From: Octopus vulgaris
Taxonomy: Eukaryota
Assembly (NCBI GenBank): GCA_951406725.2
Contig: OX597829.1
Coordinates: forward strand, 9,796,001-9,860,000
Reading direction: 5' to 3'
DNA length: 64,000 nucleotides
The notes beneath the pieces are model-generated. The model was not told where the DNA came from. It was given only the letters and a program-made list of their open reading frames with translations, and ran no database searches. Each line of letters begins with the position of its first letter. Positions within the stretch are counted from its first letter, which is position 1. The position numbers were made by a program, and so were the translations under genes. Below are positions 1 through 64,000 of this stretch, in pieces.

Positions 1-169
1 TAATAAATAAATTCCCATATCACCACTCGTAGTCATCTCTCTCGTCCAACTGACACATCTTAAATGCGTCAAAGTGAAAGTGTCGAAAGTGCGTACGTCT
101 AAGTCTCATCGCCCCTTTCGGGATATCTTCAAGGGATTAGCGAAAGCAAGGTGGATGTTCTATGCCCAC

Positions 170-272
170 GGGCATATGGCGTAGTGGTTAAGAACACGGG
201 CTACTAACGCCAAGATTCCGAGTTCGATTCCAGGCAGTGACCTGAATAATAATAATAATAATAATAATGATG

Positions 273-322
<50 letters not shown>

Positions 323-480
323 TATAATAATAATAAATGATAATAATAATAAATAATAATAACATCGAAAATACCTTAGGAATGAGAACCCAGGTTCGAA
401 CTTTTCCCAAGACAACAAACAAGATGAGGACAAATATTCGTGCAATGTAAATAATGTAAATAAAATGGACGTTGATAGCA
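170..480 (+). mobile_element. tRNA-headed SINE-like element with internal (AAT)n
   Basis: A box TGGCGTAGTGG and B box GAGTTCGATTCC, then (AAT)n and a unique tail. Confidence 0.6.
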
Positions 481-531
481 AGTTAAATTTGATAATACGT
501 GTTATGTGTATTAGTTTATACATATACTATT

Positions 532-589
532 GCAGGTGTGGCTGTGTGGTAAGTAGCTTGCTTTCCAAATACATGGTTCCGAGTTCAGT
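532..589 (+). mobile_element. tRNA-derived SINE family 1, head only
   Basis: gcaggtgtggctgtgtggtaag...catggttccgagttcagt, shared with 3323, 5296 and 30978. Confidence 0.7.
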
Positions 590-684
590 ATATATATATA
601 TATAATGTATGTATGTATGTATGCATACATACATACATGTATGTATGTATGTATGTATGTATGTATGTATGTATGTATGTATGT

Positions 685-725
<41 letters not shown>

Positions 726-1922
726 CATATATGTATATATATATATATTAAACGAGATTAAACTAAATATTGCATTGAAATTGCTACATTCCTGGGCCGA
801 AAATTTTAAATTGCTATCCACAAAATTGTAACATGGAACTGAAAAGAAGGAAGAATTACGTGTAACAGAAATCCACATTATGGTTTGATTTTCAGGAACG
901 CGATGTTTCTCGGTCGTTGTTGCCGTTGTGGTTACTTTCGTTGTTATTTAATCCCGTGTCAACGTTAATCTACCCAATCTATGGTCAAACACGTTCCACC
1001 TTGGTCATATTGTTCTTTTGAATATCTAAGTCTACATTGCCGAATGTATCTTTTTTTCTTTTTTTTTTTAAAACTAATAGGGCAAGTCCTTAGCGGTTTA
1101 GTTGCTCTTTGTAGGATATCAAGCTACCAGATAAAGCCTTCTTTTTTGGCCCGTTATTCAACAGGTTGTTGTAGCAGTTATTTAAACAAGTCATGCTAAC
1201 TCTGAACGAGGAGACTTAAAATCAAGGCATTCCAGCTTTGACCATCAAGATTATTATTCAGAGACTAAGCTGGCATATGACCACAGACATTTCAACCGTG
1301 ACCATATAGCCGTTTTGGAAGTATCGAGACCTATACAGATAGACACTGCTTCGTGTTCTAAGCAGTTGAGTGTGGATTTGAGAGAGATAGGGACTGCTAT
1401 TTCCAGCGATATTACCTCTTCATTTAGGGCCCCCTATTTAGGTTAGATACGTGCAGGTACGTATGACGGCTTGACAAAAGGAGTTTGATTAACTAATTAA
1501 AGGAGGGGGGGTGACCGACTAAAACCTTGAGTGCGAAGCCCCAGCATGGCCACTACGACATAGTAAAATAAAACATATTTCCAAGTTTATTTAAATGTTA
1601 GGTCAGCTATTGACCCCCTCGCATGCGCGCGCGCACATGTGCACGCACACTCACACACACAAACACATACACAAATATGAGCAAGTGTATAAATTTATAT
1701 ACAGAAATGTATATATATATATGGGATATATGTAGAAAGAGAGGGGGAGGGAGAGAATAAGAAACAGTGAGAGGCAGATATATATATAGAGAGAGATATC
1801 AATATATACATACACACATACATTCATACATACATACACACATGCATGCATACATACATTCATACATATATACATTCATAAATTCATACGTATATATACA
1901 TATATGAAAATATACATATATA

Positions 1923-1958
<36 letters not shown>

Positions 1959-2071
1959 TGTATATATATATATATATATATATATGGAGGTATGTATGTA
2001 TCTATCTACCCTATGTATGTATGCATACATGTATGTATGTATGTAACTCAGCGACAGAGATCACAGACAGA

Positions 2072-2106
<35 letters not shown>

Positions 2107-2329
2107 CTAAGAAGAAGAGATAGAGAGGGAGAAGGATATGTATGCATGGCCAAAGTTGTGTGTAAGGGAAGAACAGGTAAGTCATAATGGTACCGTTACT
2201 AAGGAAACAAAACAAAGACACTCGACGTTGCGCAATGACACCTGTTCAGGTCAAACGAAAACAGGTAACGCTTGAGGTTTAAGAATGAGATATGAGAGGA
2301 CTGTCTGGTGCGACTTAAATACAAACTAA

Positions 2330-2382
<53 letters not shown>

Positions 2383-2417
2383 CACTCACACTATTTCTCA
2401 TTCCATTTCTCTCTCCT

Positions 2418-2448
<31 letters not shown>

Positions 2449-2822
2449 TTCTCTCTCTCTAATTTACTTGTACAGACAGAAATATATACACATGATTGTC
2501 CATGTATAAATGCACATTCATACATTCATACAAACATTCATGCATATATACATACATATGTATATATTTACATATGTTATATAAATATGTATGTTTTTAT
2601 ATAGGCATCTATATATATATAAGTATATATATAAAAATGTATATATATATATGTATGATATATATATATGTATATATATATTTAGATATATATGTATGAT
2701 ATATATATGATATATATATATATATGTATATATATGTGTATATGTATATATATCTATATATGTGTATATATATGCATGTGTGTGTATCTCTCTCTATCTT
2801 TTTATCTATCTCTATCTCTATA

Positions 2823-2860
<38 letters not shown>

Positions 2861-2902
2861 CCTATATATATATACATAATATATATATATATATATATAT
2901 AT

Positions 2903-3236
2903 AACACCTTTTATCAATTCAAAATGAACAATTAAATTACACCATCTAGAAAATTACATATAATAGAAATATTAAAATTAAAATAACAATAAAATGTTAA
3001 TGTTTAAGTAAACTGCAAAAAATAATAATAATAACGTATATAATTTTATTGTTATTTTAATTTTAATATTTCTATTATAAGTAATTTTCTGGATGGTGTA
3101 ATTTAATTGTTCATTTTGAATTGATAAAAGGTGTTTTTTTTCTAATTTTTTATATATATTATATTGTGTGAAATTTGATTTAGTATTTCTAAATTGAATT
3201 TTTTTCCTTGTAAGTTTGAATTTTATTCCCTCAAAT

Positions 3237-3242
<6 letters not shown>
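2903..3242 (+). mobile_element. AT-rich foldback insert: 93-bp arms plus tail, no hammerhead retained
   Basis: 2903-2995 vs 3043-3135 inverted. Tail ctaaattgaatttttttccttgtaagtttgaattttattccct resembles tail ctaaatctgatttttccctgtaaatttggatttattccct at ~56038-56077. (TA)n flanks. Confidence 0.65.
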
Positions 3243-3319
<77 letters not shown>

Positions 3320-3322
3320 GTT

Positions 3323-3738
3323 GCAGGAGTGGCTGTGTGGTAAGACAAACACATGGTTCCGAGTTCAGTCCCGCTGCGTGGTCCTTTTGGAAAGTGTGTT
3401 CTACCATAGCCTCGAGCCAATCAAAACCTTGTGAGTGGATTTGGTAGACAGAAACTGAAAGAAGCCCGTCGTGTATACATATATATATGTATGTATGCAT
3501 GTATGTATGTATGTATGTATGTATGTATGTATGTATGTATGTATGTATGTCTATATGTATGTATGTATTTGTGTGTCTGAGTTTGTACCCCCACGCTATC
3601 GCTTGACAACCAATGCTGGTGTGTTTACAACTCCGTAAGTTAGCGGACTAGGTTTACAATGAATAAGTCCTGGGGTCGATTTGTTCGACTAAAAGGAGAA
3701 GCTCCAGAATGGCTGTAGTCCAATGACTGAAACAAGTG
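3323..3738 (+). mobile_element. tRNA-derived SINE family 1, near full length with internal microsatellite
   Basis: Pol III A/B-box-like head; body ggatttggtagac.gaaactgaaagaagcccgtcg; 3' part ggggtcgatttgttcgactaaa. Confidence 0.8.
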
Positions 3739-4131
3739 AATATATAAATAGGTGTACAAAGTAATGAAAATAGAGCTGAGCACACGTTGGAGTAAGGGAT
3801 ATCTCTTTGCATATTGATTCAGCCTTACATTACTCAGAGTTTTGTAGGCCAATGTCTACTTTGTGAATCATACCTTAAACTATATATACATCTATATACC
3901 GTTGTGTGTGTGTGATCGTATATACGCGTTCGTGTGTGTGACAGTGTATACGTACATAAGTACCCCTTATACATATAAGTGGGATTTTTTTTAGTCAGGA
4001 AGTATAAGGCGGCGGGTTTGGTGTTGGTGTTAGAGGTGTTGTTGATTATAGAAGGTAGGTCACTAGGTGAGTAAATATACATAAAAATAAGAGCTACGTT
4101 CTTGTTTTTATGTATATAAGAAATTGCGTGC

Positions 4132-4182
<51 letters not shown>

Positions 4183-4212
4183 CATGTATGTATATATATA
4201 TATGTATGCATG

Positions 4213-4254
<42 letters not shown>

Positions 4255-4686
4255 TGTATGTATATGTAACTATATGTATGTATATATATATATATGTGTG
4301 TGTGGGTTTGTGTGTATATGAGAGAATGTATGTATGTATATATACTCACACACAAACATATACACACGCGCACACACATTCAAGTCAAGTCGTGGTAGAC
4401 AACTTAGATTCCTGCCCGACAGAAATAGGAGTATTACAGGTATTTTCATAGGCGAAGTAACCATTGGGAAGGTGGTTTTATTGGCTGTGCTGGTTGTTTA
4501 TGTTGTGACGTGGATGCGTGGGTGGCCATATATGGGTTACAAAATAAAGAAAAGATGAAGGCAGAGTACATAATTGGATTAGTAGATTTTATTAACATCC
4601 TAGTCTAATTTTCTGGCTGCCTATCTGTCTGTCAATCTGTCTACTACCTATCTATTTCTCTGTCTGTCTGTCTGTCTCTCTCTCGC

Positions 4687-4758
<72 letters not shown>

Positions 4759-4761
4759 TAT

Positions 4762-4967
4762 GTAGTTAATCCAAACATGAAAATACAAAGAGAAAACACA
4801 ACAATGCGAGGAGGTGGAACAAGTATAGTATTATTGGACGCTCCGGAAAGAAGGAAAGAAGGAGAGTTTAACTTTTCGAGCGGAGCTCTTCGTCAGAAAC
4901 GTAGGAAAAGGAAAGATCCAAAGAAGGGAAGACGGAGGGAAAAAAATCACCAACGGTACACACGTGG

Positions 4968-4970
<3 letters not shown>
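4762..4970 (-). mobile_element. (TA)n-embedded pLTR-like insert carrying a hammerhead
   Basis: ~210-bp unique segment between TA tracts. A related, more truncated piece lies at ~30366-30450 (gtattagtataacgctcaggaa vs gtattattggacgctccggaa). Confidence 0.6.
4866..4900 (-). ncRNA. Minimal hammerhead ribozyme fold (extra A after core, stem III mutated)
   Basis: Minus strand: GUUU-CUGACGA-A-GAGC[UCC]GCUC-GAAA-AG-UU|AAAC. Confidence 0.65.
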
Positions 4971-5011
<41 letters not shown>

Positions 5012-5067
5012 TCATGTATATATATATATATATACTTATATTTATATACATACATATATACACACAC

Positions 5068-5146
<79 letters not shown>

Positions 5147-5295
5147 TATACATATGTTTGTGTTTGTCTATCTATCAATCAATCTATGTATCTATCTGAT
5201 TGACTGTCTGTTTGTCAGTCTGTGTGTCTTTCTACCTATTTGTATTTCTATGTACCTATTTCTCTGTCTACTTAAACACATAAATATATATAAGT

Positions 5296-5439
5296 GCAGG
5301 TGTGGCTGTGTGGTAAGAAGCTTGCTTCCTAACCACATGGTTCCAGGTTCAGTCCCACTGCGTGGCACCTACTATACCCTGAAGTCGAGCTAAGCATTGT
5401 CAGTGGATTTGGTAGACGGAAAGTGAAAGAAGCCCGTCG
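5296..5439 (+). mobile_element. tRNA-derived SINE family 1, 5' half
   Basis: Same head and body as 3323-3471. Confidence 0.8.
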
Positions 5440-5441
5440 CA

Positions 5442-5482
<41 letters not shown>

Positions 5483-6289
5483 GATACATATATGTATATG
5501 TGTAGGTATATAGGTATATGTGTGCATGTAGTTTTGCATGTGTATGTGGAACTTCTTATACAGAGTGATTCAAAATCCATATAGTATTAATATTCCAAAA
5601 ATAATATTCTCTGTCAATCAAAAAATGTCTGATCGAACGTATTTGTTCTAACTCACTGGGCTCAGATGCCACTTTCATAGACTTAATCCGCCACTCTGTT
5701 TAACACAACTGACATTTTGGGTGTTTTTAGCAGAGTTCATTGTGTTGCAACCATTTAGGTCGCATTTCCAGTTTTAGGATACCTTCAACCCTCCTTTACG
5801 CTAATCTGAAAAGCTCTACAATGGATGAGTTTGGCTTTCCCTATTGACTTATAAAAAACAAAGTATAAAACCCCCAGAAAACTAGAATTATTGTTACTTC
5901 GCTGACAACCGCGATTTTAATTTACACCTCACTTAAACTTTTTAATATCTCTCACACATCCATTTCCTCAGAATAAGCTTCACCCACCCGTCCACTACAG
6001 TCACTGCTTCCAAGACCAGCTCTGCTGTTGAAAGCCAAAACTCAAAGACTCGAAGATATCAAGTCTAGATCCCTGCCAGTCATATTGTCAGTTCAACTAT
6101 TTAAATTGTAAAGTAATTCCTAGATTATATTTTTGAGATGACAAACATTTCACCAATTTTTCCGAGGTTATTCCACGCATTTTTAAAGAGTTCGTTGGAT
6201 GCTTTTCTATGATTCGCCGTCTCGTATGTCTCCAATTGTTAACTTGTTTATTCGGCAGATATTCAATAGCTGAACTTATTGAGAGTCTC

Positions 6290-6330
<41 letters not shown>

Positions 6331-6399
6331 CTCTCTTTCTCACTCTCTCTCTCTCTCTCTCTCTCGTTCTCTCTTTCTCGCTCTCTCTCTCTCTCTCTC

Positions 6400-6432
<33 letters not shown>

Positions 6433-6772
6433 TGTATGTATGTATGTATATATGTATGTATGTATGTATGTATGCATACATGCATGTATGTATGTATGTA
6501 TGTATGTATGTATGTATATATATATATATATATATATTGAATACTCGAAATGATGAGTAGATAGACAGCCGACAACTAATGAAGGGTCCTTTCCTTGTAT
6601 TAACTTGTCCTGTTTTTCCTTTTTTTCATCGATGTTTACGTATTTCCACTAGTTTTTCCCTCGTTTGTTTACGTATTTCATGTTATTTGCACCGTTGGTG
6701 ACGTCATGTACATATATATGCATGTATATATATTATATATTATTTAATCTTACACGACGCATCCATTTCCAA

Positions 6773-6842
<70 letters not shown>

Positions 6843-6847
6843 CAATC

Positions 6848-7340
6848 TTACTTAGAAATGGATGCGTGCGTTCCGTCATATAATAAATTAATAAATAAAA
6901 CATATGCATATATACATACATATATGTACGTACTTACCTCTACATGTATATATACATGCATATATGGGTACAGGACACCAAAAAAAACGTCGAACACAAT
7001 GAGAATGGAAAACATAAACACAAAACCAAAGAAATGGACACTTTTCTTAAAAAACGAAAAAATAAAGTACAGGACATACAATAGAAGGAAAATTCCCCTT
7101 CTTCAGTTGCCTTTATTTCATCTACTCCGCGTTTCGAAGGTCAAGGCGAGACACGACTTTAATGAAACTATCCTTCCCGCGAAAAACAAATTAAATAAAA
7201 TTTGAGATCTTTTTGCGGAGGGGTAAAAATGGTAACAAAAACAGGACAGTAACGACAGTACAAAATATCAACAGTAAAAGACAGGACAAGGAGAATAACA
7301 GTAACACAGACAAGAAGGGCTGTTAAGCCGAACGAGACAA
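6848..7340 (-). mobile_element. Dispersed TA-associated repeat family (related copies ~6540-6773, ~13620-13965, ~22340-22590)
   Basis: Shared motif cgaaa...gagtagat...caactga(t/a)gaaggg (partly deleted in the ~22340 copy). The ...gcggagg...ggtaaca.aaacaggaca end is shared with the ~13.9-kb copy. Family identity not established. Confidence 0.55.
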
Positions 7341-7713
7341 TATATATATATATAGGCGCAGGATATGTACATATATATTTCATTTTATCTTTTGATTTGC
7401 CTCCTTTGTCATATTTTATTCTCCATCATGTATTTAACTCATTTTATGTATTCTCCCTGAACTAAAGCCAGACCCATCTACGGGTTATAACCCCTAAATT
7501 TTTTCTATCCACTATCGGTATACCCAATATCCTACAGGCGACCGCAAAGTGCCAATCAAAACTAAGTACATGTAAAGGAGTATCTTATTGAAAAAGTGAC
7601 ACCTGCAAATATGGATACAACATAACTAACTGCAATATACTACTGTAAGGGTCGAAACGATCGTTGTGTTGAATAAAGATTCTCGTTAACTCCATTATCC
7701 GTTTCTTTTATTC

Positions 7714-7792
<79 letters not shown>

Positions 7793-8199
7793 TGGAAGGA
7801 TAGAGAAACGGACTACTTCCTGTACAGCGCTGAAGCCCAGTTTGAGGTCATCTACACTCCTGAATTGTAGACTCAAGTAAGATCGAAATCGTAACTTTTC
7901 ACATGGAATTTTTTGCATTAATTAGCATTAAAAGCGAAGTTGGTTCACAAATACTCGTAACTGATGATTAAAAATGTGACAAGCTCGAATTATCGACCGC
8001 AATCAAGCAGACTCTTAATAAATGCATGGAAAAATTTGAAACTCTTCCGAAAAGTTGGTGAATTCTTTTTTCACAACAAAAACATGTAGTATAACCATGT
8101 CCCAAATGATAATAAAATTTTTGACGATGTCAATAGTATGTGTCATCACGAGATCAACGTTCTGACATTTTCAAGCAGAGCATTTTTATGGTGTTGTTA

Positions 8200-8585
8200 A
8201 GAATTTCGCCCGTCTTTACGTTCTGAGTTCAAATCCCACCGAGCTCCACTTTGCCTTTTTATCATTTCGGGGCCGATAAAATAAGTACCAGTTGAATACT
8301 AGGGTCGATGCAATAGACTTACCCCTTCCCCCCGAACACGCTGGCCTTATGCCAAAACTTGAATGCATTATAAGTCGGCGTACTGGCAGAATCATTAGCA
8401 CACCGGGAAAACTGCTTAGCGGCATTTCGTCCGTCGCTACGTTCTGAATTAAAATTCCCCCGAGGTCGACTTTGCCATTCATCCTTTCAGGTCGATTAAA
8501 TAAGTAACAGTTACGCCCTGGAGTCGATGTAATTGACTCATCTCCTCCCCCAAAATTGCTGTTCTTGTGACAAAATTTAAAACCA
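8200..8585 (+). mobile_element. Two tandem copies of SINE family 2 (first 5'-truncated, second from 8374)
   Basis: tacgttctgagttcaaat.cc.ccgag..cgactttgcc motif repeated twice. Confidence 0.75.
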
Positions 8586-8594
8586 TTATTATTA

Positions 8595-8685
<91 letters not shown>

Positions 8686-8686
<1 letters not shown>

Positions 8687-8953
8687 TCGTTTTGGGATTT
8701 GGTTTGCAAGATTCTTTATGTGAGTTCGTGTGTTGAAGCATATTCTGTTGTGTCTGGGGAGAGTCATTCTCTTTTGGTGCCGTATTATCTAACACATTCA
8801 CGGTAAAATTAGGGTTAGTCAAAACTATTGAAAAGATTGCAAAACACAACGAAAACTTTAGAAAAATAAAAAAGAAATAAGTGGAAATTTTACCGGTGAG
8901 TGTGTTAAATTATAAGGTACGAAAAGACAATGACTCGCCCCAGACACAATAGA
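8686..8953 (-). mobile_element. (ATT)n-embedded foldback: arms 8744-8810 / 8886-8953 with one-sided tail
   Basis: Diverged inverted arms (tgtgtctggggagagtcatt / aatgactcgccccagacaca) with (ATT)n on both sides. Confidence 0.55.
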
Positions 8954-8986
8954 TTATTATTATCATCATCATCATCATCATCATCA

Positions 8987-9077
<91 letters not shown>

Positions 9078-9766
9078 CATTATTTATATATATATATATA
9101 TATATTTATTTATTCATTTTATTTTATTTTATTTATTTTCCTTTGGTGAATGAAAAATTTGAACTGCGGAAGTGTTAGAATTCTCTTCTCCAGACTGCCA
9201 TTATACGTTTATTTAAATTTTTTTTACTTTTTATTTTGCTTTCTTTTTTTTTGATTTTTGCTTTCTGTTCGTTTTGTTTGTTTAATATCTTTATCGAATT
9301 GAATTGATTTATACGACCGCATAATTCAATGCGTAATTGTAGCGTCTAACTATTTACATACAAAAGCTTACATGCTTAATCTGAAGATTAAAGCGTTGCC
9401 ATCTTAATCTGAAGATTATGCCTTTACCTTCTTGACCTGACGATTAAATTTTTACGACCTCAAATTTCAGGTTCACCAACAATGCTAATAAGTCTTGCTT
9501 TGTTAACCATTCTCAAAGAAGTTTTGAAGGTATCGAACGATCACTTAGGCCATCACATGTTGACTCATAAGAATTTCTTTTCTTTTTTGTTTATTTTTAT
9601 TTTTATGATCTGACACATACACACACACACACACACACACCTCCTGTTTCCTATTATGCGATTTATTTTATAGTTACTGGTGCGTCTATTGAATTTTTAT
9701 TATTACTGTCTCTTGACAAATACACACATACATAGATACAGGCATATATGTATATACACACACATT

Positions 9767-9768
9767 TA

Positions 9769-9820
<52 letters not shown>

Positions 9821-9897
9821 AATCAGTCTGTGTGTGTATGTCTGTTTGTCTTTCCGTCCGTCTGTCGGTCTATCAATCTATCTGTTTGTCTGTCTGT

Positions 9898-9948
<51 letters not shown>

Positions 9949-10038
9949 CATACATATATGGACAGACAGACAAACAGATAGATTGATAGACCGACAGACG
10001 GACGGAAAGACAAACAGACATACACACACAGACTGATT

Positions 10039-10086
<48 letters not shown>

Positions 10087-10090
10087 TATA
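9767..10090. repeat. Near-perfect inverted duplication of a compound microsatellite around a (TA)n tract
   Basis: 9821-9905 is the exact reverse complement of 9954-10038, extended by (TCTA)n/(TAGA)n. Confidence 0.85.
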
Positions 10091-12774
10091 GGCAGACAGT
10101 CAGACAGACAAATAGATATGTATAGCATCTATAAAATTTGAGTTTGTTAGTAATAAGAAGCAGAATCTGAAGTTTGGGTGACTTTTCCTTCTTTTGAGTC
10201 AGTGAAACTCTCTCATTTCTTTTCTCTCATTTCTTTTCTCTCATTTCTTTTCTTTTCTTTGTTTTCGTTTTAACTGAGAGATTTACTAATCCTGAAAGTA
10301 AGATAGAGGAAGGAGAGCGAAGAATAAATGGAAAAAACATACATTGAAACATTTAAACACACATGCATACATATACACACATAGTCCCATCTGTGTGTGT
10401 GTGTGTGTGTGTGTGTGCATAAGTGTATGAATTAACGTACTACTGTTACAATTTGTTGCTAATCTTGCGAGTGATTTTTTTTTCTTTTTGTGATTTATTT
10501 GTTCATTTAATTGCTTTGTTGTTTCTGTCTGAAAAGAAGAAGACGACGAAGCTTAAGAAAATGTGGTTACATATCGCCTTATTGATTTCGATTTATTTAA
10601 TCAACTTCATCTGTCATTCTATTCGTCTGTGAGTCTCTTCCACTCTCTACCTATTGTTGCTTTGTTAATTTTCCGTATACATCCGGGCTATTTTCTTCGC
10701 CCAAGTTATTCTTTTCTAGTTTTTATTCTTTACTTTTAGTTAATTGTTTTGTACACCTTTCCAGCCGTCTCATTAATTAGTTTTATATTTTCACCTCAAG
10801 ATTTTACTTCTACATCTAATTTATTTCTCAACGTATTTGTCTTCTTTTATTCTCTCTCCTACAATCATTTTTTTTTTTTACAGTTTATATTTAATTTAAC
10901 TATTTACTTCTCTCTCCATCTCTTTTTTGCTATCTACGCATCTATTCAACTGTCGGTCTTTTCTTCCTCTCCTTTTATCCCTGTCTCTTTCTCTCGCACC
11001 AATATATACCCACGTACACACGTAAACACCCACGAGACTTGGGCTCACTTGATGTCTTTAATTATTGTTCTCGGCGGTAGATTATTTGAATCGATAAGGC
11101 GTTTGACAAAATGACTAGTGGCATTGTTTGTGCCCGTTTAAGTTCGTATCCTGCCGAGATCAACCTAACTTTCTTTCCCTTTCTTATTGCGTTGAAAAAC
11201 TGAGTTTAAGTTTCCGTCATGGATAGAACATGACTAGAAATGATCCACCAAATGGAAACCAGAGACAGAAGCGATTCGTGATCCATCGAGGGAAGATCGA
11301 TCTGCAGGAATAACTGCCCCTGAAATCATACTACACCGGTTTAGAGGATGTCACAATGGATGGTGAAGTTCACACACACAAATACACACGCCGTCGGTCA
11401 ATCTTGGTTAATCTTGGTTTCATATAGTCTCTGTTGAGTTAAAATCTTCCTTGGATATGTAGGTTTGAGTGGAGTGGTAATTAGGGTTTAGAGTAGGGTG
11501 TTATGGAGTGGTAGTTTGGATAAATGTTTGATTAAATTTGGGGCAATGTTGTTATTTAGAATTTATTCAGGTGTGTAAATTTAGGTGTCGCTTTCGTAGG
11601 AACAGGATACGTTAGTAGTTTTAGTAATTTTTGGCTTTATTGGATTTAATCGTTTGCTTTGGCAATGTAAAGGTCAAAGGTACAAAGTCCAGTATTTAAG
11701 ACCCTAACTTAAATGCAGCAATCTTCAGTGAACTCTCGTTGAAAACGGTGATGTGACTTTGCTTCGATGACTACGAGGAAAGTGCTTTGAAGATATGCAT
11801 ATTTGTGTGTAAGAGAGAAATTGTGTATATATTTATCTTCCCTTCTCCCCCTCTCTGTCTTTGTGTATATATATACATAAACCTAATTTTCATTTTACGC
11901 TTTATGCGACATATGTTTCAGCAAATGGGTTGTCGTTATTACATAAGCCGGTTGCATAAGATAATCAACTCACTTCCCCAGTATTATCAACAAAAAATAT
12001 CTTTAGGTAACGTGCCACCTTCTACCGCAAACATTTGTACACAAAAAAGCATAAATCAAGATGTTTGTAAAATATTATGTAGAAATATTCCAAACCCGCG
12101 TGAAATGCAATAAATAGTAATAACCAAGTAAAAATTGAACACGTGTTTCAATTTTTGATACTTAGGCGTATTTCTAGTTAGATAAACATTAACTTACATA
12201 TATAGATTTACAAATATATATTTGATTATCCTCGAAATGCGTTTTTTGTGGGAAAAATTATATACTTTAGTTCACATTGTTGATTTTCTCCAAAATTACT
12301 TATTAACAATTGGAAAGCAGCAATTCAATCAAATTATAGAATATATAAAGGTTTATAGCAAAACTTAAATGAGTCTAATTGGCATTCAGTATTTGGAGAA
12401 CAGTAGTAAAGTTGTAAAGCAATAAATAAGCAAATGAAAATAAAAATAATTATAATTAATATACATATGGAATTTTCCCTTAAAGATAATCAATTCTTTC
12501 ATCTATCACGTCATTCTATAATATGTAACAAACAGCAAGTTTATTATAATTTGAAATGCCAGGCATGTAGCACTTGCCAACGCATTCTTATTAGACATTT
12601 TCTTTATAAATTAAGATGGTACGGCTGGGGTTGCTATCACGAAATCATATATTGGTTAGTTTAAATGCTCAAAATTTGTAATTTCCTAATTAATTCAGGT
12701 CATCAAAAACTCAAACCTAAACTTCTTCGGGTACCTAAACGATCAGACACATATTGTGTTATCGTGCGCATGTA

Positions 12775-12836
<62 letters not shown>

Positions 12837-14262
12837 CATATTATATATATATATATACTCTGTGATAGACATTGGATATGTCATTTATATATATCCACAC
12901 TCGCACACAATCGTACACACACGCTCTTTTCTTCCCACTGTTACTTACGCATCGTTGAGCATATTCTGTATTGTATGTTCATTTATAAACCACAAGTTCA
13001 AAAATAATTATTTTCGCTTGTTTCTCCTTGATTTTGTTGGTTTTCTTTTGTTGATTTAGAGTGTGTGTTTTTCTTTAATCTTGTATGTTTATCTGCCAGA
13101 CGTACATTGACAAAGGAACTTCATTGGATTACACCATACAATCTCTTCCCTTGTTGTATTTCACTGATAATTAGCTTAATTTTGCATTTTAACCGGTATA
13201 TCTCCCTATCTTCTCTCGCTCTCACACCTCTCTCTCTCTCTCTTTTCTCTCTCTCTCTCTCTCTCTCTCTGTTGACAGACAGACAGACAGACACATAAAC
13301 AGACAGACAGATAGATAGAGGAATGGGTGGATAGAGGGATGGATGGTTTGGTAGATAGACAGATAGGTAGAGAGATGGATGTATGGGTCGATGGATGTAT
13401 GGGTCGATGGATGAATGGATTGATACTCAGAGAAAGAGATAGTTAGATAGGTAGATAGATAATGAGAGAGAGGAAGACTGACAAATGGAAAGATAGATAG
13501 ATAGATGACAGACAGACGAAAAGACAGATGGATAGATAGATGAAGGTGAGTTGTCTGCCTATCTATTTTTCTTTCTCTTTCTCCCCACTCTCTCTCCATT
13601 ATATATAATAATAATATAAACTTTATATATACATATATGCACATATGCATACGTATATGTACATACTTACATCTATACGTATATTTATATGCTTATGTGG
13701 GGACAGGACGTCACGAAACGTACAATAACAAAGTACGAAGCACGAGTACATGGAACATGAACTATTCTTTCGAACAACGAAAGACAGAAATGGAAAACAA
13801 AACAAACAACATGAAGAACAACCCTTCATCAGTTGTTGGCATTTTATCTACTCTCTTATTTCGAGCATTTAACAATTTAACATTTCGATGAAACACTTGC
13901 TCTCGCAAAGCAAATTAAATTTGGGATTTTGCGGAGGTTCAAAATAGGTAACAGAAACAGGACACACACGCATACACTTATGCACCCACCACACAAACAC
14001 AAATGGATCAGTGTATGAATCCGCCTGGATAGTGATCCGCCAATGTAAGCCTCCAGCTTTACGTTTTATTTACAAAGCTGTTATATATTTCATATTAAAT
14101 CGATGCAAGATCTCATCTTTTAAACTCCAAGGTATTATCTCTGTCTCTCCACCTCTAAATTTGTATACGTTTCTGTGTGTGTGTGAGCACACGCGCAAGT
14201 ATATGTGTGTACACACAATCACTCATACTCACATAGATATGCATATAAATATAGCCATATTA

Positions 14263-14304
<42 letters not shown>

Positions 14305-14615
14305 GTGTGTGTATGTATGTAAGCATGTTGTGTGGGTATATATTTATATCCGTTTCCTATATCTTAGTTACATCTTCAAGCATTTGCACTATTTGTTTGT
14401 TTTATATATATGTGTGCGGTGTGTGTGTGCGTGTACATATGTGTGTGCGTGTGCGTGTGAGTATTTGTGCATACATATAGACAGATGGATAGGTAAACTG
14501 ACAAACGTGGATAGACTGTTAGATAGATACATGTAGATAGGTAGATAGATAAGTAGATAAGAATGATAGATAGATAGACAGACAGACGGACGGACGGATG
14601 GACGGACGGACAGAC

Positions 14616-14690
<75 letters not shown>

Positions 14691-14698
14691 CAGAAAAA

Positions 14699-14809
<111 letters not shown>

Positions 14810-15010
14810 TAGATAGATAGATAGATAGAAGTAGATAGATAGACAGTTAGATAGACTTATGTATATACACGCACACATTTATTTAAACTTTTGCATAATA
14901 GCCTAGAAGAAAAAAAAAACTATTTTCGGGATTAGTATAAAAAGAAATATGTGTATATTTATTATGCACACACACGTGCACACACATACAGACATAAATA
15001 TACATCTGTG

Positions 15011-15069
<59 letters not shown>

Positions 15070-15147
15070 ATTTATATACATATTTATATAGATTCATACA
15101 AATATCCGGCTCTGTCTACATATCTGTGTGTATAATTGTGTGTGTAT

Positions 15148-15312
<165 letters not shown>

Positions 15313-15806
15313 CCGATAGATAGATAGATAGTCATAGACGCACAACACACACAGAACGATTGATAGAAAGCTTGGACAGATGGTGAGACATACAGATTGA
15401 CAGAAAGATACATAGACAAACTTGTAGATAACACATACAAATAGACAGACATAGTGACCTTACAGTTAGATAGACAGACAGACTGATAAATAGATAGATG
15501 GAGAGATAGATAGGCAGATAGATAATATAGCTAATTTCCAAAGACGATGTAACCAAGTGCAAAATATCCTACCAGTTTACACTCCATAACCCACCTTTTT
15601 CTCACCTGTCAGGTGAGAGAGTACAGTCTTTTGTGTCGCGGGCCAAGCACATGGTCGGGTAGGATAGGGGTGCCCACTAAGTGTTGTGGTGGTTTTGTTG
15701 TTGTTCCTGTTGTTGTTGTTGTTTCTTCTTCTTCCACGCGCGCGCGCGCGGATACACACGCACACACAAACTTAACTATCTATATGTTTGCATGCATGTA
15801 TGTATG

Positions 15807-15848
<42 letters not shown>

Positions 15849-15931
15849 CACATACACACATGAATGCATACATACACACATACATGCATATATGCATACG
15901 TATATATATATATATATATATATATATGCAT

Positions 15932-15980
<49 letters not shown>

Positions 15981-16805
15981 ATATATATGTGTATGTATCT
16001 GTATGTATGTATGTATGTATGTATGTATGTATGTATGCGCACACAGTTATTTTAGGCGCCTGTGTGTGTCGGAAATCAACGTAACTCTGGTTTTCAACTA
16101 AGTTCTTGATTTTGTTGCGGTTTAGTAAAGAATTAAAACGCCATTTTCTGTTATAGTCGCTTCAGGTAATTTTGTTGGAGGTGTCATAGAGTGTGTGTGT
16201 GCGTGTGCTGAAAGGCGGGTGGTCGGAAGGGTGTCGTTAGGGTAGGAAAGGTGGATATTCTGACACGGTCGCATGTTTTATGGAATAGGGGTAGCTACGT
16301 TTTAGGTTCCCACCCTTATGTCTAACCTATGTATGTGCTCACTGAGTGCGTGTATGTGTGTAAGTTATATCTCTAAGTGTGATGTCTGTGTGTGCATTCG
16401 TGCAATTTTTAAGGGCAGTCTGGCTGTTGCTAAGGGACAACTGACTTTGAAGATAAATTCATGCGAATACACCCTATTTCTTTCTCACTTCCTCTCTCTC
16501 TTTCTTTCTCTCTACTCTCTCTCTTCCTGTCTGTTTCTCTTTCTCAACACCCAAGAATTCATGGCCTACACGTATGTATTTATCTGTCAATCTATCTTTC
16601 TATACCACTATCTTTCTATCTTAATGTCTTAATATCTACCTATCTACTTGGCTATCTATCCGTCCCTCTCCCCACCAGTCTGTATATCCCTTCCCCTTTC
16701 TACCTTTCTCTCTCTCCCTCTCCCTCTTTATCTAGCTATCTATCTTTCCCCGTGCATGTACGTATACGCAGTTTCTAAAAGCAGCATTAGCATATTAACT
16801 TCAAA

Positions 16806-16850
<45 letters not shown>

Positions 16851-17876
16851 AAAGGAGTGTATAATCGATTACATCGATAACTTTTTATATACACTTATAT
16901 TTATTTTATCAACAATAAGATCAATAAACGCGAAAGACAGATGCAGCGGTATTTGGATTTAGATTTAACAAAAGACACATTCGTATACTGCAAAGTCAGT
17001 TAGACGGGTAAAACTGTTTAGGATTTGTACTCCTCTCTGATGAGCCCCGGCGTTGTTGTCGGCGATGTTAGTATTTCTTGATCTGCTGGTTGAGCAGATC
17101 TGTTCATGATGAAAGGCGCTCCATCCACAACCAACTCGTTTTTTTTCTTCTAACACAGTGTACTGAGGAGCACCACTATCTAATATTCTGTTGGTACTGT
17201 ATTATTTTTGTTATGCAATTTGTTGGAGATAAATAGTATGGTCATGGTTAGAATGACCTTGATAATATTTACTGCCTAGAAAAAGTATCAATAACGGCAT
17301 CAACGGGAATGTATAACAAATTGTGTGAGGTACTTCTAGTTTTACTATGTCTGACAAAAGACGAGAATGCCTACGAATATGCCTTTCCTCATGAGTCTGT
17401 CGAATCAAAGCTGACAACAAAATCATAAACAACAACTACAGCAACAACATATCAGTAACAGTAAATATGTGTTCTAAATGCACTTACGAGATCCGAAATT
17501 TGCCAATTCTATTTGAATTTAATTCGAAGTTGAAATTATTGGAAGGTAGAGAAAAAAAAAATGATATATTTGAAAGAGAAAAATGTTCTTCTAAAAATAC
17601 GAGATCCTCACAAATCTATTGCTTTTGATCGATGAAGAACAATAATATCGAACCCAAGAAGAAGATTCTTCGCATTCATGTGACCTACTTGATATGGCAA
17701 CTAAATCTTTCCGAAATTCCCTCTCTTCAGTTATCTTAGAGAAAAATGCACTCCATAATATTGTCGCTGATATTACAAGCCTGAAAAAAAAAAAATAATA
17801 TATATATATATGATGGTCCTGTTTGGGAGGATATCGTAGCCTCCAGACAAATGTTCAGCATCATGGTATTTTAATT

Positions 17877-18097
17877 CGGCGAACTGGCAGAAACGTTAGC
17901 ACGCCGGGCGAAATGCTTAGCAGTATTTCGTCTGTCACTACGTTCTGAGTTTAAATTCCGCCGAGGTCGACTTTGCTTTTCATCATTTCGGGGTCGATTA
18001 CGCACTGGGGTCAATATAATCGACTTAATCCGTTTGTCTGTCCTTGTTTGTCCTCTCTGTGTTTAGCCCCTTGTGGGTAGTAAAGAAATAGGTATTT
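17877..18097 (+). mobile_element. SINE family 2
   Basis: cggcgaactggcagaaacgttagcacgccgggcgaaatgcttagc...ccgccgaggtcgactttgc. Confidence 0.8.
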
Positions 18098-18173
18098 TAA
18101 TTCGTACAGAAACAGGCATTTTTATCTACACGATTGATATTAAATATGTATATGTGCATATCTCTCTCTCTCG

Positions 18174-18209
<36 letters not shown>

Positions 18210-18216
18210 ATGTCTG

Positions 18217-18327
<111 letters not shown>

Positions 18328-18432
18328 GTCTGTCTATCTATATACACACACAAACACTCACTCACACACACTCACTCACTCACACACACACACATATACA
18401 CACATAACGTAACCTTCCATATTATTATCAAT

Positions 18433-18942
18433 GAGTAAGAGAGCAACACATGCCATGAAAATGACGCTGGTGTACAAATACACGAAGTTCGTTACACCCA
18501 TCATAATTCCCGGCTGATAAGAGTGCACCTGGTTCATGCATCACATGGTGACAGCGTATCAAGATAAATAGTGCACAACTCTGTAAGTAGGTTCCAGTTA
18601 GTGTTTTCTTCAAGTCGAGTAGCCAATCCTGCTCAAAAGGTCTCTGAATAAGGTTTGGTTAAGGATGATGACCAAAACACCCATGTTTCTTGAGGTGAAT
18701 TATTCAAATCCTCCAAATTCCTCTTAATATACGGGTACTTCTGCTCATGATCAGAGATGCACATATCGTCAGCCACTAAGGGACATGCTCATCTGGTAAA
18801 GGTCAAACAACTGACAAGCAAATCTATTGAGCAGAATATTTGCTGTAGCCCATCTTTTATACCAAGACAAAACAATGTACATGATAACACTTCTAATCAG
18901 TTAAGATCAGAAGCCATCAGATGCTACCTGGTTCTGCATCAG
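18433..18942 (-). mobile_element. (TAA)n-tailed non-coding retroposon, older copy
   Basis: Shares cagagatgcacatatcgtcagccactaagggacatgctca and the rest of the body with the 58-59 kb copies, but more diverged. Confidence 0.75.
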
Positions 18943-19021
18943 ATAAACTATCATCATCATCATCATCATCATCGTCATCGTCATCGTCGTGTCATTATCA
19001 TCGTCATGATTATTTTTCTTT

Positions 19022-19220
19022 TCTACTCTAGGCACAAGGCCCGAAATTTTGGGGGAACGGCGTCAGTCGATTAGATAGACCCCAGTACGTAACTGGTACT
19101 TAATTTATCGACCCCGAAAGGATGAAAGGCAAAGCGGGCCTCGGCGGAATTTGAACTCAGAACATAAAACCAGGAGAAAGCAATTTACCCGGCGTGCTAA
19201 TGACTCTGCTTGCTCACTGC
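19022..19220 (-). mobile_element. SINE family 2
   Basis: Reverse complement of the same family (ctcggcggaatttgaactcagaac). Confidence 0.75.
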
Positions 19221-19462
19221 GTTGGGTAGGATTATTGTAATTAAGTGGTCGAGGTGCCAGAATCGGTTAAGAAGCAGGGAAAATGCTTCCTAGTATATAG
19301 GTTCCTAATCTTTACAAGACTTGCTACTAGAGAAAAATTTTTGCCGTTAGAATACTCACGATTAGTATTCGTTAAAAGTAAGTTAGGAAATATAGCCACA
19401 GGCATGGATACATTACAGAATGAAATCCCTGTTGCAAACACACGCATGCATGTGTGTATATG

Positions 19463-19535
<73 letters not shown>

Positions 19536-19546
19536 CGCGTGTATAT

Positions 19547-19593
<47 letters not shown>

Positions 19594-20779
19594 CATATAT
19601 ATATATATAAATTAAATTAGAGATGAAACCACTATTAGGCAAATCAAACAATGAAAAACATAAACCAAAACATAAAAATTTAAATAATTAATATAATATA
19701 CAAAATATATAAAATATCAAATTTAAAAATTTAAATTATTTAAATTTAAAATTAAAATTATTAATTTGTATTTATAATTTTAAAAAAAATATATATAACT
19801 ATCAAAAAGTATTAAAAAGTTTAATATATATACATTCATATGTATATACATATATACACATGCATAAATTGAAATATACATACATTCAAACACATACACG
19901 CTTACATATATACATTCATACATACATGCATACATACAAGAAACGGGAATCTCACATCTGGAAGTCTGCACCTTTGATAACAAGTCTGATCAATCAGTGG
20001 TGAGCTGGTGCCCAAACAACGCAACGCATAGCATAAAGAAAAGAAAGGAACAAAGAAAACCAATGACATAATGATATTAAGACAATAATAGCAATAATAA
20101 CAACTATAATTACAAGAACAGAGGTGAGAGAGAGAGAGAGAGAGAGAGAGGGAGGAAAAAAGGGATCCCCACGACAACGTCTCGACAACAGCTGCAGAGA
20201 AAACAGTGGCACGTGATACGATGAGCAACAATTGCTGCAATGAGTTTTACAGAAAGAAAAAAAAAAGAGAAAGGAGCATTGCCAAAGATGACGCCACCGC
20301 CACCATCACCAGGAACAACAACAAAAAGAACTACAGCAACAACAACAAAAAACAACAACAATAACAAAAAAGAGTGGTGACGCCTTCAGAAAAGTAACTT
20401 GTATGCTTTTGAGGTGTTCAAAGATAGAAAGTAATAGTAATTTGGAGTTTATGCACTAACGTGTATGCATGTTTGTATGTGTGCATGTATGTATATATGC
20501 ATGTATGTATGTATGCATGTATGTATGCATGTATGTGTGTGTATGTATGTTTGTATGTATGTATGTGTGTATGTATTTATGTGTGTATGTATGTATGTGT
20601 GTGTATGTATGTATGTATGCATGTTTGTATGTATGTATGTATATATATATGTACGTGCGTATGTATGTATGTATGTGTGTATGTATGCATGCATACATAT
20701 CTGCCTGTATGTATGTATGTATATGTGTGTGTGTGTGTGTGTATGGATAAATACATATATACATACACAAACATGTATG

Positions 20780-20840
<61 letters not shown>

Positions 20841-20889
20841 GCATAAATATACATAGGCATACAGGCAGATAGACAGACAGATGGATAGA

Positions 20890-20929
<40 letters not shown>

Positions 20930-20944
20930 TAGATAGATAGATAT

Positions 20945-21529
20945 AATAAAAGGGTAAATAAATTTTTCGATGGTTTTTCAGACAACCAACAAGTATTTAC
21001 CGGTAGATTTCGGTATGTAAATATGACTTTTAGCGTCGGGAACTTCTGTAGAGTTCAGTATATACAGTATATAAGTAAAAGGGCAGGCAACAGGTTGCTC
21101 TGCCGCATACACAAACAATTAGAAATGGCAGTCAGAGACTGTTTATTTCCATTTTCTACAAGTGGGGGCTCCATATACGACATAACCCTGCGATTCACAT
21201 ACGCAAAATCGGAGTAGTAAATAAACGAAAACAATCCCCTACCGTTAATGGTGAACATGTTTCTAGATCGTAGGCGAGAAATTGCCTAAAGTCTTTCTTC
21301 AGCACCATCTTCGTTAAATTTATCAAATGCCACCAGCCTCCACCTTTGACCAGGCGTCATCAAATAGTGGTGGGGAAAGTGAGCATTAACGGTAAGGGAT
21401 TGTTTTCGTTTATTTACTACTCCGATTTTGCGTATGTGAATCGCAGGGTTATGTCGTATATGGAGACCCCACTTCTAATTCTTTCGGTATGCGGCAGAGC
21501 AACCTGTTGCCTGCCCTGTTACTTATATA
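20945..21529 (-). mobile_element. Penelope-like foldback insert: arms 21068-21250 / 21384-21529, hammerhead in spacer, tail 20945-21067
   Basis: Imperfect inverted arms (left arm carries a ~36-bp extra segment), flanked by TA/GATA tracts. Tail resembles that of the 29601-30243 element. Confidence 0.75.
21248..21308 (-). ncRNA. Type-I hammerhead ribozyme fold with extended stem II
   Basis: Minus strand: AUGGUG-CUGAAGA-A-AGA..UAGGC[AAUUUCUC]GCCUA..UCU-A-GAAA-CAUG-UU|CACCAU; 6-bp stem I, palindromic ACAUGU stem III. Confidence 0.75.
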
Positions 21530-21537
21530 GATAGATT

Positions 21538-21572
<35 letters not shown>

Positions 21573-21589
21573 GATAGATAGATAGATAA

Positions 21590-21656
<67 letters not shown>

Positions 21657-21672
21657 GGTCCCGGGTTGATTC

Positions 21673-21796
<124 letters not shown>

Positions 21797-22127
21797 GATA
21801 GATAGATTAGTATAAGGAATCGTCAGCAATAGTGAATAATAGGTTTAATTGCTTAATGATATATTATTTAATCTGTGCCCATTCAAATCCAAGTTCAAAT
21901 CTTGTCAACATCTATCTTGCTTATCAGTCACTTCGGGCATTGGGAAGTGAGGAGGGAGAATAGGGGTGGAGAGAATAAAATAAGTATTGGTGTTATTATG
22001 GCGGTCATTTCAAGTAACTAAAACCACGCCTATATACATTTATATATGACCTTGTCACGCATCTACTTTCACCACTGTTGCTCTCGTATATGCTTGCTCG
22101 CACAATACATATTACACACACACACAT

Positions 22128-22179
<52 letters not shown>

Positions 22180-22821
22180 TTACGAATATTGATAGCTTTG
22201 ATTATATGTTCATTCGAGTACGTATACGCAACATGTACTTGCTTTTAAAGTTTCTCCCTTCCCCCTTCACTATATACGTGTGCGTGTGTGTGTATATGTG
22301 TGTGTTTGTATATGTATATCTGTGTGCAAATAAAAGACGCATTGAGTCGAAACCGGGGCAGCTGAAGAAGGGGAATATTCCTTGTGTTGTTTGTCTTGTA
22401 CTCTGTTTTTTCGTTGTTAAAAAATGTCCGTTTCTTTGTTTTGTTTTATGTTTTCGTTTCTCGTTGTGTACCAATTTATGCATGTATATATACATATAGA
22501 TGTAGCTATGTACATATATGAATGTATGTATGTATATTTTTTATTTATTAAATTGTTATATATATATATATTATACGTCGTGCATATTTCTTTCTATTTT
22601 GTTGATGCGTTCGTAACCCCTCCTCCACTTGAAACCTGTGTTGGTTTGTTTACGTCCCCATAAATTAGTAGGTCGGTAAAAGTTCCGGTAGAATAAGAAA
22701 CGAGCTTAAAGGTTTAAGAAAGTGTGTGTGTGAGTGTGCATTTAAGCATGTATATGTGTGTGTATGTATATATATATATATATATATTATACGTCGTGCA
22801 TATTTCTTTCTCTTTTTACAG

Positions 22822-22993
22822 TAGAAAACACACCCCTCATCAAATGTCCAACGTGTCCTGATGTCTTTGATACATACACAACTCTCCAGAGACACATTTT
22901 AATTTCCGGTTGTGGCCGAACATTGCCGATGACTGACGAAGTGTACCATGCACGGGACACTGAATGCGATAAAATTGAAAACGAGGCCAAAAG
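22822..22993 (+). CDS. PRDM16/MECOM: PRDM3/16-like coding exon with first (C2HC) zinc finger
   Basis: Polypyrimidine tract + CAG acceptor (tttttacag|, 22821) and AAG|gtacta donor. Encodes ENTPLIKCPTCPDVFDTYTTLQRHILISGC...ENEAK, resembling the C2HC first finger of EVI1/PRDM16. Its phase-2 end joins the next exon in frame (AG+A = Arg). Confidence 0.7.
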
Positions 22994-23365
22994 GTACTAA
23001 GAAAATTTACTTATAATTTTTTTTTTGTATTCACACTCACACGCACACATACATTTTTTACATACATAGACAAAGACACATCCACACACACACACACATA
23101 CACACGAACACAAACACAAATACAAGCACATGGTAACACACAAACGCATTATTTCGTTGCGCATTTAGAATGGGACGTTAAATTTATCCAAGCCAAGCCA
23201 TTTGCAACATAAAGTTACAATAAAGTTGCTTATGTGGTCCTATGTTGCACATACACAAGTGTGTGTGTGTGTGTATATAATGTGTATGTGTGTGTGAGAG
23301 AGAGAGAGAGATAGATGGAAATATGGCTGACTGGCTCAATGAATATATTAGTGTTTGCGCACACA

Positions 23366-23472
<107 letters not shown>

Positions 23473-23493
23473 GTCTCTCTGTCTCATATATAG

Positions 23494-23524
<31 letters not shown>

Positions 23525-24243
23525 CAATACCATTCAAAAAGTTCGTGAAAAACAACACAAAGTGTGTTGCATCAAACAATAACTTGATAGTAACAAAACA
23601 ACACAAACACGCTCTTATCTATAACAAGACGATAGTATTTGAACTTACTAACAAGTTACTGTATCGTTTATAAACTCAGTTATAAAGGTGAAAATTGTAG
23701 CTTTCACAACTCCAATAGTTTTACTGACCATATACATGTACGAATCTTTCTAGCCAGCTTAATATGCATTTAATGCATTGACAATATGAAGCAATTTGAA
23801 TGCGAAACAGAGCATAAAACGAAACAACAGCAAGAGGTAATATCTATTAACACTTAAACGTGGATGTTTTGTTTACAAACTTTGCTGCGGTCAATACCAT
23901 GATAGAAACTATCATATAGGCCTTTTGTACAAAATGGACTCCAGTTTATATCGCTAGTAGAGACATAGACCCCATTAATTCCAGCGCCATGACCACCAGA
24001 TCACGTGATTTTGACCTTACTTGGTCTCAATAGTGATGGACGTTCGACTGCTAAAGATAGCAACGACTCGTCTCCCCACCTATATGAGAATTTCTCTCAG
24101 AGTATCTACCGCAGTAAAGCTTGTTCTAACATAACATCCACCGATTAAGTGGGAATGAATATTACCTCTCGTTATGGATACTACTTCTGTCGCTATAATA
24201 TATATATATATATGTTATAGCTATATAGCCATATACTTTAGAG

Positions 24244-24728
24244 CAGGTGTGAGGAAACCCTCGCCCGCGAGCATATTTTATTGCGCCTTGCAGGCCTGTA
24301 TACTCGTATGTACAAAATATAGTAAATTTATCAATTATAAAATGTATACAATATTCGTTTCCACTATGGCTTAAAACAGTCATACTCAAACAGAAAATCG
24401 TCCGGTAATTGCCATTTGAAAGGAAATTTTGTTTTCACTATAAAATACATATTATTAGGTTTGTATCACCCCTCTGAGATCCAACTACACACTAGCTGAA
24501 AAATATAGAATACCTCATAAGTAATAAAAACATTCTAAATTCTATGGCGGCGTTACTGAAAATGTTACGCGCTAATATAATGTCTTAAACTTATCTTTAT
24601 TAATGTATACCGAATTATACATAGATATATACAAGATTTACACGGACAAAAGAAAATTTGTGATCTGCCCGTAGACCTTTTTCTTTGGAAATTTTTGCCC
24701 GCCGCTCTAAAAAGTTTCCCCACCCTTG
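24244..24728. mobile_element. hAT (Buster/Charlie-type) MITE, 485 bp
   Basis: Imperfect TIRs CAGGTGTGAGGAAAC / GTTTCCCCACCCTTG; perfect 8-bp TSD CTTTAGAG (24236-24243, 24729-24736) with central TA. Confidence 0.85.
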
Positions 24729-24930
24729 CTTTAGAGAATATGCCACAGTAGGCTATAGACGACTACTGATGGAAACAAAAATGAGATGAGTGATATCCAG
24801 AAGTATTAGATCAAGGACGCTCCAATATTGACCATCCGTTTTATTGTTTCCTTGTTTTTTTTTTTGGGGGGGGGTCTTTTTTATATATATTTAAGACAAC
24901 ATTGTCCTGTGTATTCTTTTTGAGTAACAC

Positions 24931-24998
<68 letters not shown>

Positions 24999-26097
24999 GC
25001 GAGATTTGAGGGAAATTTTGCAGCTGTTACTAGTAGTTCGAAAGAACATGTAAATTTAGTGCTGCTCTCTCGTTGTTATGCATGCTTTCTTTAGGTTCAT
25101 TAGTGTTTTTACTTTGGTTTAGCTAGCATGGACAAGGTCATGCTGGAGGCCTACATTTTAATTTAAAAACTACCTATGACATGTATGTCCTCTTGTATGC
25201 TTGTAAATTTCTACTTAACTACTTGGCAATTAGTCTTTAAGTGTTGTTAATTACTTCGATGCAGTTCGTCTTAAATTTGAACATATATCTATAAAGCGAT
25301 GTCTCAGCATGGCTGCAGTCCAATAACTAAACCAGTGAAAGGATATGGAGAGGAAGAGTATTAACTAATATAATTACAGTGATTCAAAATATCATAGCTG
25401 TTCCATACTAAAATAGATTGTATGTAAATACAAAAACACAAGTACAGACAAGAAAACTTTGTGGACTATCACTAACAGTTCCATTCTGCAGTCGTCCTCT
25501 ATTTCACGTATGTTTTTGGCAGAATAGAGGCTGACATTCGTTAGTGACAAGCTGTAAGTTGTCCAGTCAAGTCATCTTTAATCTAACAGTCCATTCCATA
25601 TCTCAATTAGCGACTTTTGTAGTGGCCACAGTGCAATAAGTGTTCTCTTCCTGTACTTTTACAATCAGTCACAAATCTATTACATCCCACTTGCAATCCA
25701 GTTAACATTCAGGCGATATCAACAGACTAAATGTCACGCCATCTCGTTCCTCACTCCCTCCTTCCCTCTCACCGCCAACGCCGCTGGTGCCACCGTTAAC
25801 TCCACCACCACCACCACCACCACCATCACTAATATCACTTTCTCTTCAGCTCTGGTTTCTTTGTTTAAAGTTCCTCGTTAAAGTATCTTCTTAAGTCAGT
25901 AGAGAACTTACCTATAAAGGCAAATATACCAATATCATCGAGTCAATACAGGCACCAACAAGTAACCGTTTAGTTAGCTTGAAACATCTGCCAAATCTCT
26001 TTAAAATTACAAAATATTGTCTCAGATAAAAAGGTTAAACAATGGATAATGAATTTAGTTACTCCCATATATCACACATTCGTACACAAACACAAAG

Positions 26098-26131
<34 letters not shown>

Positions 26132-26736
26132 GCAAACACACACAAGCAAACACACAACCTTATTTCTATACATGGGTATGCATAACATACTAGAGAGCGT
26201 CCACATCTTTGGTATGACCTATCTTTCATCTGATTGTATGTGTGCGTGTGCGTGTTTGTGAGTGTGTATGTGTGTGTGCGCGCATGCATACGAGTGAGAG
26301 TGAGTGAGTGCGTGTGTGTGTACATACATGTATATATATATATATATATATGAAAAGACAGGTACCTGCTCGATCAGGGCTAATTTAGTGTTAAACAACT
26401 AGAACAAGAATGAAAATAGGAACAACAATTAACCAATATTGATCTAGGTCTAACATTCATATTTACATCCTCAAAAGTAGGACACATCGTTTTCAGTTCT
26501 GTTCTTTCTTTTTTTCCTTTTCTAAATAATTAACATTTTCTTCCCCCTCTGCAGCAAGTTTCTGTTAACTACGATTTTATAGTACCAACGAATGAGCTTG
26601 GCGTCAGAATTGGCACAACTGACATACAAACATTTAGTTCTGAAGTCAAATCGCCACCAATTGGTTGACTACATAATTTTTTACCATTGTATTACATACT
26701 ATCTAGACAAACAGTTTCATTACATACTATCTAGAC

Positions 26737-26955
26737 CAGTGGTTTTCAACCAGAGTTCCGTGGAACCTTAAGGTTCTGCCAGTACAGTGCAGGGGTTCCG
26801 CAAGAATTTACAAAACTGCTAAAATCGGCAGTAATTTTTAAGTCTCTTGTGCAGATATGTGTTCATAAGACTATTAAATTATTGCACAGGGGTTTCTCGA
26901 GCCAGTAGAATGTTTCCTTGGGGTTCCGCTCCAGCAAAAAGTTTGAAAAGCACTG
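26737..26955. mobile_element. hAT (Buster/Charlie-type) MITE, 219 bp
   Basis: TIRs CAGTGGTTTTCAA / TTGAAAAGCACTG; perfect 8-bp TSD ATCTAGAC (26729-26736, 26956-26963). Confidence 0.88.
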
Positions 26956-28315
26956 ATCTAGACAAACTGTTTCAAAGACTCTTCTGCAGCAAATGCAGAT
27001 GGATAGATTACCAAATATGCAATACATTTAACCATGCAGTGAAGCAATAGACGACCTCCCGACAAACTGGAACGACCTCATAATTTTTATTTCACTTGAA
27101 TCTATTTCACTTTTTTAAATTTGCGTTAGTCAGTTGCCAATTTATCTTTCCTACAATGTAAGGACATTTTATAACTCCATCATTAAGCTATTTAACGAAT
27201 TATGCATATTTGTTGATTTTTTTTCTCCGTTTCTTTTTATTTTATTTTCTAAACTTAAATCGTAAATATTAATGGGAAATGCATGAAGATTAGAAAACTC
27301 TGTCTAAACCTTTTTTATAAATCTACCCATAACGTTTTAGAGATGTAATATCACTACCACCTAGACTAGGAGTAACTCCCACCTTGCTCAAGCTTTGTAT
27401 ATTCTTCTCACACCGCAGGCGTTCAAAGAGTAGCTATTTTCTTATGTTCAATGTCTAAATATAACATTCTTTTTCCCCCAGACAATAAATAACAGCAAAA
27501 TTTTAGGAGAAGAAATAAATGGGATACTATGACTGCTGCTCTGAAGGCAGTGGTGGGTGGCACGGCTGGAGTGAATTGGCATCAACTAAATTATATTGAT
27601 CATATTGATGTTGTTATCGCTGCTGTTTAGTTTTAGACTGTCCTTTATTGAGCAAGGATATTTCTCTTATTACCGTCCCGTATTTTTCCTTAAAATATCA
27701 AAAACCACATTGTTTAATGTTCCTTTGCTTCGCAATTCTTTTTAAAGAAAAAGAGGGGTGGTATTAATTTTAAGAAGATTTGACTATTAGATCTAGCAGG
27801 GTAAGTGACCACATAGATGTTCACACATTGGGTCTTATTGATTTTCTCCATTGACACAGACCTATGGGGTAGACGTACAATTAATTCTAGCGATTTCTGT
27901 GACTGGTGATTATTTGATCAAAACTCAAGAAATGAAAGGCAAAGTTACATCAAAGTTTAAAGATCTTTCATCAGACTTCCAGAGCCAAAGGACACAACAC
28001 TGCTTTTATCTCTCTGTCCACCCCTCTCTCTCTTTCTTTCTCTCTCCCTCCCTCTCCCTCTCTCTCTCTCTCTTCATGATAGTGTCTGACGTATCAAGAA
28101 AATCTTCCAGCAACTTAAACATGCTGATAGTTTCCGTATAAAATATATTTGCTGATGAAACCCTCCACGGGCTTCTGTTTATTTTTACTTGTTAATCGAG
28201 ATATATTTTGAGTTCAAAATACCCCCAAAATATTTAGAACGGTACTAAAATGTGATTGTCGAACAATCTTATAACAATTATTGTTTTCTAGAATACTTAT
28301 TTATTTATTTAACAG

Positions 28316-28385
28316 AGAGCCAATCAACAAGTGCCATCTCTGCAGTGAGACTTTCGACTGGAGATCTGATTTGGTACGACATCAG
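28316..28385 (+). CDS. PRDM16/MECOM: PRDM3/16-like 70-nt coding exon (N-terminal half of a C2H2 finger); not in the ORF track
   Basis: ttatttaacag| acceptor and CAG|gtgagc donor. Encodes EPINKCHLCSETFDWRSDLVRHQ, matching EVI1 KCDQCPKAFNWKSNLIRHQ. The finger is completed by ALIH at the start of the next exon (phase 0). Confidence 0.88.
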
Positions 28386-28705
28386 GTGAGCATTTAAATT
28401 TTTTTTTCCTCAGAATTTGTTTCTAGACCTAGGTCCAAGTCTCTTTTATCAAGGCGTAAGACATACTATCTAAGGTGTTTCATAATGCCTTCGGTTCTAA
28501 AGATCGGTCACTTTTTGTAATAAGTTCTGACTACGTAATTTTGAATCTAGCTTCTCTTATTTTTCAAATTTTCACTTGCATTTACTGTTTATTCTCGTTT
28601 AATAGTTTACAGTCCTTGAAAATTTTTTTACAATTCTTAGTACTGTGCGCTAAGTACTAATATTTCAACGAAAAACAGAACTCAGTACATTATGATATTG
28701 TATGC

Positions 28706-28744
<39 letters not shown>

Positions 28745-28750
<6 letters not shown>

Positions 28751-28937
28751 ATAGAAGGAGTTCTACAGGACTAGAACTGTTTCATTCAAAAGAAATCATC
28801 AGGAAGCTTCCTGATGATTTCTTTTGAATGAAACAGTTCTAGTCCTGTAGAAGCTCCTTCTATAAAATAAATTAATTTACTCTGCTATGTATTGAGTACC
28901 TTATTTACTGTGGTTAACCCCGACTCAACCCGGGACC

Positions 28938-28940
<3 letters not shown>
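28745..28940 (+). mobile_element. Small Penelope-like foldback: spacerless ~62-bp arms plus 70-bp tail
   Basis: Palindrome centred on AAG|CTT (28806/28807). CTGATGA..TTC[TTTT]GAA..GAAAC hammerhead-like core at 28811-28838 lacks a matching stem I. (TA)n flanks. Confidence 0.7.
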
Positions 28941-29009
<69 letters not shown>

Positions 29010-29010
<1 letters not shown>

Positions 29011-29214
29011 GAGGGGAAGTCAAAAACTATCCGCACATTCCCCATAATATATCTTTATTATTGTCGCACTGCCTTCTGCGAATACGTACTTATAGTTGGT
29101 ACCATTGTAGTCATGTAATCGAAGTTTGAGCCATTTTTTTTTCTGGCTTTACAATGCCAGCGGGATCGCTTCATTAGCAGTGTGCACCAAAGAAGAACAA
29201 AGAGCAGTGATCCG
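29010..29214 (+). mobile_element. Mariner 5' end and transposase N-terminus fragment
   Basis: CGAGGGGAAGTCAAAAA TIR-like start, followed by ASLAVCTKEEQRAVIR, typical of a mariner transposase N-terminus. Confidence 0.7.
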
Positions 29215-29478
29215 AGAGAACCGGTTGTCCATTACCGTCTCTCGAGCTTGATGAATCTTCTCGTCAGCGGTAGAGGTTGACAGGTGCCCTGCTCTCTCTT
29301 GTCCAGCCACTTTGAAACTTCTTGATCCACTCATACACGCTTCTTCATGGTAGTGCACTGTTCCCGTATTGTGCTTAAAGCCTCCAATAAATTGCAGCAC
29401 CTGACACACTTCTCGACCAGAGAAATCGGATCATTGTCCTTTGTTCTTCTCTGATGCATATTGCTAGTGGAGCAATAA
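29215..29478 (-). pseudogene. Degenerate mariner transposase N-terminal (HTH) fragment
   Basis: Minus strand reads APLAICIREEQRTMIRFLWSRSVSGAAIYWRL*AQYGNSALP*RSVYEWIKKF...ERAGHLSTSTADEKIHQARETVMDNR with stops and a frameshift. Confidence 0.8.
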
Positions 29479-29600
29479 TATTTATATATCATATATTTAT
29501 ATATCACCGTGATCACCATGACCGACCAGGCTATCAGATGTTGCTACACATCGCTACACTTCGCATTGTTTTAGCCTAAAGCAGGCCAACATATATATAT

Positions 29601-30241
29601 TAATAAAAAGGGTTCAGCAAAGAATTGCCTCATCACACACCGAAGTTCAGAAATAGCAGCCAAAAATCTTAGCTATTTCTTCTACTTTAAAAAGGGTCTA
29701 CCAGAGAAACCAAAATACTTGAATGTTAATCACACAGGCAGAGAGTAAAGTAACGAACATCAATCAATATCCGATCATCTATAGACGCGCGTTTCTGAAT
29801 TAGGTTTTTACATAAAGAATATTAAAAAATATACTTTACTAACCATATTCTTCATCAGTATGGATTTTCTGTAATAATCCGAAGGTACTAGAACATTTGA
29901 ACGAATCTTTCTATATAACGGCGTTAAGCCGCTCATGTTCAATGTTAGTACCGCCAAACTCAAAATATGAATGAGAATCGCTTAGCTTCCCCCGCCCTTC
30001 CACGTGTGTCTTCAAGTAATCCTTCAAGTATTTTGGTTTCTCTGGAAGACCCTTTTTAAAGTAGAAGAAATGGCTAAGATTTTTGGAACTTCGGTGTGTG
30101 GTGAGGCAATTCTTTGCTGAACCCTTTTTATTAGTATTACTAAAATTTACCGTGTAACAGTCCTGTTTTCATACCGAATTCTACCTGGTGAAATTTATTG
30201 ATTACTTCTTAATTAATTAATTTTACCCTTTGTTATTATTG

Positions 30242-30243
<2 letters not shown>
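29601..30243. mobile_element. Penelope-like foldback insert: arms 29601-29723 / 30023-30133, minus-strand hammerhead in spacer, tail to ~30243
   Basis: Inverted arms with a 12-bp indel, (TA)n flanks, hammerhead at 29777-29865. Confidence 0.75.
29777..29865 (-). ncRNA. Type-I hammerhead ribozyme fold with long stem II
   Basis: Minus strand: AUCCAUA-CUGAUGA-A-GAAU..GGUU..UAAAG...CUUUA..AACC..AUUC-A-GAAA-CGCGCG-UC|UAUAGAU; palindromic ACGCGCGU stem III, GUC site, stem I 6 of 7 pairs. Confidence 0.75.
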
Positions 30244-30282
<39 letters not shown>

Positions 30283-30313
30283 TCTTTACTCTTACTCTTT
30301 TACTCTTTTACTC

Positions 30314-30368
<55 letters not shown>

Positions 30369-30462
30369 AGAGTTCACGAAAAAAACAAAAGACGAAGACA
30401 GATGGTGTACAAAACAAATAGATGTATTAGTATAACGCTCAGGAATAGAATATATATATATA

Positions 30463-30508
<46 letters not shown>

Positions 30509-30612
30509 TACACATGCACACACATATATATATATATATATATACACAATAAGATAACGTAAATAATATATTAATATATTAAGATATATCAAATACATTA
30601 TAATATAGGTGG

Positions 30613-30978
30613 TACTCTTTTACATGGTTCAGTCAGTTGACTGCGGCCATGCTGGAGCACCGCCTTTAGTCGAGCAAATCGACCCCAGAACTTATTCTTT
30701 GGAAGCCTTGTACTTATTCTATCGGTCTCTTTTACCGAACCGCTAAGTTATGGGGAGGTAAACACACCACTATCGGTTGTCCAGCTTATACACACACATA
30801 CATACATATATGTACATATGTACGACGGGCTTCTTTCAGTTTCCGTCTACCAAATCTACTCACTAGGCTTTTGTCAGCCCGAGGCTATATAAGGAGACGC
30901 TTGCCCAAGGTGCCACGCGATAGGAATGAACCCGGAACCATGTGGTTGGTAAGCAAGCTACTTAGAACACAGCCACTC
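30613..30978 (-). mobile_element. tRNA-derived SINE family 1, near full length
   Basis: Reverse complement of the 3323-3738 family. Confidence 0.8.
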
Positions 30979-31183
30979 ATAGCAATTAAAACCAAAAAGG
31001 TAAAATTAATAAATGAAGGTGCAAAATAGCACCTGCATTTCCTAGAAATGAGAGCTAAAATTTAACTCAGCCACACAAAAACACTAACCTCATGAAATAT
31101 TCGGGCCACATCTTTCTTTGGCGAGATAAACTCCCAGAATGAAGTAGCTTGATAAAACCTTGCGTATGTGTGTGTGTGTGTGT

Positions 31184-31227
<44 letters not shown>

Positions 31228-31365
31228 GTGTGTTGGTACTATATATATATATATATATATACACGCGCGCGCACACACATATATGTCTTTTCTTTGTGTA
31301 TGATGGAATGTATATATGTGATGTGAGTATGTTTAATGTATTGCTCTGTTTTACCTTTTTTTTAG

Positions 31366-31832
31366 GCTCTCATTCATAGCCAGCAGTTTGCCCTACAACT
31401 GGAATGTACAACCAACAGCAACAGCAGCAGCAACAACATCGGGAGATCACCGAAAAATACTTCAAACATGACAATGTCTCCAACTTCACGTTCCCCTTCC
31501 TCATCAGCATCCCCTCCTTCCCAACTATTGTCAATAGTACCCTGTCAACAGTCGCCCATAACTTCTATGACTACAACAACACCAACAGCAACAACACCAA
31601 CACCAGTCTCCCTCGCCACCACATCTCCCTCACCACCACTGTCGTCGCCGCCGTCGTCCTTATCCCCTTCCTCTTCAGCACCATCTCCGTCATCTTCGTC
31701 ACCGCCACCTTCACTAACTTCATCATCGCCGTTATCTGCAATGTCGACGATGGCGACAAGGACGGCGATGACATCGACGACAAGAGCAACATCACCATCA
31801 GCCAGCACAACACCCGAAATGACAATGTTTCA

Positions 31833-31884
<52 letters not shown>

Positions 31885-32817
31885 CATCACCAAATTAACA
31901 GATTCAAAGTTAGTTCAGCCAATACCAAAGACGAATTCCTTAGCAAATATTCTCCCGTTGATAGCAAAATGTTGTTTGGCACCAACACTAACAACACCAA
32001 TAGCAACGGCGAAGATGCTAATGAAAATAGCAGCAACGATGCTAATGATAATGGCACTAACAGTAAAAGTAACGATAGAATTAATAACAGTGATAATGTC
32101 GATCCTCCGTCGATCGTTAGCAACCGAATGCTATTTCCCGATAGTGTAAATAGCAACAGCGATAGTGACGGAGGTGGTGGGGATGGTGAAGGAGAAGGAG
32201 GAGGAGGAGAAAATGGAGATGGAGGAGGCAACAGCAACAGTATTAGTGCAGGTTCACCACCAAACACCGTTAGCAACACCGAGAGTAAAGTGATGATCGG
32301 TAGCAACTGCAGTAACAGCAGTAGTAATAGCAATTGCAGTAATAGTAACTCTGGTAGAAATAGCAATGGCGACGGTAGCAATGCCAGTGCTGCCGTTTCC
32401 ACCGCCAACAGCAGCAGTAGCAACAAGAAGAACAATAGCAACAACGGCAGCAGCAGCAGCAGCAGCAATAGCAACAAGAATACTGCCATTAACACTATAA
32501 GTGCGGCGAACGCTGCATTGAACCTTGGCAACAGGTTCCCTTGCGAAAACTGCGATAAGGTTTTCACTGACCCCAGTAACCTGCAGCGTCACATCCGTTC
32601 GCAGCATGTAGGTGCCAGGTCTCACGCGTGTCCCGAGTGCGGAAAGACGTTCGCAACATCGAGCGGTTTGAAGCAACACCAGCACATTCACAGCAGCGTG
32701 AAACCATTCCGTTGCGAAGTCTGCCTAAAGGCGTATACACAGTTTTCTAATTTATGCAGACACAAGCGGATGCATGCTGATTGCAGACAACAGATCAAAT
32801 GCAAAGACTGCCAACAG
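31366..32817 (+). CDS. PRDM16/MECOM: PRDM3/16-like coding exon: long S/N/T/G low-complexity insert plus N-terminal zinc-finger cluster
   Basis: tttttttttag| acceptor in frame with ORF 31468. Encodes [94 protein letters not shown], near-identical to EVI1/PRDM16. Donor CAG|gtaatt; 1452 nt, phase 0-0. Confidence 0.93.
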
Positions 32818-33127
32818 GTAATTCTAATTGCTACACCGTTTTTAATTGCTATTTATTTACGGGGCTTTTCTCTTTTTTTTTTATTCCAGAAAGAAGCTGT
32901 GCATTTCACAATAACTCACTCGAGACTTCAATATTGGCAATACGGTTTCGAAGCCAACATATATGCATATACAAACATACAAAAGTATTCGTGGAATTCA
33001 CAGATTCTTCAGATTTAGCGCATGCATGCACATGCGTGCACCACATGCACACACATACATACACTCACACGCACACACAAGTTGACACAGATCTGTATAT
33101 ATACAGTTATATATATGTATGTATATG

Positions 33128-33158
<31 letters not shown>

Positions 33159-34186
33159 ATACATACATACATATGCAGTCATTCGTGCATGCATATAATT
33201 ATAAATATGTATGTAGGTAAGTGTACTTATAATAAGGAAAGTGGGCACGTGTATTTCGTTGCAGCAGATCAGTATAGGATTATTGAAATTATCGAAAAAC
33301 ATGCACTTTCCGAACAAAGTCCCTTGCGATACTTGCTCTGGACAACAAATACTGGGAAGTGTATGTGTGTGCGTGTGACAATTTCACCTGAATTTGGTTT
33401 CACAAATGACCAAAATTATTCTTAATTAAGATTCAATTCAGCTTATTATGAACTTGAATTGCTTGATAATTACTTGTTTCAATCTTCCAATTAGTATCTC
33501 ATTATTGACGCTGAAGCAGTGTTGTGTAATTTTAAAGAAATATAAAATGGCAAACAAGAATTAATTATAGAAAGCTAAATTCCTACGAGGTACAATTCTT
33601 ATTTGGGAGGCGATGAAAAGAATTACAACTCACTGGACACAATTCAAGCAGCATGCACAATATGTGTGTGTAACCATATATACGTGTGTGTGTGTGTATG
33701 TATATATATATATATAACTCTCCATGTGCATTGTGGAAAATTCCCCTCATTGATCTTTTCTTTATCTGCATGCCTTGTTGCAGTTGGATGCTCTACAATT
33801 GGCACCGGGTTCCAAAAGCTATTATCAGAAACAATTTGATTGGCAGCTTCTGTCTTTTGTCTTCTTTAGTTTTTCTCTATTTGTCATTATCTTTTCTTCA
33901 TTCTTTCTAGTTTTGTTTTGCATTGTTTTTGTCTAAGGGCTTTTGTTTTGTTACTTAATTTTTAGCACATCATACACCTACTTAATTTTAAACTTCCTTC
34001 CAAGGAGTTAATACCTTCATCTAAGCCATTGGATACTTCACTGCGCATACTCTTCTCTGACTATCCCGTTTTGTTATTTATTTTTTTCTTTTATTTTTTT
34101 TTGTATATTCTATTCTGCTCATCAAATCAGACATGTTTTTTTCTTACAATTTTTACCAAAGTTTATAGCTTCATTAGCACTGTTGA

Positions 34187-34302
<116 letters not shown>

Positions 34303-34305
34303 ATC

Positions 34306-34391
<86 letters not shown>

Positions 34392-35051
34392 TATATGTGT
34401 GTGTATGTATGTATGTATGTATGTATGTATGTATGTGTGTGTATGTATGTATAAACATACGCATACACGTACTGTTTAACTTAGAATCTTTGTATTCCAC
34501 TTCTGGAGTGTTATTCATATTTTTGACATTACACTAAATATAAGGAATTTTCTCTTTTAATTCCCTTCATGAATCCTTTAATGACCATCCTGTATCCTTC
34601 CAGATTTGTTGGATGTGTAATTCGAGGTTACATCTACCATTGCATACACACCGCAACCATTTGTAGCAATTCTACGTAAGATAACAGTAGGTTGTTAATA
34701 GAAACAGCTGTTAATGTTCTCGGCTGAAAGAGAGACTCAGACATTAGGGCTGTATTCGATCTCTCCTTCTCTCTGTTGACTTTCTTTCTGATATTCTATT
34801 TCGAAATCTCTCGTAAAAGTTAACTTAAGACCAATGTTCAAATTGAATTAGATCTACCCCAAAGACCGACTTAGGAATAAGTTATAATATATTTGCTTCA
34901 AGTTTATTAGATCTTTCGTTTTCCAAAACCTAACTCAAGAGAAATGTCTAGCAGATGTTTATGTGAAGGTTACTGTTGAGCTGAAGCAACCTAGCAGCAT
35001 CTACGCGAAAATAATATGACTTAACTTTTCCATTTCTTTTATTTCTTCCAG

Positions 35052-38000
35052 GTTTTTTCAACTGTAACGTCTCTCGGAAAACACAAGAGATTCTGCGATG
35101 GGGCCTTTCGCTCAAGTAGTGCTGCTGCAGTAGCTGCAGCTGCAGTCGCAGCTGATCACCATCTGCGCATGCGTCTCTGCTACACTCCCGACAAGCTTGT
35201 CCCGGCTGGACTAGGAGCCTTACAGCAAAATACTCCGCTGACAACTGCTGCAGCCGCAGCGGCTGTTTCAGCTTATATGTACGGACAACCTCGACTTTCT
35301 TACTTTCGTCCTTTAATTACTCAACCTCAGTTTGGATCTATTCTTCCTCAGCCATTAGCCGCTGCAATGGCGACATCTAGTTTGGCTGGAACCTCAACAA
35401 CAAATCATAGTGGCATCAATTCCTGTTCTCTTCCTTTGTCTAGTTCTGCTTTGGACACTGACTGCTTTCGATCTCCGGCGGGAGCCATCCCCCCAACCCC
35501 TGCACCAGCACATGCTCATCAACATATACCTCTTCCACCAATGCATCCCGCTACATCCATTGTTTCGCATGCACCTCTGTCGTTATCCTTACCAAAACCA
35601 CAACAGACTCAACATCAACGACTGCAGAGCGAATCAGAAATAAGTGGTCTCAACTTGCATTCTCCCGATTTTATGACTGGTTATAATTTGACAACATCTG
35701 CGGCTAATCTCAGCAATATGAACAGCAGCAGCAACAACAATAATATTAATGATAACAAAGCTAACTCAGATATCAGTCATATTGACAGACACTCAAGTGG
35801 CATGTTGATAAAGGATCAGCTAGATTACGAAAGTCGAAGTCAGAAGAAGCGGAAATGGAGAAAACGGAATAGAAAAATAAGACATAAACGACCTGACGAA
35901 TGGCTGAATTCTGGGCATAATAATTTGATAGAAAAATCAGATATTGACCTTTGGCAGGAAGAACAAGGGTTGAACCTAGATGATGACGATGACAATGTGG
36001 ATAGTTGTTATAAAAGAGACATCTACAAATGGCGTCGAATTGATGTCGAGACCCAGAATAAAATGTGGCCTGAAAATCAAGAGTTTGATGAGAAAAAGCA
36101 TATTGACTGGAAATTGGAGAGATATGATGAGGTAGATCAGGAAAGAGACGAAAGAAAGAGCGGAAGAGAGAAACTGGAAAATGACGATGAATTGGAACCA
36201 ATGGAGAATGAAGACACAGAAAACATTGGCCACGATGTATTGGATAGCAAACGATGGTCTTTTGATAATGCTTTTAATGCTACAGACGATAAAGAGAACG
36301 AACAAAGCGAAACGTCATATGACAGAGATGCCGTGCTAATGCTTCAGCATCAGAAAAAGTATATGGCGGGAGATAATAACAATAACACCATAGACGATAA
36401 CAACAGTAATAGACTGAAAAACAAAGACAGTAACGGTAAGAACACTAATGAGGAAGATTTAAGAACGCTCAGTTCAGAAAATTCGCGTTTAAAATCTGGA
36501 ACTGTCATTGACAATGAACTTGGTCAAGTTAAAGATAAACATGATGTACATCTAACACGGATGTCTGGCGAAAATCCGCTCAGTGGGGGTAATAATAACA
36601 ACAATAGAAGCAACATGATCAACAACAATAGCAACACTAACGACAACAGAAGCAGTACTTTAAATTCTACCGGATGTAAAAGTCCTGCCGCTGTGTCATC
36701 TTTTTCTTGCTCGTCGCCGTCGTCTGCTTCATCCAATTATTCAGAAACAACTTCTGGTGGTGACGACAATGATGATGAAGCAAATATAGATAGCAACGTT
36801 CTTCGTAAGAGGACAGACGACAACAATGACAATTCAGAGACAAGAAAGAAGAAGAAGAAAGAAAGGAAAGCCAGAAAGAGGCAGAGAATGGGAATAGAGA
36901 AACAGGAGGAAAGAACAGAAGTTGTAGTTGTTGGAGAAAATGAAGGCGAAATTGAAGATGGAGATAACAGTGAAGAAGATACTGGCGCAGAAGAATTTAA
37001 AAAGGAAGAAAGAAATTGCCCAAAAAATTCTAACTCTGATTCTACAATGTTACTAGAAAAAGATGACAGCAGACGACAACTGAGAAATGACTACGTAGAT
37101 GCTAAAGATCTCAGTATGACCGGACCTACATCGAGACGAAAGCGAGGTCGCCATAGTAGCTACGGTAACAATAATTTTAATAACAGCAACATAAATAATC
37201 TTCCTTATTACCAATATCGAAACCAACCCCAGTTTGGGAATGCTTTCACAGCAACTGCATTAGCAGAGGCAGCCATGTTCTTAGACGGTGCCCTGAACCT
37301 CCGCACGAGAAACTCTGAAGAACTACAAAGCCATCAACTGTCTAAGAAGAAAAGAAATCCAGATAATGATAATAATAATGATGATGCTAGAAACGAAAAT
37401 GACAACAACTTATTAGAAGCTGTTTTCAATCCATCTTCACTACCAAGTCTTGTATCGATGGCTAAGCGTGGATTAATAGCTTCTAGTGTCGGAAGTGGAA
37501 GTCATAAGAGCCGGAAACGACATCTGCAACCAGGAGTGAACAACAATAACAGTGATAATGAAATTTCTAATCTACAACAGCAGAAACATCAGCGATACTT
37601 ACAAGAGCATCAGCAGCAAATTTATGGCTTTTTAAAACAGGAAACAGAAAACCCTGACTCATTTCCATTCCAGAATTCTCCTACTAAACACCAACAATTT
37701 GATCATCAACAAGAATCAGAACATCAAATAGCCCCATTTGATTTGTCTAAATCTAGCATAGAACAGCGACAACAACAACAACAAAGATTGCAGTCACAGC
37801 AACGCCGTGTAAGATTCAAATCCAGATTGAAAACAAATTTCCAGTCAGGGTTAACCGCGAGCGAACGGGTGGCAGCAGCCATGTCTGCTTACATTGCTGA
37901 AGACGGAAAGCATGATGATGAAGAAGAAGAAGAATTTGAAGAAGACATGTTCGACGAAGATAGTTTTGAGTATGGAAACTTACATGATGTTGACGAAATT

Positions 38001-41000
38001 AAGAGTCGCAACATGGAAGAAAATCGACAGTTTGGACTGCTTCTTAATGACAAACATTTCATCAACAGAGACTACAATTATTGTTATCGAGACTTTTATA
38101 ACAATCACTATTACAATGACAGCATAAGGGAGGAAGATGATGAAGAAGAAGAAGATAAGGTTGAAGAAAGAAAAAATAACGAACGACGTGGGAAGCTGAA
38201 GGATAATTCTATCGGCAATAATTTCCATGAAACCCATAATAATCTGGATGTGAAAGATGAAATAAAAAGCATATTAGATGCCCCGCTTGATTTATCTACA
38301 AATTCTAAGCATACAGTGGATAATATCTTAAACAAAAACACCGACGAGGCATTCATTGCTAATTGTTACCCATCTCGAAAAACTCACGTATATGGATCAG
38401 GTCTTTTGGCCTCATCTAAACTGACGAAAAGCGGGGAGAAGGGAGGCGGTAATGAAGGCTCAGAATTAGATTCCAAAACCATGACTGCTGCACTTAAACT
38501 ATCAGAGTCTGGATCTGAGCTGCACTATGCCTACCCCTTTGCAGGATCTTATATGTTAGATCCCTATTACTCTACGATGGACAAAGAAAAATACACATCT
38601 TCAATGATGGCAACCTTAAATAGATATCATGCCCATTCATCATATCCTACACTACCCCACCACTTACAACATCCCAGCTTTCCTAATCATCTTACATCAT
38701 CTTCCACAACTCATCCCTACCAACATCCCCTCGTTTCATACAGTGGATTTCTAGATTCTTCTATGGACAATAGCCTTTCTTACACAGATAACAACAGTGA
38801 TATGATCCGAGGAGGTGGTAAAAGTGGATCAAATGCCCAGAGTGGCAACAATGGAGGCAACATCATCAATAATAATGACAATAACAACACTCCCACTTCA
38901 AATGCAAACAACAGTAGTTCGCAAACACTAGGAGGAGGCATTCCGTGTTCAGCGTCAGGATTGGGCAATTTCGGCTATAATACAAACAGTCCTCAGACAA
39001 CTGCTTCAACTTTAGCTGCAGTTGCAGCAGCAGCTGCTGGAAATGGTCAGGGTCCTGGTTCGTGTACAGGAATGGGTATGGGTAATTTCAGGTACCCACC
39101 TCCTCCTGGAGGGCATGGCCTTTTATCTGCTGCTGCCGCCGCCGCGGTTGCAGCAGCGGTAGCAGCAGCAGCCGCAGCTAATCGGCCTGGTGGTGGTCCT
39201 GGCACTGGGGTCGGAAGTGGAACACATCACCTCATGGCTGCTGCAGCAGCAGCATCAGGTGCAGGAGCTGCTCTGACTGGCGTCGGTGCCGGAAGTGGTT
39301 CTGCCAGTAGTGGCAGCATGACATTCCATAGCAGCAAGTTTAAGGAAAGGTATTCTTGTAAATACTGTGGCAAAATATTCCCCAGGTCGGCAAACTTAAC
39401 CAGACACTTACGTACACACACCGGAGAACAGCCATACAAATGTAAATTTTGTGAACGCTCTTTTAGCATTTCCTCTAATTTACAACGCCATGTTCGAAAT
39501 ATTCATAATAGGGAACGTCCTTTCCGGTGCACATTGTGCGGCAAAAGTTTTGGTCAACAAACAAATTTAGACCGACACGTTAAAAAACATGAAATACAAG
39601 GACCAAATGTGACAGACTCACCTATTCATGGTAATAATAATGGCGATATTAGTTTCAGTGAAGAGGTGAATTTATCTAAGAGTTCAAATAATGATGACAT
39701 ATTAACGAACCGATTAAGTTTTGATGAAGACTTTAGTATTAAGAAAGATACTAACGAAAATGACCTCAGAATTAGACGAGATTCGAACAATGATAACCGG
39801 TTGTCCAGGAAGAGCATTATTAGTGATAATTTTATCAACAGAAAAAATACAAGTCATGGCAGCTTTAAGGAAGAGTTGTTGAGCAAAACAGGAATAGACA
39901 TTGGGAAAAACTACAGTAACAACAACTATGTTATTTCAAGACTAACCAGCAGCAAGAACAGTGATATTAAAACCAAACCACCAGGTGACAATACATTTAA
40001 TGATCAAAAAGGTGATATTTTTATTGCAGGAAACTATGGCACAAACAAAAGCGATATAAACTATTTAGATAGAAATATGGCTAGATATCTTGATAGTAAC
40101 CATTGTATCGATCTTGTTGTTAACAAAAATTCTTCAAGTAGCAAGGAGTTCTCCAGACGAAATATCGATGAAAATGATATTATAATACGAGACGATCCTT
40201 ACACCATTAACAACGTTGCCAAAGCTGATTCTAAATTTTCTCCCAGGACATCGAATCAACCAGTTTCTGGTTTTGGTGAAAAGCCACTTGACGAAAGATT
40301 CCACGGACAAAATAGAAGAAATTATATCGGTGACGTTGATAATCGTGATGAAGGTGAGAATAAGGAAGAAGGTGACATTGCCCAAAACGATGAAAAAGAC
40401 ATTAAATATAGCAAAGACAAGGATTGGGCGGATGATTATACCAACGAAACTGCTGAGAAAAGTTATGAGTATGAAGGTAAAGTGAAATCTTCGTTCTATA
40501 CTGAAAATAACAAAAGTATTGCAAAACTTTGGAAAAACACAATCGATGAAGAAGAAAACTGTGATTTTGATAGAAACGCTATTAAGGAAGAAGATGACCT
40601 TAATGAAAATATATTGACAAAAAATATTAACAAACATGGCACAAACATTCCCAGTTTGTCTGCTATGGGTGACAGTAATTCAAAGACTTCTAATAAAACG
40701 AAAAAAATTAACCATGAAGTTACCGAAAACTTGTATGATTCCCCCGAAAAATCAAACGACAGGTTCCGAAATATCGAACCCGAAGGAGAAAATGATCTTT
40801 TTGAAAAAGGAAGCATAAAAGTGATTGAAGGAGTCGATATTAAATCTGAGACAAACAACAGCAGTGAAGGTTCTGCTAAAGTTGCTAACGATGCTGAAAT
40901 GAGTCATGAAAATACAATCAGAAACTTTACATTCAGTGCTAGTGAGAAAAACCAAGACGAAAACGTCAATAAAAATGATGATGATAGTATAGTATCTGCA

Positions 41001-42200
41001 GAAAAATGGTCTAACGGTAGTCATGGAAGTAGTGGAGTCGGTGGTTCTTTTCCAAACACCACCTTGAAACGTGACTTCAAATCTACTTCTGTGACTGCCT
41101 CAATTTCTCCTACCCCGCTTTCTACAGCGAATAATAATAATAATAATAATTGCAATTTTACTGCAGATCACGTTGCTGTTACCACAACTGCAGCACATAC
41201 TACTACTATTGGTAACGCTACTACTACGACCACTACTACTAGAATTAGCAGTAGCAATGGTGGAAGAAGCAAAAATAATCTTTTTATTGCTGACAACTTC
41301 AAGAGCGATTTTAGTGGCAATCAAGGCAGAGACAATGTTAAAGTTCCTAACAAAACAGAAAGAATGAAAAGAAGAAATGTTAGTGATGATTATGAAGAAG
41401 AAAACGATGATGGTGAAGAGGATGAGGAAGAAGAAGAGGATGAGGAAGTCAATGAAGATGATGAAGACGATGGAGATGATGACAATGAAGATGAAAATGA
41501 CAAAGATGATAGAAATGATGACAATGATGATGATAATGATGACGATAATGTTGGTGGTGATAATGATGACGGCAGAGAAGAAAACGAAGACGACGATGAC
41601 GATGATGATGATAGAGAAGGAAGGGACGTCGGTGAAAATGCAAATGAAGAGGACGATATGGAGGAGGAGGAGGATGAAGGAGAAGAAGACGTTGATGACG
41701 ATTTGGGCGATGAAAACAACGCCTCTAACGAAGGCGATAACCAGAATAGTCTTAGCTTCTCTCATCACACTCAGAGTAGAAACGTCACATTCAGTGACGA
41801 AACAAGCAACAACTATAAAAGGACGAGCGGCAGCAGTAGCAGCAGAGGCATCAATATCAACTGCACCAACAGCTTCAACAGCTGTAATGACCAATACAAC
41901 AACAACAACAACAAGAATGTTCCCTTGTTGGCACCAAACGAACGTGACAAGTACCAATTCTACGACTGTGGTCGTACCGAGAAAAATAACGACAACGGCT
42001 GTTACAGATATTTGAACTGTATTAACAGCTGCAACGATAACAACAACAGCAGTAACGACTACAACATTAATAATTTTATCGCTAATATTATCAGCAATGC
42101 CCGGTTGAGTTCCGAATTTCACATTTTTTTAAACATTTCAACGAAACCCAGCATTGCTGAAAGAGATTCAGACCCTACGGGAAACAACGATAATATTATT

Positions 42201-42268
<68 letters not shown>

Positions 42269-42593
42269 AACCAAAAATAAATATAACGTTGTTAATGACA
42301 TTAAACGTAATACATTGTATGAAAACTCCCGACGTATTACTGATCACGCGAACTCTTTACCCAACATTGCAACGGCAAATTTTATCTCTAAATTATCTGT
42401 TTTTGCTCCTGAAGCAACCACTGACGAACTCGACGATGTTTCCAAATCGAAATTGAATTACTTACATGGTAAGTGTCAACCGTTTGACACTGCAATCTCT
42501 ATGTGTGGAATTCCATCTCCTTATGACAGGTGTCTAGTAAAAGCCAACAATCGGCATGTAGAATGTAGCTGCTATACGACACCAGCTGCTTAA
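35052..42593 (+). CDS. PRDM16/MECOM: PRDM3/16-like large terminal coding exon: end of ZF7, CtBP motifs, C-terminal three-finger cluster, acidic tail
   Basis: tttcttccag| acceptor, then [17 protein letters not shown] completing the split finger, in frame with ORF 35169-42593. PFDLS at 37734-37748 and PLDLS at 38283-38297. [82 protein letters not shown] at ~39349-39592. The 3' end could instead use a G|gtaagt donor at 42468. Confidence 0.9.
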
Positions 42594-45560
42594 AATATCA
42601 GCGTTACCCTTTCCTTGCGAGTTTATTGAATGAATGTTGAAGGGTTTTTAAAATCTATTTAAGTATGCAACAGCGGAATGGAAATAACATGTCCGACAAC
42701 ACATGCAAGCATGAGTAAAGAATATAACGTACACACTTAAGAGCATGACGCTTATGTTTCGATAGTATATGAAATACAGGTATGAGTGTACCTTCATCTC
42801 CGTACGTTGATATATTTATATAACACAACAATATGCATATATATATATATATGTATATATACACATACATGTATGTATATGTATATACACATACATGTAT
42901 GTATATGTATATTCATATATGTATCTAAGGATACACACACACACATATAGACATACATACAGATAGGCATATATACATAGATACAAACATAAGACAAGAC
43001 GCATGTGATATTGTGTTATGATTCTGGAAACATCAAAATTGAGTTAAATATTATTGTTTTTATGTTTATTTTGACTAAATATTATTCCGGAAGACTTCAA
43101 ACTAACTTTGACAGAGAGAAAAAAAGTTTCCTCTACCACAGAAAAAATAAAAAAAGAAATGACAAGACCAAATGCAAAAATGTATTGAATCAAAGAAAAT
43201 AAAAATAAAAGGAAAGTTTTGGTGAAAAAGAACGTTTTTTTTTTCAATTAAAAAAGATATTTGTTACCAATGTATGTGATCTCGGTGGGTAATTAACTGC
43301 ATATAACTCGAGAATTCCAAACTGACCAACAGGTTGGCAGCAATATACCAATATTTTTGGTAGAGCTATCAACTTATTCATACCCACTTCAATATGTTCT
43401 AATTATTTTTAGACTATATTTACATCTGACACATAAAAAGAAAAAAATAAAGTAATAAAAAAAAAAACATAATTGATGTCACTTGAGCAGCTATTGTTTT
43501 ATTCCTCTTTAAACTGGATTTATTTTTTTAAGCAGAAAAAAATGACTCTTGTAAATTTTATTATTAATTTACACAAGAAATATCTTTCTTTCATTACAAA
43601 GCTCTTTCATGACATCAATAAAATTGGAATATTAAATAGATTTTAAAAAAGAGAAAAGATTTTTCCCTACAGACGACGGGACTTTTGTGAATCAATGTCA
43701 ATTAATGTAATTAACTCAAACAGCGTAAATACTATTTTCTCCCTCTAGAACCAAGTCTCTATATGTTTCCATGGATACTTTTACCAAAAATTATGTTTCA
43801 ACGGTGGCCTGCAATGGCTGATTTTGAACACTTTTAATCCTGCCTCATTTTTTTCCCACTATTTCCCAGAAACTTGCACACCGTCAATCTCTTTTTTGTT
43901 TCTTTTTTTTTAATAATTTCATGCCAATTTAAGAAATTTACCCTATTTTAAAATAATTTATGGTTAAATAACACTGATATTTGTGTTATTTATATGTATA
44001 GAATTAGAACTTGAACAAACACATCTATTTCATTTTATTTATCCTCATTGTTGTAACAGTTTAAAATGTGCTCGACAAGTATTATGTATTTCTTTGGTGG
44101 GAGCTAGCCTGCCTAAGTCTTGTGCTTTTATTTCTTTTAAAGCTTTGCCATCAATAAAAACGGCACCACACACTCACACACACAATTACAAAATTAAAAA
44201 TATAATAATGATAATAATAATATTAATATAAAACCAGGAGCTATCTTCACCAGTCCAAGCAATCAATGTAGCTGATAAACGTATTGATTAACACAGCTAC
44301 ATATTTGAATATATCAAAATTACTAACTCTTTATATTGGCAACCAGTCAAGTTACTAATTATTGTTTTAAATCGTTTTTTTTTTAATAAGGACGTTATTC
44401 CTTACGGACCAAATTCACGGCTTCTTCATTTATTAAATGGTGTATGAAAAAACATAAAAGGTTGGAGAAATTACAAAATTTTCGATCTTTTAAATTAAAA
44501 AAATGAAAATATATATATATAATTTGTAATATGAGGTTTTATTCCAAACTTATAATTAATTCTTTGTTTGCACTGTCTGTTGGACCAACATTTCTACGAG
44601 AATTAAATCAGTTATTAGAAAAACTTGACTGGAAGAGTAAAATTGCATATAAACATGTTTGATACATGTTTAATAAACAAAAAGCTTGGAGAAGACATGT
44701 TTTCTTTTCAAATTTTGAAGGAAAACTTATGTCACGTGGTTGCTCAAACCCTTTATTAAAATTTCAATGATGAAAATTGTTAAAAAGCACACTGAAATCT
44801 GATATGCCATGTCATGTTACACTCTTCACTTACCATTTTACAAAAGAAAAAAAATGTTTAAAAAAGCGCCTACTAGAATGCTATAAATGTTATCAAACTT
44901 AGATCTGTTTCTTAACAACCTGCCCCTTGTGGTTATTAAAAATTCCAAGCAAAAGGCAGGGCAACAGTGTCTGTTTATAAATAAATTCTTTAACCAATTC
45001 CAAAGAAAGAAGTTGAAGAAAGAAAGAACAAATATTATTGGTCTATGTGAATGGAACCACCATATTCCTACGAGAATCTTTTTGTATTTTTCAATTTTTC
45101 ACTTCATGTATTATTTTTTGTTTTATGAAATGATAAAGCCAACGTTACTTGTCCACATACACACACACACGCACAAATAGACAAAGAGACACACGCAATA
45201 TATATATATATATGTATATATATATGATGCAGGTGTATGTATGTATGTGTGTGTGTGGGAAAGAGAGAGAGAGAGAGAGAGTAAGGCCACGTGTATGTGT
45301 GCGTGCGAGTGCCTCGAATATATGATTGTGTTTGTGTGTACAGTTACAGTTATCTTGTTGGCTTCCCTAAAAGTGGTCCAATTTTTTGAAAATTTAAATC
45401 TTTATTTTTATTGTTTGATATATTCAGGTCACAATTACTCTTTACTATGAAAAAAAAACCGCAAAACAAAAGAAAAAGAAAACTTAAAAACCTCAAAAAT
45501 CTAAACGAAATGATGGATGACCTTTAGGCTAGTGAACTTTTTGAAATTAAAATTGACGCT

Positions 45561-45648
<88 letters not shown>

Positions 45649-45704
45649 GTATATATATACATATATATGTATATATATACATATATATATGTATATATAT
45701 ATAT

Positions 45705-45801
<97 letters not shown>

Positions 45802-48716
45802 ATATAAATACAATTAATTTTTTTGCTTTAAAAACGTATCTATTAGACGAGAAACAACTACTGCTATGTATCACTCATATACATACTTTATTGTTCAATG
45901 ATAAATGTTATAATTGAAACTCTACGATATGGTTATGCCACAAATCATGTCAAAATGATTCAACTTGAAGAATGGTTATTTATCTCATTCTTTAAATTAT
46001 GAATACTCTATTTTACATTAATATTCTCTCTAATTAATGTTTTTTTTACATAATTAAGAAATGCTAAGTAAGAAGAATGTTATCTAGTGAAAAATTTCAC
46101 AAATCAGTCTTATGATTAGTTATGAACATACTGACGTATTTAATTTTAATTATTTTTGAACAGTATGAAAAAGCTAATAGAGAATGAAAACTGGTTTTAT
46201 TTTATTAATGGCACTAAAAATTTATTTATACTCCCTTCCATTCCTATAATACGTCATTCCTAATATATAGCCATTCCTATAAAATAGCCATTCCTCTTAT
46301 ATTGTCAAAATATGTGACGAAAAGCCTAAACGGATGATGAGAAAATGCAGAACTGATCGAACCAAATATCATGAATTAATGATTTACACTAGTTTTCTAC
46401 TCTGAATAAATCTCTACCTAGAGAAAGTTGCTTTTGACTGAGTCGGTTACGATCCTGGCAAGCATTTTTCTCTCATCCATAAAATGGCATGAATCCAAGA
46501 TTGAAGCAATTGCTTTGCTATCTATAGAAAACACAGACATATTCACATACCCACACATATACACATTTGTGTGCTTGTGTGTAAAATTTTATATATACGT
46601 CAGCATATGTGTGCGTGCGTACGTGTGTGTGTATAAACTGTTTTTGAAAGAAAAGATGAAACAATAGAGAAAAGTATATCGGTACATATGTGTTTCAAAT
46701 TTCTGCAAGTTATTTTAAAAACAATGGTTCATTCCATGAAAAATATTCCAGAATAATTTAAGAGTACAGAATTGTAGGTCGTAAACAGCGTGAGTCTTTA
46801 GGAAGAAATGTACTGTATCTCGGTTATATATTTCCAAATATGAAATCATAAGTATGTCAACTGTACAATAATTATATACGTATTTTATATTAGTATATAT
46901 TGATGGCATTAACCATGTGATACACCATACAATAAACACTTAAAATCTACATTCGAAAATATAACTAACTCTAATTTGAAGTAAAATTCAGAGTTAAGAA
47001 TCATATATAATAAATATGATTTTTACTGTAACAGTATTTAATGAGCTTTAATCTTGCTAAGATCATTTGCCCTCAGACATGTGCGTGCTGTGTGAGTATG
47101 CATGTGCGTTAATCTATGTATGTATGTGTAAAATGTTTGTTATATATTTTTGGTGGATATTTGCATTTCAGTAGTGATTTTATTCGTAATTCTTGGTTTC
47201 ATTCCAAGCAATAAAAATATTATCCTTATTGCAAGATATTTTCCCTTTTTTAATTTCACTACGTGTAATGTGTTTGCGAAAGCATTGTATAAGAAAACAA
47301 ATATTATCCTACATATTACATAATTTGTAATATTTAGGTAATATTGAAAAAATTTAGCCAATCTCTTGTTTCTTAAAGAATCGTTTTTATTAATTAATAT
47401 TTCATTGATTGTTCCAATGATTAGATATTTGAAAAGAAGGGAAAATTGAGTGAGAGGATTAAAGCGAAGTAGAAGCGTGGGCAATGGCAATTCTTAGTTA
47501 ATATGATATGAAATGAAAAAAAAAAGTAACATGAACGGTGTTAGTTTCCTATTTTGCTTCAATGCATTGAATCTCCTGAAACATAATTATGTTCAGTTTG
47601 CATGTTTATACATGTATGAAATATAGATTTAAGCATGTATTAATATATTTTCAAGAAAGCGAGAAGAGAAAGAAATTGTGAGAAAGATCAAAAACATTTA
47701 GTAAAGGTTTTGTTAAAGGTTTTACAAATTGTTAAAAAAAATTATGAGTAAAAAATAAAAACTTTATATAAAATGCATCATTCTTATACGGTTAATGACA
47801 AGAGTTTAATTTTAAAACTCAGTTCCAATTTATTGATACGTTGAGTATTGTGCATATGTATCCATTTTGTGTAAGTGTCTGTGTGTGTGTTGAGAGAAAA
47901 CAATGTAATTCATAATTTGAGACCACTTTAATCGAAAATTGATATTGAAATACAACTAAATTAATCTGAACTGTACAATATGATACAATATTGATGCATG
48001 CTTGAAAACTTCCATTTAAGGGAGATAGCCTTAGATTTTGGTAAACTTTAGAGAAATCTGAACAAAAGTTATAAGTCAATTCCTCCAAAATCAATCTGCT
48101 TCAGTATTTATTCTACATCTTCGTTGAACTTGTATGGCTGTTATCTAATGAGTTCATTTACTGTTCCACGAGTGCTACGTTTTAGGATTATAGTTGTCAT
48201 ACATGTGATTCTATAATCATGCTCATAAAACAGACATATGAAACCATTTTATGCGATATAGTATAAGGTAAAATGATTGCCTACGTGGGTTTCCTTACTG
48301 ATTGTGTGGGTATCCTCACAAGAAGGCAACTATGATAAAATAAACTAATGAAGAAATTTAAATATCCAATTATTGTATTTTAATCCATTCTCTCTAGTGG
48401 CATATCACCATTGACTACAGATCATAATGAATCTTTGAATTTTCTACTGTTAATCGGTATTGTGATTTATTTCGAAATTAGTAATTCCTTCAAAACTAAT
48501 TCGGAAAATACTGTGAAAATTCATTGATGACGTGAGAATATGACGAAAACATGCCCAGTGTTATCTGGCGTACATGTCGGAAAAATGAATATAACGTTAG
48601 TCATTGGCTAATATAAATATTTTTTCTTTACACGCATATTTATTTCTACTTAGATCTTTATACTTCATGGACTAGTATATTAGAAATAATTTGTTTTTGA
48701 TTTGAACATTGCAAAG

Positions 48717-48767
<51 letters not shown>

Positions 48768-48830
48768 TATATGTATATATATATATATATATATTTACAT
48801 ATATATATATATATACATGTATATATATCT

Positions 48831-48887
<57 letters not shown>

Positions 48888-49195
48888 CATATATATACAA
48901 CAAAACAGTAACATGATAATTCTTTTACGTTAAATTAATTGACCTGAATTTAAATTTGGAATAATCATTTAAAATCGAACAAACAGAATGAGCCATCCAT
49001 CATTGAATGTAAAAAAAAAGAGAAAGAATAAATAATTGGAAAAAATAAAAGTTTTTTTCTCATAAAAAAAATATTTTTTTTATAAAATCACGACTACCCC
49101 CGAAATTGCAAACGAAGTGAATAATGACACAAAAGCAAGCATTATAAAAATACAACAAAGAAATATATATATGTATATATATGTATATATATATG

Positions 49196-49308
<113 letters not shown>

Positions 49309-49469
49309 TACCTGTGCATTTGAGTATTGGTATTTAATTAATTAAATAAATAAATAAATATGAAACCATAGCTAATGTGTCTGAAATATGTCATGGATAT
49401 TATATTAAACTATCATATAAAAAATGTTTCTTGTTTTAATTTTTTGTCCTATTCGGTTTCCTTTTTTCT

Positions 49470-49895
<426 letters not shown>

Positions 49896-50386
49896 TTGTT
49901 ATAATTTAATATTTATAATAATAATAATAATTTTAAAATTTCGTTTATTTATTCTAATTTCCTTTTTACATTATTTTGAAGCAAACAGACACCCACACAC
50001 ACAAAGAAAGTTCATGAAACAACCATTTCATAATGGATGCTAATATTGTCATCATAAGGGCGAAAAAATATAAATAAAATACAATATCCTTTATCATTAT
50101 TGTCGTTGTAATAAATTGTACATTAATTCGCATTATTTTTGTAAACCATCTGTTGTTCTTGCTCCCATTAAATTCAGTATTTGGTTCCAAACGTTTCATA
50201 CTAAAAAACGTTTCTACTAGCTGGAGCAATACCTGCTTTCCGATGATATGGGTCACGTTTAAGATTATATACTCAACATTAGACAGATCAAGACTTTAAT
50301 CATTATATGATCACATCTGTTCATCATGTAATGTGCATGAAATATGTCTGAATACCTGAGCATATATATATTTATATGTGTGTGTG

Positions 50387-50417
<31 letters not shown>

Positions 50418-50679
50418 TTACACATATATAATTAGGCATCAAGAATTAAGGCAAGGCAAATATCTCAAGTCATATACAATATTATAATAGGAAGAAATTC
50501 GAAATCTTACAGCTGTGTCTGGGATATCCCCAGCGTACCTAATCGTTTAGAACTAAACCTCCATACGTCGTACATATTTAGATGAAGTTAAATATATGTC
50601 CGGTTATATGTAACTTCATGTAAATACATTACTGGTCTAGCTTTTAGAGTGTGCTTCTTTCTCGCATACATGATCCACT

Positions 50680-50720
<41 letters not shown>

Positions 50721-51034
50721 CACACACATTCCCTATTTTAGCGTCTGCACATGCATATGTATATAAATTCTGATTGAGGAAATAGTAGATGATCATTGAG
50801 ATCTGCAAACAATCAACTTCATTTCTGCAGATCTATTGAAATGACGCAGGAAACACTTAGTCCTAGTTAAAAAGTTAAATTTTGAGAAGAAATCTTCGGA
50901 AACTATTATTTGAATATATTCAAGTTTATAAGTTCGTCTTCGTGAAGAAAACAAGCATCAAGCGACAAAAGCAAATGAATGAAAATGAAAATGGAAGCAA
51001 TAACAGCATCGACTCTTTAACATCACATACACAT

Positions 51035-51146
51035 CGATGATATTACACCCATCGTAGAGTTTTCTCTGAAGAAAGAAAATTTTGCGCAGTAAAAGATTCT
51101 ATAACACATTATCGCATGACTATATTTCGGAATATAATTTATTGTG

Positions 51147-51209
<63 letters not shown>

Positions 51210-51834
51210 ATATGTGTATATATAATATACACACACACAAATATATACATATATACATATATATGAATGTATGAATATATATATGGATGCATACATGCTT
51301 GCATGTATAATTGTGTGTGTATGACAAATAGAGAGAGAGAGAGAGGGAGAGAGAGAGAGAGGCAGACAGAGCTGGGATGTTTTATGTGAATTATACAAAA
51401 TCTCTTTTGTATAATTTGTTGAGGAAACTTCAGCAAATTTCAGTTTCTCTAATTATACAGTTTATATTCCTTATCATCGTTTAGAAGGTCCAATTGATGT
51501 TCCTGATTTTATCATTCTTACAGCACGTGATTACGCAAGGTGATACTTTCAAACATAAAAAGAATTTAGTATTTTGAAATGGCAGAATCCACAGAGCGTC
51601 GCGGGAAAATGCCTTGTGGCATTACTTCTGGCTTTTATGTTCTGGCTCTTTAGTTTAAATCCAGTCCAAGGTCAACTTTGCCGTTCATCTTTTCATGGAC
51701 AATAAAATAAACAACCAAAAGTCTGGCTAAATTCCTCACCTCAAAACTTCGAGCCTTGTGCCTAAATTATAAGTAGTTGGAGCAGCAACAGCAGCAGCAA
51801 CACCAGAAGTAGTATTAGTAGTAGTAGTAGTAGT

Positions 51835-51868
<34 letters not shown>

Positions 51869-51963
51869 TTAGCAGCAGCAGCAGTAGTAGTAGTAATAAT
51901 AATTATAACAATTATTATTATTGTTGCTGCTGTTGTTGTTGTTGTTGTGGGTTTGGGTTGTTG
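51035..51963 (+). repeat. Local direct duplication, copy A (empty site)
   Basis: Near-identical to 60418-61884 except for the 60577-61095 insert. Confidence 0.92.
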
Positions 51964-53513
51964 GCTTTGGTGGTGGTGGTGGTGGTGATGGTGGTGTTGG
52001 TGGCGGCGGTGGTGTTTCTGTCACTGGTGTTGTTATTGTCGTCGATGTTGTTGGTGTCGATAACGTAATTTTTGTAGTTGTTGAAATATATATTGCAACA
52101 CATTCTCAAGTTTGAATTCTCCTCTCTAATACTTTTTACGACAGTTTCAAGTATTATTTGGAGATAAAAATAACAACTCAGGATTTCATATCAGTCATAT
52201 GACCAACACGTTAACGTTAAAAGCCTTGGCTTATCACTTCAGTATTTTCTTAAAATTTAAGAACCACATTATTTAAATCAATAATCTGGATGATCATATG
52301 TCTTTCAAAACAATACGATCTGGTGACAATATTTGGCTAAATTTGAATTTAAAAGAATACTGCTCTAATTATGTAATTCAATCTAAAGACTCAAAGGACC
52401 AACCGTTTTCCGTTGCTTAAGATTTTCTTCATATTCAAACAACAGCGATGACAGTGACATCGGTGATGACATGTCTTAAATATTAAACTGATATTGAAAA
52501 GGTTTATAATAAATTGAAAACGAATTGTTAGATGTGCAATTTAGGAAAAAATATAGGTTTATTTAAGGGGAATATTAAGATAGTTTTCAATGTCAAATTC
52601 AGTCTACTTTGAAATAACATATCTATAGATTTATTTCACGATATAAATTGAGTTCATTTGGAAAATTAGCATCCCAAAATCATTGATACACTTATTTTAA
52701 TTCTTTACATTTTGTTGATATTTCCATTATTTAGAAGGACTTCAACAAATATGGACTTAGTGTATGTATGCTTGCGTGTGTTCGAACCGTTCTATGCAAC
52801 ATTTGTGAATATTTGTGTTTCAACGAGTGCATATAGATTTCTCTTTATGCTTATGTACGAGTCTAATAAGGAGCTAATGCATTTCGGGATTAATTAGAAT
52901 CAACGAGTGCAGAGAATTTCTATAAAAAGAAAATGGTTTTCATGAAAGCTTTATCAAAAGTGACAGACGAAAGACTTCCTTGTACTTGGACTTCAGATCT
53001 TGAAAAGAAGTAAATCAGATGGAAAGAAATTATCAGCTGGTCCCAATATATCTGCTCTACACCATGTACTGAGTACGCTTTTCTGGAATAAGAATCATAG
53101 AGGCATATCCGTATGCGCTGGTGCACATATATATATGCATGCTGTACACATAAATGCATACTGTACACACACATACTTTATAAATTATAATATATGTATG
53201 CATTATAATACATTTATATACATAGATATGTTATATATATACATGCATACATATGTGAATATATATATATGTATATATTTGTATATATATGTATATACAT
53301 ATGATCAGGCAATAAAAGCCATCTGACTCTTCCCGCCGTTGAGCTAACTGAGCGTAGAAGAGTTAGCGGTTGTTAGTGGAAGCAATGATTCCATTTGCTC
53401 ATTTTACTGGTGCTTTGTGTTAAAGTCTCAAGAATAATTAAAGGCAGCGTTGCTTTTGGTAGAATTTGAACCCGGAAATTACGGAGCAGGAATAAATGCC
53501 CCAATGCATTTAG

Positions 53514-53553
<40 letters not shown>

Positions 53554-55195
53554 TCACATGCTAATCTATAACAATACAAACTTTAAAAAGTAGATAAAAA
53601 TGATAAGGCAAAGTCTCATTGTCTATTGTATTTATAAGAATAACATAAAAATATCTTTTGGTATGTGTCTGCGTCACTCCTTTACGTTTATCGGTTCAAT
53701 CCACGCACGGTACAAATTTGCCTGAAATCTTTCAAGGCTTGATATGATATAGTGCTATTTAAATATTTTGGTCAAGATATGTATGTAGTCATGTGCAGAT
53801 AGTTATCATTCTCATTAATATCAAGACATTATTTGCACAAACTGTCATGTGCTGGACTAAAATACTATTCAGTCTTTAATTATGTATGCTTATGTTCCGA
53901 GCTGAAATCCCTTAGCTTCTTCACATTCAAGAATAAACGAAATATTAGTGATTGGTCGATTAAATCTACTGTACACCTCACCAATTACTCTGTGAGACAA
54001 TGCCAAAATACGAAATCATTCAACATTAATATCGCATTATTATCATTATCACAATTATTTTTAATATCCCATCGTCATACTATGTATAGCAGCATAATGC
54101 TATGTCACTTAATATTCAGTATAATGGAGACAAGTATTGTTATATCTTAAATATTGCATTCAAATATCCTTTTGCCATATTCACAAACGAAAAGTGACAC
54201 GTTCTTCACATCCTTCTATCCTCTAAAGTACTCAAGAGAAAATAAGCATAAGAATTCTTTTGATGTTGCTAGGTAGGTATGATACATATGATATTGCATA
54301 TTATAGATGAATATTTTGAACAGTTGCATTAAGGTAAATATATTACATCTCAAGAAAAATCTGATTGTATTTCAATTTATGTAACCCAAATTATATATTC
54401 GACTTTAGCTGAAAGATCAAAATCTTAGACTGGATAGTTGCAGAGAAGATTTTGAGATAAAATCTTAATATATTATAGGTTTTTCTTGTCCAAGGAAAGA
54501 TTCCCAGTGCTATTAAACTAACAATGAGTGCAAATTATTGTTTCCCAGTTAACTGGGTACAAATAGAGAGTAACGTCTAGCTGTCATAAGTAATTATTAT
54601 AAACACTAGCAAATATACAGATTTGTAAAATATATTCAGTATTTAAAAAAACATGAAAATATTTACATAAAACAATTAGAGAAGACAATCGAAAAAGTAT
54701 CATTAAAAGTGAGGCAGGCCCTCTTTAACTTTTGATTATATTTTAGTCTAATGAAAAATTTCGTTGAAGTGCAATATGCCTATATGCAAAGAGACTCATT
54801 TTCAATTTCATGCTTAGATAAACGACGATTGAACAAACAGATTTCTTTACGTACGACAACATATAATACACAAGTATCGAATCACAAACTAGCGGTCGTC
54901 AATAAAGTACAGAATATTAAATATTTCTTCACTATATGCCAAATGAGTGTACTTCACATACACAGAGCTTCCGGAAAATCTTAAACATGGAGAGCATATA
55001 AGATAACAACTTATACAAGAAAGAAGAAACTCGAATTTGAGACATTTCGTGATCAATAAAATGCAATTTTACGAATAATTATCATCGATTTTTAAAGAAC
55101 AACGCAACAGAGATAAACAAAGATATATTAACTTAGGTATGTATATACGTACATATATAAGTTTATAAGTGAATGTGAGTATACACACATACATA

Positions 55196-55236
<41 letters not shown>

Positions 55237-55324
55237 ATATATATGTATATATGTATACAAATACATACATATGTATACAAATATATACATGTATACATAT
55301 ATATAAATATATATAAATATATGT

Positions 55325-55395
<71 letters not shown>

Positions 55396-55431
55396 GCATA
55401 TATATACGTATATATATGTATACGTATATAT

Positions 55432-55481
<50 letters not shown>

Positions 55482-55610
55482 ACATATATGTATCTATCTA
55501 TCTATATATATATATATGATATTAATTCGAGACAAAACCACTATTTTGCAAAACAAACAAGGAAAGACTTAATCAATACATAAAAATTTTTAATATAAAG
55601 AAATAAACCG

Positions 55611-55653
55611 CCACTACAATCGTTTCATGTCTTCAATGACATTCGTCAGGTGG
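55611..55653 (-). ncRNA. Minimal type-I hammerhead ribozyme, inverted copy
   Basis: Exact reverse complement of 55869-55911 in the left arm of the palindrome. Confidence 0.85.
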
Positions 55654-55868
55654 ATTTTCGATCTCCTAATCTGTTTTAATTTATGAAGTGAATTCAAACT
55701 CTAGCCGTTATAACTTTAAACAAAATTACGTTACCATAGAAACCGAACATATTTATAAATTTTTTATAAATATGTTCGGTTTCTATGGTAACGTAATTTT
55801 GTTTAAAGTTATAACGGCTAGAGTTTGAATTCACTTCATAAATTAAAACAGATTAGGAGATCGAAAAT

Positions 55869-55911
55869 CCACCTGACGAATGTCATTGAAGACATGAAAC
55901 GATTGTAGTGG
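55869..55911 (+). ncRNA. Minimal type-I hammerhead ribozyme (canonical core)
   Basis: CCAC-CUGACGA-AUGUC[AUUGAA]GACAU-GAAA-C[GAUU]G-UA|GUGG: stem I 4 bp, stem II 5 bp, short stem III, GUA site with predicted cleavage after 55907. Confidence 0.85.
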
Positions 55912-56127
55912 CGGTTTATTTCTTTAAATTAAAAATTTTTATGTATTGATTAAGTCTTTCCTTGTTTGTTTTGCAAAATAGTGGTTTTGTCTCGAATTAA
56001 TATTATATAATATTTTACTATAAAATTGGATTTAATCCTAAATCTGATTTTTCCCTGTAAATTTGGATTTATTCCCTAATATTTATTATTATATATATAT
56101 ATGTATATATGTATTCATACACACACA

Positions 56128-56181
<54 letters not shown>

Positions 56182-56459
56182 AACATGCATGCATATATAT
56201 ACATGTATATATATATAGATACATATACATACATATATGTATATATATATGTATATATATATATACATATATACATGCATATATATACAGACATATATAC
56301 ATACATATACATATATACATATATATGCGTACATATATACATATATATATAGATATATATATGTATAAATACATATGTGCATATATATATACATACATAC
56401 ACAATTATATACATACATATATACATATACATACTTATACAAACACACACACACACATA

Positions 56460-56497
<38 letters not shown>

Positions 56498-57226
56498 CAT
56501 ACACATATATATATGTATATACACATATTCATATATATATATAAATTTAATCGTTAAGACAACGTACGGAATGACATTGTAAGATAATACCCACAGATGT
56601 CAACATTCTTAGGAAGTTAGATAGCTTCGCGATAACTAAACAATAAACACATATTTTAATCCTCTTAGACATTGAGCAAGTCAATAAGTAAATATTTTTT
56701 GCCCTCCATAACCAGCCATTTCATAAAATTTAAAGCCATCCACTTTTAGCTTCATGTCCCCAACATTGCCGTATACAAGTCACCAAACTAGATGACACTA
56801 TCTTTTGTATCCTCACAACATACCTGCTTTATTATCATATTTTTATTTTCTTTCTTCTTTTGTTCCATTTTGCTTTGTTTTGATATGATGTTGTTTTGTT
56901 AGTGTATTTTTTTTATTTTAATACTTTTCTCTTATTTTCATTTTTTTAAATATATGTGTATATACACGAGACGTTTTTCTTTTCTTCAATTCAAGAAGGA
57001 AAATTCCCATAAAATATATTTATTTATTTTTTAATTTATATATATTGTGTGTATATATACATTGTGTATATATATATGTAAAAATTCATATATATAGGCA
57101 TATATAAACACACATTTGTACGCATACATAAATGTGAATTAAATATGTATAATATATGGTTCACGATTATATACATAGATGAAAATATACAATTGTATAT
57201 ACATGTATGCATACTTACAAATTTAC

Positions 57227-57292
<66 letters not shown>

Positions 57293-57820
57293 ATGCATGT
57301 ATATTTACACTAAAAATGCATATGCATATATATACACCCCCACATATATATACATATACTATGCATACATACATGCTATATCATACCATATATAAATATA
57401 TACGATACAAGCCTACATATATGCATACAGACATATACACATATATAAAGATACAAAGAACTATACTTTATGATGGAGTAAATGGAAATAAAAAAGATTA
57501 AAAGACATTGACAATACTTCAAGTAAGAAGTGATGTGATTTTTAAATTTTTTAATAAAAATAAAAATAATAAATAAGCAAAAAAAAAATTATAATATAAT
57601 TACAACAAAACGTTCATTAATTTTTTTCTCCTCTTGAACGCCATGATTTAAAATTTGTACATTGTCATATGCTGTTTTGTTGTTAAGATAATTGTAACTC
57701 CTTTTGTTGTTTTTTTTTCATGTTGAAGCTTCTCTTGACATAGTTATAAAATTCTGTAAAAGATATTTGTTTTACACTGTCATGTATATCTACTGGACTA
57801 TTACAAAAATAAATAAAAAA

Positions 57821-57860
<40 letters not shown>

Positions 57861-57929
57861 GAACTTACCCAATTGATTACTCTACACTTTGAGGCCATGA
57901 ATCGAGATTATTATTAATTATTATTATTA

Positions 57930-57995
<66 letters not shown>

Positions 57996-58508
57996 GAGTG
58001 AGAGAGCAGTTCATGCCATCAAAGTGACACTGGGGTAAAATATACGAAGCCTAATATACCCATCATGACTACCCGTCTGATAAAGGTACACCAGGCACAT
58101 GCATCACAACCATATGTGCGTGACATGGTGATCTCATATCAAGATAAACAGCACATGACCTTGCAGGTGGGGCCCAGTCAGAATTTTCTTCAGGTCGAGT
58201 AACCCATCCCACTCGAAAGGTCCCTGAATAAGGGTTGTTTAAGGATGTTGAACGAAACACCCATATTTCCATTGGTGAATGATTCAAACTCCAAAGTATC
58301 CCTCTCAACACATGGCTATGATGCTACCCCACTACTTCTGCTCGTGATCAGAGATGCACATATCGTCAGCCACTAAGGGACATGCTCAACTAGTTAAGGT
58401 CAAACAACTGACAAGCAAATCTGTGGTATTGAGCAGAATATTTGCTGTAGCCCATCCTTTATACCAAGACAAAACAATGTACATGATAACACTTCCAATC
58501 AGTTAAGA
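57996..58508 (-). mobile_element. (TAA)n-tailed non-coding retroposon, copy 1
   Basis: Highly similar to 59037-59524 and 18433-18942. All share the left end gagt(g/a)agag next to (ATT)n. Confidence 0.8.
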
Positions 58509-58665
58509 TTATTATTATTATTATTATTATTATTATTTAAAATTCGCAGTTGGTTTTGTATCGGGTATTTTATCCGTTATATGTTTATTAGTATTTTGCT
58601 CTCAGACGTTGCACTTGTGACAATAACATAGACTATTACTATTATTTTTACTATTAGTATTATTA

Positions 58666-58795
<130 letters not shown>

Positions 58796-58826
58796 TACTA
58801 TTATTATTGTTATTATCATTATTATT

Positions 58827-58858
<32 letters not shown>

Positions 58859-59036
58859 TATTTTTTTATATTTTAGTTTGTTCTCTGAGGTTTTAAAAAT
58901 TCATTTGTTCAAACAGTTTGAATACATATAATGTAATTTTTTGAATGCTACAGATGTATTTAAGAGACTAAAAGAATTTTAGGCATTAAAAATAGTTCAT
59001 CATAATTTTGCATTTAATATTATTATTATTATTATT

Positions 59037-59522
59037 GAGTGAGAGCGCAGTTCATGCCATCAAAGTGACACTGGGGTAAAATATACGAAGTCCAATATAC
59101 CCATCATGACTACCCGTCTGATAAAGGTACACCAGGCACATGCATCACAACCATATGTGCGCGACATGGTGATCTCATATCAAGATAAACAGCACATGAC
59201 CTTGCAGGTGGGGCCCAGTTAGAATTTTCTTCAGGTTGAGTAGCCCATCCCGCTCAAACGGTCCCTGAATAAGGGTTGTTTAAGGATGTTGAAAGAACCA
59301 CCCATGTTTCCAGAGGTGAACTATTCAAACCCCAAAGAATCCCTCTCAACACATGGCTATGATGCTCCCCCACTACTTCTGCTCATGATCAGAGATGCAC
59401 ATATCGTCAGCCACTAAGGGACATGCTCAACTGGTTAAGGTCAAACAACTGACAAGCAAATCTGTGGTATTGAGCAGAATATTTGCTGTAGCCCATCTTT
59501 TATACCAAGACAAAACAATGTA

Positions 59523-59524
<2 letters not shown>
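59037..59524 (-). mobile_element. (TAA)n-tailed non-coding retroposon, copy 2
   Basis: Colinear with 57996-58485; (ATT)n flanks. Confidence 0.8.
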
Positions 59525-59621
<97 letters not shown>

Positions 59622-59649
59622 CATTATTATTATTATTATTATTATTATT

Positions 59650-60345
59650 TTTTTTTTTTTTCTTCTTTCAAATTTGCTTCCATTTCTTGCCGAGTGTCTT
59701 CCCGACTCCTAGGGCAAAGAAACTCATAGTATACATTGGTAGGCCATTAAACCAAACTCAGTAGTTCGTTCATTTTTTTTTTCTTTTTAAGTTAAATTAA
59801 GATACATGAGCAGCAACAGTTCTCACATCGAAAATGCTCTTCTCAATACGTGTGATGTACCAGTTAAGACAATCTTTTGCACTTCTTGCAGGGATGGTAA
59901 GCCAGGGATCATTCTCATATAATTTTCGGTTCCCTTCTTGATCATTCCTAGTGCTCCTACGATCACCGCCTTGAGATGCCACATTTTCTCAATTTCAATG
60001 AGTAGGTCTTAATATTTTCTGAGCTTGTCAAACTCTTTCACCGAGATATTATGATCATAGGGAATGCTCATGTCGATCAATAAGCAAACTTTATTGTTTT
60101 GGTCTTTCACAACAATATCTGGTTTATTGGCCTTGATGGTTCGGTCTGTATGTACTGGAAAGTCCCACAGAATGGTTACATTTTCTCCTTCAGTTACAGC
60201 CTCAGGGTGGTGATTATACCACTTGTCGGCAGTTTTGATATTGTAATGCCGACTTTTTAGCCATTGTAGATATTGGCCAACTCTGTCATGTCTTAATTTA
60301 TACTCCACTGGTGCTAAGACTTTACATCCAGAGATTAGGTGGTCC
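59650..60345 (-). mobile_element. 5'-truncated RLE-type non-LTR retrotransposon (R4/Dong-like) in (TAA)n
   Basis: DHLISGC..RHDRV..NKPDIVVKD..LLIDMSIP: end of CCHC knuckle, RHD motif and PD-(D/E) endonuclease. Internal disruption, 3' UTR, A-run, (ATT)n on both sides. Confidence 0.85.
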
Positions 60346-60415
<70 letters not shown>

Positions 60416-60524
60416 ACCGATGATATTACACCCATCGTAGAGTTTTCTCTGAAGAGAGAAAATTTTGCGCAGTAAAATTTCTATAACACATTATCGCATG
60501 ACTATATTTCGGAATATAATTTAT

Positions 60525-60576
<52 letters not shown>

Positions 60577-60583
<7 letters not shown>

Positions 60584-61094
60584 AGCGGGATCAGCCATCT
60601 GAATGTGGCTAGGGACAGGGCGGGGTGGTGGGGGTGTTACTGATGCATTTAGCCCCAGGCGACTATCGACGTCACCAGAAGAGCCGACACCATCACGGTG
60701 TCCTTGCTAGCCTGCAAAGGGAGATCAGCCTCACCGAAGATACGGATTTTCTACGCCAGTGACTGTGGTTACTGTGAAAATCTATATATATCTGGCCTGT
60801 ACAAGAAGTTCCTCAGCGAAGAACGGTGCTTGCCATGCGCTGACAAGAGGCAAATACCTCGAAACCGGTCCGTGTGTAGCATCCGTATCTTCGGTGAGGC
60901 TGATCTCCCTTGCAGGCTAGCAAGGACACCGTGATGGTGTCGGCTCTTCTGGTGACGTCGATAGTCGCCTGGGGCTAAATGCATCAGTAACACCCCCACC
61001 ACCCCGCCCTGTCCCTAGCCACATTCAGATGGCTGATCCCGCTTATATTACAGAGCAGTTACTGTTTATACCTCGCTCAGAGATTCATTATTGT

Positions 61095-61095
<1 letters not shown>
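60577..61095 (+). mobile_element. Penelope-like non-coding foldback insert in (TA)n: ~170-bp arms, 133-bp spacer with hammerhead, ~45-bp tail
   Basis: 60577-60747 vs 60881-61050 inverted with one 1-nt indel. Absent from the paralogous (TA)n tract at ~51150-51200. Confidence 0.85.
60834..60876 (+). ncRNA. Hammerhead ribozyme fold with G8-to-A core variant
   Basis: CAUGCG-CUGACAA-GAGG[CAAAUA]CCUC-GAAA-CCGG-UC|CGUGUG; palindromic ACCGGU stem III, GUC site. The core reads CUGACAA rather than CUGANGA. Confidence 0.75.
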
Positions 61096-61125
<30 letters not shown>

Positions 61126-61750
61126 ATATGTGTATATATAATATACACACACACAAATATATACATATATACATATATATGAATGTATGAATATATATAT
61201 GGATGCATACATGCTTGCATGTATAATTGTGTGTGTATGACAAATAGAGAGAGAGAGAGAGGGAGAGAGAGAGAGAGGCAGACAGAGCTGGGATGTTTTA
61301 TGTGAATTATACAAAATCTCTTTTGTATAATTTGTTGAGGAAACTTCAGCAAATTTCAGTTTCTCTAATTATACAGTTTATATTCCTTATCATCGTTTAG
61401 AAGGTCCAATTGATGTTCCTGATTTTATCATTCTTACAGCACGTGATTACGCAAGGTGATACTTTCAAACATAAAAAGAATTTAGTATTTTGAAATGGCA
61501 GAATCCACAGAGCGTCGCGGGAAAATGCCTTGTGGCATTACTTCTGGCTTTTATGTTCTGGCTCTTTAGTTTAAATCCAGTCCAAGGTCAACTTTGCCGT
61601 TCATCTTTTCATGGACAATAAAATAAACAACCAAAAGTCTGGCTAAATTCCTCACCTCAAAACTTCGAGCCTTGTGCCTAAATTATAAGTAGTTGGAGCA
61701 GCAACAGCAGCAGCGACACCAGAAGTAGTATTAGTAGTAGTAGTAGTAGT

Positions 61751-61784
<34 letters not shown>

Positions 61785-61914
61785 TTTTAGTAGCAGCAGC
61801 AGCAGTAGTAGTAGCAATAATAATTATAACAATCATTATTATTGTTGCTGCTGTTGTTGTTGTTGTTGTGGGTTTGGGTTGTTGTTGTTGTTGTTGGTGG
61901 TGGTGTTGCTGGTG

Positions 61915-61960
<46 letters not shown>

Positions 61961-61982
61961 TATTATTATTATTATTATGTAA

Positions 61983-62195
61983 GGCGGTGAGCTGGCAGAA
62001 TCGTTGACACATCGGACAAAATACTTAGCAGCAGTTTGTCCGTTTTTACGTTCTGAGGTCAAATTCCGCCGAGGTCAACTCTGCCATTCATCCTTGCGTG
62101 GTTGACAAAATAATCACAAGTTCAGGACTGGGATTGATGTAATCGCCTTAAAACTTCTCAAAATTTGCTGGATTTGTGCCAAAATTTGAAACTAT
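61983..62195 (+). mobile_element. SINE family 2
   Basis: ggcggtgagctggcagaatcgtt...ttccgccgaggtcaactctgcc. Confidence 0.78.
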
Positions 62196-62294
62196 TCTTT
62201 CCCTTCTTATCATCATCATCATCATCATCATTATCATCATCATTCTCATCATCATTCTCATCATTATTTGTGATTTCGTCATTATTATAATTAC

Positions 62295-62396
<102 letters not shown>

Positions 62397-62758
62397 TAAT
62401 AATAATAATAATAATAATATAATTGTTTGATACCTTCTGCAATTTTGTTTCGTCTCGGTCTATTCTGAAGAGTGACATTCTAAAGAGTGACATTGCATTT
62501 CACCACCAGTTTAACGTATCTATTTACAGAAGATAAGTATTATTATAGATTGTACTGAAGCCCTTCAAATGGATCGCTTTTAATATTCGATGATACAGTT
62601 TTGTCGCGCTCTTCATCATGTTCAATCAGCTCGGCGTGAACAATAAAGTTAAACCACAACGTGGTACACTCAGCCACTGAAAATTCAATGTTCATTTAGT
62701 TCAGCTTCTCAAGCAACTTGAAGGCCTTGGTCAGAAATTCCGATAGCGGCTCTTACGC

Positions 62759-62803
<45 letters not shown>

Positions 62804-62997
62804 TACAGATCGAGAGAGTGTGTATGTATGAGAGAGATGCACATGCATATATATGTACACACATATATACATACTTACACACACATACATACACACACAT
62901 ACATACACACACATACATACATACAAACATACATACATATATACATACATACACACACACATACATACATACATACATACATACATACATACATACA

Positions 62998-63027
<30 letters not shown>

Positions 63028-63028
<1 letters not shown>

Positions 63029-63872
63029 TGAAGAAGACAGTAGAATTGACATGAAGCGCAGCCTCTCTTAGACGCAAGACCACTACATCACATGAAGCTT
63101 TCAGGACTATGCATTCGCAATCCAGAAACAGGTGACTGCCACAAAGTACCTGGTGACCAAAAGAGACAGTGACGCCCTTGTAATCCCAAGGTGCAACCGC
63201 ATGTGTAGGCTATGTCGTGTTTCTGTGGAAGACATCACACATGTGATTAGCAGCTGTCCTAAAATCTTGTCACGGTACTACCTCCCTATGCGGCACGATG
63301 TTGTTAAAAATTTTAAATGGCACCCGAAAAAAAGACTGTTCTGAAATAAACTTTAAAAATCCCTCTGTTATGGAATACATTCATAAACACCAACTCAAGG
63401 AATACTCGTGGAATATTCCCATCAAAGCATCTGTCAAATGTAAACATAACAGGCCGGATATTGTTGTTTGGGACAGAGGGGCAAAGGTATGTACCATCAT
63501 AGAGGTTAGCTGCCCTGCTGATATAAATATCTCTTTGAAAATCAAAGACAAAAAGGATATCTATGGACAACTGATTCGAAACCTCCAGCTTCTGTATCCA
63601 GACTATGAATTCATATTCATACCAATAATAATTGGTGCAATAGGTTTTGTCAGTAAATGTTTAAAGGAGAATCTGGATAAACTGGGATTTTCAGAAAGAG
63701 AAACTGAGCGGCTAATTCGTACATTACAAGTGCAATCTGTGAGTGGAACAATAAAAATATGCAAGACTTTTCTCAAGTTCCAAATGTGAATTTGTTCTTT
63801 GTTAACTATATCTTTGTGAAAATCGGCTCCCTCTTCAGTGGAAGATTAATAATAATTAAAAAAATAGAAGTC
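63028..63872 (+). mobile_element. 5'-truncated RLE-type non-LTR retrotransposon (R4/Dong-like) in (TACA)n
   Basis: CRLCRVSVEDITHVISSC (CCHC), MRHDVV, frameshift near 63300-63340, RPDIVVWD..IIEVSCP, stop at 63789; (CATA)n on both sides. Confidence 0.85.
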
Positions 63873-63927
63873 ACATACATACATACATACATACATACAT
63901 GCATGCATACATACATACATACATACA

Positions 63928-63961
<34 letters not shown>

Positions 63962-64000
63962 CATACATACATACATACATACATACATACGTACATACAT

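What the first reader, a model, noticed from the sequence alone, without database searches (positions are those of the whole stretch)
60577..61095. Empty versus filled site: foldback element caught inserting into a (TA)n tract
Seen: 51035-51963 and 60418-61884 are near-identical, but copy B has a ~520-bp GC-richer foldback inside the TA tract that is uninterrupted in copy A (~51150-51200). TA repeats remain on both sides of the insert. This defines the element's ends and shows recent mobility and TA targeting, whether the copies are paralogues or two alleles assembled in tandem.
Basis: seen in the sequence. Interest (0 to 1): 0.8.

Follow-up and report, generated by a model that had tools for sequence, protein, structure and literature searches.

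The report
Head-to-head Penelope-type insertion in TA repeat
A 516-base hairpin-shaped insert sits in the TA repeat of one of two near-identical neighbouring DNA copies; it is likely two back-to-back ends of a Penelope-type retrotransposon RNA, a layout already known in animals, here carrying a ribozyme motif predicted to be impaired.

Summary
Copy A (51031-51964) and copy B (60414-61885) differ by about 0.7%. B has a 516-bp, 52% GC insert (60579-61094) in a TA tract that is a plain 47 bp in A.

It is not a symmetric foldback transposon. It is an inverted 171-bp arm joined head-to-head to a 347-bp sense piece. That piece holds a type I hammerhead-like motif, the matching arm and a one-sided 44-bp tail. 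This is the published layout of Penelope-like element (PLE) insertions in (TA)n.

Five other inserts in the window, unrelated to it in sequence, share the layout. Contigs of four public runs show a high-copy family with both a short end and a tailed end.

Insertion into B is favoured over loss from A, and B is more likely a local duplicate than a second allele; neither was proven. The parent element was not found.

One small extra: the hammerhead core reads C3/A8 instead of C3-G8, and a multi-copy subfamily shares this. An impaired ribozyme may therefore still be copied.

Verdict: new member of a known kind, low interest.

The parts
51031..51964 (+). Copy A: empty-site copy, in non-repetitive left context (likely the parent copy)
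51153..51199 (.). Uninterrupted 47-bp (TA)n target tract in copy A
60414..61885 (+). Copy B: filled-site copy, 9.4 kb downstream, lying between (ATT)n tracts (likely the daughter copy)
60346..60414 (.). (ATT)n tract at the left border of copy B
60529..60578 (.). Left (TA)n flank, 50 bp
60577..60747 (-). Inverted, more truncated copy of the element's 3' part, ending at the short end directly in TA (first 2 bp shared with the tract)
60748..60880 (+). Loop of the foldback = 5' part of the longer sense copy; family sequence, present in many contigs
60834..60876 (+). Type I hammerhead-like motif: 6-bp stem I, 4-bp stem II closed by G-C, short palindromic stem III, predicted cut after 60870; core position 8 (60845) is A instead of G
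   Evidence: variants
60881..61050 (+). Right arm: 3' part of the sense copy up to the short end
61051..61094 (+). One-sided 44-bp tail (long end)
61095..61115 (.). Right (TA)n flank, 21 bp
61916..61978 (.). (ATT)n tracts at the right border of copy B

Best explanation
The 516-bp insert is an inverted short arm joined head-to-head to a longer, tailed piece of a high-copy repeat, and was likely made when a Penelope-type reverse transcriptase/GIY-YIG endonuclease nicked both strands of the TA tract and copied the same kind of hammerhead-bearing RNA from each nick. Shown: layout, arm identity, tail, hammerhead-like motif, family abundance, both ends present in the family, and an empty twin site. 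Inferred: (1) one nick primed cDNA at the outer start point (long end with tail; 347 nt copied); (2) the other primed 44 nt further in (short end; 171 nt copied); (3) the two 5'-truncated products were joined, so the hairpin is a by-product of integration and not a feature of the element; (4) this happened in copy B, or in the allele that templated B, after a local duplication into an (ATT)n tract. It is unresolved (about even) whether the RNA was the pseudo-LTR end of an autonomous PLE or a non-coding retrozyme-like passenger. Odds: PLE machinery about 0.85; two-ended priming specifically about 0.6.
For: Layout: matches the PLE description (inverted 5'-truncated copy, 30-40-bp tail at one end, (TA)n preference) in PMC8557442 and PMC3846280. 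Octopus Naiad and Hydra PLE families are listed with (TA)n targets. Mechanism: an Anolis PLE protein cleaves and extends both strands, prefers AT-rich DNA and starts at two sites that bound the tail (PMC11167929). Hammerhead: a type I descriptor gives 6 hits in the window against a mean of 0.2 (max 2) in 50 dinucleotide shuffles; 5 of the 6 lie in these palindromic inserts. The focal motif has the G10.1-C11.1 pair and palindromic stem III described for PLE hammerheads (PMC4209133). In the family, 56-72% of depth has A at 60874, which turns a U-G into U-A in the hammerhead register and breaks the competing fold; 20-39% has the canonical G8. Siblings: 6 of 6 hand-picked inserts have a one-sided extension of 44-122 bp, with arms of 61-241 bp and loops of 0-299 bp. 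Family data (4 of 4 runs): depth falls 18-79-fold from arm to loop, and tail/arm-end depth is 0.32-0.56, near the 0.5 expected for one tail per two ends. Loose ends show the arm running straight into TA in one run and into tail-like sequence in another. One contig in 1 of 4 runs turns strand at a different place (60965/60997).
Against: No RT or GIY-YIG coding sequence is in the insert. No parent element could be sought, as no genome is held. An 18-nt motif was absent from the PLE consensus supplement of PMC8557442 (one strand only, line breaks can hide it). Rfam gives no hammerhead hit at gathering score or among 23 hits to E 10. The core is non-canonical in this copy. The depth gradient could also come from a better-conserved 3' part or from internally deleted DNA elements, and contig depth is no copy number. 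The sibling tails (72-122 bp) exceed the published 30-40 bp. Hammerhead orientation is a real test only in the 55517-56090 insert, where the motif lies in both arms. Two-ended priming cannot be told from snap-back self-priming on one locus.
Confidence: 0.85

Rival explanations
1. Same PLE machinery but one template and one priming event: the cDNA folds back or switches strand, giving the inversion (self-priming model).
For: PMC3846280 interprets head-to-head palindromes as self-priming. The RNA is self-complementary across the loop (z -4.2). The arms are identical but for one indel.
Against: One end stops at the short end and the other at the long end in 6 of 6 inserts, which fits two start points; both strands are extended in vitro.
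Confidence: 0.25
2. A non-autonomous cut-and-paste DNA transposon (MITE/foldback) that targets (TA)n, like the Mutator-derived pineapple Ac-mMITEs.
For: Long near-perfect inverted repeat, no ORF, TA flanks, high copy number; TA-targeting MITEs exist (PMC8449440 abstract).
Against: The right repeat ends 44 bp before the flank. The loop holds a hammerhead motif whose variants improve its pairing. Five neighbours with no clear sequence similarity to it share the one-sided tail. Depth rises about 9-31-fold along the arm itself (bins 60884-60917 versus 60986-61019).
Confidence: 0.06
3. A Helentron/DINE-1-like rolling-circle element, whose 3' inverted repeat is subterminal.
For: Asymmetric, subterminal 3' repeat followed by a short tail.
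Against: DINE-1 has 13-bp subTIRs, a 7-11-bp 3' stem-loop and TT targets (PMC2374699). Here the repeat is 170 bp, the target is TA, and the tail's own stem is 3 bp in the predicted fold.
Confidence: 0.03
4. Direction reversed (independent of element class): the insert predates the duplication and was lost from A by slippage or recombination between the TA flanks of the palindrome.
For: Long palindromes between direct repeats are deletion-prone (recalled). Arm identity cannot date the insert: 1.2 substitutions are expected in 170 bp at the A/B distance, P(0) = 0.31.
Against: B looks like the derived copy (bounded by (ATT)n on both sides). Two letters of this copy (60804, 60810) are held by none of the depth in 4 of 4 runs, which hints at a rare or private insertion; contigs drop rare variants, so this is weak.
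Confidence: 0.12
5. Copy B is the other allele (a heterozygous bubble) placed into an (ATT)n tract by the assembler, so that the insertion is a heterozygous polymorphism at A.
For: 0.7% divergence is in the range of alleles; only 9.4 kb apart; both borders of B are in simple repeats, where mis-joins happen.
Against: No N in the 64-kb window. Only about 930 bp match; the flanks of A and B are unrelated and nothing between them is duplicated in register. B's right border passes through its own 30-bp GT-rich stretch into (ATT)n.
Confidence: 0.15

Closest known systems
Endonuclease-bearing Penelope-like elements with inverted pseudo-LTR and tail (Neptune/Nematis/Hydra/Naiad; PMC8557442 passages, section 11, supplement rows; PMC3846280 passages)
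   Same: Head-to-head inverted truncated copy, tail on one end only, (TA)n target, type I hammerhead in the repeated end.
   Different: No ORF here; parent family and clade unknown; no match to the listed consensus set by one 18-nt probe; tail 44 bp; core C3/A8. Canonical Naiads lack hammerheads, so that clade fits least.
Poseidon element of Anolis carolinensis (PMC11167929, parts 1-2 of 4 read)
   Same: Two reverse-transcription start points that bound the tail, AT-rich target, both strands nicked and extended, hammerhead not needed for insertion in vitro.
   Different: There the ORF starts inside the hammerhead. Here the only ATG frame running through the tail (61029, 22 codons) is at chance level (457 of 1000 shuffles).
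Animal non-LTR retrozymes (PMC7229834 passages and part 2 of 6; bioRxiv 10.64898/2026.07.22.740005 part 1 of 5 and passages)
   Same: Non-coding, type I hammerhead, 347-nt sense piece within the 150-450-bp range, self-complementary fold (z -4.2).
   Different: No tandem repeat or circular permutation in this copy; GC 52% (described as under 50%); expression and circular RNA untested.
Microsatellite-targeting MITEs (pineapple Ac-mMITE, PMC8449440 abstract)
   Same: Non-coding inverted-repeat insert in (TA)n, polymorphic sites.
   Different: True terminal repeats on both ends, Mutator origin, no ribozyme, no tail.

Membership tests
EN+ Penelope-like element insertion | RT plus GIY-YIG ORF in the parent element | not testable with these tools
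   None in the insert; no genome held in which to find the parent
EN+ Penelope-like element insertion | Inverted 5'-truncated copy, head-to-head | tested here: met
   171/170-bp arms, unequal truncation
EN+ Penelope-like element insertion | Tail of about 30-40 bp at one end only | tested here: met
   44-bp tail; tail/arm-end depth 0.32-0.56 in 4 of 4 runs
EN+ Penelope-like element insertion | Type I hammerhead in the repeated end | tested here: inconclusive
   Stems I-III and most core letters present, descriptor far above chance; G8 is A in this copy, G in 20-39% of family depth; no Rfam hit; cleavage untested
EN+ Penelope-like element insertion | (TA)n or AT-rich target | tested here: met
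   Empty twin site is pure TA; perfect TA tracts of 16 bp or more make up 3.6% of the window
EN+ Penelope-like element insertion | Short target-site duplication | tested here: inconclusive
   71 bp TA around the insert versus 47-53 bp in A; duplication and slippage cannot be separated
EN+ Penelope-like element insertion | ORF start inside the pseudo-LTR and tail | tested here: inconclusive
   22-codon ATG frame at 61029, but 457 of 1000 shuffles give one, and 0 of 5 sibling inserts have one
Non-LTR retrozyme | Tandem 150-450-bp monomers, each with a hammerhead | tested here: inconclusive
   No tandem in this copy; no tail-to-start joint among the contigs, but the tail end was skipped as repeat; other loci not available
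Non-LTR retrozyme | Highly self-paired monomer RNA | tested here: inconclusive
   z -4.2 for 60748-61094; end-to-end complementarity no better than 365 of 1000 shuffles
Non-LTR retrozyme | Expressed as linear and circular RNA | not testable with these tools
   All 24 listed runs are kept as contigs only
MITE / foldback DNA transposon | Inverted repeats at both termini | tested here: not met
   Right arm ends 44 bp inside
MITE / foldback DNA transposon | Uniform length and structure among copies | tested here: inconclusive
   Steep depth gradient and one different strand turn argue against it; copies not seen whole
DINE-1 / Helentron | 13-bp subTIRs, 3' stem-loop of 7-11 bp, TT target | tested here: not met
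   170-bp repeat, TA target, 3-bp stem in tail

The most novel reading that the evidence does not exclude
A Penelope-type RNA lineage whose hammerhead core is broken (C3/A8) is still being copied into TA tracts in vivo, in tens to hundreds of copies. This locus is one of its newest, still polymorphic insertions, preserved beside its own empty site. That would be natural evidence that ribozyme cleavage is dispensable for mobilisation, so far shown only in vitro, and a ready pre/post pair for reading the integration scar.
Probability: 0.3. Interest if true: 0.5.

Novelty: new member of a known kind. Interest (0 to 1): 0.24.

Why it matters
It corrects the class. Hairpin inserts like this look like DNA foldback transposons but are most likely integration scars of Penelope-type retroelements. 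Six such inserts in 64 kb, four or five with hammerhead motifs, imply a large supply of near-perfect hairpins. If transcribed, they would be ADAR substrates; octopus has an exceptionally high fraction of near-perfect dsRNA-forming loci (PMC5625713, passages). The empty/filled pair is a convenient marker, but TA slippage hides the target duplication, which limits its mechanistic value. The C3/A8 subfamily is the only point that could add something new.

Tried and rejected
Rfam: 0 hits at gathering score in the window; 23 hits to E 10 around the insert, none a hammerhead, mostly driven by TA repeats.

MAFFT of the two copies misaligned the left part and was replaced by pairwise alignments.

A 93-aa open frame across the junction (60653-60931) has no Pfam hit to E 1, and family indels break it: rejected as coding. 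The 22-codon ATG frame through the tail is at chance level.

Other searches that found nothing: a 26-nt motif had 0 matches in metagenome contigs. An 18-nt motif had 0 matches in the PMC8557442 supplement. No look-alike stretch among earlier findings by place, sequence or relatives; none for the dead-hammerhead words.

Circular permutation or retrozyme closure: the tail pairs with the loop start in the fold (10 bp, p 0.9), but the alignment is not above shuffles: not claimed. Independent CpG decay as the source of A8 is disfavoured, because the mirror C>T change at 60844 is not listed at 5% in any of 4 runs.

The palindrome 9769-10090 was dropped from the sibling count as a microsatellite mirror.

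Literature searches for an octopus description of this layout and for G8A in PLE hammerheads (0 papers) found none beyond PMC8557442; the library lacks most subscription papers. Supplements of the bioRxiv retrozyme paper could not be seen and may list related families.

Full report
OBSERVATION. The two copies exist as described. Self-BLAST finds 51031-51196 matching 60414-60578 (97%) and 51179-51998 matching 61095-61919 (98%). Pairwise alignment gives 3 substitutions and 1 gap in 115 columns left of the TA tract, and 4 substitutions (one at the boundary) and a 5-bp gap in 764 columns right of it, about 0.7%. Copy A has 47 bp of pure TA (51153-51199). Copy B has 50 bp TA, 516 bp of insert (60579-61094) and 21 bp TA. 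The insert is 52% GC in a 33% window and folds far better than 100 of 100 shuffles (z -34). It has no other copy in the window.

ANATOMY. The arms are 60577-60747 and 60881-61050, identical over 170 aligned bases with one 1-bp gap. The left arm starts in the TA tract. The right arm is followed by 44 bp of non-repeated sequence before TA resumes. The 133-bp loop holds, on the + strand, a type I hammerhead-like motif: a 6-bp stem I (60834-39 with 60871-76), the core at 60840-46, a 4-bp stem II closed by G-C, GAAA, and a short palindromic stem III, with the cut predicted after 60870. Core position 8 is A, not G. Rfam does not call it. So the insert reads as a 347-nt sense piece (loop + arm + tail), with a shorter inverted piece of the same 3' region placed head-to-head.

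SIBLINGS IN THE WINDOW. From the self-BLAST and palindrome scans I picked six inserts by hand and dropped one microsatellite mirror (9769-10090). All 6 have one arm at a TA run and a one-sided extension: 105, 122, 72, 112, 87 and 44-46 bp. Arms are 61-241 bp and loops 0-299 bp. A type I hammerhead descriptor finds 6 sites in 64 kb, against a mean of 0.2 and a maximum of 2 in 50 dinucleotide shuffles. Five of the six sites lie in four of these inserts; the sixth lies in a SINE-like repeat at 18772. A fifth insert (28746-28940) shows a motif cut at its fold centre (seen by eye); the sixth has none. The focal insert has no clear similarity to the other five; two pairs among those share tails (0 of 200 shuffles each). 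The layout is therefore common to several unrelated families, which points to a shared mechanism.

FAMILY DATA. No genome is held. Twenty of 24 listed runs hold part of the region, all as contigs only. I laid four of them on 60748-61760. Summed contig depth over the arm is about 8,700-15,700 times that over the adjacent flank in the three runs with a clean flank value (the tool warns that this is no copy number). Depth falls 18-79-fold from arm to loop, and tail depth is 0.32-0.56 of arm-end depth. Loose ends at 61034 run directly into TA in one run and into tail-like sequence in another, so both ends exist in the family. One contig in one of four runs changes strand at 60965/60997, a different fold centre. 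At 60874, 56-72% of depth has A, which perfects stem I in the hammerhead register and breaks the competing fold of this copy. At 60845, 20-39% has the canonical G.

THE A8 VARIANT. Most depth at 60845 keeps A, with no compensating change listed at position 3. Two contigs differ from the window at only two places; these must be 60804 and 60810, because all depth differs there, so both contigs carry A8. They lie at about 10 and 17 times the flank depth, in runs of two studies. Total non-G depth is about 190-540 times the flank, but laying favours close relatives. C3 and G8 are both needed for cleavage in the Anolis element, and dead mutants still insert in vitro (PMC11167929). U3-A8 is the known natural covariation (PMC4209133). 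That C3/A8 is impaired follows from this pairing rule and from recall; G8A itself was not found tested.

COMPARISON. PLE insertions are described as 5'-truncated, often with an adjacent inverted truncated copy, a 30-40-bp tail at one end, hammerheads in the pseudo-LTR and (TA)n targets (PMC8557442, passages and section 11). Its supplement lists octopus Naiad and Hydra families with (TA)n preference. Head-to-head inversions with an optional tail are standard in rotifer Penelopes (PMC3846280, passages). Paired hammerheads on opposite strands 100-700 bp apart were noted in schistosomes (PMC4209133, passages). The purified Anolis protein nicks and extends both strands and starts at two sites bounding the tail. 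The insert works like these. Strict membership is not shown, since the RT/endonuclease parent was not seen. A retrozyme-like passenger is about as likely as a pseudo-LTR: the sense piece is 347 nt and self-paired (z -4.2), but shows no tandem and no reliable ORF start. MITE and DINE-1 definitions fail on terminal symmetry and on repeat length and target. Earlier notes on this genome reach the same class for other loci; they are unchecked AI notes and not independent support. The organism was not identified by any search. 'Octopus' is my recalled impression from the repeat landscape and the label in those notes.

DIRECTION AND COPY STATUS. A has non-repetitive sequence on its left. B is bounded by (ATT)n tracts at 60346-60414 and 61916-61978, next to what I recall as the 3' piece of a restriction-like-endonuclease LINE (no Pfam support). 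B is thus likely the daughter copy, and an insert found only in the daughter is most simply new. Loss from A is not excluded: arm identity has no dating power (P = 0.31 of no substitution at the A/B distance). The absence of this copy's letters at 60804 and 60810 from all depth in four runs hints at a rare insertion, but could reflect dropped contigs or assembly errors. No contig bridges either junction, because the TA tracts were skipped. Depth over copy A was not obtained, so whether B exists in other animals, or is a misplaced allele, is open. The lack of Ns and of shared flanks favours a real local duplicate.

VERDICT. Real feature, correctly seen, misclassified as a foldback element. It is most likely a head-to-head Penelope-type insertion with tail in (TA)n, a new member of a known kind and one of many in this genome. 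Interest 0.24. The impaired-ribozyme subfamily is the one lead worth a follow-up (probability 0.3, interest 0.5 if true).

Noticed in passing
window 2903-3240, 20946-21530, 28746-28940, 29601-30245, 55517-56090: Five more head-to-head inserts with a one-sided tail at (TA)n; hammerhead-like motifs at 21302(-), 29858(-), 55649(-)/55873(+). The 21302 and 29858 motifs have long, branched stem II regions. Tails are related within the pairs 2903/55517 and 20946/29601.
   Followed up: partly
window 60346-61978: A 930-bp piece of non-repetitive DNA copied 9.4 kb downstream into an (ATT)n tract, next to a LINE fragment: possibly a templated repair insertion or a template jump by an (ATT)n-targeting LINE; mechanism unresolved.
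   Followed up: partly
window 59650-60345 (-) and 63247-63786 (+): Fragments that resemble the C-terminal restriction-like endonuclease of R4/Dong/HERO-type LINEs (label recalled; no significant Pfam hit); the first lies between (ATT)n tracts.
   Followed up: partly
window 31366-42590 (+): C2H2 zinc-finger gene with a 2522-codon open frame (35025-42590) and two finger clusters; resembles MECOM/PRDM16/Hamlet (name recalled; Pfam zf-C2H2 confirmed for the first cluster).
   Followed up: partly
window 18420-18907, 57973-58537, 59014-59577: About 510-bp SINE-like repeat, the last two copies flanked by (ATT)n and 93.6% alike; the 18420 copy gave the one hammerhead-descriptor hit outside the palindromes (18772).
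   Followed up: no
window 9769-10090: 322-bp near-perfect palindrome made of mixed microsatellites with a TA centre; no tail or ribozyme motif, origin unexplained.
   Followed up: no
window 61585-61627: Short piece of a very high-copy repeat inside the duplicated segment (depth jump and many loose ends).
   Followed up: no
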